Positions 1 to 64,000 of a DNA stretch of 64,000 nucleotides are shown piece after piece. How positions within the stretch are numbered: position 1 is the stretch's first letter; the number at the start of each line of letters is the position of its first letter. The notes under the pieces are model-generated. The model searched no databases. It was not told where the DNA came from and saw only the letters and a list, made by a program, of their open reading frames with translations. Source of the stretch: Patescibacteria group bacterium (GTDB lineage: Bacteria; Patescibacteriota; Patescibacteriia; UBA2591; JAQUPP01); contig JAQUOF010000002.1 in the NCBI GenBank assembly GCA_028717225.1, positions 19,249 through 83,248 of the forward strand, read 5' to 3'. The position numbers were made by a program, and so were the translations under genes.

Positions 1-2301
1 GAACCTCTTGCTCCGGAGTTAACCATGGAAATAACCGTATTTGTATAAGATAAAGATTTCTTGCAAAGATCAACGATAACATCTTTAGCGCTTAACCAAA
101 CAGCAACGCTTTTTTGATACCGTTCTTCTTCAGTTAAAAGACCCATGTTGAATTGTTCCTGGACTTCATCCACTTTTTTCTCCGCTTCTTTAATAATTTT
201 ATCTTTTCCTTCAAGAGTCGGCAAATCATCCATTCCCCAAGAAAGACCGGATGTGGTTAAATAAGAAAAAGTAGTTTCTTTTATTTTATCAAGCATTGTA
301 ACAGTTGTTTCTTCGTCGTAAATTTCCAAACAATCTTCAATGATTTGTTTTAATTTATTTTTATCCACCACTTTATCCATTTTATAAAGTCCTACCGGCA
401 AAATGGAATTAAAAATCAATCTTCCAACGCTGGTTTCCAATATTTTTATATCTTTATTATTAGAAGGATCAAGTACTCTTGCTTTGATAATCTGGCGCAA
501 ACTGACCTTACCCAATTTATAAGCCAATTCCGCTTCATTTTGAGAAGAGAAAAATTTCATTTCTTGTTTTTCTTTTTTCTCCAAGGTTGTCATCCAATAA
601 GCTCCCCAGACCATATCTTTGGCCGGAATAATAATCGGTTCTCCGGTCGCGGGTTTTAAAAGATTTTTAGATGATAATAAAATTTCTTTGGCTTCCCGGC
701 GCGCTTCCTCGGTAATAGGAATATGAACAGCCATTTGATCTCCGTCAAAGTCAGCGTTAAAAGCGGCGCAAACCAAAGGATGAATTTGAATCGCCTTTCC
801 TTCTATTAAAACCGGCTGAAAAGCTTGAACGCCCAAACGATGCAAAGTTGGCGCGCGATTCAATAATACGTAAGCGGTTTGAATAATTGTTTCCAAAATA
901 GCCCAAACATCTTCCGTCCCCTGTTCTATCAAGCGATTGGCGCTGCGAACATTGTGAACCAATCCTTTTTTAATAAGTTCGCAGGCAATAAACGGTTTAA
1001 AAAGTTCAATGGCCATTGTTTTTGGCAAACCGCATTGATAAAGTTTCAATTTAGGACCGACGACGATAACTGAACGTCCGGAATAATCAACTCTTTTACC
1101 CAAAAGATTTTGGCGGAACCTTCCTTGCTTGCCTTTTAAAATATCAGCTAAAGATTTTAATGGTCTTTGCTGACCGGTGGAAGCAATCACTGTTTTTCCG
1201 CTTCGCATATCATTATCCATCAAAGAATCAACCGCTTCTTGAAGCATTCTTTTTTCATTTCTTAAAATTACTTCCGGCGCATTAAGTTCATGCAAACGTT
1301 TTAATCTGTTATTGCGATTAATAACTCTTCTGTACAAATCATTCAAATCGGAAGAAGCGAACCTGCCTCCATCAAGCTGAACGAGCGGACGCAAATCAGG
1401 CGGAATAACCGGAATAACGGTTAAAACCATATTTTCCGGTTTGAGTTTATTGTTATGAAAATTTTTGATGTATTTCAATCTTTTAATCAATTTCTGTCTT
1501 TTTAAAAGATTGATTGTATGTTTTATTTCTTTTTCCAAATCTTTAATCAATTTTGCCAAATCAACGCTTTGAAGAAGTTTTGAGATTGCATCAGCGCCAA
1601 TACCAACTTCAAAAAAATGTCCGTATTTCAAAGATAAATCTCGATATTGCGGTTCGGTCAATAAATTCTTAATATGAATACCGTTTATTTCTTTTCTTGT
1701 TTCGTCGTATAAAGCTTTAAGCCGATCTGTCTCTTTATTGAATTCTTCGCCGATCAATTCATTTTTAATTTGTTTCTTTTTATCTTTATATTCTTGCTCT
1801 ATTTCATCAAGGGTGGCTTTTTTTAAATCTTCTTTAACTTCAGTAATGATAAAATTGGCGAAATAAGCCACTTTTTCCAAAGACTGAATGGACATATCCA
1901 AAATTAATCCTATCTTGGAAGGCACGCCGCGCAAAAACCAAATATGAGTTACCGGCACGGTTAATTTTATGTGTCCCATTCTTTCTCTTCTGACGATTGA
2001 TCTGGTCACTTCCACTCCGCATCGATCACAAACAATTCCGCGATAGCGAATTTTTTTATATTTTCCGCAAGAGCATTGCCAATCTTTGGTCGGACCGAAA
2101 ATTCTTTCGCAAAATAAACCGTCTCTTTCCGGTCTCTCAGTTCTATAATTGATAGTCTCAGGTTTTATTACTTCTCCATAAGACCAATTAAGTATTTCTT
2201 CTGGTGAAGCAATTTTCAGTCTGATAGAATCAAAATCTGAATTCTTCCTTAACTTTTCATCCGGCAAAGACAATGTTCTAATTGTTGAAGGAGTAGACAT
2301 A
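1..2301 (-). CDS. rpoC: DNA-directed RNA polymerase beta' subunit (RpoC), N-terminal ~765 aa. The 3' end runs off the window, which is why no complete ORF appears in the track.
   Basis: Manual reverse-strand translation from the ATG at 2301 gives MSTPSTIRTLSLPDEKL... with the RpoC zinc-binding Cys cluster (CSCGKY...CDRCGVEV) and the NADFDGDQMAVH catalytic motif. It sits 27 bp downstream of rpoB. Confidence 0.85.
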
Positions 2302-2328
2302 AAAAATAAAATATAAAATGAAAATTAA

Positions 2329-5300
2329 TTATGATTTTTTATTCGGTTTATTGGGTTCGGTGTTCACGCATTTGCCGTCTTTTAACATTTCCACGCTTAA
2401 TCCCAAACCTCTCAATTCGTTTACCAAAACATTAAAAGATTCCGGTATGTGAACTTCCCTCACCGGTTCGCCTTTGATAATTGATTCATAAGCTTTGGTT
2501 CGGCCGGGTACGTCATCGGATTTAATTGTCAGCATTTCCTGTAAAGAATGAGCCGCCCCATAACCTTCAAGCGCCCAGACTTCCATTTCACCGAATCTCT
2601 GTCCGCCGAATTGAGCTCTTCCTCCAAGCGGCTGTTGTGTAATCAATGAGTAAGGACCGATTGAGCGTTGATGAATTTTATCTTCAACCAAGTGATTTAA
2701 TTTCAACATGTAAATATAACCGACCGTCACCGGTTCTTCAAATTTCAAACCATTGCGGCCGTCATAAAGAGTCATTTTTCCGCTGGCCGGATAACCGGCT
2801 TTGACCAATTCTTCCTTGATTGTTTTTTCATTAATGCCGTTAAAGGCCGGGGTAGCCACTTTATAACCTAATTTTTGAGCAGCAAAGCCCATATGTGTTT
2901 CTAAAATTTGTCCCAGATTCATTCTGGAAACTACACCAAGCGGATTTAAAATAATATCAACCGGTGTGCCGTCTTCCAAATACGGCATATTTTCTTCAGG
3001 GACAATTCTGGAAATTACACCTTTGTTTCCGTGTCTGCCGGCCATTTTATCTCCTACCTGCGCTTTTCTTAAATCAGCAACCAAAACTTTAATTGATTTG
3101 ACTACGCCTGGCGGAAGCTTGTCTCCTGCCTCGCGCGAAAATATTTTAATACTGATTACTTTTCCATGCTCGCCATGTTCAAGATAAAGAGAAGTATCGC
3201 GGACATCGCGGGCTTTCTCTCCAAAGATAGCGCGTAAAAGTTTTTCTTCAGCCGATAATTCCATTTCGCCTTTTGGCGTAATTTTACCGACCAAAATATC
3301 TCCTGATTTAACTTCGGCTCCGATTCTGACAATGCCTTCGTCATCAAGATTTTTTAATTTTTCTTCACTGACATTCGGTATGTCGCGGGTAATAACTTCC
3401 GGACCGAATTTTGTTTCGCGAACGTCAATAATATGTTCATCAATATAAATTGAACTGAATTTATCTTGCTGGACCAATTTTGAAGATAATAAAATAGCAT
3501 CTTCATAATTGCCTCCTTCCCAAGACATAAAGGCCACTAAAATATTATGACCCAGTGCCAATTCCCCGTCTTCCATTGCCGAGCCTTCCACTAAAATATC
3601 ACCCGGTTCAACTTCTTGTCCTTTCTCAACCACCGGTTTTTGATTAATACAAGTATCAAAATTTGAACGATCGTATTTTATTAAATTATAAACTTTTGTT
3701 TTTCCATTTTTTGTTGAAATTTTAACATGATTGCCGTCAACTTCAGTTACTTTGCCTGACATATCAGCTTGTATTAAGTAACCAGAATCTTTGGCAATAT
3801 TGGCTTCAATACCGGTTCCGACAAGCGGAGCTTCCGGTCTGATTAAAGGAACAGCCTGACGTTGCATGTTTGTACCCATTAAAGCTCTGACACCATCATC
3901 GTGTTCCAAAAAAGGAATCAATGAAGTGCCAACGCTGACAATTTGGTTTGGCGCCACATCAATAAATTCCACTTTTTCTTTTGAACTGAAACCCGGGCGG
4001 CCGTTAACCCTTGCTTCCACTTTTTGTTCAACGATTCTTCCATTTTCATCAAACTTTGTGGAAAATGGAGCCGTAGTATGTCGATCTTCATCTAAAGAAT
4101 TCAAATAAACAATTTGATTGGTTAAAATTCCGTTTGTCACTTTGCGATAAGGTGTTTCAATAAATCCATATTCATCAAGTCTTGCATAACAAGCCAAGTG
4201 TCCGACCAAACCGACGTTTGGTCCTTCCGGCGTGGCAATTGGACAAATTTTTCCATAAAAAGTTCGATGCACATCGCGCACTTCAAAACCGGCTCTGTCT
4301 CGGCTTAAACCGCCGGGACCGGCCACAGTTAATCTGCGCTTATGCTCCAATTCAGAAAGCGGATTTGTCTGATCCATAAATTGAGACAACTGACTGGACA
4401 TAAAAAATTCACGAATTACTCCGCTGATCGGTCTGACATTAATCAATTGTCCGGGCAATAAATTCTTGCCTTCCAAGGTGCTCATTCTGTCTCTGACAAT
4501 GCGCTGAAGCCTTAATAAGCCCACTCTGATTCTGTTTTGAACCAATTCGCCTACAGCCCTGATTCTTCTATTTGCCAAATGATCAATATCGTCAGCAACC
4601 AATTGATGATAATCCAATTTAATCAATTCTTTAAGAATTATCACTAAATCCTCAACTCTAACAACGCGAGAGTCAACTTTGTCGGAAAAATTAAATCTTT
4701 CATTTATTTTAAAACGTCCGACTTTGCTCAAATCATAACGATGAGGATTAAAAAACATGGCGTGGATCAAACTGCGGGCATTATCCACAGTGGCCAAATC
4801 TCCAGGTCTGATTTTTCGATAAACTTCAATTAATCCCTCATCTTCAGAAGACGACGGATCTTTTTCTATGGTTGCTCTGATATAATCAAGATAAGGAATT
4901 TCTTTTTTTACTTCTTCTTTTGTTTTAGGTAAATTTTTCGGCGTGAATAAATCTAAAATTTCCTGATCTGAACCGACGCCGAAAACTCTCAACAGAGAAG
5001 AAACCGGAGTTTTTCTCTGACGGTCAATTCTGACATAAATAATTTTATGAGGATCAATTTCAAATTCAAGCCAAGCTCCTCTTTCGGGAATAATTTTTGT
5101 TTTATAAGAAAATCGCCCCTTGACTAATTCCGTGTCAAAAAACACGCCGGGCGATCTGATTAATTGCTTAACAATGACTCTTTCAATTCCGTTAATAATA
5201 AAAGTGCCCCGATCGGTCATCAGTGGAAGGTCACCAAAATAAACTTCTTGGTCTACCCTTTTTCCGGTTAACCTGCTGGTTAACCGCACTTTGACTTTAA

Positions 5301-5553
5301 GCGGCACTTCGTAATTCAAATTTCTATTTTTAGAAGTAACTTCGTCGAATTTCGGTTCGCCGATTTTATAATCCAAAAATTTCAATTCAAAATTTTTACT
5401 GACAAAATCTTCAATAGGTGAAAATTCTTGCAATAATTCTTTAATTCCTTTATCCAAAAACCATTTATAAGAATCTTTCTGTATTTTAATTAAATCCGGC
5501 AAGCCTATACTAAAACGAGATGTTGAAAAATATTTTCTAAGAGTACGAGGCAT
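2329..5553 (-). CDS. rpoB: DNA-directed RNA polymerase beta subunit (RpoB), 1074 aa, compact form
   Basis: Full-length ORF. The N-terminus (LPDLIKIQKDSYKWFL) and the central and C-terminal regions are RpoB-like along their whole length. It lies immediately upstream of rpoC. Confidence 0.95.
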   Translation of the reverse strand: MPRTLRKYFSTSRFSIGLPDLIKIQKDSYKWFLDKGIKELLQEFSPIEDFVSKNFELKFLDYKIGEPKFDEVTSKNRNLNYEVPLKVKVRLTSRLTGKRVDQEVYFGDLPLMTDRGTFIINGIERVIVKQLIRSPGVFFDTELVKGRFSYKTKIIPERGAWLEFEIDPHKIIYVRIDRQRKTPVSSLLRVFGVGSDQEILDLFTPKNLPKTKEEVKKEIPYLDYIRATIEKDPSSSEDEGLIEVYRKIRPGDLATVDNARSLIHAMFFNPHRYDLSKVGRFKINERFNFSDKVDSRVVRVEDLVIILKELIKLDYHQLVADDIDHLANRRIRAVGELVQNRIRVGLLRLQRIVRDRMSTLEGKNLLPGQLINVRPISGVIREFFMSSQLSQFMDQTNPLSELEHKRRLTVAGPGGLSRDRAGFEVRDVHRTFYGKICPIATPEGPNVGLVGHLACYARLDEYGFIETPYRKVTNGILTNQIVYLNSLDEDRHTTAPFSTKFDENGRIVEQKVEARVNGRPGFSSKEKVEFIDVAPNQIVSVGTSLIPFLEHDDGVRALMGTNMQRQAVPLIRPEAPLVGTGIEANIAKDSGYLIQADMSGKVTEVDGNHVKISTKNGKTKVYNLIKYDRSNFDTCINQKPVVEKGQEVEPGDILVEGSAMEDGELALGHNILVAFMSWEGGNYEDAILLSSKLVQQDKFSSIYIDEHIIDVRETKFGPEVITRDIPNVSEEKLKNLDDEGIVRIGAEVKSGDILVGKITPKGEMELSAEEKLLRAIFGEKARDVRDTSLYLEHGEHGKVISIKIFSREAGDKLPPGVVKSIKVLVADLRKAQVGDKMAGRHGNKGVISRIVPEENMPYLEDGTPVDIILNPLGVVSRMNLGQILETHMGFAAQKLGYKVATPAFNGINEKTIKEELVKAGYPASGKMTLYDGRNGLKFEEPVTVGYIYMLKLNHLVEDKIHQRSIGPYSLITQQPLGGRAQFGGQRFGEMEVWALEGYGAAHSLQEMLTIKSDDVPGRTKAYESIIKGEPVREVHIPESFNVLVNELRGLGLSVEMLKDGKCVNTEPNKPNKKS

Positions 5554-5826
5554 ATTAAAATTTAAAATAAAAAATTATTAAATAAAAAAATTGGACACAG
5601 AAAAATTACCTTTCGCCACCATATGGCGTCAGGATCTATTTTTATTCTTGCTAAATTTTAGTTGACCGAATATACAAAATTATTGGTCTATTTATTTTAA
5701 TACTTAATAATGATAACAGATAAGCCATTTTCTGTCAATCTATATTAAAATATTTATGACCCTTCTATTTTGGCTTAAATAAAGGAAAATTTGAGTTTTC
5801 CACAGTTTGTCCTTAATTTTCTAAAA

Positions 5827-7185
5827 CTATATTTTTTTAAATTCTTCTTTTACCACCTCTTTATCATCCCAAAAAATCTTGGTATTATTTAAACCCATAA
5901 TGCATTGTTCGCACCCCTTGCCTGTTATCACCACCACATCTTTTTCTTGGGCCAAACTTAAAGCTTTTTTAATCGCCTCTCTCCGATCAATAATTTTAAA
6001 AATTTTATCTTGATTTTTATTTTTAATTCCAAAAAATATTTCATCAATAATTTTTTTCGGATTTTCATTATACGGATCTTCATTGGTAATAATAATGTGG
6101 TCGCAATACTTTTCCGCCAACTCGCCCAATTTAGGTCTTTTCCATTTGTCTCGTCCCCCACCGGCCGCGCCCAAAACGCAAATCAATTTGGAATCACCGA
6201 TTAATGAATTTTTCAGTGTTTTATAAACTTGTTCCAAACTTTCCGGAGTATGCGCGTAATCAACAATCACTTCAAATGGATGAGTAATTATTTTTTCCAT
6301 CCGTCCGGGCATTGAATTAATTTCTTCCAGAGCTTTTTGGCAAATTTCCAAACTCACTCCTTGAGACATGGCAACGCAAATCGCCGCCAACGCGTTATAA
6401 ACATTAAACTCACCGGCTAAATTAATTCTGAATTTGGAATTTAGCCAGCCCGAGGCTGGTCCGCCTTGGGCGGAAATTTGGAATCTGGAATTATTTAAAT
6501 CCAAACAGATATTTTCGGCTTTAATAATTTTTACTCCTTCTAAATTCTTAATTCTATATTCTAGATTCTTAATTGTATAGCCATATTTTTCATCAGCCGA
6601 AAATTTTAGAAAATGTTCAACATTTTCATCATCCAAATTAGCGATAATCACCTTCTTAACCTGCTTGCCATTAATTTTTTTATGTTTTTTTGTTAAATTT
6701 TGAAAAAGCTTTTGTTTTGCCTGGCGATATTTATCAAACCCGCCATGAGATTCAATGTGTTCCGGGCTGAGATTGGTAAAAACCGCCACATCATAATTAA
6801 TCCCCAGATGACGGCTTTGGATAATCCCTTCTGAAGAAGTCTCAATAATCGCGTATTTAGAGCCGGCTGCGAGCATCTGTTTAAGCATCTTTTGAAGAGT
6901 AAAACGGCCGAGCATGGTCATTTTTGTCTTATTAATCCACTCTTTTGAGCCGACTTTAAAATTGAAAGTTGTCGCCCAACCGCATTGATAACCGGCTTTT
7001 TCCAAAATCCGACCGACCAAATTGACTACGGTTGATTTGCCGGCCGTGCCGGTTATGCCGATAACAATCATTTTTTGGCTCGGTTGATTATAAAAAAAAG
7101 CAGCCAATAAAGCTAAAGACTGATAATAAAAATCAAATATTTTTTTGGGAATAATTTTTTTAAGAATTGATTTTAACATAATCAC
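5827..7185 (-). CDS. Mur ligase family protein, MurE-like in its central and C-terminal domains but lacking the ~80-90 aa N-terminal UDP-MurNAc-binding domain
   Basis: P-loop [10 protein letters not shown] sits at residue ~45. [25 protein letters not shown] aligns to the E. coli MurE segment [45 protein letters not shown] and [13 protein letters not shown] are MurE-like. Only a 14-bp gap separates it from the upstream radical-SAM gene, leaving no room for an N-domain. Confidence 0.6.
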   Translation of the reverse strand: [452 protein letters not shown]

Positions 7186-7199
7186 TCTTAAATATAATA

Positions 7200-8291
7200 T
7201 TATTTTTTATTTAAATATTCTATGTGACAAAATTTCGGCTGTTTTTTCTCAAAATCCCAAAGATGCACGGACCCGCCAAGACACTCTTCCCAATGTTGGC
7301 ATTGACTGCACTTATTACAATAAAGCCGATTTTTATTGCGGAAAAAATCATATTTATTATTCCATACTTCTGAAAAATTATCAACTTTAACATTACCCTG
7401 TATTAATTCCGGTTGTCGTGGAACATTTGGACAAACAAAAATATCGCCATTATATAAAATACTGGCAACAGTGATTCCGGTGCCGCAGAAAAAATATTCA
7501 TCACGCACTTCTCCTTCAAAGTCCCAACCTAAAAATCCAATACAGCTATATTTTACTTCCACTTTTTTATTCTCGCGGCGTTTTTGTCTGATAAATTCTA
7601 ATAATTCTTTCAATTGTTTGGGAGTTAAAAGAATTTTTTCATTATTTTCGGCGCGGCCTATCGGATCAATATTCATTAATCGCCAAGAACTAATACCAAG
7701 CGGTAAAAAAGTTTTATACATCTCTTCTAATTGGGAAAAATTACCCTGATGAACAGAAGTGGTTATTTGCAAATCTTTCAGGAAATTCGCTTGCGCCATT
7801 AATTTAACGGCATTTATTGCCTTCTCATAAGCACCCGGCATATGCCGAAAATTATCATGAACTGAATCCAAGCCGTCAATACTGACAACAACCGTGGACA
7901 TACCGGATTTTTTCATTTTTTCTACTGTATCTTCGTTAACCAAATAACCATTGGTAACCATACCCCACTGAAAACCCAATGAGTGCGCATATTCCATAAC
8001 TTCAAAAAGATCCGATCTTAAAAGAGGCTCACCGCCGGTAATTGCCAGCATAATTTTTTTTGAATCAAAATTATGAGCAATCTCTTTAAATGTTTTTTTT
8101 ATTTCCTCCGTAGAAAGTTGATTGGCGGAATAATCATTACGCCCTGCCCTGCTGCCGCAGTGGTCGCAAAAAAAATTACAATTTAAAGTGCATTCCCAAA
8201 ACAAATAATAGAGAGGATGCTCTCCTCTCAATTTTTCTCTATAGTAAGATAATAATTTAAATTTTCCCGCTTTGAGAATTTTTTTGAGCAT
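7200..8291 (-). CDS. Radical SAM enzyme with C-terminal SPASM domain (peptide-modifying maturase type)
   Basis: CX3CX2C cluster (CNFFCDHC) near the N-terminus. GGEPLL motif. C-terminal Cys-rich SPASM region (CPNVPRQPE...CNKCSQCQHWEECLGG). Its start overlaps the last 35 nt of the upstream small peptide gene. Confidence 0.8.
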   Translation of the reverse strand: MLKKILKAGKFKLLSYYREKLRGEHPLYYLFWECTLNCNFFCDHCGSRAGRNDYSANQLSTEEIKKTFKEIAHNFDSKKIMLAITGGEPLLRSDLFEVMEYAHSLGFQWGMVTNGYLVNEDTVEKMKKSGMSTVVVSIDGLDSVHDNFRHMPGAYEKAINAVKLMAQANFLKDLQITTSVHQGNFSQLEEMYKTFLPLGISSWRLMNIDPIGRAENNEKILLTPKQLKELLEFIRQKRRENKKVEVKYSCIGFLGWDFEGEVRDEYFFCGTGITVASILYNGDIFVCPNVPRQPELIQGNVKVDNFSEVWNNKYDFFRNKNRLYCNKCSQCQHWEECLGGSVHLWDFEKKQPKFCHIEYLNKK

Positions 8292-8532
8292 TTAATTTCT
8301 TTTTATTTCTTCGCCAACGTTTGATAAGGAAGATTATGCCAATAATAAAAATTATTGGTAAGAATAAGATTTTAGATAAACGAAAAAATGTTATCTTTGC
8401 AATGACAGGATCAGAATATTGCATTGGACCATAAAGCTCTTGCGCCGTAACCTTTTGAGTTAAAAGAAAAAGAGTCGAGCCAATACCGGCGAAATAGGTT
8501 ATAAATTTTATGTTTTTATTAAATTTTTTCAT
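8257..8532 (-). CDS. Small secreted/membrane-anchored peptide, paralog 1 (91 aa): signal peptide, variable core, C-terminal TM plus basic tail
   Basis: MKKFNKNIKFITYF...AxA signal peptide. C-terminal LPIIFIIGIIFLIKRWRRNKKKLNAQKNSQ. It is one of three tandem paralogs with near-identical DNA at both ends and a divergent middle. Confidence 0.55.
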   Translation of the reverse strand: MKKFNKNIKFITYFAGIGSTLFLLTQKVTAQELYGPMQYSDPVIAKITFFRLSKILFLPIIFIIGIIFLIKRWRRNKKKLNAQKNSQSGKI

Positions 8533-8843
8533 ATCTTTCCATTTTGAGAATTTTTTTGAGCATTTAATTTCTTTTTATTTCTTCGCCAACGTTTGATAAG
8601 GAAGATTATGCCAATAATAAAAATTATTGGGAGAAATATTCCTTTCCATAAAGCCCACCATATATCCCCTGCATTCCTAGCCCCTATGTCTGGACCATAA
8701 GCATATTGTGTAGCTTGACGGAAATTACTCAGGTCTGGATTAAGTTCTGTTGCTGCCATGGCTTTTTGAACTAAAAGAAAAAGAGTCGAGCCGATACTGG
8801 CAAGATAGGTTATAAATTTTATGTTTTTATTAAATTTTTTCAT
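8529..8843 (-). CDS. Small secreted/membrane-anchored peptide, paralog 2 (104 aa)
   Basis: Same N- and C-terminal modules as paralog 1. The variable core is TELNPDLSNFRQATQYAYGPDIGARNAGDIWWALWKG. It overlaps its neighbours by 4 nt. Confidence 0.55.
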   Translation of the reverse strand: MKKFNKNIKFITYLASIGSTLFLLVQKAMAATELNPDLSNFRQATQYAYGPDIGARNAGDIWWALWKGIFLPIIFIIGIIFLIKRWRRNKKKLNAQKNSQNGKI

Positions 8844-9157
8844 ATCTTTCCATTTTGAGAATTTTTTTGAGCATTTAATTTCTTTTTATTTCTTCGCAAA
8901 TGTTTGATAAAAAAAATTATTCCAATAATAAAAATTATTGGGAAAAATAAAAATTTTAATAGGAGAAGATATTCCCCACTTGTAGTATTAGGATTGGGGC
9001 CAAAAGTAGATGGTGCTGGACCGTAAGCAGCTTGTCTAAAATTCCCAAGTTCATTATTCATTTCTTGTGCCATGACTTTTTGGGCTAAAAGAAAAAGAAT
9101 TGAGCCAATACTGATAAAATAGGTTATAAATTTTATGTTTTTATTAAATTTTTTCAT
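8840..9157 (-). CDS. Small secreted/membrane-anchored peptide, paralog 3 (105 aa)
   Basis: Same flanking modules. The variable core is EMNNELGNFRQAAYGPAPSTFGPNPNTTSGEYLLLLKF. Confidence 0.55.
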   Translation of the reverse strand: MKKFNKNIKFITYFISIGSILFLLAQKVMAQEMNNELGNFRQAAYGPAPSTFGPNPNTTSGEYLLLLKFLFFPIIFIIGIIFFIKHLRRNKKKLNAQKNSQNGKI

Positions 9158-9256
9158 AAAATATATATTCAGTATACAATAAATGATAAAAAATTACAAA
9201 CTTTTTTATCCACTATCTTTATCCTGTTCTTTCAAGTGCCCTCAGCAGGAATTTCA

Positions 9257-9357
9257 CCCCCACACCAATCCCCTCGACAGGAATCGAACCCGTATCTTAA
9301 GCTCCGGAAGCTTATGTTCTATCCGTTGAACTACAAGGGGGACGATTGGTGTGGGGG
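9257..9357. repeat. 14-bp perfect inverted repeat bracketing the tRNA-Arg gene: cccccacaccaatc at 9257-9270 and gattggtgtggggg at 9344-9357
   Basis: Read directly from the sequence. In the precursor RNA, the leader and trailer would form a 12-14 bp helix that extends the acceptor stem. Confidence 0.7.
9269..9340 (-). tRNA. tRNA-Arg (anticodon CCG), 72 nt, CCA not encoded
   Basis: Hand-folded cloverleaf: acceptor CCCCTTG/CGAGGGG, D-stem GTTC/GAAC, anticodon stem TAAGC/GCTTA with loop TTCCGGA, T-arm ACGGG-TTCGATT-CCTGT. The GGAATCGAACC hallmark is on the plus strand. Confidence 0.8.
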
Positions 9358-9385
9358 CGTGCCTGCATTTCGGCAATATACTAAA

Positions 9386-9988
9386 CTATAAAGTTTCTTC
9401 GCTCGGCTCCTGCAAGGGTTCCGGATTTTTATTTAATTGTTCTTCGCCGGCTAAAGTTTGCAATGGTATTTGACTGTTAAGTTTTTCGTAATTGGGCAAA
9501 TCTTTAATATCCGTAATGCCCAAATGGCGGATAAAATCCAAACTTATGTTATAAGAACATTTTAACGGATCTTTGCTTGATAAATCTTTATCAGAATCGC
9601 TTTCTATAACCAAACCTCTTATCAAAAGATTTCGCAAAATAATCGCGCAATTGACTCCTCTGATTTGTTCCAATTCTCCCCTGCTGATCGGACCGCGATA
9701 AGCGACAATTGCCAATGTTTCCAGTGAGGCCGGCGTCAATTCTCTGGTTACTTCTTCTTTCAAAAATTTCTGAATAATCGTTGTATTGTCCGGATTGGTA
9801 ACCATCTGAAATTCTTTGCCGTCTTGAATTATTTTTATTCCGCCGTTTTTTTCATTATATTCTTTGACCAATTCTTCAAGCACTTGGCCGACTTCTTCAA
9901 TTTTCGCCTCAGTAATAACAGATATTTCCTTTTTGGTTAAAGGACGGTTGGAGATAAAAATTAAACTTTCAATGGTTGATTTTAACAT
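9386..9988 (-). CDS. scpB: Segregation and condensation protein B (ScpB)
   Basis: 200 aa. LIFISNRPLTKKEI... has a tandem winged-helix ScpB-like layout. scpA lies in the same cluster. Confidence 0.75.
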   Translation of the reverse strand: MLKSTIESLIFISNRPLTKKEISVITEAKIEEVGQVLEELVKEYNEKNGGIKIIQDGKEFQMVTNPDNTTIIQKFLKEEVTRELTPASLETLAIVAYRGPISRGELEQIRGVNCAIILRNLLIRGLVIESDSDKDLSSKDPLKCSYNISLDFIRHLGITDIKDLPNYEKLNSQIPLQTLAGEEQLNKNPEPLQEPSEETL

Positions 9989-10012
9989 ATTAAAATTATT
10001 TTAAATTGTTTG

Positions 10013-11509
10013 TTATGATAATTTACTTAGCTCCTCGTGATAAATCTTTAGTATTTTATTTTTTATCTCTTTTGGCATATTGATTGTCTGATGAATGCCA
10101 AAAAATTTCTTTCTCAATTTTTTCTCTTTTCTTTCCGCTTCTTTTAAATATTTTCTCTTGAAAATTTCAATCAATTCGCCTTTGGCTCCATGGCGATAAG
10201 CGAGCAAAAATGACAATAGTTGCTCTTCTCTTACTGCCGGCGGCTTCTCGTAATAAGTGGTAATTTTTTTCGCAAACAGCGGATAAAGTTTCTGATATTT
10301 TTTCTCAAATAAATTTTTCTTAAAACCTATTTTTTCAGGATCGCCGCCAACCGCCATTGAATAAAGAAAAGCTCTGGCGCACATCGGACAATTATAGCAC
10401 CATCTGTCTTCGCTGTCCCCTTCAGGAGAACAAGACATCATATATTTCAGCAGATGTGGATAGCGGGAATAAAGAATTTTCATTTCGGCGAGGTTGTAAA
10501 TCGGTTCAACCAAGCTTGTTATTTGCAGGTTGCCTTTTGTCAATTTATTTAAAAGTTGATTCCCTCTTTCAGTATAAACGCTTGTCTGATCATAGGAAGG
10601 AAAAGCTTTAATGCCGAATTTATTAATAAATGAATCGTCAAAATTTTTCTCATTACCCAAGATTATGTATTTTGCTCCATAATAATAAGCAAACGGCAGA
10701 AGTTCAAGAATAAAAGTTATCATGGCATTGGCTTGTTCCAAATCTTCGGCTTTTTCCCGGATTTTTTTGTTTTCAATCAGCCGGTCAACTTTTTCTTTAA
10801 AATCAACATTATCTTTCAAAAAATTAATTTTTTCTTTTTGTTCTCGCTGAAAATCGGCAAAAATTTTTCTTCTGAATTTATAATCAGTTGAATCAAATTT
10901 TTCAATTTCATCATCAACCGAAGTGACAAAGCATTTGAATCCGATTTCTTTGGCTAAACCGTAAGACAACAAACTGTCTTTGCCGAGAGATAGAGCCAAA
11001 ATTGCTTGATTGCCGCGAGTCGGCTTTTGTGGAATTAATTTTGATTTTTGAGCTGAAACTTTTAAAAATTTATTTTTCTTGTCTTTGTATGATTTAAAAC
11101 AATCAATTAATTTTTTTGTATTGATTTCCATGTCTTCGCTGATCCGCGGCAAATCAAACATCAATCCTTGATCAATAAAATTTTTCAAAAAAGGCCGAGG
11201 AAAGTTATAATCAGATATTCGCTTCATAACAACTCCGAGTGGCGCAGTACGCGAGTAAATAAAATTTTCAATCAATATATTTTTGGCATTTAAAGAAAGC
11301 GAGTCCAATATCTTCTTGGGATAGCTTAAAGAATATTTGATTCCTGAAATGTAAAAATCAAAACTGGTTGGATTATTTTGATAAGAAATTTTAAGAGGGT
11401 TATCTTTTTGAATAGATTTTTGGGCCATTACTAATAGATAAGTATTATTAAACTTCTTGTTCTTTTTTAGTAATAATAATTTCGCTGAACAATTCATTCT
11501 GGTCAACAA
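10013..11509 (-). CDS. QueC-like / PP-loop (adenine nucleotide alpha-hydrolase) superfamily protein with N- and C-terminal extensions. The real start is probably the internal Met at ~11428 (MAQKS).
   Basis: Degenerate PP-loop ILALSLGKDS (SGGxDS-like) followed ~190 aa later by a Zn-type cluster CX11CX2CX2C (CSPEGDSEDRWCYNCPMC). This spacing resembles QueC. The annotated 5' end overlaps scpA by 62 nt. Confidence 0.35.
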   Translation of the reverse strand: MLTRMNCSAKLLLLKKNKKFNNTYLLVMAQKSIQKDNPLKISYQNNPTSFDFYISGIKYSLSYPKKILDSLSLNAKNILIENFIYSRTAPLGVVMKRISDYNFPRPFLKNFIDQGLMFDLPRISEDMEINTKKLIDCFKSYKDKKNKFLKVSAQKSKLIPQKPTRGNQAILALSLGKDSLLSYGLAKEIGFKCFVTSVDDEIEKFDSTDYKFRRKIFADFQREQKEKINFLKDNVDFKEKVDRLIENKKIREKAEDLEQANAMITFILELLPFAYYYGAKYIILGNEKNFDDSFINKFGIKAFPSYDQTSVYTERGNQLLNKLTKGNLQITSLVEPIYNLAEMKILYSRYPHLLKYMMSCSPEGDSEDRWCYNCPMCARAFLYSMAVGGDPEKIGFKKNLFEKKYQKLYPLFAKKITTYYEKPPAVREEQLLSFLLAYRHGAKGELIEIFKRKYLKEAERKEKKLRKKFFGIHQTINMPKEIKNKILKIYHEELSKLS

Positions 11510-12158
11510 TAATCATTTTTCTTTTCACCAGATCCAAAAGCGCCAAAAATATGACCACTTTTTCTATTTTTTCTTTTTGATCAATAAAATTATTCAAAAT
11601 AACTCTTTGACTGGATGAGACCAAATTAAACAATTCATTGATTTTTTCTTTTAAGGAAATAACCTGATGCTTGATGGTTTTCTGGGCCAATTTTATCTGG
11701 AATAAAATCGTTTCCAAAACATTTTTAAATGATCTTTCCAGCATTTTGACCGTTATTTTCGTGTTTAATGATGTTTGGGGAATCATATTTAAAGGAATTT
11801 TGTCCCGATAAAAAGCGTAATGGCCTTTGGCGATAATTTTCCCTATTTTCTGCGAAGCATTATGAAATTCTTTGTAAATTTTCAATTGACCGACCAAATC
11901 CCCTCCTTCTTCCTCTTCCAAAATTGAACCGGGAATTAATAATTTTGATTTAATCAAAAGAAGTTTGGAAGCGATATCCAAAAAATCCGCCAATTCTTCC
12001 CAATTTATTTCAATGGCATTGGTCAAATAAGTGACGAATTCGTCAGTCACTTTGGCCAAAGAAATGTCGGTAATATCCATTTTTTCCTTTTCAATCAAAC
12101 GAAGCAGCAGATCAAACGGCCCTTCAAATTCATTAACTTTAATATTATACATACGCAA
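11448..12158 (-). CDS. scpA: Segregation and condensation protein A (ScpA)
   Basis: The N-terminus FEGPFDLLLRLIEKEKMDITDISLAKVTDEF matches the ScpA signature (FEGPLDLLL...). Confidence 0.8.
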   Translation of the reverse strand: MRMYNIKVNEFEGPFDLLLRLIEKEKMDITDISLAKVTDEFVTYLTNAIEINWEELADFLDIASKLLLIKSKLLIPGSILEEEEGGDLVGQLKIYKEFHNASQKIGKIIAKGHYAFYRDKIPLNMIPQTSLNTKITVKMLERSFKNVLETILFQIKLAQKTIKHQVISLKEKINELFNLVSSSQRVILNNFIDQKEKIEKVVIFLALLDLVKRKMIIVDQNELFSEIIITKKEQEV

Positions 12159-12184
12159 TTTGTTGAAATTTTAGAGTGTAGCGA

Positions 12185-12360
12185 ATAAAATTTCGCTACA
12201 AATTTGAGTACCGAGCACTCAGTATGATTTACAAAATTTCTCCCGAATACTCATTAAAATAATTATACTGAAATTATCTTGAATAAACTATGCTGAGTGC
12301 TTGGTAAAGGTTTTGTTGCCCGCCTAAATTTTCGCTTCGCGAAAACTTTGGCGGGACAAA
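12185..12360. repeat. Structured intergenic repeat, family 2 copy A. The conserved ends aatttgagtacc ... ggtaaaggttttgt bracket a long palindrome.
   Basis: Shares terminal motifs with the copies at 31612-31721 and 34405-34571. It contains the nested palindromes gagcactcag/ctgagtgct and gcccgcc...ggcggga. Confidence 0.6.
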
Positions 12361-12365
12361 GCCCT

Positions 12366-12869
12366 TTATTTCTTCTGGCTGAAACTGCCCTTAATCGGCT
12401 CTTCTAATTTAATAAAATCTTTAATGGAAATTTTAAGAGATACATTGTGATCGCCGCCGCTGACCAAAACTTTCTTTTGTTTTAAAACAATATTATCCGC
12501 GAAAACCGGCAAATTCAATAATTTGCCGAATGGCGGCACGGCTCCCAATTTGCCTATTTTAATATTCTTTTTCATCCAAGCTTCTTTGACAAAATCCATT
12601 TTCTTAACGCCTTTTAATCCTTGTTTTTTGCGGAGAGCATTCATTAAATTTTTGAATTTGGCTTTGTCAAAATTTTTATTCGGCGGGAGCAAAATCAGAA
12701 CATGCTCATTATCAATATTAAAAATCAATGTCTTAACCGCTTCTTCCGGTTTTTTCAAATGCAAAGTTTGAACCAAGTCCCAAGCCGTAAAAACCGGCCG
12801 GTGCTCAATTGCCTCATATTTAATTTTGTTTTTCTCAAGATAAGAAAGAATTTGTTTTGGAATCGCCAT
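12366..12869 (-). CDS. YbaK/ProX-type aminoacyl-tRNA deacylase domain protein
   Basis: 167 aa. KTLIFNIDNEHVLILLP and GAVPPFG are typical of YbaK/EbsC editing domains. Confidence 0.55.
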   Translation of the reverse strand: MAIPKQILSYLEKNKIKYEAIEHRPVFTAWDLVQTLHLKKPEEAVKTLIFNIDNEHVLILLPPNKNFDKAKFKNLMNALRKKQGLKGVKKMDFVKEAWMKKNIKIGKLGAVPPFGKLLNLPVFADNIVLKQKKVLVSGGDHNVSLKISIKDFIKLEEPIKGSFSQKK

Positions 12870-12996
12870 AAATTTATTTTGTTATTAATTATTATTTGAT
12901 AATACTCTAAAAAAAATAAAAAAGCACCCAATTCAGCCGCTTCTAAAAATCTAACAATAACAATTGAAAAGTAACATGTGATAAAATTATATTCTT

Positions 12997-14541
12997 TTAC
13001 TTTTTAAAAGATGTCGGACCCCGCTTAATCGCTTCATTAAATGGAGTATTATTTCTGGGCTGAGACTGAAAAACCTGACGATTTTTCTTCAAACAATCCT
13101 TGCAATAAATCGGCCTGATACCATCGGGAACAAACGGGACAAAAACAGTTTTGCCGCAACCATTACACACCGCTTCATATTTATCAACTCTTGATTCTTG
13201 AGATAAAGTTTGGCCGGCAGCCAAAACGCCGCTCCAGCGCATTATTTTTTCTTCAACCTGTTTTCTCGGTTCAGTGTATCGTTCGCGGGAAACTCTGATA
13301 ATTTTTTCTTTATTGTCTTCTACAATAGAAAGCGGGGGCAAAGTGGCGGCGGAAAACGGCTCGGAAGTGATGCCGTTAATCATCAATTTGACGTAAATAT
13401 TATATTTGTCCAAATCAACCAAATCGGTTTCTTCAAAACGAGGAGCGAATTCTTTGGCTAAAAATTCCGCGTCTTCAGCGCCAACCCTGAAAATAACCAT
13501 TGTGCCGACATTGCCGAATACGGCATCGCGCACTTTGCTGGAAGTTTCAGTGGCCAATTGGCCGATATATTGATGAGCAATAACCAAATTAAGATGATAT
13601 TTTCTGGCCTCGGAAAGAATATTGGCGAAAGAATCAGTGGCAAAATTTTGAAATTCATCAACATAAAGATAAAAATCATGACGGTCTATTTCGGGAATAT
13701 TAATTCTGCTCATGGCCGCCAATTGGATCTTGGTAATCATCATCGCGCCCAAAAGCGACGAAGCATCTTCGCCGATTCTGCCCTTGGAAAGATTCATTAT
13801 TAAAATTTTCTTTTCGTCCATTATCTGCCGCAAATCAATTTTTGATTTTATCTGACCGACAATATTTCTAATTAAAGCCGTAGAAAGAAATTGTCCAACT
13901 TTATTTTGAATTGGAGCAATGGCTTCGGCTCTTAAACGATCCGGATATTTCGGATATTCATCCAGCCAAAAAGCTTTAACCACCGGATCACTCAATTGGT
14001 CAACCACTTTGCCGCGGAATTCTTTATCAACCAAAATACGCATAATTCCAAGCAAAGTACTGCCCGGATATTCCAAAAGCGCCAAAATGGCGTTTCTTAA
14101 AACATATTCCAATCTCGGACCCCAAGAGTCAGCCCAAATTTTCTTAAAAATTCCAATCAAACCCGAAGCGACCAAATGCCGTTCCCCTGTTTCAACTCTT
14201 TCCAGAACGTTAAATGCAAACGGATATTCATAATCCGCCGGATTAAAATAAACCGTATCGTTAATACGATTCGCCGGAATAAATTCCAATGCTTTTTCGG
14301 CCAAATCGCCATGAGGATCGACAATTGCCACGCCATGTCCGGCAATAATATCCTGATAAATCATATTTTCCAACACGGTTGACTTGCCTACGCCGGTTTT
14401 TCCGACAATATACATATGCCGGCGCCGATCGTCGGTTCTAATGCCGAATTTTTGTCTTCTGCTGCGATAATTCGTTTCCGCAAATAAAATAACCTCATCT
14501 TCAATTTCTTTCTTTTTGATTTTGTCTTGTTCGGATTCCAT
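12997..14541 (-). CDS. HerA/FtsK-like (DUF87-type) P-loop ATPase with C-terminal zinc ribbon
   Basis: Walker A IVGKTGVGKST is followed by a DPHGDL motif (HerA/DUF87-like DPHGEY). The C-terminus has CNGCGK...YCKDC. Confidence 0.5.
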   Translation of the reverse strand: MESEQDKIKKKEIEDEVILFAETNYRSRRQKFGIRTDDRRRHMYIVGKTGVGKSTVLENMIYQDIIAGHGVAIVDPHGDLAEKALEFIPANRINDTVYFNPADYEYPFAFNVLERVETGERHLVASGLIGIFKKIWADSWGPRLEYVLRNAILALLEYPGSTLLGIMRILVDKEFRGKVVDQLSDPVVKAFWLDEYPKYPDRLRAEAIAPIQNKVGQFLSTALIRNIVGQIKSKIDLRQIMDEKKILIMNLSKGRIGEDASSLLGAMMITKIQLAAMSRINIPEIDRHDFYLYVDEFQNFATDSFANILSEARKYHLNLVIAHQYIGQLATETSSKVRDAVFGNVGTMVIFRVGAEDAEFLAKEFAPRFEETDLVDLDKYNIYVKLMINGITSEPFSAATLPPLSIVEDNKEKIIRVSRERYTEPRKQVEEKIMRWSGVLAAGQTLSQESRVDKYEAVCNGCGKTVFVPFVPDGIRPIYCKDCLKKNRQVFQSQPRNNTPFNEAIKRGPTSFKK

Positions 14542-14542
14542 A

Positions 14543-14673
14543 CCAGGTAGTGAAACTTTGACCAGGCAATAAGATTATTCCATTTTATTGTCCGGTTTTA
14601 ATTAAATTAATTAGGTTTTATTCTATATGTCGGGTAGTATTTTATGACAAATAAGTCAAAGTTCTACTACCTG
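14543..14673. repeat. 20-bp near-perfect inverted repeat (ccaggtagtgaaactttgac / gtcaaagttctactacctgg) with a ~90 bp AT-rich spacer
   Basis: Read directly. It lies between the HerA-like gene start and the GT4 gene stop. Confidence 0.5.
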
Positions 14674-14744
14674 GCATGGTAAATAGTATAGCAAAAAATA
14701 TTAAAAACTTCAAGCCCCCTTATAAACCTAACACATTTTAAAAA

Positions 14745-14804
14745 TTTTGTCCGTCGCTAGTGAAGCGACGTTCGCGGAGCGTGGAGCGAACAGCGCGGAC
14801 AAAA
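14745..14804 (-). terminator. GC-rich hairpin followed by a T-run, immediately 3' of the GT4 transferase gene
   Basis: ttttgtccgtcgc...gcgcggacaaaa has outer complementarity and a GC-rich core inside an AT-rich genome. On the minus strand it is followed by aaaattttt. Confidence 0.45.
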
Positions 14805-14805
14805 T

Positions 14806-15912
14806 TTACTTTTCTTTAATTCTGCTTTTTTCGGATTTAATGATTAAAAAGACTATAAAACCGCCAATCAGAACGGCTAAAATAATAATGGTTAAAATTT
14901 TACCCTTTGTCTTTAAAAATAAAGCAATTAAGCCGAAAATTAGAGCAATCAGCCAATAAAAAACAACTATTTTTCGCTGCGACCAGCCCAAATCAAGCAG
15001 ACGAAAATGAAGATGATTTTTATCGCCAAAAAACGGAGAATGATGTTCTCTAAAAACCCTCTGAATAATAACACCGATTAAATCTATTATGCCAATGCCC
15101 AAAACCAAGAAAGTGGTGGCCATTTTGCTGCCGGAAATTATGGAAAGCACGCCCAAAATAAATCCGCAAAATAAACTGCCGCCTTCGCCCAAAAAAATCT
15201 TGGCCGGATTAAAATTAAAAAATAAAAAACCGAGAACCGCGCCGGAAAAAATCATGGCCATTATTCCGACATCGGGTTGAAAAAATTTTGTCAAAAAACA
15301 AAGCCCGGCAATAACCAATCCGCCGATAACCGTCAAACCGGAAACCAAACCGTCCAGACCGTCCATCAGTTTAGTGGCATACATTAAAATCATCAGCCAA
15401 AGAAAAGTTATCAGATCAGCCCAAGGCGCAAAATAATAAGGCATGCCGTGAATTCTGATTATTTCAATTTTGGGTTGATCAAAATGCAAATAACCGGAAC
15501 CGAATGGATTATTGATATAATTAATACCAATGCCGCTGCAAATGATTATCAAACAAGCCAAAATCGGCCAAACAATTTGCTGTTTCGGTTTTAAATGATA
15601 TTTATCATCCAAAAAACCGCCGATCATTAAAATAAAACCGGCCAAACTTAAACCGATTAAATGTTTCATTTGGACCAATTTATGCGGCCAAAAATCAGAC
15701 TTAAAAACAATAAATAAAATCAGAAAAAAAGCGAAAAAAATAGCCATGCCGCCTAAAAGCGGAATGGGCTTAGTGTGAATTTTGCGGTCAGCTGATTGTG
15801 GTAAATCAACAATTTTAAATTTTAAAGCTATTTTTCGGACAAAAAAAGTCAAAATAGCCGAAAAAACAGCAGAGAGAATAAAAATGTTGATTAAAATATT
15901 TGACATAAACAA
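14806..15912 (-). CDS. Glycosyltransferase family 4 polyprenyl-phosphate sugar-1-phosphate transferase (WecA/TagO-like; MraY superfamily)
   Basis: Polytopic membrane protein. KPIPLLGGMAI, GFLDDKYHLKPK, MDGLDGL and GDKNHLHFRLL match the WecA-type DxxHxHHxL motif better than the MraY HHH box. Confidence 0.55.
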   Translation of the reverse strand: MFMSNILINIFILSAVFSAILTFFVRKIALKFKIVDLPQSADRKIHTKPIPLLGGMAIFFAFFLILFIVFKSDFWPHKLVQMKHLIGLSLAGFILMIGGFLDDKYHLKPKQQIVWPILACLIIICSGIGINYINNPFGSGYLHFDQPKIEIIRIHGMPYYFAPWADLITFLWLMILMYATKLMDGLDGLVSGLTVIGGLVIAGLCFLTKFFQPDVGIMAMIFSGAVLGFLFFNFNPAKIFLGEGGSLFCGFILGVLSIISGSKMATTFLVLGIGIIDLIGVIIQRVFREHHSPFFGDKNHLHFRLLDLGWSQRKIVVFYWLIALIFGLIALFLKTKGKILTIIILAVLIGGFIVFLIIKSEKSRIKEK

Positions 15913-15933
15913 TCAAATTTAAATTTTACATTG

Positions 15934-16341
15934 TCATTTTCCATTTTGATTTTTAATTTTTGATTTATCAAAATAGTCTTGTAAAATAACCATTGCCGAA
16001 CCGGAATGAATGTTTCCCTCTCCCCCTTTTGACAAGTTCAGGGCCATTTTACTGGTTAATCTTTCATCAAAAATTTCTATGGGCAATTCAATTGCCTTTT
16101 TTAATTTTTGGACAAATTCGTCGGTAATTTTTGTCTGGTCGGTCAGATTATTTTGCATGCCCATGGGCCGGCCAACAATTATTTTTTCTATTTTTTCTTT
16201 TTTAACGATTTCTTGAAGGCTGTCAAATAAAAAATTGTCTCCTTGATATTCCAAAACTTTATAAGGAAAAACGATTTTTAATTTTGAATCAGCGATGGCC
16301 AGGCCAATATGCTGATTTCCATAATCAATAGCTAAAATCAT
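15934..16341 (-). CDS. ruvX: Holliday junction resolvase-like YqgF/RuvX
   Basis: 135 aa. MILAIDYGNQHIGLAIAD matches the RuvX (LGLDLGTKRIGVA) RNase H-like fold signature. Confidence 0.75.
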   Translation of the reverse strand: MILAIDYGNQHIGLAIADSKLKIVFPYKVLEYQGDNFLFDSLQEIVKKEKIEKIIVGRPMGMQNNLTDQTKITDEFVQKLKKAIELPIEIFDERLTSKMALNLSKGGEGNIHSGSAMVILQDYFDKSKIKNQNGK

Positions 16342-16412
16342 TCCAATATTTTAACATAAAAACATTGTAACAGCAACCCTATTATTAAACTGTGTCAGAG
16401 GAGTTAAAACTA

Positions 16413-16448
16413 TACACTTATTTTACACGGCCGTGTAAAATAAGTGTA
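16413..16448. repeat. 36-bp perfect palindrome tacacttattttacacgg|ccgtgtaaaataagtgta
   Basis: Read directly. It lies in the intergenic region between the stop of the large surface-protein gene and the ruvX start. It is a candidate operator or protein-binding site. Confidence 0.6.
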
Positions 16449-16524
16449 CTAAATTTATTTTGTTTAATTTATTTTAATTTATCTTAATAAAAACATCGAA
16501 ATAAATAAAAAATAGATAAAAACA

Positions 16525-16548
16525 AGAGAGCCTCTTACGAGGCTCTCT
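16525..16548 (-). terminator. Intrinsic terminator hairpin (agagagcctc-gtaa-gaggctctct) followed by a T-rich run on the minus strand
   Basis: A 10-bp perfect stem. The minus-strand sequence downstream is tgtttttatctatttttt. It lies ~80 nt 3' of the 1243-aa gene. Confidence 0.5.
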
Positions 16549-16627
16549 TGCGTCAGGGCGAAAACTTTTATTGTTATCCCCTGTTTGAATCGGTTAAACG
16601 CTCCGATTAAAACGTCAAAATTATTAA

Positions 16628-19600
16628 TTACCGAGCATAGGTTCTGCCGTTGCTGTAAACAGGTAAAGCCTTAATCAGGTTACCATTGATAGCAGTGCCA
16701 CCAACGGATTTATCATACCAGACTAAGTTACCAGTTGTGCCAGCTACTGCATCGCTATTAATGTAAGCATCCAAGAAAGCATCAACACCAGCAGCTAATG
16801 CAGTGCCAATGACACCGCCGGCTGAAGTGTGTGCTTTAAGTAAGTAACTCTTAGAGCTTCCCTTAGGAACGATGAAGCGATAGTCAGCAGAGTCTGCGGT
16901 AACAGTTAAGGTAGAAGTAGAATAAGTGGCTGTAATACCAGTGTCAGTCAAGATATCAACGGACAGACTACCCGTATCATAAAGGGTAAAGTCAGTGGCA
17001 GCAAGAGCTGCAGTCCAGTCGGTATCATTTGACTCAATGGTGAACTTTAAGGTGTTGACATAGACATCATCAGCTGCATCAGCTGAAACTGTCCAGGTAC
17101 CAACATCAGTCCAACCTGGGACAAAAGCACCAGTGGCGCTACCAGTTGCTAAAGCAACAGTAGGTCTGGTTTGTCTGACATACATGGTGTTAGCAGTGAA
17201 ATTGTCTGTGGTGGCGCTAGCAAAATCGCTAGTGGTGTCACCCAAGACCGTTCCAGAAGCACCAGTGGCGTTACAATAAGTGGCTGTGTTACAAGCTAAG
17301 CCAAGATTAATGTCGTCGCCAGAAGTAGCTCCGCCGTCAATTGTGTTAAGATCAGCCGAGATGGTTAAAACATCTGACTTATCTTTAGCAATTAACCAAT
17401 TCATGCCAGTAAATGTGGCATATCCACCAGAGAGATAACCGGTAGCTGTACCGCCTGTATAGGTCATCTTGACAGCAGTGACGCTGCGAGAAGACGCAGA
17501 GGTGGCAATGGCTACTTTAAGTTTATCAATGGTGATATTTTCACTATTGGCAGTGAATTTAAACTTAGACATTACTACATTTGATGTACCAGCAACTACG
17601 ATGTCGCCGGATGGGCTACCTGCATCTTTGGCTACAGTAAGTGTACCACCTAAACCGGCAGTAATCTTAACAGTAGGTGTAAGACCGGTATTGATACTAT
17701 AATCAGTACCATCAGCAACGCTGATTGCTAATCCATTACCATCAGTATCATAGGCAGTAATATTATCGGTAGCATCATGATTGTAGACGCCAACCCAATA
17801 ATTATAACCTTCTGTAATACTGCTTGTTAAATCAGCCTTAAAGGTAAACTTTTGGTTAGTACCTTTAGGAATGGTAACATTTAAGCCATCAAAAGTAACT
17901 GTACCATAGCTAGAAGACCAGCTGACACTCTTTACGCCAAGAGGAGTGGTGGTTCCTTCTTGATATAATTTCACTGAAGAAATTACCAAGTTAGGATTTA
18001 CTAAAGTACCAACATCTCCGGTTGTTTCGGCATAAACGCGCGCTTGGATGCTTCTAACATTAACATTAGCAGCTTCAGAAGCACTTAAAGTCATACCCAT
18101 GGTAGGAACTTCAGTGGCACCTTTAATATAGGTGGCGCTTACTGGAGTAGAAGCTAATGTAGGAGTCAAAGAAGCGGCTTGAATGGTCTGATCATCACCA
18201 GTAATGGCTTGAGGAACAACGTCTGCGATTTTAACATAGTCACCAGTAGTGGTGTCTCTGATTTCAACATAAGTTGCATCTCTGTTAACCATTGCTAATG
18301 AAGCATTGAGTTTGATATTGTCTAAAAGTCCGTCAGTATCAGCGGACAAATCGACAGTAACACCTAAATGTTTAACCATACCAGATGAAAGATTGAAGGT
18401 ATTGGTTAATTCATAATAGGTTGGGTTGGCATTACCAGTAGCATTATGAGCTACGGCGCAACGACCAATGTGAACGGTATTGATGGTGCCGGTCATTAAT
18501 GTAGAACCGGTATCAATATCTTTAATTCTTAAATCACCCACTAAACCTGCGTCATTATCAAGAACAGCAGCTTCGTCCACACAAAGAGTAACGCCTAATT
18601 TTCTTACTTCAACCGCGCGATTGGCCGTAATGCTAGCTTTGGTTAAAACAACATCTTGTTGATTTTTACCAATATTGCCAACAGTTGGACCATTGTCGGC
18701 TAAAGTAATTGTTCCACCCTTAAGAGTTAATTGAGTTCCCGCAAAGGTGTTGGTTACTTTAGCGCCAACTCCATATTGTGTATCAGTGATCACGACTTGG
18801 TTATCTTCTTCAACATAAAATTGAAGTGTTTCACCAACGCGACCGGCCACATCAGCCTTTAAAACAAAGGTTCGATTTTGGCCTTTTAAGATTACGAATG
18901 GAGTGGTTAAGGTTAAAGTCAAAGTATCATTTGTAGCAATACTGGAAGCAGTCGCCAAAACATTAGTTTCACCAGCTTGGTAAAGTTTAAAGTTGGTTAT
19001 ACCGCTTCGAGCAGTGTTGCCCGTGAAAGTCATTGTCACTTGGTCAAAAGTAATGCTGTTATTTGAACTGCCGTTAGTGATTTTAAAGTCGGCAATTTCA
19101 GCATTCTGGGCTCCAACCGCAGGAGCAGTAGGAGTGACGGTGTCGGTGACAGTGGCTGTACCAATGGCTTGGCTGCCAACAGTCATCAAATTACCTGTAA
19201 CAGGTAAACCGGTGACAGTAGCGCCAGTTTCAATGCTGGTCAAACTAAAGACGTGTTGATCAGCAGCAGTAGCGCTGGTAGTTGCACAAGCTGCACCAGT
19301 ACAAAGTAAATCACCGCGTAAAGTGACATATTTTGAAGAATTAGCCGCGATAACAACGTTAAGAGCGGAGAATTCTACGGTTTGAGTATCAGTGCTTAAT
19401 GTTCTGCTGGTTGGGGTGAGCAAAGTGGTACCTTCATATAAATAAAGGTCAGACCAATCGCCAGTTGCACCAACACCTGATCTCTTAAATGTTAAACCGG
19501 TAACAGTCGCTCCATTGGTACCAGCAGTTAAAGTGGCTTTTAATAAAGCAACATTGCTGGATCCTTTTGGAAGAGTTGTGGAAGATTGATTATCGCTTGA

Positions 19601-20359
19601 TAATCCAACTGACAAAGCAGTTGTTACGCCGGTTGTGGCTGTCCAACCAGGAGTAAGTAAACCAGTTTCAACGCCTGTAATAGTAGCACCATCAGCATAA
19701 GCTTCAGTAGTGCTAACGGTTATAACATTGGCGGCTAAATAGTTATTGGCGGTAAAAGCAGCATCAGAGATGGCGCGTTTTGTACCGTCAACAATCAAAT
19801 ACTTCTGGGTTGAGCCAGCGTATTGAATAAGGCTTCCATTTGGATGAGTTGAAGAAGTAGCAACAACTGTTCCTAATGGATAGGTAAATTTATTAAGTAA
19901 ATCATCAGGTACCCAAGTAACCTTTGACCATGAAGCATCTTTAAATAAGGCTTGGTAAATCTCTGAAGATTGTACCGGTCTTATTTTAGAACCTTCAACA
20001 TAGTAGACGGCATTGGCGGCATAACCGCTAAGACCGCTGCTTTTACCGCGGAAGAGTGAACCGTCGCGGAAAGGCATTGGATTACCATCAGTGTAAGCGG
20101 CTAATTCTGAGGCAGTAACTGTTTTCACAGTTGAATAATCAGTTGGATAACCCCAAGAATGATAGACGCCAAAATGTGGGAAAACGCGTTTTGTCGCACC
20201 CTGGACATAATAGACGGCGGAGCTACCAGCAGCTTTTACTAAATCGCCATCAGCGATATAAGTAGTAGCATTGGCTGGGAGAAGTCCCGCTATGCCTATG
20301 GACCAGCAGATTGTCATTACGGTAGTCCCGATTGCAATAGCTTTTTTAAGTTTATTCAT
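16628..20359 (-). CDS. Large secreted T/S/G/A/V-rich surface protein (1243 aa), putative adhesin or S-layer-like
   Basis: N-terminal signal peptide (MNKLKKAIAIGTTVMTICWSIGIAGL). Very low complexity, beta-rich composition with repeated TVTG/TLT segments. No recognisable enzymatic motif. Confidence 0.6.
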   Translation of the reverse strand: MNKLKKAIAIGTTVMTICWSIGIAGLLPANATTYIADGDLVKAAGSSAVYYVQGATKRVFPHFGVYHSWGYPTDYSTVKTVTASELAAYTDGNPMPFRDGSLFRGKSSGLSGYAANAVYYVEGSKIRPVQSSEIYQALFKDASWSKVTWVPDDLLNKFTYPLGTVVATSSTHPNGSLIQYAGSTQKYLIVDGTKRAISDAAFTANNYLAANVITVSTTEAYADGATITGVETGLLTPGWTATTGVTTALSVGLSSDNQSSTTLPKGSSNVALLKATLTAGTNGATVTGLTFKRSGVGATGDWSDLYLYEGTTLLTPTSRTLSTDTQTVEFSALNVVIAANSSKYVTLRGDLLCTGAACATTSATAADQHVFSLTSIETGATVTGLPVTGNLMTVGSQAIGTATVTDTVTPTAPAVGAQNAEIADFKITNGSSNNSITFDQVTMTFTGNTARSGITNFKLYQAGETNVLATASSIATNDTLTLTLTTPFVILKGQNRTFVLKADVAGRVGETLQFYVEEDNQVVITDTQYGVGAKVTNTFAGTQLTLKGGTITLADNGPTVGNIGKNQQDVVLTKASITANRAVEVRKLGVTLCVDEAAVLDNDAGLVGDLRIKDIDTGSTLMTGTINTVHIGRCAVAHNATGNANPTYYELTNTFNLSSGMVKHLGVTVDLSADTDGLLDNIKLNASLAMVNRDATYVEIRDTTTGDYVKIADVVPQAITGDDQTIQAASLTPTLASTPVSATYIKGATEVPTMGMTLSASEAANVNVRSIQARVYAETTGDVGTLVNPNLVISSVKLYQEGTTTPLGVKSVSWSSSYGTVTFDGLNVTIPKGTNQKFTFKADLTSSITEGYNYWVGVYNHDATDNITAYDTDGNGLAISVADGTDYSINTGLTPTVKITAGLGGTLTVAKDAGSPSGDIVVAGTSNVVMSKFKFTANSENITIDKLKVAIATSASSRSVTAVKMTYTGGTATGYLSGGYATFTGMNWLIAKDKSDVLTISADLNTIDGGATSGDDINLGLACNTATYCNATGASGTVLGDTTSDFASATTDNFTANTMYVRQTRPTVALATGSATGAFVPGWTDVGTWTVSADAADDVYVNTLKFTIESNDTDWTAALAATDFTLYDTGSLSVDILTDTGITATYSTSTLTVTADSADYRFIVPKGSSKSYLLKAHTSAGGVIGTALAAGVDAFLDAYINSDAVAGTTGNLVWYDKSVGGTAINGNLIKALPVYSNGRTYAR

Positions 20360-20601
20360 TTTAATTTAAACCTCGTTAATTAATAAGCAGCGATTTCGGA
20401 TTAAATATTAAAAAGTATCAATCCTTCAACTACTTATTTTAGATAATATCCCGTCATATTCTCTAAAATTTTAATTTTAGAAAAAAGACTCGACCTTTTT
20501 AATTCCCGCCTTTTGGGCAGGGATCAGCTGATCCAAGATTTCGACGTCTTAAAAATCAACTGAGGGATATTTTATTTAAGTTTATTAATTGTAAATAAAA
20601 T

Positions 20602-21474
20602 TTACTTTTCGCGAATCATCGGCGTAACTTTAATTTTTCCCGTTCTCTCAACATCAATTCCGAAATCAGCTTTTTGTTCAATTTTTTTCACCGGCACTTT
20701 ATTTAAAGTACCCAAAGATCCGCCGGCATTTTTAATAATCGGCAATGTATTAATTTTTTGTTCAACCGGAATTTGCGACGGAGTGGAAGTGGTCTGATCA
20801 ATAATTATATTATTCTGGGAAGAATTTTGAGTTATTTTTTCCGCATTGTTGATTTTTTCCAAAGCCGTGACCAAATTATTTTCTTCCAAAGAATTTTTTG
20901 TTTCTTCCAAAAGTTTTTTCAAATCATCCGATTGAATCATTTTAAATATTTCCTGTCCGTCTTCAATCGGCAAAGCGCCTTCGTCGGCGATTAACTCTTC
21001 TACATTATCGCCTACCGGATTTTGAGCGCTGATTTCATTTTTTAAAATTTTCAAATCGCTGTTGAAATTTGCCACCAATTTATTGAGTTCGGGCGTAGCT
21101 GCTTGTCCGTTTTCTATTTTATCAGCCAAAGTTCTGGCTTCGGACAAGCGATTGGCTAAAATTTCCGCTTTTAAAACAGTTTTTTGCGACTTGTCCAAAA
21201 TCAAGGCCATACGCACCTTTTCTGAAGCGCGTTTAACCGAATATAATAAATCACCGGGAATAGTGTTTTTGGCGGCAAAAACAGTACCGAATCCGGTGAT
21301 AAAAATAAACAATAAAACCAGCACACTCACAGCTGCTGGCTTAAAATAAAACACTTGGTTTTGACCAGGAAAAGTTTCCTTATAGTAAGATAAAAGCATT
21401 TTTTTGCTTTCCTCTTCCATAGTCCTAGAAGGCTTAATCACGTTATATTGTTGGATTAGGCTTTTGAGTTCCAT
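20602..21474 (-). CDS. Membrane-anchored putative anti-sigma factor (DUF5667-like)
   Basis: Single TM (AAVSVLVLLFIFITGFGTVFAA) followed by DLLYSVKRASEKVRMAL. It lies immediately downstream of the ECF sigma gene. Confidence 0.45.
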   Translation of the reverse strand: MELKSLIQQYNVIKPSRTMEEESKKMLLSYYKETFPGQNQVFYFKPAAVSVLVLLFIFITGFGTVFAAKNTIPGDLLYSVKRASEKVRMALILDKSQKTVLKAEILANRLSEARTLADKIENGQAATPELNKLVANFNSDLKILKNEISAQNPVGDNVEELIADEGALPIEDGQEIFKMIQSDDLKKLLEETKNSLEENNLVTALEKINNAEKITQNSSQNNIIIDQTTSTPSQIPVEQKINTLPIIKNAGGSLGTLNKVPVKKIEQKADFGIDVERTGKIKVTPMIREK

Positions 21475-21564
21475 AGTTTTGTAATTACACTATATATGAC
21501 GTGGAATCCGGGAATTTGTGACACTTGTCCTGAGCTGTTCGGCACTGAGCTCACGGCCGAAGTG

Positions 21565-21624
21565 CTTGTCGAAGGGCTCGCCCTGAGCTTGTCGAAGGGC
21601 TCGCCCTGAGCTTGTCGAAGGGCT
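21565..21624. repeat. GC-rich 23-bp tandem repeat (cttgtcgaagggctcgccctgag) x ~2.6
   Basis: Read directly, with units at 21565, 21588 and 21611. It sits in the sigma / anti-sigma intergenic region and overlaps the sigma stop codon. Confidence 0.8.
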
Positions 21625-22165
21625 ATTTCGTTTCCTTATCCTTTAAAATTTCCTTCAATTTATCCAGTCCCCGATGCACTCTTTGTCTGACATTGCTTTC
21701 CTTCTCGCCGATAATCTCGGAAATTTCTTTAAAAGAAAGTCCTTGAAAAAAATGAAACTCAACCACTTCCCGATATTCAGGTTTTAACAAAGATAAATAT
21801 TTTTTAATGTTATCAATGGCCATTTTTTGGTCCAATTGTTTTTCTGTTTCTTGCGGCGCGGCAATTTCAATCGCTTCGTCAAGCGAAAGATCATTTTGTC
21901 TTGTCCGATAAAAATCAATAATTAAATTTCTGGCGATTTTAAAAAGAAAGGCCTGGAAATTTTCAATTTCGCCTTCCTCTTTCAAATAATTAAAAATTTT
22001 AAGAAATGTTTCATTAGTTAAATCATTCGCTTTTTCTTCATCGGACACTTTAAAATAAATAAAACGGTAAATTTTATCCCGATATAAATCGTAAAATTTG
22101 GTAAAAGCAAATTCCCTGCCGCTTTTGACCTGATGAATGAGGATTTTTTCGGTTATCCTTAACAT
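21623..22165 (-). CDS. ECF-type RNA polymerase sigma-70 family factor
   Basis: 180 aa. The region-2-like segment is IARNLIIDFYRTRQ. The region-4 HTH is LSFKEISEIIGEKESNVRQRVHRGLDKLKE. Confidence 0.8.
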   Translation of the reverse strand: MLRITEKILIHQVKSGREFAFTKFYDLYRDKIYRFIYFKVSDEEKANDLTNETFLKIFNYLKEEGEIENFQAFLFKIARNLIIDFYRTRQNDLSLDEAIEIAAPQETEKQLDQKMAIDNIKKYLSLLKPEYREVVEFHFFQGLSFKEISEIIGEKESNVRQRVHRGLDKLKEILKDKETK

Positions 22166-22243
22166 AATGTATCAAAATACTAGCAAAAATGACAAAAAAA
22201 GCAAGTCTTCTATATAGAAATTTTAATTCCTTGCTTTTTTATA

Positions 22244-23542
22244 TTATGGCTGCTGAGATACAGTCGCTTTAATAACTTTTTCTTCTCCGGCGCGCAAAAC
22301 CGTCAATTCTACCGTATCGCCCGGATTTTTCTGCTGGATTAGATAAGTCAGATCTTGATCTTTATTTAAGCTTATTCCGTCCACTTTTACGATAATATCA
22401 GCGTTATTAAGGCCTGCTTTCTGAGCCGGACTGGAAATAACAGGAGAACCAAAGACAATAGCTCCATTGGTCAAATCCTTGAAAAGCGAGCTGGAAATAC
22501 CGGGTGCTTCTTCTATGCGCAAATAATCAACACCCAAATAAGGCCGTTTAATTTTCTTATCCTTTAAAACTTGATCAATTAAAGTTTTAAACTGCCAAGA
22601 AGGAATAATTTTTTCTTGAGATATCAGACCAACCTCGGCGCCGTCTAATCCGAAAATCACTCCGCCGGGAAAAAGACTTGGAGAAATCTGGGAATCTAAC
22701 AATATATAGTCGTCAAATTTGTCAGTGGAATGAACCAAGTCGTCGGTTTTATTAATATTTTTAAAACGCGGATTACTGATTTCGGTAAAATTTATTTTAT
22801 TGAATTTATCCCAAACAATAACTTGCTCCCCTGCTTTAACTTCCTCGGCCAAGGCGAATTTCACCACTCCCAAATTTTGGGCGGTAATTTTTATAAAACT
22901 TATGCCGGTTACGGAATCTTCTAAAATTTCTTCAACAGGATAAACTTTATTTTCCGCGTCAACGGCCACATATTTTTGTTTTGCGTCAAAATCTCCTCCG
23001 CTGGCCAGCCAACCATCACTGGTAATAATCAAGCCAAGTGATTTAACTTGCCAAGGCGCGTAAATTTGATCCAAAAATGACAATTTGGCCTTGCTTGAGG
23101 CTTCTTTGGCTGAGAAAATCCTGACCATTTTCAAAGATAAGTCATTAACTAAAGCAGCGGCTCTGGCATCACTGGTGACGGTAACTTTTTTTTCCGTAAC
23201 CAAGGTTACTTCGTGGGTGGGAAAATATTTAGTCAAACTTATTTCTTGTAAAAATGGAATTTTGATTGTCTGGCGGGTTAAAAGAAAAAGGCTGCCGCCA
23301 ATACCGGAAGCCAAACCGAAAATTATTGCCAAAATAACAGCCAACCACACCCAACCCCGAGGAGTCGTCAGCGGTTTTTGAAAATTATTAAAAGACTGGT
23401 CGTTATAAAATTTTTGGACGCCGTCTTTTAATTCTTCTTGACGTTCTTTTTTTATTTCATCTCTCATACTTTTTTTAACATCAACTGTTTCTTTTTTGTC
23501 TATTTCGTCAACAACGACGATTCTTTGTTTTTCTTTACCCAT
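22244..23542 (-). CDS. Membrane-anchored HtrA-like PDZ protein with no apparent catalytic serine triad (pseudo-protease). The start is probably the internal Met at ~23467.
   Basis: N-terminal TM. A C-terminal PDZ domain runs from GISSSLF...GDTVELTVLRAGEEKVIKA. The position of the GNSGGP serine motif reads SLFPGGVIFGLDG, and no catalytic His is evident. Confidence 0.45.
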   Translation of the reverse strand: MGKEKQRIVVVDEIDKKETVDVKKSMRDEIKKERQEELKDGVQKFYNDQSFNNFQKPLTTPRGWVWLAVILAIIFGLASGIGGSLFLLTRQTIKIPFLQEISLTKYFPTHEVTLVTEKKVTVTSDARAAALVNDLSLKMVRIFSAKEASSKAKLSFLDQIYAPWQVKSLGLIITSDGWLASGGDFDAKQKYVAVDAENKVYPVEEILEDSVTGISFIKITAQNLGVVKFALAEEVKAGEQVIVWDKFNKINFTEISNPRFKNINKTDDLVHSTDKFDDYILLDSQISPSLFPGGVIFGLDGAEVGLISQEKIIPSWQFKTLIDQVLKDKKIKRPYLGVDYLRIEEAPGISSSLFKDLTNGAIVFGSPVISSPAQKAGLNNADIIVKVDGISLNKDQDLTYLIQQKNPGDTVELTVLRAGEEKVIKATVSQQP

Positions 23543-24204
23543 AGATTGATAATTATACTAAATAAAATTGAAATAATCAAGGCATTTAAATAAAACGCAA
23601 GCGGCAGGAAATTAATCGCCAAATAAATTTCGCCTAGAACCAAACTGATGACACCTAAAAATATCATTGTATCTTTTGATAAATCCTGGGAATTGATCCA
23701 AAAAAAATAAAAATTCAACCAAAATAATAAAAAGAGTATCGTTATTGCCGCTAAATACAGTTTAAGCCCAAGCGGATTTTGGCTTAAATAAGCGCTTAAA
23801 CCGACCAAAAAACAATAAGCGATAAAAAAGTTGAGCCAAGCGGCCGAATTTTTTAAAATATGAGGACGGGAGATTCTTGGTCGATAAAATAATTGATAAA
23901 TATTAAGAATAAAATAACTGAAAATAGCGGCGGTAATAAGAATAAAAATAAACCGCAAAACAGAATTGGTTAAAAAAAGAAACAGCATTAAAGCCCCTGA
24001 AATCATCAGAATCAGCTGAACAAAAAGCGGCCAATGAGTTTTAAAATAATCTTTAATTAAAAAAAATCCGGCTGTTAAAGCCGAAACCAAAATCAAACCA
24101 TAACCAATAACGGTTTTTGAAGCAGTCGGATGATAAAGTATGGCCGCTAAAATTAAAACAACAAAAAGCGGCAAATAAAGATAAAATTTAAAATTCATAA
24201 TCAA
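23500..24204 (-). CDS. Polytopic membrane protein, unknown function
   Basis: 234 aa with at least 6 hydrophobic helices. No recognisable motif. Confidence 0.4.
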   Translation of the reverse strand: MIMNFKFYLYLPLFVVLILAAILYHPTASKTVIGYGLILVSALTAGFFLIKDYFKTHWPLFVQLILMISGALMLFLFLTNSVLRFIFILITAAIFSYFILNIYQLFYRPRISRPHILKNSAAWLNFFIAYCFLVGLSAYLSQNPLGLKLYLAAITILFLLFWLNFYFFWINSQDLSKDTMIFLGVISLVLGEIYLAINFLPLAFYLNALIISILFSIIINLWVKKNKESSLLTK

Positions 24205-24555
24205 TTAGTTAAAACCCATGCTCTCCGGATTGATTTCTTCCCATTCATTATTTGAATTAGTTTTAAAAATTTTAAGCTGAGAAGTTTGCTCGGTCTCGGA
24301 ATAAATAAAATCAATGGCAGACTTACTGCCGATTCTTTTGGTATGAAGCACTTTTTTGTCAATTACTTTCGGACGAGAAGTTTTTTCCAGCTTGATTCTG
24401 CCTAAGGGACTTTTAAATTCAACTGATTCTCTTTTGCCTAAAATTATTTCTCCGGTTGAAGTTTCAGCCACGGTAAATTCTTCTTCGTATCGTTTATCAA
24501 TACCAAATTTCTCTTCCACTTTATAAATTAAATTTTCCCATTTTTCCGCATTCAT
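24205..24555 (-). CDS. Hypothetical protein (116 aa)
   Basis: ORF packed tightly between its neighbours. No recognisable motif. Confidence 0.35.
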   Translation of the reverse strand: MNAEKWENLIYKVEEKFGIDKRYEEEFTVAETSTGEIILGKRESVEFKSPLGRIKLEKTSRPKVIDKKVLHTKRIGSKSAIDFIYSETEQTSQLKIFKTNSNNEWEEINPESMGFN

Positions 24556-24570
24556 ATAGATTATATTTTA

Positions 24571-25101
24571 CTACTTCTTGGAATAAACACAACCGCAATA
24601 ATTCTGCCTGTAAAAATTATATTCTTTGCTTAATTCCAAGCTTCTTTTAAAACCGTCATTCTTTTTAAAATCAGCTTCAAAAAAATTTAAGTCATATTTT
24701 TGAGCCAATTCCATGCCGATTTGATTGATTTTTACGGCATTTTTTGAAGGGCCAACGGTCAAGCTGGTGGCAAAATAAGGAATGTCACATCTTTGAGCAA
24801 TTTGAGCTGTTTTTTCCAAACGCATTTTAAAACAAATTTGACAACGCTCTCCTCCTTCCTTCTCATTCTCTTTTCCTTTAACAACTTCTTGCCATTTTTC
24901 ATTTTCATAAGATTCTTCCAATAAATCCACTTTATATATGGCAACTAATTTTCTGACTTCGGCCAAGCGTTTTTCATATTCTTCTGATGATTGGATATTC
25001 GGATTGTACCAAAATAAAGTTAAATCAAATTGGCCTTGCAATAATTCAATCGGAACCGTGGCGCAATTGGCGCAGCAAATATGGAGTAGTAATTTGTTCA
25101 T
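24571..25101 (-). CDS. queH: Epoxyqueuosine reductase QueH (DUF208)
   Basis: LHICCANC near the N-terminus and YRQNYCGCVYS at the C-terminus. Both are diagnostic DUF208/QueH Cys motifs. Confidence 0.6.
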   Translation of the reverse strand: MNKLLLHICCANCATVPIELLQGQFDLTLFWYNPNIQSSEEYEKRLAEVRKLVAIYKVDLLEESYENEKWQEVVKGKENEKEGGERCQICFKMRLEKTAQIAQRCDIPYFATSLTVGPSKNAVKINQIGMELAQKYDLNFFEADFKKNDGFKRSLELSKEYNFYRQNYCGCVYSKK

Positions 25102-26246
25102 AATAAATTAACAAACAAACTGATTAAAGCGGCAATCGGAAAAGCGAATTTCAGACTGACCGTACTGACTAAAAATATTAAAACAATACCCATTAAAATT
25201 CTCCCGATACCTATGCTCATTTCTTTTAAAACCGTGTATTCGTCAATATAAGAACCGTGATCGGCTGATCTTTCATAATAGAGCGCGTCAAAAGGAGTGC
25301 GAAAAATAATACTCGTAAAATTATGAAAAGCGCCGACTACAAAAATTTGAAAAGTGGTGCCGGCAAACGCTTTTAAAAACCATCCCAAAGCGTAAAGCAT
25401 TGAACCTGTTCTGACCATTTTCTTTTTGGGAAATTTGTCCGTATATTCGCCGACAAAAATTTGAAGAACAACGGTGCCGATAATAATTAGAGCGGTAATC
25501 GCACCCACGGCCAGATATTGTTTTTCCAAAATTTGATAAATAAAAATCGGCCAGATCACTATACCCACCAAATCTTGGGCTCCATCAGCCATATAAGCAA
25601 CCATAGTATGACGGCGGCTTTTTTTAAAAAGCTCTTTCCAAGAACCGAAATAAGAATATTCAAAATGCGCTCTGGTCTCGCTTATTTTAAACAAAGGAAT
25701 AATGGCAATGGTCAGAATAATCATTACTATCATAAAAAGAGTCTCAAAGCTGCTCTGACTTAATAAAACTCCGGCCACCAGGGGCGCGCCAATGCTGATT
25801 AAATAGCCTAAAACTGTCAAATACGCCATTTGCTTTCCACGGCTTTTACCGTCAGTAAATTTAACAAAATCAACATGATAAGGCACCCAATAAAACAGGC
25901 GAAAAGCGAGCAGAACGACATTGGCTAAAATGGCAAAAATCAAAGGATTATTGCTGAAAAAATAAAGGCAGAGATAGAAAGGTATGATGAAAAATCTGGC
26001 AATAATGATTGATTTTTTCAATCCGATTTTTGACATCCACATCGCGCCGATCGGCGACAAAATGCCATAAAGACCGTAACCGATGACATAAAAAATAATT
26101 ACCCAATGGATTGAATTGCCGAATTTTTCAAATAAAAAAATCGGCAAAAATAAGCCGACCATGCCGTCCGCCAACGAGGCGATCATATTATAAAAACAAA
26201 GCGCCTTAAAATCTTTGGAAAAATTAAAATGAAAAAATTTAAACAT
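25098..26246 (-). CDS. MFS-type transporter
   Basis: 382 aa with ~12 TM helices and the organisation of a major facilitator. Confidence 0.55.
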   Translation of the reverse strand: MFKFFHFNFSKDFKALCFYNMIASLADGMVGLFLPIFLFEKFGNSIHWVIIFYVIGYGLYGILSPIGAMWMSKIGLKKSIIIARFFIIPFYLCLYFFSNNPLIFAILANVVLLAFRLFYWVPYHVDFVKFTDGKSRGKQMAYLTVLGYLISIGAPLVAGVLLSQSSFETLFMIVMIILTIAIIPLFKISETRAHFEYSYFGSWKELFKKSRRHTMVAYMADGAQDLVGIVIWPIFIYQILEKQYLAVGAITALIIIGTVVLQIFVGEYTDKFPKKKMVRTGSMLYALGWFLKAFAGTTFQIFVVGAFHNFTSIIFRTPFDALYYERSADHGSYIDEYTVLKEMSIGIGRILMGIVLIFLVSTVSLKFAFPIAALISLFVNLL

Positions 26247-26251
26247 ACCCT

Positions 26252-27517
26252 TTATTTTTTTAATTCGTAATATTTCCGCCCTTTTAATTCTTTGGGCAGA
26301 TATTCTTGTTTGGAATTCGGAAAATTATGCGAATATTCATAATCCTTTCCATAACCGATTTTTTTCATTAACTGGGTCGGAGCGTTTCTTAAATGAAGCG
26401 GTACTGGTAAATTTAAATATTTTTGAACATCTTCTTTGGCTGCCAAAAGTCCTTTGTAAGAAGCATTGGATTTCGGGGCCGTGGCCAAATAAGTAACTGC
26501 CTGAGCTAAATTAAGTTGCGCTTCCGGCAGACCGATAATTTCAACCGCTTTAAACGCGGCAATGGCGATTAAAAGCGCCATTGGGTCGCGATTGGTGATG
26601 TCTTCTGAAGCAAAAATTACCATCCGACGGGCGATAAATTTAGGATCTTCCCCTGCTTCAAGCATTCTGGCCAGCCAATATAAAGCCGCGTCCGGATCAG
26701 AACCGCGCATTGATTTTATAAAAGCGGAAATAACATTATAATGCTCGTCGCCGGCCTTGTCATAAGATAAAGCCTTATATTGCAATGCTTGTTCTATAAT
26801 GGATAAACTAAGGTGATGAACTTTGTCAGAATCTGAAACGGAAATTCTGGCCGCGCTTTCCAAAGCGTTTAAAGGATTACGGGCATCGCCGTTTGAAGAT
26901 TGAATCAATAAATCCAGAGCCGGTTTGGCGATTTTAATTTTTAATTTTCCCAATCCCCTTTTTTTATCAGAAAGCGCTTTTTTAATAATCAAACCGATAT
27001 TTTCCGGCGAGAGCGGATTAAAAATAAAAACCCGGCAGCGGGATAAAAGCGGCGAAATAACTTCGAAAGAAGGATTCTCCGTCGTCGCACCGATTAAAAT
27101 AATTTCTCCGGATTCCACAAAAGGCAAAAAAATCGCCTGTTGGGCTTTATTAAAACGATGAATTTCGTCAACAAATAAAATTGTCTTTTTACCGCAAGAT
27201 CTTTTTGCCGCCCTGGCTTTTTCCAAAACTTTTCTGATATCAGCGGTCTTTTGTTCCACGGCCGAATACTGAATAAAATCAGCGCCAGTGGTCAAAGCAA
27301 TAATGCCGGCCAAAGTGGTTTTACCGGAACCGGGCGGACCCCAAAAAATCATTGAAGGCACTTCGTCCTGCTCAATTAACCGTTGTAAAATCTTCCCCGG
27401 ACCAACTAAATTTTCTTGGCCCACCAATTCGTCCAATGTTTTGGGCCTCATCCGTTCAGCTAAAGGTTTTAATCCTTCATTTGTTTCGGAAAATAATGTA
27501 ATATCTTCTTCTATCAT
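26252..27517 (-). CDS. rarA: Replication-associated recombination protein A (RarA/MgsA AAA+ ATPase)
   Basis: FWGPPGSGKTTLA, FVDEIHRFNKAQQAIFLPFVESGEIILIGATTENPSFEV and LLSRCRV match the RarA signature closely. Confidence 0.85.
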   Translation of the reverse strand: MIEEDITLFSETNEGLKPLAERMRPKTLDELVGQENLVGPGKILQRLIEQDEVPSMIFWGPPGSGKTTLAGIIALTTGADFIQYSAVEQKTADIRKVLEKARAAKRSCGKKTILFVDEIHRFNKAQQAIFLPFVESGEIILIGATTENPSFEVISPLLSRCRVFIFNPLSPENIGLIIKKALSDKKRGLGKLKIKIAKPALDLLIQSSNGDARNPLNALESAARISVSDSDKVHHLSLSIIEQALQYKALSYDKAGDEHYNVISAFIKSMRGSDPDAALYWLARMLEAGEDPKFIARRMVIFASEDITNRDPMALLIAIAAFKAVEIIGLPEAQLNLAQAVTYLATAPKSNASYKGLLAAKEDVQKYLNLPVPLHLRNAPTQLMKKIGYGKDYEYSHNFPNSKQEYLPKELKGRKYYELKK

Positions 27518-27561
27518 AACTTTATGATAACATATTTTATGTTTTTGTCCAAAATTTACAG

Positions 27562-27589
27562 TTTACAATTTAAAAATTTAGGTTATAAT
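27562..27589 (+). promoter_or_regulatory. Sigma-70-like promoter for tRNA-Pro: TTTACA, 16 bp spacer, TATAAT
   Basis: tttaca at 27562-27567 and tataat at 27584-27589. The tRNA starts ~13 nt further downstream. Confidence 0.45.
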
Positions 27590-27601
27590 TAATTGAATTA
27601 T

Positions 27602-27673
27602 CGGGCTGTAGTGGATCGGTACCACGCTTGGTTCGGGACTAAGAAACAGAGGGTTCGACTCCCTCCAGCCCGA
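27602..27673 (+). tRNA. tRNA-Pro (anticodon CGG), 72 nt, CCA not encoded
   Basis: Cloverleaf: acceptor CGGGCTG/CAGCCCG with a C1:G72 pair, D-stem GTGG/CCAC, anticodon stem CTTGG/CTAAG with loop TTCGGGA, T-arm GAGGG-TTCGACT-CCCTC. Confidence 0.85.
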
Positions 27674-27701
27674 TTAAAATATAAATTTAATTTACGCGCA
27701 T

Positions 27702-27959
27702 ATGAAAGAATTTATTTTTACTGCTTTATTAGTTTTCTTTTCCGTGGCCATAGCAGATATTCTTTGGGTATTTTATATTAGAAGAATCAGCCAAGGCAAG
27801 GCTTTAAGTTCTGCCGCTTTTGGGTCAATTATCTGGCTGCTCAGCGCCTTTGTAGTTATCAGTTATATTAAAGATTTAAAACAAATAATTCCCGCGACAT
27901 TAGGAAGTTTTATTGGAACCTATATCACGGTTAAATATGATACTCGTCTAAAAAAATAA
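27702..27959 (+). CDS. Small membrane protein (85 aa, ~3 TM)
   Basis: Hydrophobic ORF directly downstream of tRNA-Pro, followed by a strong terminator. Confidence 0.45.
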   Translation: MKEFIFTALLVFFSVAIADILWVFYIRRISQGKALSSAAFGSIIWLLSAFVVISYIKDLKQIIPATLGSFIGTYITVKYDTRLKK

Positions 27960-27974
27960 GTGTTAAATAATAAA

Positions 27975-28010
27975 ATAGAGTCCTTGTTTAGGACTCTATT
28001 TTATTATTTA
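27975..28010 (+). terminator. Intrinsic terminator (atagagtcc-ttgttt-ggactctat followed by tttattattt). It sits between convergent genes, so it may be bidirectional.
   Basis: 9-bp perfect stem followed by a T-run. Confidence 0.6.
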
Positions 28011-28062
28011 ACCAAATATTGCCGTGAACCGCCAAAAGATTCGCGATAACCCTATACACTTG

Positions 28063-28899
28063 TCATTTTTGGCAATTTGGGCAATAATATGTTCCCCTTC
28101 CCGCCAAAACCATTTTTTCTATTTTACTTTGACAGCGAAAACATTTTAAATTTTCGCGGCCATAAACTTTAAGCTTTAAAACATAGATTCCTTTATTCCC
28201 GCTTGCGTCAACATAATTTTCAACCGAGCTGCCCTTGTCTTTAATCGCTTGTTTTAAAATACTGATCAGACAATGATATAAATTTTTTATTTCTTTTTCA
28301 GATAAACTTTTAACCGTCCGAGTCGGTAAAATCTTGGCGCAGAAACAAGCTTCTTGGGCGTAAATATTACCGATTCCGGCAATGAAAGATTGATCCATTA
28401 AGAGCGGTTTGATTTTCAATCTTAATTTTTTAAACAAAATCTCTTGAAATTTTTTTAAAGTAAAATCTTTTTTTAGCGGTTCTGGACCGTATTTTTCTTG
28501 TTCAAATATTTTTTCCAAATCAGCTGTTTTAACCAATTTAACATAGCCAAATTGCCTTAAATCATTATAAATCAACGCGCTTTTATCAGAAAAATGATAA
28601 ATAAGATGAGTGTATTTTTGATGTTCCATGCTGTCCGTTTCATGATCCATAAATATCAATTGTCCGGTTAATTTTAAATGGATTAATAATGAATAGCCAT
28701 TAGAAATTTTGATAATCAAAAGTTTCGCCCGGCGCGAAACATTTTGAATAATCGCGTTTTTTAATTTATTTTTAAAAAAAGGGGTTGATACGCCCTTAAT
28801 TAATTTAGCCAGCCGAATTTCCACTTTTATTATTTTTTTGCCAATAATTTTGTCGGCTAATTGGTTTTTAATTGTTTCAACTTCGGGTAATTCCGGCAT
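28063..28899 (-). CDS. mutM: Formamidopyrimidine-DNA glycosylase (Fpg/MutM)
   Basis: N-terminal MPELPEVETI. C-terminal zinc finger CFRCQSKIEKMVLAGRGTYYCPNCQ. Confidence 0.85.
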   Translation of the reverse strand: MPELPEVETIKNQLADKIIGKKIIKVEIRLAKLIKGVSTPFFKNKLKNAIIQNVSRRAKLLIIKISNGYSLLIHLKLTGQLIFMDHETDSMEHQKYTHLIYHFSDKSALIYNDLRQFGYVKLVKTADLEKIFEQEKYGPEPLKKDFTLKKFQEILFKKLRLKIKPLLMDQSFIAGIGNIYAQEACFCAKILPTRTVKSLSEKEIKNLYHCLISILKQAIKDKGSSVENYVDASGNKGIYVLKLKVYGRENLKCFRCQSKIEKMVLAGRGTYYCPNCQK

Positions 28900-28975
28900 A
28901 GATTAGCTTATTAGGAATTAGCTTTTTAGCTTCTTAGAAATTAATTTGTAACTTCCTATCTTAAAAAGCTGAACT
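28900..28975. repeat. Intergenic repeat family 1, short form (AAGCT-rich: agcttattaggaattagctttttagcttcttag...)
   Basis: Directly abuts the mutM start codon. It is homologous to the ends of the 30286-30483 and 55166-55340 elements. Confidence 0.55.
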
Positions 28976-29050
28976 TGGTGGGCGCACTAGGAATCGAACC
29001 TAGGGTCTTCGCAATGTGAATGCGACGTTTTACCATTAAACTATGCGCCC
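28976..29050 (-). tRNA. tRNA-Val (anticodon CAC), 75 nt including the encoded CCA
   Basis: Acceptor GGGCGCA/TGCGCCC, D-stem GTTT/AAAC, anticodon stem TCGCA/TGCGA with loop TTCACAT, T-arm CTAGG-TTCGATT-CCTAG, and a 3' ACCA. Confidence 0.85.
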
Positions 29051-29067
29051 GATTCAGATAAAATCCC

Positions 29068-30285
29068 CTAGAATGAACCCGCCAATTTATACATTGGCAA
29101 TATAATAGCCGCCATCATTCCGCCAACCACTACGCCCAAGAAAATAATAATAATCGGTTCAAGAAGAGTAACCAATCTTGATAAAATATTTTCAACTTCA
29201 CGGGAATAAAAATCAGCCAATCTTCCCAAAACTTCATCCAATTTGCCGGTTTCTTCGCCCACTGACAATAGATGGGAAACCATTTTGGGAACATAACTGG
29301 ATTTAATAAGAGTAGAGCTGACAGATCTACCTTCTTCCACGTCTTTAATTGTTTGAAAAATCAAATCTTTAAAAATACTATTTTCCACCACTTCGGCTAC
29401 TATTTTAAGAGCTGAAGTCAAAGGTATTCCGCCGACAAGCAGCGTGCCTAAAGAACGGGTAAAACGAACGATATATAAATTTTGGAAAAGCAAACCGAAA
29501 ACAGGAGCTTTTAAAATTAATTTGTCCCAAATTTTTTTTCCTTCCGAAGTTTTTAAAAAAAATCTTAAAAATATAACCAGAGCAATAATCAATGGAATTA
29601 AAAAAATCACGTAATGCTGCAAAAAATTACTGGTATTTATCAAAAACTGCGTAGACATCGGCAATTGCGCACCTGATTCTTTTAAAACGCTGGTTAACTG
29701 AGGAATAACAAACAGCATCATCAGAATCATCACGCTGATTACCATTATAATAACAAAGAGCGGATAGATCATCGCTCCTTTTATTTTATTGCTTAAATCA
29801 AAACTTTTTTCTTGCTCGTTGGCCAAATAATTCAAGACTTCGTCCAACCGGCCGGCTGTTTCACCGGCTCTGACCATATTGATATAAAAATCATTAAAAA
29901 CCTTGGGATACTTGGCTAAAGCGGAAGAAAATCTGATTCCCCCTCTCACGTCTTCGGCAATTGCCCCGACGACACCCTTTAAATATGTATCATTGGTTTG
30001 TTTAACTAAAATTTCCAGACATTTTACCAAAGGCAAACCGGCGGAAACCATGGTTGAAAGCTGGCGAGATAAAAAAACCAAATCTTTCGGTTTAACACCG
30101 CTGAATAAATTTATTTTAAAATTAATAGGACGGCGCAATATAGATTTTGTACCGCCCTCAACAAGAGATAAAATAATAAGATCGCGGGAAGTTAAAACTT
30201 CCATCGCCGCCTCTTGATTTAAAGCATCAACAATTCCTTTAACTGTTTCGCCTTTTAAATTTTTAGCTTTATATTCGAATAACAT
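29068..30285 (-). CDS. pilC: Type IV pilus assembly platform protein PilC (GspF family)
   Basis: 405 aa with two GspF-type repeats and three TM segments. It is the last gene of the pil cluster. Confidence 0.8.
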   Translation of the reverse strand: MLFEYKAKNLKGETVKGIVDALNQEAAMEVLTSRDLIILSLVEGGTKSILRRPINFKINLFSGVKPKDLVFLSRQLSTMVSAGLPLVKCLEILVKQTNDTYLKGVVGAIAEDVRGGIRFSSALAKYPKVFNDFYINMVRAGETAGRLDEVLNYLANEQEKSFDLSNKIKGAMIYPLFVIIMVISVMILMMLFVIPQLTSVLKESGAQLPMSTQFLINTSNFLQHYVIFLIPLIIALVIFLRFFLKTSEGKKIWDKLILKAPVFGLLFQNLYIVRFTRSLGTLLVGGIPLTSALKIVAEVVENSIFKDLIFQTIKDVEEGRSVSSTLIKSSYVPKMVSHLLSVGEETGKLDEVLGRLADFYSREVENILSRLVTLLEPIIIIFLGVVVGGMMAAIILPMYKLAGSF

Positions 30286-30483
30286 AAAATTAGCTTTTTA
30301 GGAATTACCTGCCCGCCATATGCCTAATGTCATATTTAGGTTTAATAAATGAAATTATAAAATTAATCTATGTTCTAAATTAATTAATTCAGACAGGCTT
30401 TGGCAGGCGGGGCTTTTTAGCTTATTAGACAACGCTTCTTAGTCCCTAAAAAGCTAAGAAGCTACAAGCTAAAAAGCTGTTTT
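30286..30483. repeat. Intergenic repeat family 1, full form (~198 bp). It fills the whole gap between pilT and pilC.
   Basis: It is ~92% identical to 55166-55340. It consists of AAGCT-rich flanks plus a ~115-bp insert (cctgcccgccatatgcc...gacaggctttggcaggcgggg) that is absent from the short copies. Confidence 0.8.
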
Positions 30484-31560
30484 TTACCTTCTTAATAACG
30501 ATTTTAACATTTCTTCGTCAACGCAATTTTTAATCGCATCTTCAAGTGAGATTTTACTGGAAGTCACCAAATCGGCCAAATATCTGTCCATGGAAACTGA
30601 TTTTGTATCTTCGCCTGTTTGTAAAAAGGTTGATAATTGATGAAGCTTGCCTTCGGCAATAATAGTTCTAATACTGGGCGGAGCAGATAAAACCTCAAGG
30701 GCTCTTACTCTCCCACCGCCAATTTTAGGCACAAGTCTGGTAGCGATAATACCGGCTAAATTTTCACTGAGAAAATATCTGATATTTTCTTCTTCGCTGG
30801 TTGGGAAAAAATGAAGTATTCTTTTGATCGTCTGAATGGATGAGCCCGTGTCCATAATGGCAAATATTAAAGTACCGGCTTCAGCTAAAGCAAAAAGTTC
30901 TTCCATTGTTTCGGCATTTTTAATTTGTGAAATCATCACCACGTCAACGTGACCCCTCTCTCTGATGAAATTTAATCCTTCTTTAAAAGATAAAACATCT
31001 CGACCAACTTCTCTCTGTTCAATTATACTTTTAACACCGGTTAAATTATACTTAATCGGTTTTTCCAAAGTGGCGATATATTTATTTTGATTTTTATTAA
31101 TATTGTCAATCAATGAAGTCACCAAGCTGAACCTTCCCGAATCGTGAGGACCGGCGACAAAAACAATTCCCTTTGATAAATTGGTAAAATCTTGAACCAT
31201 TTTAGGCAGTTCAATTTTTTCCTGATCGAGAGCTTCTTGAGACAACAATTTTAAACAAATCGCCGGAGTGTTTTTTTGGTAATAAACATGAATCTGAACC
31301 GACCCGAGTTTCCCGATTTCCTTAACGGTTATAATCTGCTTTTTTTCTTGAAGCTCGCTTTGTTCTTTATTGTCCAGAACAGCGGAAATAACATCACTGA
31401 TAAAAGAAGCGGCTAAAATATTTTCGCCGCTCAGCGGCTGTATTTTTCCGTCAAGATTGATAAAGGGAATTTGCGCGTTAATTAAATAAATTTCCGAAAC
31501 CTTTTTTTCGGCTGCGGAAACGCAAATGCGATTTAAAATCATTTCTGTTTGAGTATACAT
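30484..31560 (-). CDS. PilT-family protein with degenerate ATPase motifs (putative pseudo-ATPase)
   Basis: It aligns with PilT throughout (IGGGRVRALEVL, AEGKLHQL). But the Walker A is GPHDSGRFS (canonical GPTGSGKST), the Asp box is TLEKPIKY (TIEDPIEF), the Walker B is VVMISQIKN (ILVGEMRD), and the His box is IMDTG (TLHTT). Confidence 0.75.
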   Translation of the reverse strand: MYTQTEMILNRICVSAAEKKVSEIYLINAQIPFINLDGKIQPLSGENILAASFISDVISAVLDNKEQSELQEKKQIITVKEIGKLGSVQIHVYYQKNTPAICLKLLSQEALDQEKIELPKMVQDFTNLSKGIVFVAGPHDSGRFSLVTSLIDNINKNQNKYIATLEKPIKYNLTGVKSIIEQREVGRDVLSFKEGLNFIRERGHVDVVMISQIKNAETMEELFALAEAGTLIFAIMDTGSSIQTIKRILHFFPTSEEENIRYFLSENLAGIIATRLVPKIGGGRVRALEVLSAPPSIRTIIAEGKLHQLSTFLQTGEDTKSVSMDRYLADLVTSSKISLEDAIKNCVDEEMLKSLLRR

Positions 31561-31611
31561 ACCAAATTTTTTAAAATTTTTAAATTATTTATAATGCGAA
31601 AAATTTTACTA

Positions 31612-31721
31612 AAAATTTGAGTACCCTGTTAAATGCCGCTTTACGGCAATTTCGCCTTTGGCGAAATTATTTAACAGGGTAAAGGTTTTGTAACTCCGAC
31701 TTAACGTCCGGAGACAAAACT
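31612..31721. repeat. Structured intergenic repeat, family 2 copy B (between pilB and pilT)
   Basis: aatttgagtacc-[ctgttaaat...atttaacag palindrome]-ggtaaaggttttgt, followed by the conserved hairpin aactccgacttaacgtccggagacaaaac. Confidence 0.65.
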
Positions 31722-31723
31722 CT

Positions 31724-33469
31724 TTATTCCCTGGCCACTCTTAAAACTTCCTCAATTGTAGTCTCCCCTTTTAAAGTTTTAATATAACCGTCTTGGATCA
31801 TACTGATCATTTTTTGTCTTTTAAATTCAGCTTTTACGTCGTCAATTTTACAGCCCCTGACAATAATATCTTTCATCTGATCAGTGATTTCTAATGCTTC
31901 AAAAATGGCAATTCTGCCTTTATAACCTTCTTGGCCGCATCGCGTACAACCCTTGCTGTGATAGATAGTAAGATGTCCGGTTTTTTTATCTCTGAATTTT
32001 TCCACATCTATGTCTTCTACATCCTTTAGGGCATTTTCAATATCTTTTTCCACTCCGGCCGGCGGGATAATTGGCTCGGCGCAATATGGGCACATTTTCC
32101 TGACCAATCGCTGAGCTAACACTATATTTAAAGAAGAGGCAACCAAAAATGGTTCTATTTTCATATCAATCAAACGAGGTATGGCGCCGATAGCGTCATT
32201 GGTATGCAAGGTGGAAAGCACAATATGACCGGTTAAAGCGGCGTGGGTGGCTAATTCTGCAGTTTCGTTGTCGCGGACCTCGCCGACCATAATAACATTC
32301 GGGTCTTGTCTGACCACTGAACGAAGACCGGTAGCAAAAGTATAACCTATGTCAGGTTGAATTTGACTTTGATTAACTCCTTTTAAAACGTATTCAACCG
32401 GATCTTCCAAAGTAACCACATTAACTCCGGGCTGATTTAAAACTTTTAAAATAGCATAAAGAGTGGTGGTTTTACCTGAACCGGTTGGACCGGTGGCTAA
32501 AACCATTCCATGAGGCCTGAGTAAATTTTTATTGATTATCTCCAGTTCTCTTCCCCAAAAACCAAGATCTTGCAAATCAAATATTTTTTTGGTGGGGTCT
32601 AAAATTCTGATAACGGTTTTTTCTTGTCCCAATAATGGCAAGATTGATACTCTTAAATCTATTTGACGTTTTGAAACTATGACTCTGATACGGCCGTCTT
32701 GGGGAATACGCGTTTCATCCAATTTTAAATTCGCCATTACTTTAACGCGGGAAATAATTGCTGAATGAAGATGCCCCGGTAACAACGCCACTTCCCTTAA
32801 AACGCCGTCAATTCTGTAACGAATCCTGGTTTGATCTCCCAGCGGCTCAATATGAACATCAGACGCGTCATTATCAACAGCGTATTTTAAAATAGAAGCC
32901 ACAAGTTTGGCAATTGGAGCCATTTTGGAAATTTCTTCAAGTCCTATATCGGCAATGGATTTTCCGGCTTTAATAATCGGGGCGAAACGATCTTCGGCTG
33001 CGCCAACTGCTTCTTCCACTTCAACGGTTAGTCCGCCATATTGGGTTAGAATACTTTTAAAACCCGAAATAGTGATAGTATAATATTCAACTTTTAAATT
33101 TTTTTGACGGGAAATAAATTCAATCGCTTCTCTGCCTTTAAAATCACCCGGATCAAGCATGGCTACTTTCAATATATCGCCTTCTTTGGCAAAAGATACG
33201 ACATGATAATTTTCAGCCGTTTCTTTAGGTAAAATTTCCAAAATTTTTCGATCAATAATCAAGCCATATAAATTGGCAACGGGTACGGCGAAAATCTGCC
33301 CTTTTGCCCAAGCTATATCTTCTTCAGAAATAACTTTTTTATGTTCAAGAAGCGTATCGGGCGCACTTTGCGTTTTTTCCGCTTCGGCTAAAAGTTCATT
33401 ATAATAATCTTTGGTTAATTTTCCATGTTCCAAAAGATATTTGACAATTGTATTTTGACCATCAAGCAT
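31724..33469 (-). CDS. pilB: Type IV pilus assembly ATPase PilB (GspE family)
   Basis: Intact Walker A LATGPTGSGKTTT, Walker B IMVGEVRD and His box STLHTN. C-terminal tetra-Cys zinc motif (CPYC...CTRC). Confidence 0.9.
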   Translation of the reverse strand: MLDGQNTIVKYLLEHGKLTKDYYNELLAEAEKTQSAPDTLLEHKKVISEEDIAWAKGQIFAVPVANLYGLIIDRKILEILPKETAENYHVVSFAKEGDILKVAMLDPGDFKGREAIEFISRQKNLKVEYYTITISGFKSILTQYGGLTVEVEEAVGAAEDRFAPIIKAGKSIADIGLEEISKMAPIAKLVASILKYAVDNDASDVHIEPLGDQTRIRYRIDGVLREVALLPGHLHSAIISRVKVMANLKLDETRIPQDGRIRVIVSKRQIDLRVSILPLLGQEKTVIRILDPTKKIFDLQDLGFWGRELEIINKNLLRPHGMVLATGPTGSGKTTTLYAILKVLNQPGVNVVTLEDPVEYVLKGVNQSQIQPDIGYTFATGLRSVVRQDPNVIMVGEVRDNETAELATHAALTGHIVLSTLHTNDAIGAIPRLIDMKIEPFLVASSLNIVLAQRLVRKMCPYCAEPIIPPAGVEKDIENALKDVEDIDVEKFRDKKTGHLTIYHSKGCTRCGQEGYKGRIAIFEALEITDQMKDIIVRGCKIDDVKAEFKRQKMISMIQDGYIKTLKGETTIEEVLRVARE

Positions 33470-33509
33470 ACCGGGTAGTAAAATTTTAATATTAAAATTA
33501 CAATAAATA

Positions 33510-33818
33510 TTACGGCTGTTTTACTTCTTTTTTGGGAAAAGGCATAAAGGGATTAACCTTACCCTTCTCGGATACTTTAACCGGTTCAAAAAACGTCTGA
33601 ATATTGCGCATTTCTTTAAATTTTGGATTTTCTAAAATATTTTCAATTTTATCAACCGAGGGAATAGAAACTGATAAATATGACGGACTATTACTGACTG
33701 GGATGTTTGGAGAAATTTTCGGATTTTTAATGTATTTTATTAAAATAAAACCTATGGCTAAAATAATCAGCGCTAAGAATATAATTAATCCGATCATTTT
33801 TTTATTAATATTCGGCAT
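33510..33818 (-). CDS. Small membrane-anchored protein in the pil cluster (102 aa), possibly a PilP-like accessory
   Basis: N-terminal TM (IGLIIFLALIILAIGFILI). It sits between pilB and pilO. Confidence 0.35.
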   Translation of the reverse strand: MPNINKKMIGLIIFLALIILAIGFILIKYIKNPKISPNIPVSNSPSYLSVSIPSVDKIENILENPKFKEMRNIQTFFEPVKVSEKGKVNPFMPFPKKEVKQP

Positions 33819-33827
33819 TGTTTTAAA

Positions 33828-34388
33828 TTAATCGTTTAAAGAATAAGTTTTTATAGTTACGGTCAATGAAGTTCCAATATTTTTTAAGGCAATCTGAGAC
33901 ACATCCATAATTCTGCTGTTTTTTTCCAAATAATCCAAAAATTCTTTGCATGCCTGATAAGTGCCTTTGTCAAAATTTAAGTTTATGGTAGTAACTCCTT
34001 TATCGGAATTAACGCTAAACCCCACAAACTCCATTCCTGCCTGTCTGGAAATAATATCAATCTGATTTAAAATGCTCGGCAAGTCTGATTTTTCGGCAAT
34101 CGTATAATCCAATTTTTCTAAACTGTCTGGACTGATTTTTTTTGTCCGAACCTCCAGTGTTTCCAATTTATTCAAATATGCCTCTTGATCTTTAACAATT
34201 GTTTTATAATTTTCAACATCAAATTGTCCCCCCCCTGTTGTTTGATTAACTTTTGGTTTTATAATAAAAAAATATTCAGCGGAAAAAGCAGCAATAATAA
34301 TAAAAACAATCAGTGTCCAACAAAATTTAACCAAAATAATATGGTACCACTTAATGTCAAATTTTTTTTCTTCTATAATCTTTGCCAT
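33828..34388 (-). CDS. pilO: PilO-like type IV pilus assembly protein
   Basis: 186 aa with an N-terminal TM followed by a coiled-coil region. Gene order is pilM, pilN, pilO. Confidence 0.5.
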   Translation of the reverse strand: MAKIIEEKKFDIKWYHIILVKFCWTLIVFIIIAAFSAEYFFIIKPKVNQTTGGGQFDVENYKTIVKDQEAYLNKLETLEVRTKKISPDSLEKLDYTIAEKSDLPSILNQIDIISRQAGMEFVGFSVNSDKGVTTINLNFDKGTYQACKEFLDYLEKNSRIMDVSQIALKNIGTSLTVTIKTYSLND

Positions 34389-34404
34389 ATACCAAAATTG
34401 TTGA

Positions 34405-34571
34405 AATTTATGAGTTACTATTGTGACGAAATAAATTTCATCACAATTTTGAGTACCCGCCCAAGTTTTTGGGCACTTATTTTTCTTTATTTTCTTAAAA
34501 TTTTTTAATAGTCCAAAAATCTGGGCGGGTAATGATTTTGTAGCTCCGACTTAACGTCCGGAGACAAAATT
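34405..34571. repeat. Structured intergenic repeat, family 2 copy C (between pilN and pilO)
   Basis: aattttgagtaccc-[cccgcccaag...cttgggcggg long-range palindrome]-ggtaatgattttgt, followed by the same ctccgacttaacgtccggag hairpin as copy B. Confidence 0.65.
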
Positions 34572-34573
34572 CA

Positions 34574-35497
34574 TTACTGTTTAAATACTCCGTCAACCAA
34601 AGTTAAATCAATAGAAAAAGTAATAGCTCCCAGCGGAGACCTGGTGATATTCGCAACTTGGACATTTTTAACAAAATCAGGAGCATTATTAAAAACAATG
34701 ATTTGTTTAGCCACTGAAATTAAATCTTTAGCCGTTGCCGATAAATGAACCGTCCCGCTTGTATCAGCGGAAAAATCACCAAAATAAACGTCCGGAATAG
34801 TATAAATTTCCAACAAACTGAAAAATCTGGTCCAGTAAACATGATTAGCTAAAATTTCTTCCACTCTCATGGCCTTTTTTTCCAAAGCCGCGACATCATT
34901 TCTAACTTTTAACAATGGATAAGTTTGGGCCTCTAAAATTTGCGAATCAATTTTAAGTTGATCTCTCTCAACTCTTAACTGTTCAAAATGCCAATTTGTA
35001 TATAATAAAACAATAAAAAAAACCGTGATAACGACAATTATTGTCGCGGAAAGAATCAGCATTTTTTCCTTCACGATTCTTGGAATAATCATTTCTTGCC
35101 CGGGCATTAAAGTAATTTCCGGAGTTTGCGAAACTTCTGTTAAAATTTTTGTCTCTCGCGGTTTATCGGCCGCAGAGCGAATGATTTCCGGTTTTTTCTC
35201 AGGTTCTTTTTTGGGTTCTTCTTGAGTAAGAAGCTCCGCTAATTCTGACATTTTTTCTTTTTTATCATTTTGATAAATTTCCGGTTCAACTATTTTCAAA
35301 TTAGAAATTGGCGATTCTTTCGGCGCTGTCGATTGTTTTTTAAAATTGAACCAACCGATTTTTGGTTCGGCAGTTTTCAATGGAACCGAATTTTTTTCTT
35401 TAATCGGCTGAGAAAATTTTATTTCCGCCGGTTCTTCGGTTTTTTTATTTATTTTTTCGTCTTCCCTCATCTCTTCGGGAAGTAAATTGATAGACAT
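34574..35497 (-). CDS. pilN: PilN-like type IV pilus assembly protein with extended charged N-terminal region
   Basis: 307 aa. TM (ILSATIIVVITVFFIVLLY) followed by a coiled coil. It lies immediately downstream of pilM. Confidence 0.5.
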   Translation of the reverse strand: MSINLLPEEMREDEKINKKTEEPAEIKFSQPIKEKNSVPLKTAEPKIGWFNFKKQSTAPKESPISNLKIVEPEIYQNDKKEKMSELAELLTQEEPKKEPEKKPEIIRSAADKPRETKILTEVSQTPEITLMPGQEMIIPRIVKEKMLILSATIIVVITVFFIVLLYTNWHFEQLRVERDQLKIDSQILEAQTYPLLKVRNDVAALEKKAMRVEEILANHVYWTRFFSLLEIYTIPDVYFGDFSADTSGTVHLSATAKDLISVAKQIIVFNNAPDFVKNVQVANITRSPLGAITFSIDLTLVDGVFKQ

Positions 35498-35590
35498 AAT
35501 ATTAGCTTATTAGGAATTAGCTTATTAGCTTCTTAGGAATCAGCTTCTCGCCTAAAAAGCTAAGAAGCTACAAGCTAAGAAGCTGACTTA
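35498..35590. repeat. Intergenic repeat family 1, short form (between pilM and pilN)
   Basis: ttagcttattaggaattagcttattagcttcttagg...cctaaaaagctaagaagctacaagctaagaagctg. It lacks the 115-bp central insert. Confidence 0.6.
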
Positions 35591-36634
35591 TCAGTCAAGT
35601 TGTCTCAGCGCCAAGCCGATGGCTACGGCAAAACGCGGCGCCACTTCTTCAAGGGCGGGTTTTAATTCTTCAGGGTATGCCACTCTCGCCCACGGATCAC
35701 CAATTATTACCGTGGTATTGAGTGTTTGTGAAAAATAATTGGCCAAATTAGGCAGATAGGCCGAACCGCCGGAAAGAATAATTTTTTCCACGGTTTTATT
35801 GGATTGACCCTGATAAAGTTTTAATGAATAAATGACTTCGTCAATCACCGGTTTTAAAATACTTTCTATAATAGCCGGAATTTTAGAAGCGCCGCTTAAT
35901 CCTATATCCCTTTTAAATTGTTCCGCTCTTTTAAAATCAATATTCAAACTGTTGGCAATGGCGCGAGTAATGGTTACTCCCCCGATATCTATGCTTCGAT
36001 TTAGAGTCGGCACTCCTTTTTCAATAATAATAATATCAGTAGTTAAAGCGCTGGTGTCAACAATCATAATGGTGGACTGAGATTTTCCAATTAAAACTCT
36101 TGATAGAGCAAAAGCTTCTGTCTCTAATGAAAGCAATTGTAAATCAGCTTGCTTAAATATTTCAACATACCGCTTAACTAAATTTCTGGAAGCGGCGGTC
36201 AAAAGAATGCGATAATTTTTTCTTTGAGCATCAACTGTGATAGTATCAATAATCCGCCAATCCAAAATCACATCTTCAATGGGCATGGGAATAAATTTTT
36301 TCGCTTCCCAATGAACCGCGTCTCCCAATTCTTGCTTTTTCATTACCGGCAAAGTAATGACTGAATTAAAAACGGAAAAACTTGGTAAAGCGGTTATTGC
36401 TTTAAAAGAAGTTACACCGGCGGTTTTATATGTTTTTTTAAGCAAACTGGCCACTTGCCGCAAAACTTCATTCGGGTCGCCCTTAACAATATCCCCCATT
36501 GCTCGTTCAGCATAACCATAAGTCATCAAGGTTGGAACACCCTGTTCTTTTTTAAGTTCTACCAATTTAATACTGGTAGAACCCAAATCAATTCCTAAAT
36601 AACCTTCTTGTTTTCTAAAACCAAAAAAACTCAT
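35591..36634 (-). CDS. pilM: Type IV pilus assembly protein PilM (actin-like ATPase fold)
   Basis: 347 aa. YLGIDLGSTSIKLVEL at the N-terminus. It is the first gene of the pil operon. Confidence 0.85.
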   Translation of the reverse strand: MSFFGFRKQEGYLGIDLGSTSIKLVELKKEQGVPTLMTYGYAERAMGDIVKGDPNEVLRQVASLLKKTYKTAGVTSFKAITALPSFSVFNSVITLPVMKKQELGDAVHWEAKKFIPMPIEDVILDWRIIDTITVDAQRKNYRILLTAASRNLVKRYVEIFKQADLQLLSLETEAFALSRVLIGKSQSTIMIVDTSALTTDIIIIEKGVPTLNRSIDIGGVTITRAIANSLNIDFKRAEQFKRDIGLSGASKIPAIIESILKPVIDEVIYSLKLYQGQSNKTVEKIILSGGSAYLPNLANYFSQTLNTTVIIGDPWARVAYPEELKPALEEVAPRFAVAIGLALRQLD

Positions 36635-36673
36635 ATAATAATCTTATATTAAGATTGCCAAAATAAATAAATT

Positions 36674-36701
36674 TTGTTAAACTGTTTCATTACTCTATAA
36701 T
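36674..36701 (+). promoter_or_regulatory. Sigma-70-like promoter for comFC: TTGTTA, 16 bp spacer, TATAAT
   Basis: ttgtta at 36674-36679 and tataat at 36696-36701. This is ~38 nt upstream of the comFC ATG, in the divergent pilM/comFC gap. Confidence 0.4.
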
Positions 36702-36739
36702 GCCATTATACTATAAAATACCATTTACGACAATGAAAA

Positions 36740-37465
36740 ATGTGGATAACAAATATCAATAAAATTAAGAATTTTTGCCTTAAATTGTTTTTTCCAATCA
36801 ATTGCCTTGGTTGCGGTCAAGAGAATTATTTTATTTGTCCAAATTGCTTGGAAAATATCCCTATTTTAGACGAATTAACTTGCCCTATTTGCCATAAAAA
36901 AACAATTGACAGAAAGGTTTATTATAAATGCTATTTTAATTTAGACGGCGTTATTATTGCGGTTAATTATAATCAACCGCTGGTCAAAAAAGCCATTCGC
37001 AATTTCAAATACGCGCCCTATTCTTTCCCTCTGGCTAAAAATCTGGCTTTTCTAATCATTAAACGGCTTAGAAAATCACCTGTTTCCATTTCTCATTTTA
37101 TAAAAAATAATTTCGTTTTAATGCCTATTCCAATTACGCGGCGCAAATTGGCTCAGCGGGGCTATAATCAATCATTGTTGCTGGCCAAAGAATTATCAAA
37201 TGAATTCAATTGGCCGATAATGGAAATTTTAACGAAAATTAAAGATACCAAGTCTCAGACCAATCTTAACAAAGAAGAACGGGAAAATAATGTTAAAAAT
37301 ACTTTTGTAATTAATGAAAATTTTACCAAGACCGAAATAAAAGATAAAAACATCATTTTAATTGATGATGTTTTTACGACCGGTGCGACCTTATTTGAAG
37401 CAGCCAGAATTTTGCGCCAATCCGGAGCCAAGGAAGTCTGGGCTATTGTTTTAGCGCATGATTAA
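36740..37465 (+). CDS. comFC: ComF family protein (ComFC; phosphoribosyltransferase domain)
   Basis: N-terminal double CxxC zinc finger. C-terminal PRTase motif IILIDDVFTTGATL. Confidence 0.75.
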   Translation: MWITNINKIKNFCLKLFFPINCLGCGQENYFICPNCLENIPILDELTCPICHKKTIDRKVYYKCYFNLDGVIIAVNYNQPLVKKAIRNFKYAPYSFPLAKNLAFLIIKRLRKSPVSISHFIKNNFVLMPIPITRRKLAQRGYNQSLLLAKELSNEFNWPIMEILTKIKDTKSQTNLNKEERENNVKNTFVINENFTKTEIKDKNIILIDDVFTTGATLFEAARILRQSGAKEVWAIVLAHD

Positions 37466-37649
37466 TGGTCGCTTCGCTCCAATTTTTAATTTCTAATTTC
37501 TAAATCCTAAACAATACCAAAATACAAAACTCCTCTAATTTTTATCTGTGTGGAAAAATCCTCTTGACATTTTTCTGAAAAATGCTATTATAAAACTATC
37601 TAAAAAATACCGGAAAATTTATTGGGGGTGATCTTATGAAAGTTTCAAA

Positions 37650-37680
37650 GCCTCTACACATCGTGTAGAGGCGGTTTTTT
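37650..37680 (+). terminator. Strong intrinsic terminator (gcctctacac-atcg-gtgtagaggc followed by ggttttttatttatt)
   Basis: 9-bp perfect stem plus a T-run. It sits at the convergent comFC/lgt junction. Confidence 0.65.
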
Positions 37681-38491
37681 ATTTATTAAACCGTTTAGAT
37701 GTTTTTATTAGAATAATAGAACCAAAAATAAACATCAAGATCGCCACAATTTGCGCCAATCTCAAATCTAAAAACATCGGTTGCGGATTAACTCTTAAAA
37801 ATTCAATAAAAAACCGGCCTATGGAATAAAGAATTAAATAAACAGCAAAAATAGCACCCGGTTTTCTCGCTGTTGTCCGCGTAATAATTATTATTAAAAC
37901 AATAAAAATTAAAAAATCCCAGACAGATTCGTATAAAAAAACGGGGTGAAAATACTGAAATAATTCCAACCCGGCCGCGCGATTAGACAAAGAAATGGGA
38001 ATACCCCAGGGCAAATTAGTCGGCAGACCGTAAAGTTCCTGATTAAACCAATTCCCCCATCGTCCGATCGCTTGCCCTAAAATCAAGGCCGGCGCGAATA
38101 AGTCGGCTAAATTTAAAAAAGATAAATTCTCTCCCCCTTTTTTTAATTTCTTGGCAAAAATATATAAAACAATTGCGCCGCTGATCAATGCGCCATAAAT
38201 ACCCAAACCGCCGTGCCAAAATTTAATCATTTCTGACGGATTATTAAAATAATAAACCGGTTCGCAAAAAATGTGATAAATTCTCGCGCCGATTAAGCCG
38301 AAAATCACTGAATAAAAAACAATATCTTCAATAATTTCTTTTTTTATTTCGTATTTTTGAGCCAATTTTAAAACCAATAAAAAGCCCAAAATACCGGCGA
38401 GAACCATCAGTAAACCATACCAATGAATATTTAAGAGCCCCAATCTAAAAACAGATTGGGGCTCAAAACTATGCAAAAAAGATAGAATCAT
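37679..38491 (-). CDS. lgt: Prolipoprotein diacylglyceryl transferase
   Basis: HGGLGIYGA and GRWGNWFNQELYG are Lgt signatures. It is a polytopic membrane protein. Confidence 0.85.
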   Translation of the reverse strand: MILSFLHSFEPQSVFRLGLLNIHWYGLLMVLAGILGFLLVLKLAQKYEIKKEIIEDIVFYSVIFGLIGARIYHIFCEPVYYFNNPSEMIKFWHGGLGIYGALISGAIVLYIFAKKLKKGGENLSFLNLADLFAPALILGQAIGRWGNWFNQELYGLPTNLPWGIPISLSNRAAGLELFQYFHPVFLYESVWDFLIFIVLIIIITRTTARKPGAIFAVYLILYSIGRFFIEFLRVNPQPMFLDLRLAQIVAILMFIFGSIILIKTSKRFNK

Positions 38492-38494
38492 ATT

Positions 38495-39526
38495 TTATTT
38501 GCAGCTTCCGGCAGCTGTTCCGGTCGTATTTTCCAAGACAGTCTGACATTCCGCAGGAGCAGTGGTAAATGATTTACAAATCGCTTGCTTATATCCTTCC
38601 GTGGTTCTGTCTCCCTGATAAATTACGCCGTTAATCAAAAGCGTCGGAGAACCTTCAATTCCGTATTTCTGATTCATGGTCACTTCTTGAGCCAATAAAG
38701 CCCCTGCTTCGCTTTTCTGACAAGCTGTTATTTCCTTGACATCAATACCGGCTGTTTTGGCAAAACCTTCCCATTTTTCTTCAACAGTTTGAGGATCAGA
38801 ACCCTTGTTGATTAAATCAACAAAATTCCAAAGTTTTTCCGGAGCATATTTTTGAACGCAAATTTCTCTGATATCCTGATTGACCTCGCTAATACCATGC
38901 ATTGAACAGTATTTTTCAGCTTCATCCAAACAGAAGTCTCCCCATTTGGCGCCGCTATTTTTGGCATAATCGGAATAAATCACATATCCCAATTTTATAT
39001 TCGCTTTTCCATTGAGCAATTTAATAACCGGAGCTATCGTATCTTCGGCTTGATTGCCGTATGGACAAAAACTCATAACGTATAAAGTAATATCCGGATT
39101 TGCGGCTTGAGGAATTTCAGCTGCTTTAGCTGTTTCTACTTGAGCCGCTTTAGCTTGATCGGCAACCTTTTGTATATCCATTGCTTCGGGAAAAAATAAT
39201 TTATTATCGCCCGTTACATAAGAATCAAAAGTTTGTTCTTTAATTTTAATGGTTATTTTGTAAAGACCGCTATCTTTAACGCGGCTGGCGGAAACTAAAG
39301 ATGCTGTTGTTTCGGGTGTTAAAAGGTTTTCATTAATAAATTTCATTGCTTTGCCGGAAATTTCATCAGTCGGAGTTTGAAAAAGAAAATTCTTAACATT
39401 AAAACCATTAGTAAAAATAGAAGCGATTAAAATAATAGCCATGGCCCAGTAAACTATAGCCCCCCAATTGATTTTCTTTTTTGATTTTGGCTTTATTTCT
39501 GTTACATTTTCTGTTGTGTTTTCCAT
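38495..39526 (-). CDS. Membrane-anchored DsbA-like thioredoxin-fold protein with a single-Cys CPYG active-site motif
   Basis: N-terminal TM. SFCPYG where CxxC is expected. GSPTLLINGVIYQG resembles the DsbA cis-Pro region. There are several additional Cys pairs. Confidence 0.4.
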   Translation of the reverse strand: MENTTENVTEIKPKSKKKINWGAIVYWAMAIILIASIFTNGFNVKNFLFQTPTDEISGKAMKFINENLLTPETTASLVSASRVKDSGLYKITIKIKEQTFDSYVTGDNKLFFPEAMDIQKVADQAKAAQVETAKAAEIPQAANPDITLYVMSFCPYGNQAEDTIAPVIKLLNGKANIKLGYVIYSDYAKNSGAKWGDFCLDEAEKYCSMHGISEVNQDIREICVQKYAPEKLWNFVDLINKGSDPQTVEEKWEGFAKTAGIDVKEITACQKSEAGALLAQEVTMNQKYGIEGSPTLLINGVIYQGDRTTEGYKQAICKSFTTAPAECQTVLENTTGTAAGSCK

Positions 39527-39609
39527 AGATAAAAAAATTAAATTAGTTAATTATTATACTATATAGCATAATTAATCGTTTTGTTTTGTCAAGTTGGCAG
39601 GTGGATAAT

Positions 39610-40596
39610 TTATTGATTTTTCAACTTGTTAATTTTATTATTTTTAAGAATAAATAATAAGCAGCAAAAAATAATCAAGGCAAATAAAATAATCAATAAA
39701 ATAAAGAAGGGTGTTTTTTTTGTCGGTTGTGGAAGAGTGATAATTTCTGTCCGCATGTTTCCGGCCATATCAACCGCTCTAACCTTAATAATACTATTCA
39801 AATTTTGATCAGTCAACAAATACGGACTGTCTCCTTTATTCCAATTTTCTTGATTTTTATCTCTTGTTTCCGAGATTTCGTAATATTTAAGACCGGATTG
39901 TTTATCAGTGGTGGAAAAAACAATAAAATATTTATTATCAAAAATCAAAGAATCTTGTTTGATTTCTACAGTGAATGGCTCGGGAAGTGTTTTATCTTCT
40001 TCCAATACCTCTAACCATTCATCTTTGGGAATAACTTGATTATTGGGCAAAATTGTCAAATTTACATTTTGAATGGTTGGTTTTAACGGCGTGGCCAATC
40101 CGTCATTTAATAATAATTCTGAATTGTCCAAAAAATTTATTTCAGTTTTTATTTGCTGCCCATTCGCGTTTAATTGATCTTGCGGAATTTCACGGACTTT
40201 AAAAATCATTTTAACCAGCAAATTGCTTAATCCCGGGTCGCCGGCTATATGGCCCGAATAACCGCCGGGAATGCCTCCGACAAAATTAATAATTCCTTTT
40301 TCTTTATCAATTGTCGGCGGTTGAGGAATAATAGTCAGAAGAGAATCCCCAAAACTTAAATCAACAGCTTCCAGTAAATCTTGGGGGTATTTTAAATTCG
40401 CTTCAATAACATTAATGTTTTCTTCCGCTTTTAAATTAAGTCTTGCTTCAATAATAAAGGTATCGCCTATTTTGTATTCGCCGCTTTTAGGCTCTAAATA
40501 TAAAGTGGCGGCAGAAACTTTATTAAAAATGCAAAATGAAAAAATAAAAATGCAAAATGAAAAAATTATATATTTTAAATTTTTAATTTTAGACAT
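39610..40596 (-). CDS. Secreted cohesin-like domain protein with a C-terminal TM anchor (328 aa)
   Basis: Signal peptide. YKIGDTFIIEARLNL...INVIEANLKYPQDLLEAVDL matches the cohesin pattern. An AGN-containing Ig-like segment (VRAVDMAGN) follows. The C-terminus is TM plus KNNKINKLKNQ. Confidence 0.5.
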   Translation of the reverse strand: MSKIKNLKYIIFSFCIFIFSFCIFNKVSAATLYLEPKSGEYKIGDTFIIEARLNLKAEENINVIEANLKYPQDLLEAVDLSFGDSLLTIIPQPPTIDKEKGIINFVGGIPGGYSGHIAGDPGLSNLLVKMIFKVREIPQDQLNANGQQIKTEINFLDNSELLLNDGLATPLKPTIQNVNLTILPNNQVIPKDEWLEVLEEDKTLPEPFTVEIKQDSLIFDNKYFIVFSTTDKQSGLKYYEISETRDKNQENWNKGDSPYLLTDQNLNSIIKVRAVDMAGNMRTEIITLPQPTKKTPFFILLIILFALIIFCCLLFILKNNKINKLKNQ

Positions 40597-40640
40597 TTGG
40601 GTTTATTTAGAAATTAGAAATTTCGCGCCAAGAGCGCGGA

Positions 40641-41777
40641 TTATCCCGTCCAATGATACAATAAAATACTTAAATCCTGATAATTAACCACTCCATCATT
40701 ATTTAAATCTGTTTTAATATTTTTTGGCTTGCCCCAATTATAAAGCAAAATAGACACATCAACAAAATTGACAATATCTCTTCCTTTTTTATTAAAATCA
40801 TGGTTTAAATTAGCGGGAATAATTTTAACAGATTCTCCTGACGATGGTTCTTCTGACGTTTCATCCTGCCCTAAAACTTGAAAATTCAAAGTTTTGGAAA
40901 AATCAGAAGCCAATCCTCCCTCAAGAGAAGATTTTATTTTAGTAGAATGAGCGCCATTTTCCAAAGGAGTTGTATCTAAATTATAAAAATAAGCGCCGAT
41001 TTGATCAGCTTCTACTTCTTTGATAAATGGATTTGAAGAATAAACATAAACAGAAACTTGAGATTTTGGCGCGGTTTGGCCAAAAATAATAATTTTTTCT
41101 CCTTTTTTGACTTGATCTTTATCTAGGTCAATGGTTGGCGGCAAAAAAATATTCGCAATGGTTGTAGTCATACCCGACTGAACGCTGAGCGTGTAGCTAA
41201 AACTTGGAGAACGCCTTCCTCTAAAATCTTCTGCCCACAAAGAAAGACTGCAGATACCCGGAGTAATTCCGGGAAGCTCAAATTTAAAATTTGCCATATT
41301 GTCTGCTTTAATAATACCTGCTATTTTTCCATCTTTTAGAATGGTTACATCAGTATTGGGGTAAGCCATTCCTTGAATAATCACTTTTGTTTCAGGTACA
41401 TAAAGTCCGCCACCGCCACCTCCTCCTCCACCGCCCGAGATACAATCGGAAGTATCAAAAGTACAATCAGCCTTACAACTTAAATTACCCCTGTTAAAAC
41501 CTTGTTTACCGCAAGTTTGACTATCTAAATCACTACCATCGCATTGTTCTCCCAATTCAACTACACCATTGCCGCAAACCGTGATTATAACCGAGACAGA
41601 AGTTTGAAAAGTTTCAGCTTGGGAAATCTTGGGAAATAAAGGTAAAATTAAAAATAAAATAACTGAAAAAATAGTCAGTTTATATTTTTTAGAAAATAAT
41701 AAATCCCGCAAAAAAGTGCGGGATAAAAATAACCAGTTTCGAAAAAATATTTCGTTCTGGTTATTTTTTATTGTCAT
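40641..41777 (-). CDS. Secreted Cys-rich-repeat protein with a C-terminal dockerin domain
   Basis: Signal peptide. CGNGVVELGEQCDGSD is a Myxococcus-type Cys-rich repeat. A G10 linker follows. The C-terminal dockerin pair is DFNKKGRDIVNFVDVSILLYNW and DLNNDGVVNYQDLSILLYHW. Confidence 0.6.
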   Translation of the reverse strand: MTIKNNQNEIFFRNWLFLSRTFLRDLLFSKKYKLTIFSVILFLILPLFPKISQAETFQTSVSVIITVCGNGVVELGEQCDGSDLDSQTCGKQGFNRGNLSCKADCTFDTSDCISGGGGGGGGGGLYVPETKVIIQGMAYPNTDVTILKDGKIAGIIKADNMANFKFELPGITPGICSLSLWAEDFRGRRSPSFSYTLSVQSGMTTTIANIFLPPTIDLDKDQVKKGEKIIIFGQTAPKSQVSVYVYSSNPFIKEVEADQIGAYFYNLDTTPLENGAHSTKIKSSLEGGLASDFSKTLNFQVLGQDETSEEPSSGESVKIIPANLNHDFNKKGRDIVNFVDVSILLYNWGKPKNIKTDLNNDGVVNYQDLSILLYHWTG

Positions 41778-41789
41778 AGCATTTTTTGA

Positions 41790-42713
41790 TTACTTTTTCT
41801 TTTTCTTCTTTAAAATCAAGCCCGCGATGCCGATTAAAATAATAACAGCTATACCGATTATCAGTAAAATTTTTGAGTTCAAATCAAATATTTTGTTTTG
41901 CTGTCCCGCAGTAATGGTGCCTTTGGGCATAATGCTTAAATGAATTTCTCCCGAGCTGACCACTTCATCTTTCTTGAAAATTTTATACTGCGCCCAATAA
42001 CTGCCGGCTTTTAATTTTGTTTTAAGTTCGGCAACCGCCCAATCGGTTTTAAACGGTTCAACTTTTCCTATTTTGGAAGTTTCAATTGTTTCTACAATAT
42101 TTGATTTGTCTTCGCCGTAAATTTCAAATTTTACTTTGCTCGGGGCGGCTTTTATATTGCCTAAATTCTCAGTTTGCATTGAGAATTTGATTATTCCCGG
42201 AACATATCCCCACCAAGCTTTATATCCTTCTTCCAAATCGGAAACTTTTATTCCTTTAATTTTGAAATCAAAAATATCTTTTGCCACGGTTAAATTAACG
42301 TCAATTTGTCCGCCTAAAAGTATGGAGACCGTTCCCTGTTCCGGCGCTCTGACCGGTGAAGTTTTTATTCTGATACTGCCTTTATATTCGCCGAATTTGG
42401 CGTTTTTCGGAACATCAATGCTGAAAATAATCGGCACTTGCTGAGCTCCGGCCGGCATAATAAATTCTTTTCCTTTATCAATTGTAATCCAGTCGTCTGC
42501 TTTTGGAACATTAGTAATTACTTCCACTTTCCAATCTTCAACCGGATCGCCTCTGACCAAAGTAATTTTTTTCTCGTAATGAGATCCCTGTCCAAGATTT
42601 TCATTGTCAATATAAGGAGGAGAAATACCAAAACCCGCTTTCGCCGTTGGGGCGATTACAAAAGCCAATAATAGAAAAGTAATTAAAATTAAATTTATTT
42701 TTTTCCAAACCAT
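41790..42713 (-). CDS. Secreted two-domain beta-sandwich-like protein with a C-terminal TM anchor and poly-Lys tail
   Basis: Signal peptide (AKAG). The C-terminus is ILLIIGIAVIILIGIAGLILKKKKKK. Confidence 0.4.
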   Translation of the reverse strand: MVWKKINLILITFLLLAFVIAPTAKAGFGISPPYIDNENLGQGSHYEKKITLVRGDPVEDWKVEVITNVPKADDWITIDKGKEFIMPAGAQQVPIIFSIDVPKNAKFGEYKGSIRIKTSPVRAPEQGTVSILLGGQIDVNLTVAKDIFDFKIKGIKVSDLEEGYKAWWGYVPGIIKFSMQTENLGNIKAAPSKVKFEIYGEDKSNIVETIETSKIGKVEPFKTDWAVAELKTKLKAGSYWAQYKIFKKDEVVSSGEIHLSIMPKGTITAGQQNKIFDLNSKILLIIGIAVIILIGIAGLILKKKKKK

Positions 42714-42762
42714 GTAATTGATAAATTTCTAATCTGCCGAATCTAAAAATTCTTTTTATTTA

Positions 42763-44550
42763 TTATGATCCAAAGCTTTCATTATTAATCTTGCCTTCAA
42801 TCGTATTTTGACCCGTATAACTTCCGGCTGCTTGTCCGGCTGGTACGTGCAAATACCAATAAGTATTTGCGGTTGCCGGCGAACCGGTTGTAGTGGTTTT
42901 AGCGCAGTTTAATTCAGCTTCAGCAGGCGTATACGCTAAATCCGCGTGACCTGTTCCGCCAAAACCTTGGCCGGTGGTCAAATTATAATTTTGTTGATCA
43001 GTGGCGATATAACTACCCGAGCAAGTAGGATAACTGCCGGTACATAATCCTTTACTTCCTGAGGTTCCACCGGAAATATTTTCATCCAAGCCGACATTGC
43101 CGGTTGCTTCTATAGTGGTTGTTTTCTCCGCACTGTCTCCATTCGCCGATACCGTACCATAAACAATGGTCGCAGTAGTTAAATCATAAGACATAAATTT
43201 ATCCATTTCATTGCTGCCGGTAGTGGAATCAACTAATCCCGTATCAGCCGCATCATCATCAGTGGCTTTGACGGCCGCGACCCAATTGTAAGAAGCTTTT
43301 GGCGCGCCGGTCACTGTCGCATCAGCGTGATATTGGATTGGGAAAGTGCAAGTCCAAGCAGCATCAGTGTCGGTTGCTCCGGTACAAGTATCCGCATCTT
43401 GAGTACAAGTTGGATTCCAAGAAGCATAAGCATCGGGATAGCAATCATTGGCATTATAGTCGCCGGATTCATCACAAGCTGTGGTGGCTTTTTCAGACAT
43501 TCTTAAATTAATAAAAGCTGAAGCAATTTCATTATCGGTTCCAGGAGTTCCTCCTTTGGTTACGCAACTGTTAGCGTCAACCACGGTAAATTTTACTTTA
43601 AACCCTGTTGTTTCCGCTTGTTCAGTAGTAAGAGTCATATTCCCCGCTTCGTCAGTATCAAGCACGGAAATAGTTGAAGCAGTAATACTTGGTGCAACAT
43701 TGCTGACAGTTGGAGTAGAATCCGTGGCATGAGGACTGCCGGAAGCTTCAAGTCCATGGCTATCAACTACGAAACCATAAGCGGCATAATCGCCGTCAGG
43801 TCTGAGTGTAGTGGCGCCGCAAGTCGGATTACTGGATTTCCCGGTATCTGAACACCAAGCTCCGTCCGTGCAAGTTAAAGTTGAAGCGACAAAAGCATTG
43901 CTTTTACAAACATATAAACTTACGGTGTCATTTGCCGTATCAGTATCGGAATCAGAAGCAGTGGTTGTCCAAGTCATGGTGGTTGCCGGAGCTTTTGGAC
44001 CATCGTCGGCATAAACAGTAAAGGCCGGTACATGATTAACTTTAAATGGCGAACCTGAATCGCTTGAACCTTGAGAGGAGGCAGAACAGGCCTGACTTGA
44101 AGAAGCGGCATCGCAAGCAAAAGCAAACCAAGCATTAGATTCCGCTGCACCGGAAGCTGCGGTAACACAAGTGGCTTTTGCGCCGCTGACAGTTGAACCG
44201 GAAACACACCAAGTGGAAGAAGTATCGCAAGTTGGTGCGCCGCCACCGGTTCCCGGATTAATCACATCTGTTTTACAAACAGCCAAATACCAATTATCGC
44301 TATTCGGATCAGTGGAAGTTGATTCAAAAGTTACGTTAGCGCCAATATTAGTCGGTGATGCGCCATAAGAAGCCGGATTTTCAGCCGGAGTTCCCAAAGA
44401 TGGGGCAGTATTTCCGACCGTAACCGAAGTGTCAGCCGAGTCGGCTTTAACTTCTGAATTTTTAAAATTAAGATTAAAACTGAAAACTACGGCGACGATT
44501 AAACTTAAAATTAAAAACCAAGGAAAAGATTTCTTTATGATTTTTGCCAT
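42763..44550 (-). CDS. Secreted S/T/A/G-rich, Cys-rich surface protein (595 aa). Its C-terminal ~300 aa are paralogous to the C-terminus of the 2490-aa neighbour.
   Basis: Signal peptide. The shared blocks TTTIEATGNVGLD, ADLAYTPAEAELNC and YWYLHVPAGQAAGSYTG match TTTVTATGNVSLD, AHADLNCC and VWWGLEVPSPQAVGSYTG in the giant. Confidence 0.5.
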   Translation of the reverse strand: MAKIIKKSFPWFLILSLIVAVVFSFNLNFKNSEVKADSADTSVTVGNTAPSLGTPAENPASYGASPTNIGANVTFESTSTDPNSDNWYLAVCKTDVINPGTGGGAPTCDTSSTWCVSGSTVSGAKATCVTAASGAAESNAWFAFACDAASSSQACSASSQGSSDSGSPFKVNHVPAFTVYADDGPKAPATTMTWTTTASDSDTDTANDTVSLYVCKSNAFVASTLTCTDGAWCSDTGKSSNPTCGATTLRPDGDYAAYGFVVDSHGLEASGSPHATDSTPTVSNVAPSITASTISVLDTDEAGNMTLTTEQAETTGFKVKFTVVDANSCVTKGGTPGTDNEIASAFINLRMSEKATTACDESGDYNANDCYPDAYASWNPTCTQDADTCTGATDTDAAWTCTFPIQYHADATVTGAPKASYNWVAAVKATDDDAADTGLVDSTTGSNEMDKFMSYDLTTATIVYGTVSANGDSAEKTTTIEATGNVGLDENISGGTSGSKGLCTGSYPTCSGSYIATDQQNYNLTTGQGFGGTGHADLAYTPAEAELNCAKTTTTGSPATANTYWYLHVPAGQAAGSYTGQNTIEGKINNESFGS

Positions 44551-44663
44551 ATATTAAAATTTAATTTATTAAAATTATTAAATTATTTATATTTTAATAG
44601 TATCACAAACTTTGAAAAAAACAATGTCTTTTTCAGTGGATAACTAATCAAATTTTTAAAAAA

Positions 44664-47600
44664 TTATTCGCACCAATCGCCCGATATTGACCATTCATTT
44701 TTGGCCGCGCTGAAAGTAATTGATCCAGTATAACTGCCCACTGCTTGAGGAGAAGGCACTTCCAATCCCCACCAAACATCTTTGGTCGCTTTGCTGCCGG
44801 AAGAAAAAGTTTTACAGCAATTTAAGTCCGCGTGAGCTCCGGGGTCAACCAATAAACTTGTGCCGCTGGCATAAGCAGTACTGGTAGCAAGGGCGTATTT
44901 TTGCTTTCCCACCGCAATGCTGTTTCCTCCCGAAGTCATATTTACGCCGTATAAATTTATATCCAAAGAAACATTACCCGTGGCGGTAACAGTTGTCGTT
45001 TTATCCAAAGGATCATTTTTAGCGCCGGCACCCAAACTGCCATAATTTATCGGTGAAGTAACATCTAAAGCTAATAAAGAATTTACATCAGGCGCGTCAG
45101 CCGCACTGTAACCTGAACCTGTTGAATCATCTTCGTCAGTAGCCTCAATAAATGCTCGCCAATATTGAGAAACCCAAGGAGTGCCCGTATCAGTCGGATC
45201 AGCAAAAAATTGCATTGAAATTGTGCAAGTATAAACAGCGTCAGTTCCGGAACAAGAAGTTTCAGTGCAAGAAGCAACACTGTAACAATTATTATCATTG
45301 GCTGAACAGGCCTGGGCGCTTGTTACTCCGGAACGATAAATTTTTGCCGTCACTCCGGTAATAGTATCGCATCCATCCGGATCTGAAACATCGGCTGTGG
45401 CTGAAACTGATTTAGTGGTATTCTCAATCAAATCAATAGCCACTTGGCCATTTAATTGAACATCGCTCACGGTCGGCGCCTGACCGCCGCCGGCCGTAAT
45501 ATCGGCTATTTTTGTATAACTATCCAATTCGGAAGTTGCGTTTCTTGCTTTAAAACAATAAACCGTGCTGTCCAAAGCATTGGCGGTAAATTGAAAACTG
45601 TATTCCGCTTCAGTAAATTGACTGGCAGTCAAAGTAATACTGTTTGTTTGATTGGACGCATTTTCTATTATTTTTCCGGCCACAAAAGCATAGTTACTTG
45701 GAATGCTTAATTGTCTTGTAGCCGCTGCTTGATCAACAAAATAAGTGGAGGCGGACATACAAGCGGCTTCGCTGCCGCAACTTCCGGCAACCGGAACATC
45801 AGTGTAAGTTTCGTCTCCGCAAGATCCTCCTGTTTGAACCGCGTATTGCAAACGATAATTATAACCGCTGGCAGTTGCCGTAGTATTTTTAAAAGAAAAT
45901 CTTAATCTGATATTTGTTGATAATGGCTGACTGGTTGTCGCATCCTCGGCCGCTTTCCAGGTGGCCGCCGTACCCGACCCTGTTTCCTCACTTCCATAAG
46001 TTAATAAACTATTATTTGTAGAATTATAATCAGCCGTAATCCAAGCAGTGCTTCTGGCGGTTTGAGAAAGACGAACCTCATCTATTTTTCCTTCTAAATA
46101 ATTCGTATCAGCGGTTCGGCCAATATCAAAATTACTGGCATTTTCAGCCGTGCCGGTCGTGACGGTTACATATTGCCATGCGTCGGCCGCTAAGGTACTG
46201 GTGACAACACCATTAACATAAATTGTTGGTGTGCCGGTAAAACCGGTCACAGTTACCGTGCCGCCGCTGACCCAAATATATTTTGTAGTGCTGGTAAGAT
46301 TAATAAAATATTCAGTCGTAGTTTCCGGATAAATCCAAAAACTTACGGTTTTAACAGTGCTTGGTCCGGTGCCGATATCAATATAATCATTGCTTCCGTC
46401 AAAACTATCAGCGCCGTTTATTTGACCAACCGCGCCGCCGGTTACTCCATTAATACAACCTCCATCTATATTATGAGTAGTGGAATCCAACTCATCAATA
46501 AGTATATATTTCATAGAATAGGGCGAAGAACTGCCTGTTCTCCAAGCTCCTTCAAGCACGGGCTTGATTGCGTATTTTGAAATCCTGGAACGGAAGGCAA
46601 GGTTAGTTGAAGTGGTATCACTGATAGCCATTCTGCTTCCGAAATTGGCTCCAGCATCAGTACTTTTATAATATACGGTTTGACCTGTACCGGAATTATA
46701 CATAGCGGTTACGTAAACAACATCTCCATAAGCAACGATTGATGCGTAACAATGATTATTTCCCGCATCAAGAGTGATAGTACTTTCCCAAGTGTCATCC
46801 GCGTTTTTTCTGGCATATTTCAAAGGTCTGTAGGTCGGACCATAACCACCCCAAGCAACATGAAGACGATTACTGGCATCCATAGAACTGATAACATGCG
46901 ACCAAACATCAGAATATGTTCCTCCTGATATATCTGTCCAGCTTCCGGCCCAAGTCCAAGTCGGACCCGCGCTGTAAGTCGCTTTTTGATATTCAATTTT
47001 TCCGGCTATAGCAGCCACTATATGTACATTCCTGCTGGAATCAACTTGAATAACCGGCATTGTCCACGCATCATCCGTGGCTAAAGTAGTCGGACTGGCA
47101 CTCCAATTACCGGCTGAATTATTTTCATAATATACATTATAGGTAGTACTGTTATTAAAAAATACCCAAGTTACATGGACAACTCCAGCTGAATCAACCG
47201 CCATACTTGCGTCAGATACACCATTTGTACCTGTCGCTCCTTCGTGAACGGTTTCTTCACTCCCGACATCCCAACTCGTACCATTCCAAGTTAATTTTCT
47301 GTAAAATATCCAGTGTTTAAGATCATTGGAGTCAGAATATATAAGATGGATATCTTTGCCATTCGGATCAACGTCAACAGTCGGAAGGTTTCCTTTTCCG
47401 GGCGTGCTTCCGATTTGAGTTTCATCAGTCCAAGTAAGTCCATTGTCAGTACTTCTCTTCCACCATAAAGTTCGGTCGCTGGTGCCAGCTTTGGCATAAA
47501 ATAAATGAAGAGTTTGACTATCATCGTCAGTCCTGACTAAAGTTCTTGAAAAAGTATCTGACACGTGCGTAGTATCGGCGCTTACCACTGTTCCCTGAGA

Positions 47601-50600
47601 AGCAATATTTAAATGATGCACTGATTCAAAATCAGAATCCCAAACATTGGTCGGATCTTCTCCATTAGCCGTGTCCGTGGTTCGGTAATAAATAAAAAAT
47701 CTGTTATCATCGCTGATCGCGGTTCTAACATTTGGAATTTTTACCCAGACTTCCCCTGTGTCCGCGGTCTGATTAAATGATTCTCTTTCATATTTTAAAA
47801 GAGTTGTCCCGTCAAATTGAGTAAACCTGATGTCATATCCGTTTGCGTTAAAATTTGACAAATCAATTCCCGGAAAACTGGCCAAACTTACCCGAACAGG
47901 AAAATCAACCAAATCAGAAGTTATTTTACTGTTATCAATAGTCAGCATTCGCCGAGTCGTGTATGTCAAACCGTCAACAGTCCAACTTCCGTTTTCTCCT
48001 CCATCATCATTTCTCCAGCGAAAATGAGTTTCGTCAACATTCGGAGGAGTATAAATAGTTGCCTCCGCATATTTTGTGTAAGTAAAATTTGTGGCGGTTC
48101 CGCCATTGGTTAAACGAAAACAATAAGTTCCTCCGGCCGTGGCCGCAGTCAAAGCTTTGATTGAATATTCAATTTCCGCGAATTCCGTACTGGCCAAAGT
48201 AATGCCGGCCGTAGTGCTTGACGTATCTTTTTGGGCAGCATTGGTAGTTTTGAAAGTTGTATTTTCGTCTGTCACCTTACCATTGGCAAAATTGGCTACA
48301 TTGGTCGTATCATTACCGTCGGTCAAATTTGATGAATCAGACATATCCCAATCGCCATTTGCCGCGCCAACATCAGTCCAAGAAACAATAGCTCCGCAAG
48401 TGGTAGATTTTGCTCCATACTCAAGACGATAAGTGATTGCCGCAGATGAACAAGTGCCTTCATTGGAAGCTTCTATTCTAACTCTTGCAGTTGTATTTTT
48501 TGCCAAACTGCTGAGCACAGTGTCTTCCGTACTGCCGGTGGCTGAAGTCGCGGCTGATTCCGAGCCATCATCATTTCTCCAATGATAATGTATTTGCTCA
48601 ATAGTTGGAGAACTATAAACAGTCGCTTCGGGATATGTTGTATAAGTAAAATTTGTAGTAGAACCGGCATTGGTTAAACGGAAACAATAAGTTCCTCCGT
48701 CCGTCGCGGCAGGAAGAGCTTGGATTGAATATTCAATTTCAACAAAATCAGTAGCAGCCAAAGTAATACCGGCTGTAGTGCTTGACGTATCTTTTTGGGC
48801 GGCATTGGGAGTCTCAAAATTGGTATTTTCATCTGTCACTTTACCATTGGCAAAATTAGCAACATTGGTTGTGTCATTTCCATCAGTTAAATTTGATGAA
48901 TTAGACATATCCCAATCGCCATCTGCTGCGCCAACGTCAGTCCAACTGGAAATAGCCGCACAAGTGGTAGATTTTGCTCCATATTCAAGACGATAAGTGA
49001 CCGCGCCTGATGCACTGGCACCTTCATTGGAAATTTCTACTCTGATTCTTTTAGTTGTGCTTTCCGGCAAGCAACCAAGGGTTGTATCTTCAGTATTGCT
49101 GGTGGCTGAAGTCGCGGCTGATTCCGAACCGTCATCATTTCTCCAGTGATAATGAATTTGCGTAAGATTTTCAGCCGGCGGCGCGATATCGGCAACCGTT
49201 TCTCCAAAAAGATCATCATCGTCATCATCATACCAAACCACATATAATCTTTCCGTACTTAATAAATTACCGCGCATATATCTGTAATCATCTGCTCCGG
49301 AATCTATGGCAGATGATTCAGCGCTCCAATTAGTACCGCTGTCAGTAGAACTTTTATAATACACATTTACTGACGATCCTAGTGTTCCTCCTTTCACGTA
49401 AGCCACATAAACATTACCGGTATTTTCATCAATTAAAGTTACGGGGGCAGCAGTAACATCACTGTTTGTTATAACATCTGTTTTCGCAGTCCAACTTCGC
49501 GTACTGTCGGAAAATGTATAAAATTTTATATCATTCGTACTGAAACCGGTATAATTAGAAAAGGCTAAATAAACATTGCCGGTAGATTTTTTTATAGAAG
49601 CTGAAAACCATCCGTAACCGGGCTTACTATTATCATTCATCGCGCCAACAGTAGTCCAGCTTGTCGCCCATGTATCAGTTGATTCGGCATAAACCAAAGA
49701 GTAAACATTATGGTTGGTTGGATCCGCTTTAATGGCAATAATGTCATTATTAGTCAATAAAGGAAGTATTTGAATCTGATCTCCCGACACAGTACTCCAG
49801 GCCGCCGGCGACGTTGTAGTCCATGTAGCTCCATTGCCATCGGTTGATTTAAATATTTGACCACCGGTCGGCGTACTCGCTGATTGAAAACCGGCAAAAA
49901 GATAACCGCTTCCGCCTTTGGTAATATATGGCGCAGGGTTGGTAACCTCAGTAAAAGTTGTGGCTGTACAAATTGTCACTAAACCCAGGGAACGCAGAGT
50001 GTCACCATTGGTATCCAAATATGTATACCAAAGATCACTTCCTGTGTCTTCGGCAGCGGCAATATGAATTTTTGTCCCGCTGGTATCGCCCGGCGTCCAT
50101 TGATCGTACCAAACCGAAGCAACTGTCCAATTTTTACTTGTATCAATAACCACAGGATTGCCCCAAGTTGCGCCCTTGTCAGTAGTTTTTTTATAAGCCA
50201 AATCTTGCGAAGTGAGATCCATAAAAAAAACATAACCAACTGTGTCACTGATAAAAACTACAGCCGGTGAAGGACCTGCTTCATCAGTACCATCAACTAT
50301 ATCTGAATCAATCGTAGCCGCGGCATCAGACGCGATTTGCCAATCTCGCGCTTCTTCAAATTGGCCGATTTGCAACGGTCCCAATAAAAATATATAAGGG
50401 CTGACATCCGGCGCGTCAAATTCATATTTCAATTCATAACTCTCCCCTGCTTTCCAATCAGCGTTCCAAAAAATTTCTTTCGTATTCGGATCATTTGAAT
50501 TTCTGATTTCTGATTCGGAATTTATAATTTGGAAAGAGTCCGGAATTTTTTCTACAATTTCTCCGTTAAAATCCTGGTTTGCTTTTATTTTCAATTTCAT

Positions 50601-52136
50601 CTCGTAATTCGCCAGCGGATAAATTCTGGTCGGTCCGATTCTTTCAATTTCAAAAGACACGGAATCGCGGACTTCAAAAGAGTCGGTTATTTCATAACCA
50701 TTATCAAGATTGGTGAGAGTTATCGCGTAAGTCCCCGCTTCTCCTGTCGGATAATAAGCAAAATAATCCGGCACATCAATCACGTTGTCCGGTCCGCATT
50801 GGCCGCTGTATTGAATTGTTCCGTCTCCGGTTGATAATTCCGCTGAAATTTTTGATTTTTTATTTTCAATTTTTAATTTAAGATTCGCGTCGCAGATTGT
50901 GTGCCCGTTATCTTTCAAAACCGCCATTTGCAAATAGGCTGTTTCATTGGGCAAATAAATTGATTTGTTGGTATTTAATGTCAAAACGCCCCAAGTAAAT
51001 TCTTGAATTGTTTCTTTATCGCCTTGTTTGATTTTTAATTTATAGAGACCGGGCTTGAAACTTCTCTTATCGCCGGAACGCGAAATTTTTACTCTATTGC
51101 CTTGATTAATCAATCCGTCCTTGCTTTCCTTGCCCATCGGATCAACTAAAACAAAATCTTTTTTCTCTTTCTTGAAAAAGTTTTTTATTTTCGCGAATAA
51201 ACTTTCCGTTAATTCAAAAGTCGGTTCTTCGTTGTTTTTAAAATTCTTTATTTCTTTAATCGGTTCTTGCTGTTCTAAAACTTTTTCCGGCTGTTCTGTG
51301 GTTGTTATTTCCAGCCAAGCCGCGTCCAGATACACTGACGATAATTCAGAATTTGAAGAATAAGTGAATCTGAATTTCAAATTTTCCAAATTGTCCCAAT
51401 TTTTAAAAATCGGCAAAGCGTCAAGAAAATAACCGCCGTTTAAATTATTGGAAATTTCGTCTTTCAAATCAAATTCATTTAATTTTTGCCAAGTATTATT
51501 AAAATAATATTCAATTTGCAGCTTGTCTCCTTCTTGTCCTTTACCGGCCAAAGACATTCTCAATTGGACATTCTCAATTTTATTTTCTTTGAAACTCTCT
51601 GAAACTGAAAAATTTGAAATTTCTAAAATTTTCTCAACAGTCTGCGGCTGTATCGGCGCTTCTATCAACGGCTCAGAAATTGGCGGCTCTACGGTTGGCG
51701 CTTCAATTATTGGCTCAATTTCCGGCGCTTGCTCAATTGGATTATTAATATCCGGTGGAGTTGAGGTTGAATTTTCAGCAGTAATTTCTTCGGCTTGCGC
51801 CACGCTGTTTTTAAATAAATCCTTTATCTTATTTAAAATTACGATTAAAAATTGTTTCGGATTTCTAATTTCGGATTTTGAAATTTCCGTCTGAACGGAC
51901 GAGAGATAAGCCGAATTTTCTTGATTAAATTCTTCAAAAGCCGCATTTTGCGTTAAATCCTGAGTTAAAACCGCTTGCGGATTCTGCCAGTCGCCCGAGA
52001 AAGCAGTGGGAAAAATTTTTATTTCATTTGTTTCCGCCGCTTTGGTTAATGGACTGTAAAATAAAAAACAAACCATGCCGATTAAAAACAAAGCAGTGGT
52101 TAAAATAAAAACAATTGATGATTTGGAATATCTCAT
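44664..52136 (-). CDS. Giant secreted surface protein (2490 aa) with BNR/Asp-box repeats, LamG-like lectin domains and internal ~213-aa tandem repeats
   Basis: N-terminal TM/signal. There are at least 5 SxDxGxTW Asp-boxes (YKKTTDKGATW, FKSTDGNGATW, YKSSTDSGTNW, WKRSTDNGLTW, YKSTDAGANF). A LamG_3-like block is VKTVSFWIY...IDEVRLS. The IHYHWRNDDGSE repeats are listed separately below. Confidence 0.7.
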   Translation of the reverse strand: MRYSKSSIVFILTTALFLIGMVCFLFYSPLTKAAETNEIKIFPTAFSGDWQNPQAVLTQDLTQNAAFEEFNQENSAYLSSVQTEISKSEIRNPKQFLIVILNKIKDLFKNSVAQAEEITAENSTSTPPDINNPIEQAPEIEPIIEAPTVEPPISEPLIEAPIQPQTVEKILEISNFSVSESFKENKIENVQLRMSLAGKGQEGDKLQIEYYFNNTWQKLNEFDLKDEISNNLNGGYFLDALPIFKNWDNLENLKFRFTYSSNSELSSVYLDAAWLEITTTEQPEKVLEQQEPIKEIKNFKNNEEPTFELTESLFAKIKNFFKKEKKDFVLVDPMGKESKDGLINQGNRVKISRSGDKRSFKPGLYKLKIKQGDKETIQEFTWGVLTLNTNKSIYLPNETAYLQMAVLKDNGHTICDANLKLKIENKKSKISAELSTGDGTIQYSGQCGPDNVIDVPDYFAYYPTGEAGTYAITLTNLDNGYEITDSFEVRDSVSFEIERIGPTRIYPLANYEMKLKIKANQDFNGEIVEKIPDSFQIINSESEIRNSNDPNTKEIFWNADWKAGESYELKYEFDAPDVSPYIFLLGPLQIGQFEEARDWQIASDAAATIDSDIVDGTDEAGPSPAVVFISDTVGYVFFMDLTSQDLAYKKTTDKGATWGNPVVIDTSKNWTVASVWYDQWTPGDTSGTKIHIAAAEDTGSDLWYTYLDTNGDTLRSLGLVTICTATTFTEVTNPAPYITKGGSGYLFAGFQSASTPTGGQIFKSTDGNGATWTTTSPAAWSTVSGDQIQILPLLTNNDIIAIKADPTNHNVYSLVYAESTDTWATSWTTVGAMNDNSKPGYGWFSASIKKSTGNVYLAFSNYTGFSTNDIKFYTFSDSTRSWTAKTDVITNSDVTAAPVTLIDENTGNVYVAYVKGGTLGSSVNVYYKSSTDSGTNWSAESSAIDSGADDYRYMRGNLLSTERLYVVWYDDDDDDLFGETVADIAPPAENLTQIHYHWRNDDGSESAATSATSNTEDTTLGCLPESTTKRIRVEISNEGASASGAVTYRLEYGAKSTTCAAISSWTDVGAADGDWDMSNSSNLTDGNDTTNVANFANGKVTDENTNFETPNAAQKDTSSTTAGITLAATDFVEIEYSIQALPAATDGGTYCFRLTNAGSTTNFTYTTYPEATVYSSPTIEQIHYHWRNDDGSESAATSATGSTEDTVLSSLAKNTTARVRIEASNEGTCSSAAITYRLEYGAKSTTCGAIVSWTDVGAANGDWDMSDSSNLTDGNDTTNVANFANGKVTDENTTFKTTNAAQKDTSSTTAGITLASTEFAEIEYSIKALTAATAGGTYCFRLTNGGTATNFTYTKYAEATIYTPPNVDETHFRWRNDDGGENGSWTVDGLTYTTRRMLTIDNSKITSDLVDFPVRVSLASFPGIDLSNFNANGYDIRFTQFDGTTLLKYERESFNQTADTGEVWVKIPNVRTAISDDNRFFIYYRTTDTANGEDPTNVWDSDFESVHHLNIASQGTVVSADTTHVSDTFSRTLVRTDDDSQTLHLFYAKAGTSDRTLWWKRSTDNGLTWTDETQIGSTPGKGNLPTVDVDPNGKDIHLIYSDSNDLKHWIFYRKLTWNGTSWDVGSEETVHEGATGTNGVSDASMAVDSAGVVHVTWVFFNNSTTYNVYYENNSAGNWSASPTTLATDDAWTMPVIQVDSSRNVHIVAAIAGKIEYQKATYSAGPTWTWAGSWTDISGGTYSDVWSHVISSMDASNRLHVAWGGYGPTYRPLKYARKNADDTWESTITLDAGNNHCYASIVAYGDVVYVTAMYNSGTGQTVYYKSTDAGANFGSRMAISDTTSTNLAFRSRISKYAIKPVLEGAWRTGSSSPYSMKYILIDELDSTTHNIDGGCINGVTGGAVGQINGADSFDGSNDYIDIGTGPSTVKTVSFWIYPETTTEYFINLTSTTKYIWVSGGTVTVTGFTGTPTIYVNGVVTSTLAADAWQYVTVTTGTAENASNFDIGRTADTNYLEGKIDEVRLSQTARSTAWITADYNSTNNSLLTYGSEETGSGTAATWKAAEDATTSQPLSTNIRLRFSFKNTTATASGYNYRLQYAVQTGGSCGDETYTDVPVAGSCGSEAACMSASTYFVDQAAATRQLSIPSNYAFVAGKIIENASNQTNSITLTASQFTEAEYSFQFTANALDSTVYCFKARNATSELDSYTKIADITAGGGQAPTVSDVQLNGQVAIDLIENTTKSVSATADVSDPDGCDTITGVTAKIYRSGVTSAQACSANDNNCYSVASCTETSCSGTDAVYTCTISMQFFADPTDTGTPWVSQYWRAFIEATDEDDSTGSGYSAADAPDVNSLLALDVTSPINYGSLGAGAKNDPLDKTTTVTATGNVSLDINLYGVNMTSGGNSIAVGKQKYALATSTAYASGTSLLVDPGAHADLNCCKTFSSGSKATKDVWWGLEVPSPQAVGSYTGSITFSAAKNEWSISGDWCE
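47860..49140. repeat. Internal tandem DNA repeat of ~639 bp (2 full copies plus a partial) inside the giant gene
   Basis: Protein repeats start at IHYHWRNDDGSE near residues ~1000 and ~1213, with a partial HFRWRNDDGGE at ~1425. The plus-strand shadow ORFs 48139-48432 and 48778-48996 are near-identical and offset by 639 bp. Confidence 0.7.
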
Positions 52137-52142
52137 AAAAAC

Positions 52143-53720
52143 TTATTTTTGATTTATTTTCCTTATCCTGGAGTCTCTGTTTTTTTTCTTTAAAAAACCC
52201 TTAATCAGAGTATCGTATTTCTTGAATTTCCTTTTGAAAAACATCAAAAGAGCAATCAAGATAACAATAATCGCCAAAAGGAAAAATATAATAAAGATTA
52301 CGGCGCCGGAAGGTATAATATGACTAAAAAATTCAATGCCGGTTTTTATTACTTTTAAGCGGACTTTTTTTGAAGGAGAACTGACTTGCTCCGGAGAATG
52401 AGCGGTCGCGAAAACAAGATACTCGCCCGGAGGCAGTTGCTCTTTATAAATAACAGCCCAGCTGCCTTGTCTGTCGGTTTGCGTTGTTTCCTTAAATTCC
52501 TGAATGCCTTCTTGTTGAACAATGGAAACGATAATATCTGAAAGCGGAGCGGCTTCGCCTCTAACAATTAATGGAGTGGATATGGTGGCTGATAAAACTT
52601 CTCTTGTGCAATGATTGATTGTCGGAGTTGGAAAAAGAATAATTTTAAAACTTTCAGATTTTTCCGAAAAATTTCCCGCTTGATCATAAGCTCTTATTGA
52701 TAAAATATGATCGCCCGGATTTGTTTTTGGTATTTTAAATTCAGTTTTTTCAACTTTAATAAAATCTCCTTGATCTATTTTTTCTTCAAAATAGGCCAAA
52801 CCTGAAACAGAATCGCTGGCTGATACATTAATCAATGGCGTAGTGGTATATACATCTTCATTTTTGGAAAAAATAATTTTTAAATCTTGGGGCGATTGAG
52901 AATCAATTTGTATTTTAAAATGAGATATTGCCGACCACCCGGTCGCGGTGCGCGCCTTAAGATGAAAATACCAAATTCCATCTTTCACGTCCGAATAAGA
53001 AATATTATTATCCAATCCCTCACCGGCATTATCCGGAATTGTTTTTTCCTTTTGATCAAAAATAAAACTGAAATTGGAAATACTGGAATTCCATGGCCAA
53101 GAAATCATTGGATTTTTGTTTGAATACCATTTTTGCTGATCCGGATGAGTTGAAGAAGAAATCTTTAATTGAGAAGGAATAATTTCAGGTTTAGGTTCGA
53201 TCGGAGTCGGTTTTGGCAAACCTGTTTCAAAACACGTAAGACTGGCTTGTCCTTTGGAACTTAAAATGTTAGTGCCTAAGCCGTCATTGGCTAAAACTTG
53301 AGCCCCGGAAATTTTTACCCAAGCCGTTCCGCTTGCCTTGGCTTTAAAATTAATAATCAAAATTTTGCCCTCGCCCGTAAAACCCGGATTCGGTATGCCT
53401 CCGGAAAAAGAAATACTTCCATCTTTTTGAGAATAACTTGGTTCATTAAACCATAAATTAATAATTGATCCTGATTTTGAAAAACTGGAAAATTCCAAAG
53501 TATTATTTGAAAAAGAAAGTGTGGATTCCACTAAATTTATCGGAGCACCGGCGTTAACGATAAAACGAATCTGAACGATTTTGTCCACTTCAATTGAACT
53601 TGTTGCCGGGAGAAAATAAAGAGAGGCGGAAGGTTTGGTTTCAGCCTGCGCGAAAAAAGGAATAAAAAACGAGAAAATAAGAAATGATAAAAATATAGTA
53701 TTGAATATTTTTATTTTCAT
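52143..53720 (-). CDS. Secreted cohesin-like domain protein with a C-terminal TM anchor (525 aa), paralogous in architecture to 39610-40596
   Basis: Signal peptide. LYFLPATSSIEVDKIVQIRFIVNAGAPINLVESTLSF is cohesin-like. The AGN motif is IRAYDQAGN. C-terminal TM plus KRKFKKYD. Confidence 0.5.
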   Translation of the reverse strand: MKIKIFNTIFLSFLIFSFFIPFFAQAETKPSASLYFLPATSSIEVDKIVQIRFIVNAGAPINLVESTLSFSNNTLEFSSFSKSGSIINLWFNEPSYSQKDGSISFSGGIPNPGFTGEGKILIINFKAKASGTAWVKISGAQVLANDGLGTNILSSKGQASLTCFETGLPKPTPIEPKPEIIPSQLKISSSTHPDQQKWYSNKNPMISWPWNSSISNFSFIFDQKEKTIPDNAGEGLDNNISYSDVKDGIWYFHLKARTATGWSAISHFKIQIDSQSPQDLKIIFSKNEDVYTTTPLINVSASDSVSGLAYFEEKIDQGDFIKVEKTEFKIPKTNPGDHILSIRAYDQAGNFSEKSESFKIILFPTPTINHCTREVLSATISTPLIVRGEAAPLSDIIVSIVQQEGIQEFKETTQTDRQGSWAVIYKEQLPPGEYLVFATAHSPEQVSSPSKKVRLKVIKTGIEFFSHIIPSGAVIFIIFFLLAIIVILIALLMFFKRKFKKYDTLIKGFLKKKNRDSRIRKINQK

Positions 53721-53737
53721 TTTTTCTATGTATTTAC

Positions 53738-55165
53738 TTATTTACTTATTAACTTTTCTATTGTCTTGGCTATTTCCAAAATTTTATTTTCTTCAAAATA
53801 ATTTCCGATAATCTGCAAGCCAAAAGGCAATTTGTCTATTTTACCAACCGGCATAGACAAAGCCGGTAAACCTGCCAAATTAACCGGTACGGTGTAAATA
53901 TCAGACAAATACATATTTAACGGATCGTCAATTTTTTCACCGATTTTAAAAGCAGTGGTCGGTGTGGTCGGAGTCAGCAAACAATCAACTTTTTTAAAAG
54001 CTTCTTGAAAATCATTTTTTATCAATGTCCGTACTTTTTGAGCTTTTAAATAATAAGCTTCGTAATAACCCTTGGAAAGAATATATGTTCCTAAAATAAT
54101 TCTTCTTTTTGATTCATCGCCAAATCCCTGAGTTCGAGAATTTAAATAAACATCAAGCAAATTTTTTCCTTCTTGAATTGAATAACCGTATCTTATGCCG
54201 TCATAACGGCTTAAATTCGCCGAAACTTCGGCCGGCATAATAATATAATAACAAGCCAAAGCTTCTTTTGTGTGCGGCAAACTGACTTCTTTTATTTCCG
54301 CGCCTTCATCTTTTAATTTTTTAATCAGATGATCAATATTTTTTTTAATTTGCGAATCCAATCCTTTAATGAAATATTCTTTGGGGATACCGATCCGTAA
54401 ATTTTCAATTTTCAATTTTAAATTTTCAATTTTGGGTGTTTCCACACTGGTTGAATCAAAATTATCTTTGCCTTCAATTGCGTCAAGTAAAACAGCCACG
54501 TCATCAACCGAATTACCGATTGGTCCGATTTGATCAAGCGAAGAAGCCATGGCCATTAAACCAAAACGGGAAACTTTTCCATAAGTCGGTTTTAATCCGA
54601 CCACGCCGCAAAAACTGGCCGGCTGTCGAATAGAACCGCCGGTATCAGAACCAAGCGCGCCTAAACACATTTTTGCCGTTACGGCCGCAGCCGAACCGCC
54701 CGAAGAACCACCGGGAACTCTTTCCAAATCTCGAGGATTTTTAGTCGGACCGAAAAATGAATTTTCCGTGGAAGAACCCATGGCAAATTCGTCCAAATTT
54801 GTTTTGCCGACAAAAATCGCCCCGGCATCTTTTAATTTTTTAATCACTGTGGCGTCATAAGGAGAGCAATATTCAGAAAGTATTTTGGAACCGGCTGTGG
54901 CGCGAACATCTTGAATTAAAATATTATCTTTGATTGCCAAAGGAATGCCGGTTAAAAAATTATTCAAACCATTGGAAGCGATTTGCTTATCTATTGTTTT
55001 AGCTCTCTCTATCGCCTCTTTTTCTAAAACAGTAATAAAAGCATTAATTTTTTTATCTTGTTTTTTAATTTCATCAAGACAAGAGCGAACCAAATCTTCT
55101 GAAGAAAATTCTTTTTTCTTCAGACCCTGATGCGCTTCTAAAATTGTTAAATTATTTAAAATCAT
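53738..55165 (-). CDS. gatA: Glutamyl/aspartyl-tRNA amidotransferase subunit A
   Basis: Amidase signature GGSSGGSAAAV. Full-length and GatA-like. Confidence 0.9.
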   Translation of the reverse strand: MILNNLTILEAHQGLKKKEFSSEDLVRSCLDEIKKQDKKINAFITVLEKEAIERAKTIDKQIASNGLNNFLTGIPLAIKDNILIQDVRATAGSKILSEYCSPYDATVIKKLKDAGAIFVGKTNLDEFAMGSSTENSFFGPTKNPRDLERVPGGSSGGSAAAVTAKMCLGALGSDTGGSIRQPASFCGVVGLKPTYGKVSRFGLMAMASSLDQIGPIGNSVDDVAVLLDAIEGKDNFDSTSVETPKIENLKLKIENLRIGIPKEYFIKGLDSQIKKNIDHLIKKLKDEGAEIKEVSLPHTKEALACYYIIMPAEVSANLSRYDGIRYGYSIQEGKNLLDVYLNSRTQGFGDESKRRIILGTYILSKGYYEAYYLKAQKVRTLIKNDFQEAFKKVDCLLTPTTPTTAFKIGEKIDDPLNMYLSDIYTVPVNLAGLPALSMPVGKIDKLPFGLQIIGNYFEENKILEIAKTIEKLISK

Positions 55166-55340
55166 AGATTAGCTTTTTAGGAATTACCTGCCCGCCATAT
55201 GCCTAATGTCATATTTAGGTTTAATAAATAGAGTTATAAAATTAATTTATGTTCTAAATTGATTAATTTTGACAGGCCTTGGCAGGCGGGGCTTTTTAGC
55301 TTCTTAGCCCTAAAAAGCTAAAAAGCTACAAGCTAAGAAG
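55166..55340. repeat. Intergenic repeat family 1, full form (~175 bp). It fills the whole gatC-gatA spacer.
   Basis: It is ~92% identical to 30286-30483 and includes the 115-bp central insert. Confidence 0.8.
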
Positions 55341-55634
55341 CTATTTATTAAATATCCCTTTTACTTTTATTAAATTATTTTCAACTTTTGGCGCGGTTTT
55401 TAATAATCTTTTTATCATTTCTTTATCCGCCAAACTTGCTTCGTCATTGCGAAAAATATTTTTCAGATTGGTCCCACCGGTACAAGGCAAGACATCTTTT
55501 GTATTTATTTTTTTAAGCTGTCCGACATAATCCAAAATATCAGAAAGTTGTTTCTGATATTTTTTTATTTCCTTTTCCGTTAATTTCAATCTGGACAAAT
55601 CCGCCAAATGTTGTATTTCTTTTTTTGAAATCAT
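55341..55634 (-). CDS. gatC: Glutamyl/aspartyl-tRNA amidotransferase subunit C
   Basis: 97 aa. ISKKEIQHLADLSRLKLTEKEI is GatC-like. It lies upstream of gatA. Confidence 0.8.
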   Translation of the reverse strand: MISKKEIQHLADLSRLKLTEKEIKKYQKQLSDILDYVGQLKKINTKDVLPCTGGTNLKNIFRNDEASLADKEMIKRLLKTAPKVENNLIKVKGIFNK

Positions 55635-55636
55635 AA

Positions 55637-57634
55637 TTATTGAACCATTTTTAAAAATTCTTGTTCACTAATAATTTTTACTCCCAGATCTTTGGCATTT
55701 TTTAATTTTGAGCCCGATGCTTCACCGGCTACCAAAAAATCCGTTTTTAAACTGACAGAAGAAGAAATATTACCGCCTGATTTCCTGATCATTTCCTTAG
55801 CTGATTCACGTGTAAAGTGAGTCAGTGTTCCGGTCAGAACGAAAGTTTTGCCGTTTAATTTTTGACTGATTTTTGACGGTTTGATAATTTCTATTCCCGC
55901 TTTTTTAAATTTTTTAATCAATTCCAAATTATTTTTATCTTGAAACCATTCAAAAATGCTTTTAGCCACCACTCCGCCGATGTCTTCAATCGCTTCCAAA
56001 TCTTCCAACTTTGCTTTGGTTAAATTATCCAAGTCGCCGAAATAATTGGCTAAATTTATGGCTGTTTCCTCGCCTGTATGGCGAATTCCCAGGGCGTAAA
56101 TAAAACGGCTAAAATCAATTTTTTTGCTTTTATCAATCGCCCCAATAATATTTTCCGCTGATTTTTCGGCAAATCTTTCCAATGGCTCAAGATCTTCTTT
56201 TTTCAAGAAAAATATGTCTGCCGGATCCTTAATCAATCCGACGCTGAAAAGTTTGTCAATAATTTTCGGTCCCAAATGAACAATATCAAAAGCGTTTTTA
56301 GAAACAAAATGAGTAATACCGCGCCATCTTTGTCCGTAACAATTTTTGTTGGAACAATAAAAATCAACTTCACCTTCTTTTCTGTAAGCCGGTGAATGAC
56401 AAAGCGGACAATGATTCGGCATTCTGAATATTTTTTCTTTAGAAGTTCGCAAATTTTTTAAAACTCCGACAATATCCGGAATAACATCCCCTGCTCGTTT
56501 TATCACCACCGTATCTCCGATTCTGACATCCAATCTTTTAATTTCATCTTCATTGTGTAAAGTAGCGCGACTGACTGTGGCTCCGCCGACATTAACCGGT
56601 TCAAGCACGGCTACCGGTGTTAATCGACCGGTTCGTCCTATTTGAATAATAATATCTTTTATTTTAGTGACTGCTTCCAACCCGGGAAATTTATAAGCAA
56701 TTGATCCGCGGGGCGCCCGACCAATGGTGCCTAATTTATTATAAATTTCATTAGAATTAACTCTGGCCACCACGCCATCAATTTCATAAGGCAATTTTTC
56801 TCTTAATCCGCCAATATATTTTTGAAATTTTATAATTTCTGAAATATCAGCGCAATATTGAGTATAAGGATTTGGAGGGAAACCGATTTTTTCAATTAAT
56901 TTATGAGTTTCCAAATGGGTTTTTCGTCCTAAATCAGTGGTAATATCATAAGCAAAAAAATTTAATTTTCTTCCCAAAGTAATTTGCGAATCAAGTTGGC
57001 GTAATGATCCGGCCGCGGCGTTTCTTGGATTGGCAAAAGCCGCTTCCCCTTTTTTAATTTGCTCTTTATTCAATTCTTCAAAAACTTTTTTGGACATAAA
57101 AACCTCTCCCCTGATTTCAACTTCTCCCTGAAAATTTCCTTCCAATTTTAAAGGTATGGTTCTGATGGTTTTTAAATTTTGCGTCACGTCTTCGCCGATA
57201 TAACCGTCTCCGCGGGTTGCTCCTTTTTCAAAAATTCCATTTTTATAAAATAAAGCTACGGCCAAGCCGTCCATCTTCAATTCAATGAAATAATCAATTT
57301 TTAAATCTGGCGGTAAGAGTTTTTTGATCCTTTTCTCCCAATCATAAATTTCTTTTTCTTCAAAAACGTCGGAAAGAGAAAGCAAGGGAATTTTATGGGC
57401 AAATTTTTTGAATTTTTCCAAAGGCTTGCCGCCCACTCTTTGAGTCGGTGAATTTTGTCCGCCAAATTCCGGATATTGATTTTCCAAAGCCAATAATTCT
57501 TTTCTTAAAGAATCATAAGCCGCATCGGAAATTGACGGTTTATCCAAAACATAATAAAGACGGCCGTGATATTCTATTTCTTTCTTTAATTTTTCTATCC
57601 GCTTTTTAGCTTCTTGCTTGCTTAATTCTTGCAT
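55637..57634 (-). CDS. ligA: NAD-dependent DNA ligase
   Basis: Adenylation motif KMDGLA. Zn finger CPLCHS...C. C-terminal BRCT domain. 665 aa. Confidence 0.9.
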   Translation of the reverse strand: MQELSKQEAKKRIEKLKKEIEYHGRLYYVLDKPSISDAAYDSLRKELLALENQYPEFGGQNSPTQRVGGKPLEKFKKFAHKIPLLSLSDVFEEKEIYDWEKRIKKLLPPDLKIDYFIELKMDGLAVALFYKNGIFEKGATRGDGYIGEDVTQNLKTIRTIPLKLEGNFQGEVEIRGEVFMSKKVFEELNKEQIKKGEAAFANPRNAAAGSLRQLDSQITLGRKLNFFAYDITTDLGRKTHLETHKLIEKIGFPPNPYTQYCADISEIIKFQKYIGGLREKLPYEIDGVVARVNSNEIYNKLGTIGRAPRGSIAYKFPGLEAVTKIKDIIIQIGRTGRLTPVAVLEPVNVGGATVSRATLHNEDEIKRLDVRIGDTVVIKRAGDVIPDIVGVLKNLRTSKEKIFRMPNHCPLCHSPAYRKEGEVDFYCSNKNCYGQRWRGITHFVSKNAFDIVHLGPKIIDKLFSVGLIKDPADIFFLKKEDLEPLERFAEKSAENIIGAIDKSKKIDFSRFIYALGIRHTGEETAINLANYFGDLDNLTKAKLEDLEAIEDIGGVVAKSIFEWFQDKNNLELIKKFKKAGIEIIKPSKISQKLNGKTFVLTGTLTHFTRESAKEMIRKSGGNISSSVSLKTDFLVAGEASGSKLKNAKDLGVKIISEQEFLKMVQ

Positions 57635-58226
57635 AACCTTGAGTATACAATTTTTTATTCTGAATATATTTTAAAATTTCCATTGGCACCAGTTTTTTTA
57701 TTGATTTTCCCTGACGCAAAAATTTTCTGATCATCGTACTGGAAATAGGGCAATTCATTTTTATGATTTGAATTTTTGCCAAAACATTTTTGGGCACTTT
57801 TTTCAATGAAGGACGAGTGGCGACAATAAAATCAGCCTGATCAAAAATTTCTAAACCGACCTTCCATTTGCCGGCCAATATTTCTTCAAAAGAATCTTGC
57901 CCGATAACCCAATAAATTTTAGTTTGATGATATTGTTTTTTCAATTCTTTGATTGTTTCGGCGGTATATGATTTTTTTCTTTGATAAGATTTTTTGATTT
58001 CTATATCCGCAATTTCAATTCGCGGATCCAGTTTTGTTAAAATTTCAGCCATTGCCAAGCGATCTTTCATCGGCGCCATGTCATAATTTTTCTTAAGCGT
58101 CTGAAGGCCCGAAGGCATTAAAATAATTTTTTTTAAACCGGTTTTTTTCAGCGCTTTTTTTATAACAGCAAGATGGCCGTTATGAGGAGGATTAAAACTG
58201 CCGCCAAAAACAAGGATATTTTTCAT
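57606..58226 (-). CDS. nadD: Nicotinate-nucleotide adenylyltransferase
   Basis: FGGSFNPPHNGHL (HxGH nucleotidyltransferase motif) at the N-terminus. Confidence 0.8.
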   Translation of the reverse strand: MKNILVFGGSFNPPHNGHLAVIKKALKKTGLKKIILMPSGLQTLKKNYDMAPMKDRLAMAEILTKLDPRIEIADIEIKKSYQRKKSYTAETIKELKKQYHQTKIYWVIGQDSFEEILAGKWKVGLEIFDQADFIVATRPSLKKVPKNVLAKIQIIKMNCPISSTMIRKFLRQGKSIKKLVPMEILKYIQNKKLYTQGYARIKQARS

Positions 58227-58254
58227 AACTCGTTAATTTTTTAATATGTTTATT

Positions 58255-60918
58255 TTACTGTTCTTGCTGCTGATGCGTCGGCCAGCAAAGGGTTTGATTA
58301 AAAATTTGGTCCGAACCTACGGATTCACCTTGTTCATTGGTTTGTGTCATAACATAATAATAATTCATTTTAGGAATAACTCTTTTATCAGTATAGCAGC
58401 ACGTATTATCTTCACCGCATGCCGTAGCGCCGCAAACATAAGTTAATCCGCATTGCCCTAATAAACAATTTGAATTAGTGCCGGCCTCATAATCAATTTT
58501 AATATCTGAATCTAATTTTGCCACATTATAAATAGCCACGTTGTCAATTAAATCATTAAAATATCGCGTAGTGGTATTCTCGCGACCAATTCTTAAAACA
58601 TCAGTAGAATTATTGGTTCTATTAATTGCTGTCGCCGAACCATCGGCAACGCCATCTTTATAGAAATAAACACTTGTTCCGGAATGGACTATGGCGATAT
58701 GATGCCATGAATTATCATTAACCGTAGAAGTGCTGCAAGCCCAGCTTGAACCATCAGACCAATAACAAATTTTTCCATTAGTCGAATCGCCGCCAATACT
58801 TAAAATATAACCCTTGGTTGCATCAGATTTACTGGCAATGGTTCCCTGACTATCTGTAGTTTTAACCCAAGCTTCAATAGTCATTGTGTTAGTAATATTT
58901 AAGCTATCTGTATTGGCTACTTGAACATAATCACTGTTGCTTTCATTTAAACTACCGGCATAACCAAATTTACCACTGCTATTAAAAGTGGCTCCACTTT
59001 GTGCCGTGCCATTATTGCCATTACCTGAGGAATCATTCCAATTTTGATTCATTTTCCATTGAGCCACTAAACCATTATAAGAAAGTCCTTCAGCCAAATG
59101 ACCGACTGATTGGCAATTGGGATCAACTAAACTATTGCACCCGCCCGTAGTTAAAGTCCGATAAATATTATAACCGTCAGCGCTGTCGCCCTTAGTCCAT
59201 TTGGTTTTAATCTGACCGCAAATTTCAGCATTGGTGGTTTCTCCTTCCGGCTCGCAAAGAAGAGTTTTTTTCCAAACCGGATTATCCGCACAATCCTTAT
59301 CATCCGTAGAATTAGAGGCCACAACCTCGTAACAATAACCTGTATTTTCCGCCAAACCCGTATCTAAAACTTGGCAACCGTTTATGTCGCATGATTCATC
59401 TATGACACTATAAGGAGTATAAGTACAAGCACCGCAACCCGTTAAATCTGTTGCCGCGCATCTATAATAAGTATAATTTTCCGCCCAAGTTGAGAGATCC
59501 CATGAAACTCCCAATCTATCGCAACCCAAGGTATTATCAATTGTTAAATTATCAAAATCCAAAGGCGCGTGAATACCCTTAGGATAACCATATTCCACCC
59601 AACCAACACCAAGCAAAGATCCGGGATAAGCATTCCACCCCCAACCCACCATTCTATAAAAACCATTATAATCTTCCAAATAACTGCCCCACCATTTCGG
59701 CGTGGCATCTGAAGTTTTTTGCAATTTCATCCAACCGTTATCACCCAAATTAACCACTTTTGCCCAACCGGAAAGTTCCATTTGTCCGTCAGCCCAAATT
59801 TCGCTGTCTGATTTAGCTCGAGACCAAATTGAAACATTTTCAATAGTACCTTCAAAATTATTCCCCTGTCCCACGCCGCCATTGCAAGTATCTCCAAGAC
59901 AAAATTCTTCTTCACTATTGGCAATGGAGCCGGAGGTAGTTTGCGGCGTAGTAGTTCTGTCCACTCCATCAATATAAATTTTAACATTTGTTCCATTGTA
60001 GACACCCGCCAAATGGTGCCATTTATTATCGTTAACAGTAATATTTGAAACAACATTCGTGGCGCCGGAAGTATAAACACTAAATCCTATCTTCCCTTCA
60101 TTGCCGGGAGTATTGTCTGTTCTTAAAATATATGACGCAGTGCCCGTCTGCCATTTGGAAACAATGGCTTTATTTAATCTATTTTCATCAGTTTTAATCC
60201 AGGCTTCAACGGTCAAAGTAGCCATGCTTTCCAAATCAGGTTGATCACCAACTAAGACATAATCACTTGTGCCATTAAACGACCTGGCCTTGCCCCATTT
60301 GCCGGTAACCCGAGTCGTACCAACAGGAGTACCATTATTGCCTCCCACAGAATCTTGAAGCGAAGAATCATTATCATTTAAATTCCAATGTGCTTTTAAA
60401 TTAGAATTGTCAGAAAAGCTCTCACCCTTATCACCAATATCACAAGAGCAAGAAGGACTAGTGCAGGTTGCGTTTCCCAAACAAGCCCAAGCATAATTAT
60501 TATCTGGTGCCTTGTCATCTTCTCCATTGCAAACTCCACCACTACAACAATCTTCACCAAAACAAATCCAACCCATATTTTCACTCCAAGCATAACCGGT
60601 TAATTTATATGGAAAAGCAGTACTTACTTTGACAGCATAATTGCCTCCTCCCACATTAACATTATCGGGGCAATCTGCTCCGCCGCCGCAACAATTTTCC
60701 CATGCGCCGTCATCATTATAATCATTATAACAATTCGTTGAAACCCAACCCATATTTGAACTCCAACCCCAGCCACGAACATTTTCCGTTGAATCCGAAC
60801 TCGCTCTTGCCAGAAATAATTTAAAGCCGGAATTTTGAGACAATAAAATTAAAACTCCCAGAATTATAAAAATTCCGGAAACAATCAAACGATTTTTGAT
60901 GCTAAATTTGATAGTCAT
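58255..60918 (-). CDS. Secreted Cys-rich protein with two LamG_3 (concanavalin A-like lectin) domains (887 aa)
   Basis: N-terminal TM/signal. There are two blocks of the form SDYV.V....L......T.EAW.K......W.H.A.V..G..V..Y.DGV.......I...A..S..EI. Confidence 0.6.
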   Translation of the reverse strand: MTIKFSIKNRLIVSGIFIILGVLILLSQNSGFKLFLARASSDSTENVRGWGWSSNMGWVSTNCYNDYNDDGAWENCCGGGADCPDNVNVGGGNYAVKVSTAFPYKLTGYAWSENMGWICFGEDCCSGGVCNGEDDKAPDNNYAWACLGNATCTSPSCSCDIGDKGESFSDNSNLKAHWNLNDNDSSLQDSVGGNNGTPVGTTRVTGKWGKARSFNGTSDYVLVGDQPDLESMATLTVEAWIKTDENRLNKAIVSKWQTGTASYILRTDNTPGNEGKIGFSVYTSGATNVVSNITVNDNKWHHLAGVYNGTNVKIYIDGVDRTTTPQTTSGSIANSEEEFCLGDTCNGGVGQGNNFEGTIENVSIWSRAKSDSEIWADGQMELSGWAKVVNLGDNGWMKLQKTSDATPKWWGSYLEDYNGFYRMVGWGWNAYPGSLLGVGWVEYGYPKGIHAPLDFDNLTIDNTLGCDRLGVSWDLSTWAENYTYYRCAATDLTGCGACTYTPYSVIDESCDINGCQVLDTGLAENTGYCYEVVASNSTDDKDCADNPVWKKTLLCEPEGETTNAEICGQIKTKWTKGDSADGYNIYRTLTTGGCNSLVDPNCQSVGHLAEGLSYNGLVAQWKMNQNWNDSSGNGNNGTAQSGATFNSSGKFGYAGSLNESNSDYVQVANTDSLNITNTMTIEAWVKTTDSQGTIASKSDATKGYILSIGGDSTNGKICYWSDGSSWACSTSTVNDNSWHHIAIVHSGTSVYFYKDGVADGSATAINRTNNSTDVLRIGRENTTTRYFNDLIDNVAIYNVAKLDSDIKIDYEAGTNSNCLLGQCGLTYVCGATACGEDNTCCYTDKRVIPKMNYYYVMTQTNEQGESVGSDQIFNQTLCWPTHQQQEQ

Positions 60919-61105
60919 CTCTTAAATTATAAAACATTTTTAGCCAAAGGACAAGTCCCCTCACCTAATGGCGATAATATCTGCATCTAATATTTTTAAA
61001 AATAAAAAATAAATCTTACAACAATAAATAAAATAGAAAATCGGGCCGCCCCGCCAAAGCGGGGCATCGGCATTATGGTGAGGGGGCAAGCCCCTTCCCA
61101 ATTAA

Positions 61106-61140
61106 AAAAGGCTTCAAGTAAGTTAATTACCGAAGCCTTT
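61106..61140. terminator. Hairpin aaaggcttc-N16-gaagccttt followed by a T-run. A likely terminator for the 61139-61852 gene that could work in either direction.
   Basis: 9-bp perfect stem with T-runs on both sides. Coordinates are accurate to about 1 bp. Confidence 0.45.
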
Positions 61141-61852
61141 ATTTTTGTTTCAAAATCAAAACACACGATCCTCTCTTTATTATCTCAATCTTATGCTCAC
61201 TCAGCCAAATTAATATTTTCTCGGTTTTTCCAAGAAAATCGTCTTTGTAGGAAATTTCAAAGACGAAACACCATATTTCTCTACCTTCAAGATTTTTTTT
61301 CTCAAAGCGGGAAATTATGGCCGGCAAAGTACTTGAATACACAGTATCAGAAACTGATGGAAATTCTTTCACCATATTAATATTCCAAGACTTGCCAATG
61401 GCTAAGCTTTCAGTGGGAATAGCCTTAAGAAGATAAAACAAAGTCAGCAAGTCTCTCGAATTTGGAAGAATATTCTCTGTTAAAGAATATTCTTTATTGG
61501 CAGAAATATTCCAAATTCCCTGATGATCCAATTGATTCAAGAAAATCTCCACATTTTTCTTGTTACCGTGTAAATCTTCATATTTTTTAATATGCAAAGT
61601 TTGCAAATTTTCTATTTCAGCCCACGATTCCTGTGTCGTATGGAAAGGTTTAAATTCACTTACCATGCCATTACTTTTTGCCTCAGTTGAGAAATAATAA
61701 ACCCTTTTTCCATTCAAAATTATCTGACTTGTCCTTGAAACAAGGGTTCCAACTGTATTATCTCTTATCAACCTATAGTTCACTGAGTAAACATCCACTG
61801 AATCAATTTCGCTGAAATTTAAAAAAATCAAGAAATAAATTGTAAATAACAT
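61139..61852 (-). CDS. Hypothetical secreted protein (237 aa)
   Basis: Hydrophobic N-terminus (LFTIYFLIFLNF). No recognisable motif. Confidence 0.4.
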   Translation of the reverse strand: MLFTIYFLIFLNFSEIDSVDVYSVNYRLIRDNTVGTLVSRTSQIILNGKRVYYFSTEAKSNGMVSEFKPFHTTQESWAEIENLQTLHIKKYEDLHGNKKNVEIFLNQLDHQGIWNISANKEYSLTENILPNSRDLLTLFYLLKAIPTESLAIGKSWNINMVKEFPSVSDTVYSSTLPAIISRFEKKNLEGREIWCFVFEISYKDDFLGKTEKILIWLSEHKIEIIKRGSCVLILKQK

Positions 61853-61920
61853 CTCTCACCTCCTTGTCTGCCGATAGGCAGGCTTTTTATTATTTTAAGT
61901 TTAGCAAATTTTTTCTTTTA

Positions 61921-62043
61921 TGTCAACCCCGTTAAAAATTTAAAATAGAAACATCTATCAGGTTAAACTGGAAGCGAAGCGGCTTCGCCTTATAATTTTA
62001 ATAAAAAAATAAAATCTATTGTGAATTTTTAACGGGGTCAACC
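61921..62043. repeat. 18-bp inverted repeat (tcaaccccgttaaaaatt / aatttttaacggggttga) enclosing a GC hairpin (gaagcgaagcggcttcgcc)
   Basis: Read directly. The right arm overlaps the 3' end of ftsW. Confidence 0.55.
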
Positions 62044-63146
62044 CCATCTGTTTGTTTTGAAATATTTACTAAAATTCCAAAAGCGGCCATGAAAACGCAA
62101 AAACTCGTGCCGCCATAACTGACAAAAGGCAAAGGAATACCGGTTAAAGGCAAAAGCCTTAACATCGCGGCCATGTTGATTAATGATTGAAAAATAAACC
62201 AAGAACCAATACCAACGGTCAGTAGTCTGCCGAAATTGTCACGATTTAAATTGGCTAATCTGAAAATACGAATAGCCAAATAAATATATAATCCCACCAC
62301 TATCAACATTTTAATAAAACCCAATTCTTCTGCCATCACGGCGAAGATGGAATCACCAACCACTTCGGGCAAATAATTAATTTTTTGATACGAATGCCCC
62401 AACCCCCGGCCAAAAATTCCTCCAGAACCAATGGCTAAAATCGCCTGATTAATATGATAACCTATGCCCTGGGGATCCGCTTCCGGATGAAGAAATACCA
62501 TTATTCTGTCAAAACGATAAGGAGCTATTTTAATCAAAGCTATTAAAGATATAAGTCCGCCCATTATTATAAGACCCAAATGTTTCCAAGGCGCGCCGGC
62601 GACAAAATAAACAATCATGGCGCTTATAATAATCACCAATAAAGTTCCTATGTCCGGCTGAAAAATAATAAGGACGCTGATAATAACCAAAAAAAGAATA
62701 AACGGTACAAAAACTTCTTTAATGCTTTTAAATTTATCTTGGTGATTGGAAAACCAAGCGGCCAAATAAATTAAAAATGATAATTTTATGAATTCCGAAG
62801 GTTGAAAATTCAAGCCGCCTATTTTTATCCATCGGCTTACTCCCTCTTTGGCAAAACCTATGCCCGGAACCAAAACCAGAGCCAATATTACAAGCGAAAA
62901 AATAAGCAAGTAAAGAGAAATTTTTTTTAAATAATGATAGTCAAAACGAGCCAGAAGCCAAAAAATAAACAGACCCGGCAATAAACCGTTAAGAAGCTGA
63001 TGTTTTAAATAAAAATAACAATTATTGAATTTCTCACAAGCCGTAAAATAGCTCGATGAAGTAAGAATAAACAATCCCAGAACAATTAAAATTGCCAAGT
63101 TGACAATAATTATATAATCAGGTTGATGAATTTTTGTTTTAATCAT
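62016..63146 (-). CDS. ftsW: SEDS-family peptidoglycan glycosyltransferase (FtsW/RodA). It is called FtsW because of its position next to murD.
   Basis: 376 aa with ~10 TM helices and SEDS-family architecture. It overlaps the murD 3' end by 4 nt. Confidence 0.75.
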   Translation of the reverse strand: MIKTKIHQPDYIIIVNLAILIVLGLFILTSSSYFTACEKFNNCYFYLKHQLLNGLLPGLFIFWLLARFDYHYLKKISLYLLIFSLVILALVLVPGIGFAKEGVSRWIKIGGLNFQPSEFIKLSFLIYLAAWFSNHQDKFKSIKEVFVPFILFLVIISVLIIFQPDIGTLLVIIISAMIVYFVAGAPWKHLGLIIMGGLISLIALIKIAPYRFDRIMVFLHPEADPQGIGYHINQAILAIGSGGIFGRGLGHSYQKINYLPEVVGDSIFAVMAEELGFIKMLIVVGLYIYLAIRIFRLANLNRDNFGRLLTVGIGSWFIFQSLINMAAMLRLLPLTGIPLPFVSYGGTSFCVFMAAFGILVNISKQTDGVDPVKNSQ

Positions 63147-64000
63147 CTTAGGGCTTTAACAAATTTTTTAAACTTTCCTCCACGGTCAAATTCATTTTTA
63201 AACAATCCGAAACTGGCGCAACCCGGAGACAAAAGAACAATGTCGTCATTTTTAGCCATTTTTTCAGCCATTGTTATCGCTTCTTTCATATTTTTAATTT
63301 CAAAAATTTTCTTTCCTCTTGAGACAGATAAAATTTGCGATTTTAATCTTGAAGTGGCTGTGCCGGGAAGCAGAATTACAACCCTGCCGTATTTCTTGAT
63401 ATATTGCGCGAATTCTTGAAATTTTAAATTTTTATCCGCTCCGCCGCAAATTAAAACAACAGGTCGATTAAAAGATTTTAAAGCGCTGATCGCCGCTTCA
63501 GGCATGGTCGCGGCCGTGTCATTGTAATATCTTACTCCTTTGAATATTCTTACCAACTCCAAACGATTGGCTATGCCGGAAAAATCATTTAAAAAATTTT
63601 GGATTATCTTTGATTTAATTTTCAAAATGCAGGCAACGCAAACTGCGGCCAAAATATTTTCCAAATTATGTTCTCCCAATATTTTAATTTTGGCAACAGA
63701 ACAAATTTTTTCCAATTGATTATTTTGGCGAAAATAAATTTCTTTATTTTTCAAGAATATGCCGTCTTTTTTGGAAAAAGGTTTTTTAGAAAACCAAAAA
63801 ATCTTGCCTTGACAAAAAGAACTTAATTGACGCGATCGTTTGTTGTCATAATTTAAAATCGCGATTCCGTTTTCAGTCTGGCTTTTTAAAATAATTTTTT
63901 TAGCTTCAATATATTCATTAAAAGTTTTATATCTGTCCAAATGATCGGGAAAAAGATTGGTTATAACGGCAATTTCCGGCCCTTTTTGAAGATTTTCAAG
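63143..64000 (-). CDS. murD: UDP-N-acetylmuramoylalanine--D-glutamate ligase (MurD), C-terminal ~285 aa. The 5' end runs off the window.
   Basis: The reading frame continues beyond the ORF-track Met to the window edge, giving ...ITNLFPDHLDRYKTFNEY (the MurD motif is ITNIxPDHLDRH). It has a Mur-ligase C-terminal domain. The gene order is the dcw-cluster order murD then ftsW. Confidence 0.75.
   Translation of the reverse strand, partial: LENLQKGPEIAVITNLFPDHLDRYKTFNEYIEAKKIILKSQTENGIAILNYDNKRSRQLSSFCQGKIFWFSKKPFSKKDGIFLKNKEIYFRQNNQLEKICSVAKIKILGEHNLENILAAVCVACILKIKSKIIQNFLNDFSGIANRLELVRIFKGVRYYNDTAATMPEAAISALKSFNRPVVLICGGADKNLKFQEFAQYIKKYGRVVILLPGTATSRLKSQILSVSRGKKIFEIKNMKEAITMAEKMAKNDDIVLLSPGCASFGLFKNEFDRGGKFKKFVKALR

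Follow-up and report, generated by a model that had tools for sequence, protein, structure and literature searches.

A tandem array of small, predicted exported and membrane-anchored proteins with swapped ectodomains, probable substrates of an adjoining radical-SAM/SPASM enzyme in a Patescibacteria genome

Spliceases such as PlpX/PlpY and RhaX are radical-SAM/SPASM enzymes that excise tyramine at X-Y-G motifs to give alpha-keto-beta-amino acids, and the loss of the tyramine equivalent at Tyr-Gly by a splicease amounts to -135.07 Da (C8H9NO). anSME, which also belongs to the radical-SAM/SPASM enzymes, alters a short motif in its target proteins, which are later exported through Sec. In 2022, Scott et al. 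reportedly listed 27 spliceases as characterised and 939 as predicted. The TIGR04133/TIGR04134 pair of Bacteroidota, two uncharacterised 'hypothetical equivalog' models, covers a radical-SAM enzyme and a small exported partner that adjoins it, and a literature search on TIGR04133, on the name of its lipoprotein, and on radical-SAM precursors or RiPPs in CPR returned nothing relevant. In prochlorosin and Nif11/NHLP precursor arrays, one maturase serves tandem paralogues whose ends are conserved and whose middles cannot be aligned. XYG is the splice motif (PMC11414181, PMC11626197), and natural splice tags include PIRPLYGLPI and AVAAMYGVVFP (PMC10533398).

Here we describe a tandem array of small genes in a Patescibacteria (CPR) genome, located directly upstream of a radical-SAM/SPASM gene within a stretch of 64 kb that was analysed as a whole and is referred to as the window (Table 1). 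A repeat search gave three copies with start-to-start spacings of 311 and 314 nt, in agreement with the tandem unit of 311-314 bp proposed in an initial annotation, and each unit does contain a complete small ORF, as had been suggested; all three are intact and lie on the minus strand. The stops of the small ORFs each overlap the next ATG (ATGA), and the radical-SAM ORF comes after the proximal copy. No further array copies were detected in the 64 kb window by tblastn and blastn. Judging from the sequence comparisons, it is likely that the array encodes paralogous radical-SAM substrates that are exported and membrane-anchored and whose ectodomains have been swapped via the conserved ends, and the units are very probably substrates of the adjoining enzyme.

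Table 1. Coordinates of the array, the enzyme gene, and predicted elements in the window
Feature	Position	Strand	Basis or remark
Promoter-like TTGTAA-17-TATACT, 14 nt upstream of distal ATG	9171-9199	minus	consensus match only
Distal small ORF, 105 aa	8840-9157	minus	ORF list; P0005, PHG83_00790, annotated hypothetical protein
Predicted distal signal peptide, aa 1-30	9068-9157	minus	segment mapping
Tyr45-Gly46 codons, distal copy, putative modification site	9020-9025	minus	checked coordinates
Predicted distal TM helix, begins PIIFIIG	about 8900-8941	minus	then basic tail
Relic radical-SAM start in distal copy tail, MLKKILKMERYEKI and stop	8830-8874	minus	
Middle small ORF, 104 aa	8529-8843	minus	ORF list; P0001, PHG83_00785
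Tyr49-Gly50 codons, middle copy	8694-8699	minus	checked coordinates and CPR alignment
Relic radical-SAM start in middle copy tail, MLKKILKMERYEKI and stop	8519-8563	minus	
Proximal small ORF, 91 aa, shortest core (QELYGPMQYSDPVIAKITFFRLSKILFL)	8257-8532	minus	P0006, PHG83_00780
Tyr34-Gly35 codons, proximal copy	8428-8433	minus	checked coordinates and CPR alignment
Radical-SAM/SPASM enzyme, 363 aa, presumed maturase	7200-8291	minus	Pfam, NCBIfam, AF2
7-bp G+C-rich hairpin, then UAUUAUUUGUUUU	8211-8229	minus	terminator-like match

Each of the three peptides begins with a Sec-type signal peptide, continues with a short ectodomain of 28-42 aa (QEMNNELGNFRQAAYGPAPSTFGPNPNTTSGEYLLLLKFLFF in the distal copy), and closes with a TM helix and then a basic tail. 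The N-termini show the n/h/c layout of Sec signals and end in VMA/Q, AMA/A, and VTA/Q (the slash marks the predicted cleavage site), where signal peptide, cleavage, and topology were assigned by the -3/-1 and positive-inside rules. By these predictions, the two conserved ends are a Sec-type signal peptide at the N-terminus and, at the C-terminus, a TM anchor followed by a basic tail. In the CPR homologues, the TM helix frequently opens with [LS]-P and is followed by a K/R cluster, which gives the look of a tripartite sorting signal; NCBIfam sorting-domain models reached E = 0.1-0.7 on one relative only. No Pfam or NCBIfam family matched the distal peptide.

The ends of the units had been described as near-identical between copies. 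They are indeed conserved, with 87-90% identity over the first 90 nt and 89-95% over the last 99 nt, but near-identity does not extend throughout, as only the first 39 nt are 100% identical. Codon differences in the TM helix and tail are mostly synonymous, and those in the signal peptide are mixed. The cores are mutually unalignable, and their nucleotide identity between copies (0.48-0.60) is at the level of shuffled sequence (0.47-0.56). The claim that the middle has diverged completely is nevertheless overstated: Y-G-P is kept in 3/3 window copies, in the X-Y-G contexts AYG, AYG, and LYG, and N..L.NFRQA in two of them. The idea of a core free of constraint is contradicted by the invariant Tyr-Gly found in an alignment of 18 CPR homologues.

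In this alignment, which covers small proteins whose partner radical-SAM enzymes share 56-100% identity, no column other than K2, Y, and G is invariant. The dipeptide is present in 33/37 CPR proteins picked solely by their position beside the radical-SAM gene and in 18/18 further family members obtained by profile search, and it lies in the ectodomain in 39/42 cases, compared with a shuffled mean of 5.8 and maximum of 12; among the few CPR exceptions are L013, with HG, and L014 and L015, with YR. At 80 TIGR04133-like radical-SAM loci, YG occurs in 67/94 adjacent ORFs that have a signal-peptide-like start and in 28/312 ORFs more than 1.2 kb away (Fisher p = 5e-32). A YG-bearing adjacent neighbour was found at 55/80 of these loci, and in one clade of Bacilli no YG ORF adjoins the enzyme gene. 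The partners are TM-anchored in CPR and also in Clostridiales, where they lie downstream of the radical-SAM gene. Other partners, in Clostridia and Methanocorpusculum, are small lipoproteins with [YL]YGCP, and those of Bacteroidales are TIGR04134 lipoproteins of 120-180 aa with YG.P just past the lipobox. The architecture of the partner shifts among lineages, but YG persists.

The two-gene module of a small exported protein, as predicted, and a radical-SAM enzyme is widespread in CPR and beyond. Every CPR homologue ends with a TM helix and a K/R cluster, and related CPR loci (L086, L089, L090, L016, and L010) hold paralogue arrays of 1-5 copies. The neighbouring genes vary by locus; neither a leader peptidase nor a C39-ABC exporter recurs beside the module, and no conserved small RRE-like gene was found in it. 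A metagenome scan with the radical-SAM enzyme returned 5 loci and a profile search with the 18 small proteins returned 26 proteins, with zero new cassette alleles, so the statistics of copy number and alleles are thin. A scan of viral contigs gave no relatives.

The 3' ends of the small genes explain the apparent remnants of the enzyme gene in the array. As had been noticed initially, about 20 nt of the radical-SAM start are duplicated; the first 21 nt of both relics are identical to the true start at 8291. Their interpretation as a fossil copy of the enzyme gene has to be abandoned, since the stretch is the small gene's own 3' end and the overlap is also present in single-copy relatives. The last 35 nt of the proximal ORF overlap the radical-SAM start in another frame. 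Because this 3' segment is dual-coded with the N-terminus of the enzyme (MLKKILK...), a relic start was copied along with the small gene. The overlap recurs in CPR relatives, with a length of 35 nt in L004, L086, and L087 and 20 nt in L005, L008, L012, and L014.

The enzyme scores above the Pfam cut-offs for the radical-SAM core domain PF04055 (82.4 bits, cut-off 29.5) and the SPASM domain PF13186 (33.6 bits, cut-off 21.5). Its CNFFCDHC motif (CX3CX2C) occupies residues 38-45, with cysteines invariant in 25 homologues, and the SPASM cysteine set is complete, with C250, C269, C287, C325, C328, C331, C337, and C355 conserved. Among the NCBIfam models TIGR04133 ranks first; the score of 330.2 bits does not reach the cut-off of 425, which a Bacteroidales control (L062) passes with 567.8 bits; AhbD (171 bits) and NirJ2 (158 bits) come next. 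The comparison with PlpX (WP_019503880.1) was made through TIGR04103, which we take, by InterPro mapping, to be the PlpX family model (IPR026482). This model gives 132 bits (cut-off 725) and ranks seventh after TIGR04133, AhbD, NirJ2, TIGR04053, MftC, and NirJ. Since the enzyme falls outside the PlpX model and scores higher on AhbD, NirJ2, and MftC, there is no specific sequence link to spliceases. Its AF2 model (pLDDT 89.9) has SkfB, SuiB, BlsE, anSME, PqqE, ChlB, and EpeE as the best Foldseek matches (E = 1e-16 to 1e-10), and in this model the fold most resembles that of SPASM/twitch enzymes that modify peptides and proteins, anSME among them. An N-terminal RRE domain is absent according to Pfam and the AF2 model; the radical-SAM core begins as early as about residue 30, and such a domain would not fit in front of it. 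When the proximal peptide was artificially fused to the enzyme, AF2 positioned the YG segment with low confidence (pLDDT about 51 around residues 31-40) and built long helices.

The locus shares with the TIGR04133/TIGR04134 pair the best HMM of its enzyme, the position of the small exported partner next to the enzyme gene, and Y-G-x-P near the mature N-terminus. It differs in that the enzyme stays under the cut-off and that the window peptides have no match to TIGR04134 at E <= 0.1, nor do other CPR partners at E <= 1, whereas a Bacteroidales control partner scores 96.6 bits. Furthermore, the CPR partners, at about 75-130 aa, are much shorter than the TIGR04134 lipoproteins, rely on a C-terminal TM helix rather than a lipid as anchor, overlap the radical-SAM start, and occur as tandem arrays. 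Compared with prochlorosin and Nif11/NHLP arrays, which the locus resembles in its general layout, both conserved ends here are predicted targeting and anchoring elements, and dual coding with the N-terminus of the enzyme imposes some of the 3' conservation.

Tyramine-excising splicease chemistry is our leading guess for the enzyme, by analogy and held tentatively, because XYG is the target motif of the tyramine-excising spliceases. As with spliceases, a radical-SAM/SPASM gene stands beside substrate genes that share only X-Y-G. The CPR sites LYGVFP, LYGPP, and MYGVELP resemble natural splice tags, with a hydrophobic residue at -1, a hydrophobic residue or Pro at +2, and Pro at +3 or +4 (PMC10533398), and the locus would be a binary system in which no separate RRE protein takes part, like the non-cyanobacterial spliceases (PMC11414181). 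In contrast to spliceotides, the putative substrates have Sec signals and TM anchors rather than Nif11/NHLP leaders, and the enzyme lies outside the PlpX model family. With anSME, the enzyme has in common its radical-SAM/SPASM class, size, lack of an RRE, and an AF2 model that aligns over the full length (TM about 0.7). Sequence identity is only about 20%, though, and the anSME motif is C/S-x-P-x-R in large enzymes as opposed to x-Y-G-x-P in tiny anchored peptides.

A sister strain is colinear with the window over 11.9 kb at a median identity of 99% per 100 nt, and identity drops deeply at two places only, to 53% in the distal core and to 43% in the proximal core, both of which have been replaced outright, while the middle core is 100% identical. 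From the core onward the middle copy is identical between the strains, but its signal peptide is only 92% so. All indels between the strains are multiples of 3. The three signal-peptide segments of the sister strain are 97-99% alike and share variants that do not occur in the window. These comparisons support gene-conversion-like homogenisation and mosaicism of the conserved ends. The earlier proposal of cassettes maintained by gene conversion is thereby upheld in part: the ends are homogenised and mosaic and the cores differ in strains that are about 99% alike, but no silent donor cassettes were found in the 64 kb window (tblastn, blastn). The 904-nt array of the sister strain is identical in three independent assemblies, which indicates that lineages differ from one another rather than switching rapidly. 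Few genomes underlie the recombination scenario, since the searched databases contain only three cassette alleles at strain level.

It is improbable that the peptides are classical secreted RiPP or bacteriocin precursors, with a leader, a released variable core, and tandem copies serving as a combinatorial library. Tandem paralogues whose ends are conserved and whose middle varies, set beside a radical-SAM/SPASM enzyme, fit this picture, and RiPP precursors are the usual setting of spliceotide-type XYG motifs (PMC11414181); however, the N-terminus has a Sec layout, the TM helix and K/R cluster of all CPR homologues argue for membrane retention, the Bacteroidales partner is a lipoprotein of 120-180 aa, and the locus-specific neighbours include no conserved leader peptidase or C39-ABC exporter. 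The precursor-family reading of the initial annotation, taken as a classical leader and core, does not hold because the ends are a Sec signal and a TM anchor with a basic tail. The peptides could alternatively be unrelated membrane proteins, tethers, or regulators, with an enzyme that acts on a tetrapyrrole or another cofactor, in line with the heme-pathway AhbD and NirJ2 as next-best models and with the adjacent YG ORF missing in some clades. We regard this as unlikely, given that YG alone is conserved across four phyla in which the size, anchoring, and position of the partner differ, and that its enrichment near the enzyme is so strong (see above); a tether or regulator should preserve a surface for interaction rather than a dipeptide located in an exported part of the protein.

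DGRs are common in CPR, and scrambled cores between conserved arms, together with mosaic, homogenised ends, could point to a programmed antigenic or phase-variation cassette or a DGR with rapid switching. This is very unlikely here, as the sister array, being the same in three assemblies, represents stable alleles. A silent-cassette model of the pilE/pilS type was rejected: all three copies are complete and co-oriented with their own starts in an operon-like array, and the window holds no extra or silent ones. A DGR model was rejected as well, since the 64 kb contain neither a template repeat nor a second core copy and the differences are indels and complete replacement, not adenine-targeted substitutions. 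Hardly credible is the view that the units are decaying duplicates with neutral drift in the core, or spurious ORFs. Core identity at the shuffled baseline and the AT-rich, low-complexity sequence might suggest it, but the ORF is intact in 7/7 copies from three strains, where every indel preserves the frame, every copy has the signal peptide, YG(P), TM helix, and basic tail, the middle copy matches at 100% between the strains in the part described above, and the same architecture is found across CPR classes.

On the preferred reading, that of exported radical-SAM substrates, the small proteins would be type-I membrane proteins with a cleavable Sec signal followed by an ectodomain, a single TM helix, and a basic tail on the cytoplasmic side. 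The enzyme would modify the invariant Tyr-Gly while the pre-protein is still in the cytoplasm, with a target consensus of Q-x-[L/M/A/E]-Y-G-[P/V/M/I]-x-P, and the handle of the enzyme is probably the unusually conserved signal-peptide region. The modified protein would then be exported and remain anchored, so that the altered site would face outward from the membrane. The array could have arisen by duplication of the whole small gene, each extra copy carrying a dead radical-SAM start. Its ends would be held alike by dual coding, functional constraint, and intragenomic gene conversion, and they may act as homology arms for wholesale core replacement between lineages.

Tiny CPR genomes still keep this two-gene module across many CPR classes, although its products are annotated merely as 'hypothetical protein' and 'radical SAM protein'. 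The module offers an exact site that can be put to the test, a single Tyr-Gly within a peptide about 75 residues long. It also connects CPR across phyla with the TIGR04133/TIGR04134 pair of gut Bacteroidota as well as with Clostridial and methanogen variants, and it supplies a natural experiment in the form of swapped ectodomains in near-identical strains. If the reaction is tyramine splicing, ribosomal beta-amino-acid and ketoamide chemistry would extend from soluble RiPPs to exported, anchored proteins and point to a surface role in host-attached organisms, such as protease inhibition or covalent-reversible adhesion; if the chemistry is other, it would be a new Tyr-Gly-directed radical-SAM reaction. 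A broader and more doubtful possibility is that, in CPR, Clostridia, Bacteroidota, and some methanogens, radical-SAM enzymes turn the Tyr-Gly of exported, anchored proteins into a non-canonical structure, most plausibly a surface-displayed alpha-keto-beta-amino acid 'warhead', and that cassette-like recombination between strains diversifies the ectodomain into a strain-specific system of surface reactivity or recognition relevant to episymbiosis.

Two putative regulatory elements were also noted. The promoter-like match upstream of the distal ATG is located in an AT-rich region with many such matches. The terminator-like hairpin lies about 30 nt past the proximal stop, within codons 21-27 of the radical-SAM gene, and might conceivably be an attenuator that sets the ratio of peptide to enzyme. 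A hairpin is also present in the relatives L004, L086, L090, and L007, with some compensatory changes.

Three small ORFs are arranged head to tail in this Patescibacteria (CPR) MAG, upstream of an ORF for a radical-SAM (rSAM) enzyme, and in the ORF listing each stop overlaps the next ATG. A repeat search found three copies at intervals of 311 and 314 nt, which confirms the tandem duplication of a unit with a complete small ORF proposed in the initial annotation; no further copy was detected in the 64 kb window by tblastn or blastn. A promoter-like TTGTAA-17-TATACT element is located 14 nt upstream of the distal ATG, and scpB also lies upstream of the array. In the public record the three gene products are annotated only as hypothetical proteins (PHG83_00780, 00785, and 00790), and they match no Pfam or NCBIfam family. 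A separate 498-aa ORF in an unusual position, amid the two kleisin-partner genes, contains a PP-loop-like LSLGKDS and a CYNCPMC motif; it matches no Pfam family, shows a weak NCBIfam match to MurL epimerase (E = 0.0013), and is 99.7% conserved at the nucleotide level in the sister strain.

Features of the small-ORF array and its surroundings
Feature	Position	Strand	Remarks
rSAM ORF	7200-8291	minus	363 aa, downstream of the three small ORFs
Hairpin with U-rich run	8211-8229	minus	inside rSAM codons 21-27
Proximal small ORF	8257-8532	minus	91 aa, complete ORF
Relic rSAM start	8519-8563		14 codons
Middle small ORF	8529-8843	minus	104 aa, complete ORF
Relic rSAM start	8830-8874		14 codons
Distal small ORF	8840-9157	minus	105 aa, complete ORF
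tRNA-Arg(CCG) gene	9269-9340		upstream of array
498-aa ORF	10013-11509	minus	between scpB and scpA
TraG/TrwB-like ATPase	12997-14541		514 aa, 4.7 kb upstream of array

Each small protein begins with a signal-peptide-like N-terminus, consisting of MKKFNKNIKFITY, a hydrophobic run, and VMA|Q, AMA|A, or VTA|Q, followed by a segment of 28-42 aa, a transmembrane (TM) helix, PIIFIIGIIF(L/F)I, and a basic tail, K(R/H)(W/L)RRNKKKLNAQKNSQ(N/S)GKI. Application of the -3/-1 and positive-inside rules predicts the cleavage site and an N-out/C-in topology. All copies are identical over their first 39 nt, and the window copies share 87-90% identity over the first 90 nt and 89-95% over the last 99 nt, whereas the core is at the level of shuffled sequences. 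The original description of near-identical ends around a fully diverged middle is overstated: Y-G-P is retained in every copy despite the core divergence.

Related loci were collected by an enzyme profile (80 genome loci), with additional loci by other routes. Like loci occur in Saccharibacteria, Falkowbacteria, Gottesmanbacteria, Peregrinibacteria, Microgenomates, and Paceibacterota, where the directly upstream gene or genes (1 to 5 copies per locus) follow the same plan of signal peptide, short segment, TM, and basic tail. Only K2 and the Tyr and Gly are invariant in an alignment of 18 CPR proteins. The Tyr-Gly (YG) motif is present in 33 of the 37 CPR proteins picked solely by position and in all 18 further members from a profile search, with the consensus Q(-3)-x-[L/M/E/A]-Y-G-[V/P/M/I]-[P/E/M]-P, and such sites are far rarer in shuffled sequences. 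The four exceptions are a 189-aa ORF of locus L086 and the positional partners at L013, L014, and L015 (Paceibacterota, Kerfeldbacteria), which have HG (L013) or Y-R (L014, L015). The L014 and L015 enzymes deviate at family-invariant residues (HCES for HCGS, LKWLLWEC for L.YLFWEC), and this branch may be functionally shifted or decaying.

Beyond CPR, YG-TM proteins are encoded downstream of the enzyme in Clostridiales, [Y/L]YGCP occurs in small lipoproteins or larger proteins of other Clostridia and one Methanocorpusculum, and TIGR04134 lipoproteins of Bacteroidales carry YG.P immediately after the lipobox. Among ORFs with a signal-peptide-like start in the 80 loci, YG is found in 71% of adjacent versus 9% of distant ones (p = 5e-32). 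No YG ORF adjoins the enzyme in its Bacilli clade. The immediate upstream neighbour in four Bacilli MAGs (L025, L027, L030, and L033) encodes a 433-451 aa P-loop (GKT) protein not assigned to a family; the window and the sister strain also have a TraG/TrwB-like ATPase, which may be coincidence. An rSAM C-terminal extension of ~170-200 aa, with no Pfam match, is seen in Clostridia and Methanocorpusculum (L034, L036, L037, L038, L040, L044, and L050). Their partners are of two kinds: a lipoprotein of 60-70 aa that ends in ...[YL]YGCPNS.R.KKL.L.KKRR, or a ~190-210 aa protein that has a zinc-ribbon-like CxxC pair at the N-terminus and CLYGCPVSSELE close to the C-terminus.

The window enzyme combines a radical-SAM core (CNFFCDHC) with a complete SPASM domain. 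Its top NCBIfam model is TIGR04133 'rSAM_w_lipo' (330 bits, below the cut-off of 425), with AhbD (171 bits), NirJ2 (158), MftC (145), and TIGR04103 (132) far behind. The nearest structures to its AF2 model (pLDDT 89.9) are SkfB, SuiB, anSME, PqqE, and ChlB; like anSME, it lacks an RRE. In an AF2 fusion of peptide and enzyme, the residues around YG were modelled with low confidence (pLDDT about 51). With 4022 clusters matching at E < 1e-20, this is a large family; the best 120 of these are all at least 57% identical, and the few with a named organism come from Patescibacteria, Moranbacteria, or Peregrinibacteria. Taken as a whole, the system can be classed as a hitherto undescribed CPR variant of the TIGR04133/TIGR04134-type module of rSAM and partner, itself uncharacterised.

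The 3' end of the proximal small ORF reaches 35 nt into the rSAM ORF in another frame, and the same nucleotides encode the small-protein tail LNAQKNSQ and the enzyme start MLKKILK. Single-copy relatives likewise have the overlap (20 or 35 nt), with tails of the 'NAKKNS' type. Because the small gene overlaps the rSAM 5' end, its duplication necessarily copies the first 21 nt of rSAM. The copied rSAM starts noticed initially are indeed present, but these relics are by-products of duplication, explained by the dual-coded 3' end, and not fossils of a duplicated enzyme. Residues 1-25 of the rSAM protein form a conserved helix, MLKKILK.G.LK.WS.Y...LR, N-terminal to the radical-SAM core (residues 2-24 in the AF2 model, pLDDT 84-93). 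The first 12 codons of this helix double as coding sequence for the peptide tail, and a possible role for it is peptide or membrane binding in place of an RRE. A G+C-rich 7-bp hairpin with a U-rich run is located ~30 nt past the stop of the last small ORF. Comparable hairpins, with some synonymous compensatory changes, lie at the same place in loci L004, L086, L090, and L007, and the CPR loci further removed showed none there. The hairpin possibly acts as an attenuator separating the peptide genes from the enzyme gene.

The sister strain (L001, L002, and L003; WC697_01995-02005) shows the same synteny and likewise three copies. Over 11.9 kb colinear with the window (median identity 99% per 100 nt), identity drops deeply in two places only, the distal core (53%) and the proximal core (43%); the middle core matches at 100%, and the indels (3, 21, 3, and 30 nt) are all in frame. 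The proximal core is different again in a third strain (P0003). Signal-peptide segments are 97-99% alike within the sister strain versus 87-90% within the window, the three sister segments share variants absent from every window copy, and in the middle unit the two strains agree at 92% in the signal peptide and at 100% in the remainder. Such a pattern is characteristic of conversion within the genome and of mosaic recombination whose breakpoints lie where signal peptide and core meet. The sister array shows 0 differences over 904 nt among three independent assemblies, indicating that its alleles are stable within the lineage. The third-strain contig (P0003/P0007; ENA ERZ1426824, 4650 nt) begins 52 nt ahead of the proximal small gene, so that this assembly breaks inside the array and short-read copy number is possibly underestimated.

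The simplest account is that the array encodes paralogous substrate proteins of the adjoining rSAM/SPASM maturase. In this scheme the enzyme would modify the invariant Tyr-Gly, presumably ahead of Sec export, to give a membrane-anchored peptide with its modified site outside, as the predicted topology suggests. The conserved ends may be kept by function, dual coding, and gene conversion together, and could act as homology arms while the ectodomain is replaced wholesale between lineages. The earlier reading as a precursor family or gene-conversion cassettes was right about substrate family members and conversion-maintained ends, but overlooked that Tyr-Gly is invariant, that the ends are export and anchoring elements, and that the 'fossil' stems from dual coding.

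A released RiPP or bacteriocin is disfavoured: the proteins carry a Sec signal, a TM anchor is universal among them, and neither a protease nor an exporter is conserved alongside. Unrelated membrane proteins that are simply co-transcribed are also disfavoured, as YG stays invariant while architectures change. Programmed cassette switching or a DGR might be invoked for the variable cores, but the 64 kb window holds neither donor nor template copies, the cores differ by indels, and the alleles are stable; neutral decay of the copies conflicts with ORFs that are all intact and with indels that keep the frame.

Under the maturase-substrate account, splicing is the leading candidate for the chemistry at YG, a putative and rather tentative assignment, with a Tyr cross-link, epimerisation, or another Tyr-directed reaction as alternatives. 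Among described rSAM/SPASM chemistries, the X-Y-G-defined reaction is tyramine excision by spliceases, which produces protease-inhibiting alpha-keto-beta-amino acids (PMC11414181, PMC11626197, PMC9811515). Non-cyanobacterial splicease systems are binary and were first found via YG-rich ORFs beside rSAM-SPASM genes (PMC10849128). The CPR module may be splicease-like: it shares the binary make-up, and the natural splice tags PIRPLYGLPI and AVAAMYGVVFP (PMC10533398) are similar to the CPR sites. The window enzyme, however, lies outside the PlpX model family.

Follow-up and report, generated by a model that had tools for sequence, protein, structure and literature searches.

The interval between a pilT-like gene and pilC in the genome of this ultra-small bacterium (Patescibacteria/CPR) is filled, from stop codon to start codon, by AGCT-rich palindromic DNA, of which the window (the whole stretch of DNA that was analysed, 64 kb long) holds four copies. 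This raises the question of whether such an element is a leader inherited with the genes that it precedes or a mobile repeat that has come to lie between them. Our data suggest that the outer element, here called F1, represents a family of non-coding, near-palindromic intergenic repeats of Patescibacteria which were gained within a lineage or swapped between lineages rather than inherited as leaders, and which would be non-autonomous mobile DNA in the style of REPINs and IS200/IS605 derivatives. We assign this reading a probability of roughly 0.55.

The window has a G+C content of 36.8% and carries nearly all of its genes on the minus strand. Each of the four F1 copies (c1 to c4, Table 1) begins at an upstream feature and extends to the start codon (ATG) of a gene on the minus strand, and the occupied junctions are pilT-like/pilC (c2), pilM/pilN-like (c3), gatC/gatA (c4) and tRNA/mutM (c1). 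Pfam matches were obtained for Fpg/MutM, T2SSF/PilC and the amidase GatA downstream of the copies and for PilM, T2SSE and GatC upstream of them. The ORF after PilM has no Pfam match, and its N-terminus (MSINLLPE) and its position would fit a PilN-like protein. Four copies immediately 5' of the minus-strand start codons of mutM, pilC, pilN and gatA had been described in an earlier note made from the sequence, and both points are confirmed here, by Pfam for three of the genes and by N-terminus and position for pilN. The motif counts lie far above those of shuffled sequence, the 34-nt right-hand motif occurring three times with at most one mismatch (0.00 expected, 100 shuffles).

Table 1. Positions of the F1 copies, nested inserts, other hairpin elements and genes flanking c2 in the 64-kb window.
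Feature	Position	Strand	Remarks
F1 c1	28900..28975	-	Degenerate; between tRNA 28979-29050 and the mutM ATG
pilC (T2SSF)	29068..30285	-	Gene downstream of c2; Pfam; ATG at 30283-30285
F1 c2, 3'-terminal module	30286..30307	-	Sense TAATTCCTAAAAAGCTAATTTT; abuts the pilC ATG
Nested insert in c2	30308..30412	-	~105 nt; GC-clamped hairpin, sense CCCGCCTGCC ... GGCGGGCAGG, AT-rich interior
F1 c2, 5' arm, apex and proximal 3' arm	30413..30483	-	Sense AGCTTTTTAGCTTGTAGCTTCTTAGCTTTTTAGGG...CTAATAAGCTAAAAAG, plus 5-nt linker to the pilT-like TAA
pilT-like T2SSE ATPase	30484..31560	-	Gene upstream of c2; Pfam; TAA stop at 30484-30486
F1 c3	35498..35590	-	Without insert; pilM/pilN-like junction; imperfect hairpin of ~34 bp
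F1 c4	55166..55340	-	Between gatC and gatA
Nested insert in c4	55187..55291
F2 element	12159..12365
F2 element	31561..31723
F2 element	34389..34573
Third hairpin type (F3)	14542..14805		Ends in ...ACTACCYGGT followed by ATG
Third hairpin type (F3), remnant	33470..33509

F1 folds back on itself and is built of 7-8-nt units, which read TAGCTTnT in the 5' arm and CTAAnAAG in the 3' arm. On the sense strand, the plan shared by the copies starts at the upstream stop, runs through a 5' arm that includes GCTTGTAGC, turns at a short variable apex and returns through a 3' arm ending in TAATTCCTAAWAAGCTAAT, after which two to four more bases lead to the ATG. The arms pair into an imperfect hairpin of ~30 bp (fold z = -3.7 to -3.9 relative to dinucleotide shuffles) with a single asymmetric internal loop, in which GTAG of the 5' arm lies opposite TAATTCC of the 3' arm. 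The gatC TAG stop (55341-55343) overlaps the first TAGCTT unit of c4. In c1, whose upstream neighbour is a tRNA gene and no ORF, the 3' arm is whole and the 5' arm decayed.

In the window, F1 fills the whole stop-to-start interval to within a few bases of the next ATG. The proposal that the element provides the context for translation initiation holds in the sense that the entire sequence directly upstream of these start codons belongs to F1. In the predicted folds, the foot of the helix leaves the start codon single-stranded, together with the 5-6 nt that precede it; the leader contains no AUG or GUG and has stops in all frames, and its 5' arm has one TTG, in CTTGTAG. Shine-Dalgarno (SD) sequences are missing from most window genes, several of which have a TATAAT-like box 6-9 nt upstream of the ATG, suggesting leaderless or near-leaderless mRNAs. 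The SD-poor genes of the window agree with the report of a subgroup of Parcubacteria from which the anti-SD motif is missing (PMC9297842). AAGCUAA was considered as a substitute SD in this genome and discarded, as it stands upstream of the four F1-preceded genes only.

An insert interrupts the c2 and c4 copies; it lies within the internal loop of F1 and is itself a hairpin element, unrelated to the outer one. Both inserts break the 3' arm at one identical point, between AAAAAGC and TAATTCC. The size of ~115 bp first given for it comes down to ~105 nt, but the near-identity of the two copies stands (92.5%), with all 8 differences at positions 14-62 in the AT-rich interior and the first 26 nt occurring twice with no mismatch (0.00 expected from shuffles). 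The imperfect GC-rich terminal inverted repeats, CCCGCCTGCC and GGCGGGCAGG, are present as described and can pair in two registers, and the insert alone folds at z = -4.1 and -4.3. The TTGACA hexamer ascribed to the insert is found in c4 and not in c2, which reads TCAGACA, and it lies on the strand antisense to the genes. We looked for target-site duplications around the insert and found none, the filled site reading AAAAAGC-insert-TAATTCC and the unfilled site AAAAAGCTAATTCC; nor is there one for the outer element, the flanks of c1 to c4 and of ~15 other copies sharing no direct repeat.

The termini of the insert recur in a short hairpin (CCCGCCTG...TGGCGGGCAGG) that lies outside any F1, at the x/pilB junction of a relative (L102, 12787-12921), indicating that the GC-clamped module is an entity in its own right, and other lineages (L005/L023) carry a different GC hairpin at the insert site, give or take one base. 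The two inserts need not have arisen independently: the composite may have been duplicated as one piece, or the site may be structurally prone to insertion. A search for a parent IS with matching ends gave nothing in the window, the 0.8 Mb of related loci, GTDB genomes (exact search with a 22-mer of the insert, no match) or viral contigs, exact-match scans being insensitive. Two 17-mer matches of viral contigs to the insert end were rejected as chance, lying in 65%-GC coding DNA. The c4 insert is 100% identical in strains averaging 92% identity; purifying selection on it was considered and set aside, since the surrounding 700 nt are also near-identical and the comparison is uninformative.

The orthologous junctions of relatives bear most directly on the question of inheritance. 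Through PilM homologues we found seven syntenic loci (L099-L102 and L105-L107; PilM 69-77% identical), the more complete of which share the order ligA-gatC-gatA...pilM-N-O-x-pilB-pilT-pilC-(tRNA)-mutM. None of the seven loci contains an F1 cluster. Their gatC/gatA junctions without F1 measure -11, 2, 3 and 8 nt, two more being filled by other elements, and their pilM/pilN junctions, likewise without F1, measure 3, 4, 4, 16, 21, 35 and 47 nt. The earlier note had named, as the mark of a conserved leader, the existence of these copies only and their presence at every orthologous site of relatives; F1 is missing from these junctions in all seven relatives and is scattered in distant Patescibacteria, which argues against a conserved leader and favours the mobile element that the note had preferred.

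Closer strains show how such junctions change. The elements are retained in conspecific strains (L001-L004, L056 and L060; 91-99.7% identical to the window along aligned stretches), and the gatC/gatA copy has one 8-nt unit fewer there. At the pilT/pilC junction of L060, an element of another family, F2, stands in place of F1 and its insert, the switch falling exactly at the stop and the ATG; pilT of this strain is 99.6% identical to that of the window compared with 96.1% for pilC, which suggests a recombination tract. F2 is also found at pilT/pilC in L102 and L106, suggesting that it is probably the older occupant of that site. Near-identical strains yielded no filled/empty pair, which means that neither insertion nor excision was seen directly. 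F1 is thus a patchy, insertion-like palindromic repeat.

F1 extends well beyond this genome. When metagenome contigs were scanned for exact matches to the 19-nt 3' module, 78 stretches were returned, about half of which are true AGCT-rich elements from many unrelated samples, the rest being chance matches, and a 23-mer pattern returned 16 stretches in GTDB MAGs (Parcubacteria, Paceibacterota, Moranbacteria, Kuenenbacteria and other Patescibacteria). Viral contigs contained no F1. With four copies in 64 kb and multiple copies per locus in other MAGs, F1 is an imperfect palindrome repeated in extragenic space. At these loci, too, the element occupies the space from stop to start: its 3' end is 0-8 nt away from the start of a long ORF in most copies and its 5' end within a few bases of the upstream stop, the TAG of the first unit sometimes being that stop. 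The genes downstream include rplE, rpsN, rpsM, rplP, rpmH, tuf, recR, dnaB, pilN, pilB and glycosyltransferases. F1 occupies the rplX/rplE, rplE/rpsN and rpsC/rplP junctions and lies upstream of rpsM and tuf; copies within ribosomal-protein operons must be co-transcribed and cannot be terminators. The pilM/pilN junction holds an F1 copy in the window, L025 and L097, which represent three very distant lineages, and F1 copies still share 74-90% identity across organisms that have diverged to ~30% identity in PilM.

Classified by internal asymmetry (GTAG in the 5' arm, TAATTCC in the 3' arm), 21 copies are canonical, 3 reverse and 4 ambiguous, and a further reverse copy lies upstream of tuf in L041. 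We therefore dropped the idea of a fixed polarity, the 21:3 ratio being a bias and no rule, and GC skew and gene-strand coverage did not separate gene-linked from replication-linked orientation. Since F1 is a near-perfect palindrome, an A-rich AAGCT arm adjoins the ATG in either orientation. Solo 3' arms without a partner arm also occur directly before start codons, some of them just downstream of -10-like boxes. Extra hairpins are found in F1 at the apex or the internal loop only (L005/L023, L023, L041 and L066/L075), so that the overall fold is kept; apex insertions reach 100-230 nt in L023 and L066/L075.

Many other gaps in the window are filled by long hairpins ending at a start codon, including three F2 elements and a third type (Table 1). 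In F2 the upstream TAA lies within the first stem and the inner hairpins are hypervariable; two compensatory base-pair changes are seen among nine copies, and the element is kept at pilT/pilC in three relatives. The S10/spc ribosomal-protein operon of MAG JBAZMD01 contains three F2 and two F1 elements, and the intergenic regions of the relatives are rich in other GC palindromes. A matching transposase was sought in the window, and none was found among the 46 ORFs scanned, nor by tblastn. There is no integrase in the window ORFs either, and integron attC sites were rejected as an identity for F1, the flanks being core genes in conserved synteny. Two relatives, L100 and L107, share a syntenic Y1_Tnp gene with a weak match to REP-associated tyrosine transposases (RAYTs; 33.7 bits, cut-off 80), and in L107 this gene has REPIN-like doublets on either side, further copies of which are present in the locus. 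The palindromes flanking the RAYT-like genes of L100 and L107 are other than F1.

Among the closest known systems are REP, BIME and REPIN sequences with their RAYTs (PMC3116915, PMC3333891), which are short extragenic palindromes present in many copies, form hairpins and are often intercistronic. F1 shares with REPs and REPINs the lack of a target-site duplication and a copy or unit number that varies between strains, and RAYT-like genes with REPIN doublets do occur in the close relatives L100 and L107. However, the label REP-like is acceptable as an analogy only. A REP unit measures 20-40 nt and has a conserved tetranucleotide, GTAG in E. coli, on the 5' side of the foot of its hairpin (PMC3333891), whereas the GTAG of F1 lies in the internal mismatch of the 5' arm opposite TAATTCC, away from the foot, and its arms are arrays of 7-8-nt AT-rich units forming a fold-back of 70-110 nt, in contrast to a doublet of GC-rich REPs. 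Moreover, no cognate RAYT was found in the window (46 ORFs and tblastn), and unlike REPs, which are usually lineage-specific, F1 is common to several candidate phyla or classes and lies flush against start codons.

Other repeats resemble F1 in part. The Correia/NEMIS elements of Neisseria are hairpin-forming intergenic sequences of 100-150 bp that are co-transcribed with neighbouring genes, alter their 5' or 3' UTRs and are RNase III substrates (PMC2649163), but they have 26-bp terminal inverted repeats (TIRs), a TA duplication, IHF sites and promoters, none of which F1 has, and their sequence is unrelated. Like bacterial MITEs (PMC10969869), F1 and its insert are small and non-coding, with inverted termini, non-autonomous, nestable and polymorphic between relatives. 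Unlike MITEs, they show no target-site duplication and no parent IS was found, and the termini of the insert form a GC clamp rather than transposase-type TIRs. The interpretation of a MITE inserted in a REP-like element is therefore upheld as regards nesting, given the identical break point, and insertion-like behaviour, but not as regards a MITE in the strict sense. PATEs, derived from IS200/IS605, share hairpin ends and the lack of duplication, insert with a strand bias and are mobilised by an HUH Y1 enzyme; left- and right-end hairpins with guide and cleavage tetranucleotides were, however, not identified in F1, and no tnpA or tnpB lies nearby. The GC clusters or RHEs of AT-rich mitochondria (sponge, PMC2800124) are likewise GC palindromes nested in AT-rich spacers and in one another, with a patchy distribution, but belong to another domain of life and another genetic system, with unrelated sequences. 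The literature that was searched does not describe such elements in Patescibacteria, nor REP/RAYT systems there, and the F1 family is apparently undescribed. It is set apart by its unit-built arms, its flush fit between stop and start, its lack of a target duplication and of any IS parent in the sequences searched, and its distribution across classes.

A model based on our data is that F1 behaves like non-autonomous palindromic mobile DNA in the manner of REPINs or IS200/IS605 derivatives, leaving no target duplication. It was probably moved as single-stranded hairpins by an HUH/Y1 enzyme acting in trans, or by recombination between lineages, and its unit number could then change by slippage. 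Once in place it would be co-transcribed with the operon, and it may persist because the fold-back brings the stop codon of one gene and the start codon of the next to within a few nucleotides of each other at the base of the helix. The fold-back would leave an A-rich leader, free of start codons and rich in stops, from which the downstream cistron of an SD-poor organism could still be expressed after insertion. Several observations hint that F1 may have a function and be more than tolerated by the host: the conservation of its sequence across classes, the 21:3 orientation, the recurrence at pilM/pilN and the solo 3' arms. The compensatory changes in F2 and its retention at pilT/pilC also speak against the model. 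Counting against mobility are the lack of a transposase in the window, the different palindromes flanking the RAYTs of relatives and the want of a filled/empty pair.

Three other readings were considered. A gene-specific regulatory leader (riboswitch, attenuator or operator) of pilC, pilN, gatA and mutM might be read from the position of all four copies upstream of a start codon and from the presence of F1 at pilM/pilN in two distant lineages, but it is largely refuted by the F1-free junctions of the seven syntenic relatives and must be called extremely improbable, as F1 precedes unrelated genes (for ribosomal proteins, RecR, DnaB, glycosyltransferases and Tuf), shows no covariation and has no Rfam match: at the gathering threshold Rfam returned tRNAs only, and at permissive values (E<=5-10) nothing credible. 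The same lack of an Rfam match weighs on the idea that the 105-nt insert encodes a small RNA or serves as a stem-loop guide unit of the TIGR type. Its stable hairpin, closed by a GC clamp (z about -4), in which the termini are conserved and the interior varies, would suit such a role, and TIGR-Tas systems are common in Patescibacteria (bioRxiv 10.64898/2026.09.09.750476); yet no copy has a box C (RUGAUGA), CTGA is not conserved, there is no tandem array and no Nop/Tas-type protein in the window, on which grounds a TIGR stem-loop array was rejected, and the insert has two copies in 64 kb and none in 0.8 Mb of related loci except orthologues. We find this identity scarcely credible. The elements could instead act at the DNA level, as a downstream promoter, an upstream terminator or an array of protein-binding or DNA-uptake sites, a reading that we consider very unlikely. 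It draws on the 8-bp period of the units, the TTGACA of c4 and the solo 3' arms that lie beside -10-like boxes. CPR bacteria also depend on pili and DNA uptake. Against it, a consensus scan found no sigma-70-like promoter or intrinsic terminator on the sense strand in any copy, the TTGACA is absent from c2 and antisense, and a terminator would harm ribosomal-protein operons. A DNA-uptake sequence was rejected: AGCT is not enriched in the 64 kb, with 186 sites against ~216 expected from base composition, which argues against the distribution of uptake sequences.

The main alternative, compatible with the mobile reading, is that F1, F2 and F3 are intercistronic RNA modules that benefit SD-poor Patescibacterial hosts, their mobility being secondary. 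The ~30-bp hairpin could be an RNase III substrate whose cleavage frees an mRNA with a very short A-rich leader, or it could bridge stop and start so that terminating ribosomes re-initiate. Much of the anatomy is consistent with this: gaps filled from stop to start, most copies ending 0-8 nt short of the ATG, location in essential and highly expressed operons, the 21:3 orientation bias, F1 sequence kept while the flanking proteins are ~30% identical, recurrence at pilM/pilN in the window, L025 and L097, solo 3' arms as promoter-proximal leaders, and insertions that spare the fold by entering at the apex or internal loop only. SD sequences are mostly missing from the genes of the window, where a TATAAT-like box often precedes the ATG by 6-9 nt, a Parcubacteria subgroup has no anti-SD (PMC9297842), and RNase III is retained by CPR genomes together with RNase J and PNPase (PMC12641178); in the sense strand, U-G pairs outnumber C-A pairs 12:4. 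However, F1 is missing at every orthologous junction of the seven relatives, which manage with gaps of 2-47 nt, and the pairing data do not favour selection on an RNA fold: covariation is not seen at the variable unit positions, where 19 of 33 pairs are canonical compared with 19.8 in shuffles, the excess of U-G over C-A pairs amounts to no more than 12:4, and the sense strand is the more stable in 24 of 45 comparisons, so that fold energies show no strand bias. Reverse copies exist, for example upstream of tuf in L041, the 5' arm of c1 has decayed, and Rfam offers no match. Host-beneficial modules thus appear to us a tentative and, on balance, unlikely explanation. Doubtful, and to be held more loosely still, is the extension of this idea to a phylum-wide toolkit in which the three families would offset the loss of SD initiation, either by RNase III release of near-leaderless cistrons or by stop-start bridging for 70S re-initiation. 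Such bridging would be a prokaryotic counterpart of ribosome shunting, with the A-rich (CUAAnAAG)n arm as a possible landing leader and nested GC hairpins that might tune stability.

Returning to F1 as mobile DNA swapped or gained among Patescibacteria, the finding bears on genomes that are among the smallest and most compact of bacteria; this one and many distant relatives nevertheless carry several families of 70-300-nt hairpins fitted exactly between stop and start codons. If these elements are selfish, they would constitute an undescribed class of small mobile DNA that crosses class boundaries in the CPR, and they could serve as markers for tracing recombination and the turnover of strains. 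Should the host make use of them, they would be relevant to the way in which internal cistrons are translated in lineages that have lost the pairing of Shine-Dalgarno and anti-SD sequences. Finally, hairpin elements of this kind can confound gene calling, operon prediction and the discovery of non-coding RNAs in CPR metagenomes.

Besides F1, the AGCT-rich hairpin repeat of stop-to-start gaps, the window and other loci hold a second family of intergenic elements, F2, which begins with a first stem (TAAAGAGTTTTGTC...ACAAAACCTTTACC) that incorporates the TAA stop of the upstream gene. The stem is followed by a hypervariable, GC-ended inner hairpin, then by GGTACTCAAATTT... and a 3' end (...TTTGGT) that directly precedes the ATG. 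Two compensatory base-pair changes were found among nine F2 copies, and a 131-nt stretch of one window copy matches, at 92% identity, an F2 copy from the ribosomal-protein operon of another organism.

The S10/spc ribosomal-protein operon is normally among the tightest operons of bacteria. In L039, a locus of another Patescibacteria MAG (JBAZMD010000008.1), this operon contains five intercistronic elements (1565-7010) from the F1 and F2 families, and its spacers reach about 300 nt. The window also contains hairpins of a third type; their 3' foot (...ACTACCYGGT) abuts the ATG.

Coordinates of intergenic elements and other features in the window and related loci
Feature	Locus	Position	Strand	Context
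F2	window	12159-12365; 31561-31723; 34389-34573	minus	
F2	L060 (near-identical strain)	5159-5357		
F2	L102 (syntenic relative)	15855-16035		
F2	L106 (syntenic relative)	7453-7627		
F2 (n=3)	L039	2408-2678; 3024-3321; 5433-5673		S10/spc: rplB-rpsS, rpsS-rplV, rpsQ-rplN
F1, solo 3' arm	L039			S10/spc: rpsC-rplP
F1, full	L039			S10/spc: rplX-rplE
Third hairpin type, long copy	window	14542-14805	minus	upstream of TrwB/TraG-like ATPase gene (12997-14541)
Third hairpin type, short remnant	window	33470-33509	minus	upstream of pilB
Y1_Tnp (PF01797) gene, 218-219 aa	L100; L107 (syntenic relatives)	1351-2010; 2018-2674		
Short GC palindromes	L099 (syntenic relative)	9321-9621		pilB-pilT
Short GC palindromes	L100	15826-16579		pilT-pilC
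Short GC palindromes	L101 (syntenic relative)	15239-16559		
Radical-SAM/SPASM enzyme gene	window	7200-8291	minus	
Three tandem paralogous small ORFs, 91-105 aa	window	8257-8532; 8529-8843; 8840-9157	minus	precede radical-SAM/SPASM gene
ECF-type sigma factor gene	window	21623-22165		
Giant ORF, 2490 aa	window	44664-52136		

Two of the relatives encode, at syntenic positions between a Laminin_G protein gene and ligA, a Y1_Tnp protein that carries an HFH (HUH-type) motif and weakly matches a REP-associated tyrosine transposase (RAYT). The doublet TTTGACAGGGTCCGACCCTGTCACGGTTAAACAGGGTCGGACCCTGTCAAA flanks the L107 gene on both sides and recurs at the pilC-mutM junction. Gene and doublets together have the appearance of a patescibacterial RAYT/REPIN system; the window instead carries a cytidylyltransferase-like gene at the syntenic position. 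Many further short GC palindromes (GGGGTCTGACCCC, GGAGGCTCAGCCTCC, CCTACGAGGTCTCGCCTCGTAGG, TTGGAGACCAGGTCTCCAA), often accompanied by tandem half-site repeats, lie between the relatives' genes, and at the L100 pilT-pilC junction a complex unit, about 150 nt long, is itself repeated four times.

Repeats also occur at other loci of the window. The three small ORFs share identical start regions with a repeat period of about 311 nt, and the 7200-9157 region may pair a RiPP maturase gene with precursor genes in tandem. In the intergenic region upstream of the sigma factor gene (21475-21622), a GC-rich unit of roughly 24 nt (GCCCTTCGACAAGCTCAGGGCGA) is present in about three tandem copies. At 48001-49161, inside the giant ORF, three 564-nt repeats follow one another in tandem with 81-87% identity; they probably correspond to repeat domains of a surface protein.

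Across the upstream regions of about 47 ORFs, a Shine-Dalgarno sequence is almost never present, the sole clear AGGAGG in the window preceding ORF 61139-61852. In several window genes (e.g. 22244-23542, 58255-60918 and 55637-57634), a TATAAT-like box lies 6-9 nt upstream of the ATG, which suggests that their mRNAs are leaderless or carry a very short leader.

What the first reader, a model, noticed from the sequence alone, without database searches (positions are those of the whole stretch)
30484..31560. PilT homologue with every catalytic motif degenerate (pseudo-ATPase) beside an intact PilB
The protein aligns to PilT along its length. It nevertheless has GPHDSGRFS where Walker A GPTGSGKST belongs, which loses the P-loop Lys and Ser/Thr. 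It has TLEKPIKY for the Asp box and VVMISQIKN for Walker B (Glu to Gln). It has IMDTG for the His box TLHTT. PilB in the same operon keeps all its motifs. This implies a non-hydrolysing PilT-like subunit, for example a regulatory or structural hexamer partner, or pili that cannot retract. That is relevant to CPR episymbiont attachment.
Basis: partly seen in the sequence, partly recalled or inferred. Interest (0 to 1): 0.65.

Follow-up and report, generated by a model that had tools for sequence, protein, structure and literature searches.

The report
Catalytically dead PilT in pilus operon
This ultrasmall bacterium's type IV pilus operon carries, in the slot of the retraction motor PilT, a well-conserved PilT look-alike that lacks nearly every residue needed to burn ATP, and the same is true across a large branch of Patescibacteria, so their pili probably do not retract in the textbook way.

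Summary
ORF 30484-31560(-) is a full-length PilT homologue. It aligns without gaps through all motifs to Aquifex PilT (E 6e-57), and its model matches PilT4 structures (TM 0.92). It has lost the Walker A Lys and Ser, both arginine fingers, two of three Asp-box acidic residues, the catalytic Glu and the His-box His. PilB next door is intact.

It is not a decaying gene: dN/dS is 0.04, like pilB, pilM and pilC. It is also not a one-off. It belongs to a tight clade ('class I') with a conserved alternative motif set (GPRDSGRST / TxEKPIK / VSQ / IMDT). That clade lies inside a monophyletic group of non-canonical PilTs (bootstrap 100/100), which makes up 50 of the 80 best species-level genome hits, all Patescibacteria-type. 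In class I and most others the gene sits between intact pilB and pilC, the slot canonical PilT holds in other CPR.

In class I the catalytic positions drift, while the P-loop and closed-interface residues are fixed. The best reading is a non-hydrolysing PilT-derived ring that still docks on the pilus platform. No canonical PilT was seen in the same genomes, but whole genomes could not be searched. I found no prior description. I rate it a new variant of a known kind.

The parts
30484..31560 (-). pilT* : PilT-derived pseudo-ATPase, 358 aa (class I of the non-canonical Patescibacteria PilT clade)
   Evidence: ORF. PF00437 T2SSE scores 51.8 bits, above its cut-off. TIGR01420 pilT_fam scores 250.5 bits, below its cut-off of 319.1. 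PDB PilT match at E 6e-57. AF2 pLDDT 89.8 with best fold hits all PilT. dN/dS 0.040.
31249..31302 (-). Arg-finger segment, residues 87-104 (SVQIHVYYQKNTPAICLK). The family-invariant fingers are replaced by Q89 and K104.
   Evidence: In class I Q89 is 91 % and K104 is 91 % conserved; canonical sequences have R at 100 % at both positions.
31126..31152 (-). Degenerate Walker A / P-loop GPHDSGRFS (class I consensus GPRDSGRST). Changes: Lys->Arg, Gly4->Asp; in this species also Ser->Phe.
   Evidence: In class I D140 is 97 % and R143 is 95 % conserved.
31048..31071 (-). Asp box TLEKPIKY. The Mg-coordinating Glu (E166) is kept; the Asp and the second Glu are replaced by Lys.
   Evidence: E166 is 100 % conserved in class I and kept in 61 of 62 non-canonical representatives.
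30916..30945 (-). Walker B DVVMISQIKN. Gly->Ser is fixed. The catalytic Glu is Gln here, and that position is unconstrained in the clade.
   Evidence: Position 212 is Q in only 51 % of class I; canonical sequences have E at 100 %.
30841..30864 (-). His box FAIMDTGS, with His->Asp.
   Evidence: D237 is 81-82 % in class I; canonical sequences have H at 100 %.
30652..30675 (-). AIRNLIRE-like segment SIRTIIAE, partly kept. The Arg equivalent to Pa R294 / Gm R296 is Ala.
31724..33469 (-). pilB, extension ATPase with all motifs intact, an MshEN domain and a zinc motif
29068..30285 (-). pilC platform protein (T2SSF x2)
35591..36634 (-). pilM (actin-like)
34574..35497 (-). pilN-position gene, 307 aa, no significant Pfam hit
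   Evidence: Conserved position in relatives.
33828..34388 (-). pilO
   Evidence: PF04350 at 23.9 bits.
33510..33818 (-). Small conserved operon gene (102 aa, one N-terminal hydrophobic segment) between pilO and pilB
   Evidence: A gene of 96-102 aa is present at the same position.
36740..37465 (+). ComF-type gene (double zinc ribbon + PRTase), divergent from pilM, conserved in class I synteny

Best explanation
The gene encodes a PilT-derived pseudo-ATPase. I infer that it is the orthologous replacement of the retraction ATPase PilT in this lineage, not an extra copy.

Shown: it keeps the whole PilT fold, and it keeps the residues that in studied PilTs build the closed subunit interface. From these I infer that it still forms a PilT-like hexameric ring that can dock at the cytoplasmic face of the PilC/PilM platform, the site that PilB also uses.

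Shown: it has lost the P-loop Lys, both Arg fingers, the catalytic Glu and the gamma-phosphate His. From this I infer that it cannot run the hydrolysis-driven open/closed cycle that powers retraction.

Inferred role: it most likely acts as a static ring that competes with or displaces PilB. In that way it would gate the machine between extension and a motor-free state, giving either slow passive retraction or a held pilus.

Its P-loop is frozen in a new, more basic state (R-D-S-G-R, plus two Lys in the Asp box). That suggests the pocket is either self-filled or binds a nucleotide or other anion without turnover, which would lock one conformation.

Summary of status. Shown: homology, register, motif loss, purifying selection, clade-wide conservation, operon position. 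Inferred: lack of ATPase activity, ring formation, PilC docking and the gating role.
For: - Register and homology.
- Loss of the residues that McCallum 2017 (PMC5424180) lists as completely conserved in the whole PilT/VirB11-like family (Walker A/B, catalytic Glu, two Arg fingers). Only the Asp-box Glu is kept.
- Functional gene: dN/dS is 0.040, against pilB 0.020, pilM 0.022 and pilC 0.075. It diverges at about the rate of PilC across 11 species.
- Confident intact fold: pLDDT 89.8, with the P-loop blocks at 91-94.
- Constraint pattern: the catalytic positions R87, E212, M213, R214, D215, R201 and H230 are free to vary. G140D, K143R, G211S, R89Q and R104K are fixed at 91-97 %.
- Interface residues (roles from PMC6858323): equivalents of Gm E220, R240 and L269 are kept at 94-96 %. 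T221, H230, D243 and R296 are replaced by a different fixed set.
- Clade: all His-less PilTs form one clade, 100/100 with motif columns masked, and class I is 100/100. 62 of 138 single-domain 50 %-identity representatives are of this type.
- Same operon slot as canonical PilT in other CPR.
- Vertical co-divergence with PilB and PilM.
- No second PilT-family gene in the window or within +-10 kb in 50 related loci, and no genome with both types among 80.
- Precedent for a structural role of ATPase-dead PilT: V. cholerae pilT K136A/E204A (PMC6821130; bioRxiv 10.1101/2025.10.30.685630).
- Precedent for PilT-independent retraction: bioRxiv 10.1101/497933.
Against: - No biochemical data exist. Lys->Arg and Glu->Gln are classic bind-but-not-hydrolyse changes, so nucleotide binding may remain, and a very slow turnover cannot be excluded.
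- The ring state and PilC docking are inferred from about ten mapped residues and a monomer model. The tool gives no coordinates and no multimer prediction.
- Pa R294 (Gm R296), whose mutation weakens PilC binding in P. aeruginosa, is Ala in class I.
- Whole genomes could not be searched, so a canonical PilT/PilU elsewhere is not excluded.
- The NJ topology placing class I inside class II may be affected by long branches. Class I keeps R240 and E220, which many class II members have lost.
Confidence: 0.55

Rival explanations
1. Adaptor for another motor. The dead PilT ring only bridges a catalytically active PilT/PilU-type ATPase, encoded elsewhere in the genome, to PilC. This would mirror ATPase-dead PilT supporting PilU-driven retraction in Vibrio.
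For: V. cholerae and A. baylyi pilT Walker mutants still support PilU-powered retraction (PMC6821130). PilT is modelled to bridge PilU to PilC. Tandem PilT-PilT fusions that pair a dead half with a live half exist in nature.
Against: No second PilT-family gene is in the 64 kb window or within +-10 kb of 50 non-canonical loci. No WGS record among the 80 best hits carries both a canonical and a non-canonical copy, and the lineage names of the two sets do not overlap. These genomes are small (contigs of 0.64-1.03 Mb probably hold most of a genome) and the dead copy holds the only operon slot.
Confidence: 0.15
2. Ligand-controlled switch. The remodelled, more basic pocket binds ATP/ADP without Mg, or another anionic signal, and the protein reports that signal to the pilus machine without hydrolysis.
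For: The P-loop is among the most conserved segments of class I in its altered form (G137 100 %, R139 91 %, D140 97 %, S141 93 %, G142 100 %, R143 95 %). The Asp-box Glu is kept in 61 of 62 representatives. The charge changes are Asp-box D->K and E->K, Lys->Arg, and a new Arg139.
Against: This window's own protein has Phe at the Mg/phosphate-contacting Ser position and His for Arg139. An Asp inside the P-loop could instead occupy the phosphate site. No binding data exist.
Confidence: 0.15
3. Still a retraction ATPase that uses non-canonical chemistry, with residues migrated elsewhere.
For: Some pseudoenzymes regain activity through relocated residues (a general point made in PMC10211241, listed). 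Basal members of the clade keep the Lys and the catalytic Glu.
Against: In class I the catalytic Glu position is unconstrained (Q 51 %, also E, R, K, H, S, T), and the following M-R-D, the Arg fingers and the His are all lost. No alternative P-loop exists. The clade shows an accelerated rate.
Confidence: 0.08
4. Decaying gene or annotation/sequencing artefact.
For: None beyond the motif loss itself.
Against: dN/dS is 0.04, with 78 synonymous and 15 non-synonymous differences. The identical protein occurs on four independent contigs. The ORF is full length (339-367 aa) in 56 database clusters and 11 species-level genomes. The structure model is confident.
Confidence: 0.01

Closest known systems
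Canonical type IVa pilus retraction ATPase PilT (A. aeolicus 2EWV/2GSZ, G. metallireducens PilT4 6OJX, P. aeruginosa 3JVV)
   Same: Full-length homology (E 6e-57). Same two-domain fold (TM 0.92 to 6ojx_A). Same length. Same position between pilB and pilC. Kept elements: the Asp-box Glu, the QRE motif, the GGGR loop, and closed-interface residues equivalent to E220, R240 and L269.
   Different: It lacks the Walker A Lys, both Arg fingers, the catalytic Glu, the His-box His and two Asp-box acidic residues. It scores below the TIGR01420 cut-off (250 vs 319). Residues equivalent to the open-interface or His-contact set T221, H230, D243 and R296 are replaced. New conserved patches appear at the N and C termini.
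Engineered ATPase-dead PilT (pilT K136A, E204A) in Vibrio cholerae and Acinetobacter baylyi
   Same: A PilT ring without hydrolysis that still has a function at the machine. It shows that PilT has a structural role separable from catalysis (PMC6821130).
   Different: Those mutants work only because PilU supplies the ATPase activity. Here no PilU or second PilT was found, and the loss is natural, ancient and affects all motifs.
PilU (PilT-dependent accessory retraction ATPase)
   Same: PilT-family paralogue with a divergent AIRNLIRE region.
   Different: PilU has intact Walker A/B, Asp and His boxes, and co-occurs with PilT, usually adjacent to it. This protein has none of the catalytic residues, sits in the pilT slot itself and has no partner nearby.
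Archaellum FlaH, a RecA/KaiC-like ATP-binding, non-hydrolysing ring partner of the motor ATPase FlaI (recalled from memory, not tested here)
   Same: A type IV filament machine that contains a nucleotide-binding but catalytically incompetent ring protein alongside the true motor ATPase.
   Different: FlaH is not a PilT/VirB11-family protein and is not derived from the motor ATPase.
Tandem PilT-PilT fusion proteins with one degenerate half (P0132, P0137, P0195, seen)
   Same: Independent natural examples of PilT modules that have lost catalytic motifs yet are retained.
   Different: There the dead module is covalently tied to a module with intact or largely intact motifs. Here the dead module is a free-standing protein with no live PilT partner detected.

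Membership tests
PilT/VirB11-like secretion ATPase superfamily (Pfam T2SSE, PF00437) | Score above the Pfam gathering threshold | tested here: met
   51.8 bits against a cut-off of 24.9, but only residues 120-280 match.
PilT/PilU family type IVa pilus ATPase (NCBIfam TIGR01420) | Score above the curated cut-off | tested here: not met
   250.5 bits against a cut-off of 319.1, although the match is full length (9-347 of the protein, 2-339 of 343 in the model).
PilT (retraction ATPase) | Two-domain PilT fold (N-terminal PAS-like domain plus RecA-like C-terminal domain) | tested here: met
   AF2 pLDDT 89.8, pTM 0.88. The top 30 Foldseek PDB hits are all PilT or PilU; the best is 6ojx_A with TM 0.92 and rmsd 2.0.
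PilT (retraction ATPase) | Walker A GxxxxGK[ST] | tested here: not met
   GPHDSGRFS here; class I consensus GPRDSGRST.
PilT (retraction ATPase) | Two arginine fingers in the N-terminal domain | tested here: not met
   Q89 and K104 stand in place of Gm R83 and R98.
PilT (retraction ATPase) | Asp box with conserved acidic residues (E-D-P-I-E) | tested here: not met
   E-K-P-I-K. Only the first Glu, the Mg ligand in PilB per PMC5424180, is kept.
PilT (retraction ATPase) | Atypical Walker B followed by the catalytic Glu (G-E-M-R-D) | tested here: not met
   S-Q-I-K-N here. The position is unconstrained in the clade.
PilT (retraction ATPase) | His box histidine (gamma-phosphate contact) | tested here: not met
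   D237.
PilT (retraction ATPase) | AIRNLIRE signature | tested here: inconclusive
   SIRTIIAE. The A/S-I/V-R-x-I/L-I core is kept and the R-E is lost. Class II relatives keep A-V-R-S-[VL]-I-R-E-like motifs.
PilT (retraction ATPase) | Encoded with pilB and pilC in a type IV pilus gene cluster | tested here: met
   pilM-N-O-x-pilB-pilT*-pilC in the window. The same order occurs in all 11 class I loci for pilB and in 10 of them for pilC; pilC was not found in L018.
PilT (retraction ATPase) | ATP hydrolysis and pilus retraction activity | not testable with these tools
   Needs biochemistry and genetics.
PilU (accessory retraction ATPase) | Intact catalytic motifs and co-occurrence with a canonical PilT | tested here: not met
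   The motifs are lost. No canonical PilT is in the window or within +-10 kb in 50 loci. Genome-wide co-occurrence was not fully testable.
Pseudoenzyme (operational definition: enzyme fold retained, catalytic residues lost, gene maintained by selection) | All three criteria | tested here: met
   Fold, residues, selection.

The most novel reading that the evidence does not exclude
In a large, ancient branch of Patescibacteria, the only PilT-family protein of the type IV pilus machine is a pseudo-ATPase. That branch includes the window's lineage and lineages labelled Komeili-, Kuenen-, Buchanan- and Veblenbacteria. If so, these organisms build pili with PilB and have no ATP-driven retraction motor. 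A static PilT-derived ring would gate PilC, either holding pili extended for host attachment or permitting slow motor-independent retraction for DNA uptake. The 'retraction ATPase PilT' drawn in current metabolic reconstructions of these bacteria would then be wrong for much of the phylum.
Probability: 0.4. Interest if true: 0.8.

Novelty: new variant of a known kind. Interest (0 to 1): 0.65.

Why it matters
Type IV pili are regarded as central to how CPR/Patescibacteria attach to hosts and take up DNA. Genome papers routinely label this gene 'retraction ATPase PilT' (PMC11809585, PMC7143001, PMC6744442).

If a large part of the phylum carries only a catalytically dead PilT, models of retraction-dependent DNA uptake, twitching and episymbiotic attachment in those lineages need revisiting.

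For the pilus field, this would be a natural, long-maintained separation of PilT's structural role at the PilC platform from its motor role. Until now that separation has been seen only in engineered Walker mutants.

The clade also offers a graded natural series: His and Asp-box loss, then Lys->Arg, then loss of the Arg fingers and the catalytic Glu. That series is useful for dissecting which PilT features serve docking and which serve catalysis.

Tried and rejected
1. Off-register motifs. Rejected: the alignment to three solved PilTs is gapless through the motifs, and no alternative P-loop exists.

2. Pseudogene. Rejected by dN/dS and conservation.

3. Two class I paralogues in one MAG (P0021 and P0034, Parcubacteria bacterium 4484_255). 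Rejected: both lie in the same syntenic locus (GatA-x-LGT-ComF-pilMNO-x-pilB-pilT*-pilC), so they are two related populations binned together.

4. The ~720-aa top hits of the exhaustive search as close relatives. Rejected: they are tandem PilT-PilT fusions whose score is the sum of two modules.

5. Inspecting the nucleotide pocket in 3D. Not possible: the structure tool returns no coordinates or contacts, and no multimer prediction is available. I used residue mapping to published interface residues instead.

6. Direct test for a canonical PilT in the same genome. Matching contig lengths between canonical and non-canonical hits gave no pairs, but that test has little power. I judged a further 13-CPU-hour protein search with a canonical PilT query unlikely (about 5 %) to hit the right genomes, and did not run it.

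7. Literature. Nine searches (plus reading) found no description of degenerate PilT in CPR, no 'pseudo-ATPase' PilT and no tandem PilT fusions.

8. Promoter and terminator scan of the operon. It gave only consensus-level matches, including one -35/-10-like site in the pilB-pilT* spacer. No conclusion was drawn.
Full report
OBSERVATION. The ORF at 30484-31560 (minus strand, 358 aa) exists as described. It lies in a minus-strand type IV pilus operon:
- pilM 35591-36634
- a pilN-position gene 34574-35497
- pilO 33828-34388
- a small gene 33510-33818
- pilB 31724-33469
- the gene in question
- pilC 29068-30285
- a tRNA 28979-29050.

phmmer against all PDB sequences aligns residues 7-357 to Aquifex aeolicus PilT (2ewv, E 6e-57) and to G. 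metallireducens PilT4 (6ojx, E 5e-51). There are no gaps across the catalytic core, so the motif register is secure. Direct translation of the coordinates gives:
- GPHDSGRFS for Walker A
- TLEKPIKY for the Asp box
- DVVMISQIKN for Walker B plus the catalytic Glu
- FAIMDTGS for the His box.

No GxxxxGK[ST] exists elsewhere in the protein. The two arginine fingers (Gm PilT4 R83 and R98) are Q89 and K104 here. PilB keeps Walker A, the Asp box, Walker B with its Glu, the His box, both finger contexts and its zinc motif.

FAMILY AND FOLD.
- Pfam T2SSE is matched above threshold.
- The PilT/PilU model TIGR01420 matches end to end but scores 250.5 bits, below its cut-off of 319.1.
- An AlphaFold2 model built on 47 relatives is confident: pLDDT 89.8, pTM 0.88, with the P-loop region at 91-94.
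- Its 30 best Foldseek hits in the PDB are all PilT or PilU. The best is ATP-bound PilT4 6ojx_A, TM 0.92, rmsd 2.0 A.

So this is a PilT by descent and by fold, but it fails every catalytic membership criterion.

NOT A ONE-OFF.
- A search of 5.8 billion protein clusters returned 510 relatives.
- The first 56 (97 to 37 % identity, 339-367 aa) all have non-canonical motifs.
- The core 48 ('class I') share a conserved alternative set: GPRDSGRST, T-x-E-K-P-I-K, D-V-V-M-V-S-Q and F-A-I-M-D-T.
- From hit 57 onward nearly every protein listed is canonical: GPTGSGKST, TIEDPIEY, GEMRD, TLHTN. The exception noticed is P0099, which is a class II-type sequence.
- A scan of one genome per GTDB species with the class I profile kept the 80 best loci.
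- Eleven of these are class I. One is the species representative of the window's own species, GenBank JBAZMD01 'Patescibacteria group bacterium isolate SO_2017_LW4_32', at 96 % identity.
- Thirty-nine are a broader 'class II' with graded loss. Typical forms are GPFGSGR-/GPYGSGR-/GSFGSGK- for the P-loop, T-I-E-K-P-I-E-Y for the Asp box, S-E or variable for Walker B, and N, D or E for the His. The arginine fingers are often kept. Lineage labels include Komeili-, Kuenen-, Buchanan- and Veblenbacteria.
- Thirty are canonical: Saccharibacteria, Moranii-, Yanofsky-, Howlettbacteria and two non-CPR.
- An exhaustive HMMER search of 1.84 billion 50 %-identity representatives found 62 His-less representatives among the 138 single-domain proteins in the best 150. 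Of those 62, 61 keep the Asp-box Glu, 22 the Walker A Lys, 18 the catalytic Glu and 12 the Asp-box Asp. Eight, including this protein, have lost all six positions scored.

PHYLOGENY AND SELECTION.
- A neighbour-joining tree was built with all catalytic-motif columns masked (302 columns). The 51 His-less sequences form one clade in 100 of 100 bootstraps.
- Class I is a 100/100 clade placed inside it.
- Distances to non-CPR outgroups rise with degeneracy: canonical CPR 0.97, class II 1.45, class I 1.72.
- Against the 96 %-identical genome, the gene shows 78 synonymous and 15 non-synonymous differences, dN/dS 0.040. The neighbours are similar: pilB 0.020, pilM 0.022, pilC 0.075.
- Across the class I genomes, PilT* identity to the window protein is 55-61 % (45-48 % in L017 and L018). 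That is close to PilC (57-68 %) and a little below PilB (57-70 %).
- PilB and PilM identities show that class II genomes are nearer relatives of the window organism than canonical-PilT CPR. This fits vertical co-inheritance of the whole machine.

WHERE CONSTRAINT WENT (49 class I against 63 canonical sequences).
- Positions invariant in canonical PilT but free in class I: R87, F88, N91, R201, the catalytic Glu 212 (Q in only 51 %), M213, R214, D215 and H230.
- Positions switched and then fixed: R89->Q (91 %), R104->K (91 %), G140->D (97 %), K143->R (95 %), G211->S (95 %).
- Kept in both: T164, E166 and P168 of the Asp box, Q182-R183-E184, D188, D206, E227, R247, L276, G281-R284 and E289.
- New class-I-only conserved residues cluster at the N terminus (S2, A17, E18, Q30, F33, L43, E46, I48) and at the C terminus (A329, D330, V332, E340, K344, E350, L356, R358).

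McCallum 2017 lists Walker A/B, the catalytic Glu, two arginine fingers and one Asp-box Glu as completely conserved across the entire PilT/VirB11-like family, with the His nearly so. Class I retains only that Glu.

I mapped the interface residues defined experimentally by McCallum 2019 onto class I. Equivalents of E220, R240 (closed interface) and L269 are kept at 94-96 %. T221, H230, D243 and R296 (open interface; the Pa R294E mutant loses PilC binding) are replaced by a different fixed set: A, D, H and A.

My inference is that the ring-forming closed contact is preserved while the machinery for cycling between open and closed states has been dismantled.

CONTEXT AND THE PARALOGUE QUESTION.
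- In all 11 class I loci and 29 of 39 class II loci, an intact PilB (GPTG[SC]GK[ST]T) lies immediately upstream. pilC lies immediately downstream in most, including 10 of the 11 class I loci. Canonical PilT holds the same slot in other CPR.
- Class I synteny is GatA-x-LGT-ComF(divergent)-pilM-N-O-x-pilB-pilT*-pilC.
- The window has no other PilT/PilB-family gene in 64 kb.
- No related locus has a second PilT within +-10 kb. No genome record among the 80 carries both a canonical and a non-canonical copy. The lineage labels of the two sets do not overlap.
- An apparent pair in one MAG is the same locus from two binned populations.

This argues for orthologous replacement rather than a PilU-like duplicate, but it is not proof. 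The scan was truncated, used a pattern that many canonical PilTs lack, and only +-10 kb of each contig can be read. I put about 75 % on there being no canonical PilT in these genomes.

MECHANISM. Shown: homology, fold, loss of catalytic residues, selection and operon position. Inferred: the protein forms a PilT-like ring that cannot run the ATP-driven open/closed cycle.

Two experimental precedents make a non-motor role plausible. First, Walker A/B-dead PilT in V. cholerae and A. baylyi still functions as the platform-binding partner that lets PilU retract pili, and PilT is modelled to contact PilC directly. Second, pili retract slowly and weakly without PilT in gonococci.

I therefore favour a static ring that competes with PilB for the PilC/PilM platform. 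It would set the machine to a motor-free state, giving either a held pilus or slow passive retraction. The frozen, more basic pocket (R139, D140, R143, K167, K170, with E166 kept) suggests either a self-filled site or non-hydrolytic binding of a nucleotide or other anion that locks the conformation.

The neighbouring ComF-type gene and DprA near the rearranged subclade tie the operon to DNA uptake. DNA uptake would still need some form of retraction.

Rivals are an adaptor for an undetected second ATPase, a ligand-controlled switch, residual unconventional ATPase activity, and gene decay. Gene decay is refuted.

COMPARISON AND NOVELTY. It works most like an ATPase-dead PilT and descends from PilT. 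It is not a member of the PilT/PilU ATPase family as curated: it scores below the cut-off and five catalytic features are not met. It is not PilU.

Papers on CPR pili either report canonical Walker boxes (Saccharibacteria) or simply label the gene 'retraction ATPase'. Searches for degenerate or pseudo-ATPase PilT found nothing. I rate it a new variant of a known kind: a naturally fixed, clade-wide pseudo-PilT.

LIMITS. There is no biochemistry, no multimer model and no full-genome census. The NJ topology may suffer from long-branch effects. The taxonomic labels of many records are generic or wrong.

Noticed in passing
Proteins P0121, P0123-P0127, P0129, P0132, P0137, P0156, P0195; not in the window: Tandem PilT-PilT fusion proteins of about 700-740 aa, with two complete PilT modules in one chain; some carry extra N-terminal regions. 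In several, one module is degenerate: P0132 N-half GNRGSGRSC/TLQDRIRF, P0195 N-half with no P-loop at all, P0137 C-half GPRNSGKST/ISELPD. In P0156 both modules are degenerate. A trimer of such chains would give a ring with alternating dead and live sites. The source organisms are unknown, and a literature search found no description.
   Followed up: partly
L021, L030-L033, L036, L037, L060 (e.g. L037:10001-11074): One subclade of the non-canonical PilTs (GSFGSGKTT / T-V-E-K-P-I-E-Y / L-S-E-L / L-E-A-D-T; Lys, catalytic Glu and Arg fingers kept) is not flanked by pilB or pilC. Its order is Pth - pilT* - pilM, with Mfd and DprA downstream. The pilus genes are split up in these genomes.
   Followed up: partly
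window 36740-37465 (+): ComF-type protein (double zinc ribbon + phosphoribosyltransferase domain) transcribed divergently from pilM. The same arrangement is conserved in class I relatives. It links the pilus operon to DNA uptake.
   Followed up: partly
window about 39600-53720, especially 44664-52136 (-): A block of large, probably surface-protein genes. It includes a 2490-aa protein with a DUF2341 domain and an Ig-like-domain protein, partly in a GC-richer stretch (0.42 against about 0.35 at 42-50 kb). It sits between GatA (53738-55165) and the thioredoxin-like/LGT genes. In relatives L004, L088 and L089 those genes follow GatA directly, so this looks like a lineage-specific insertion next to the pilus locus.
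   Followed up: partly
window 12997-14541 (-): A 514-aa protein with TrwB/TraG-type coupling-protein ATPase domains and a C-terminal zinc finger, in a genome with no obvious conjugation system in the window.
   Followed up: no
window 58255-60918 (-) and 16628-20359 (-): An 887-aa protein with two Laminin_G_3 (concanavalin-like lectin) domains, and a 1243-aa protein with no Pfam match. Both are possible host-interaction surface proteins.
   Followed up: no
L009-L013, L016, L020-L022 and others (records CAZ..., CAY...): Many third-party-assembly MAG records titled 'uncultured Gammaproteobacteria bacterium' or 'Bdellovibrionales' carry Patescibacteria-type pilus operons 56-61 % identical to the window's. 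The record titles are evidently wrong as taxonomy.
   Followed up: no
P0021 / P0034 (L088, L089): GenBank MAG 'Candidatus Parcubacteria bacterium 4484_255' holds two versions of the same syntenic pilus locus on two contigs of about 14.4 kb. This indicates two related populations binned together.
   Followed up: yes
window 31561-31723 and 30286-30483: Unusually long spacers for a compact genome flank the gene: 163 bp between pilB and pilT*, and 198 bp between pilT* and pilC. A sigma-70-like -35/-10 match (TTAACA-18-TAAAAT) lies at 31632-31603 on the coding strand. This is a consensus match only.
   Followed up: no
P0188, P0191, P0205, P0223 and others: Many canonical PilT modules carry N-terminal extensions of 170-400 residues (total 480-760 aa). 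The extensions were not analysed.
   Followed up: no
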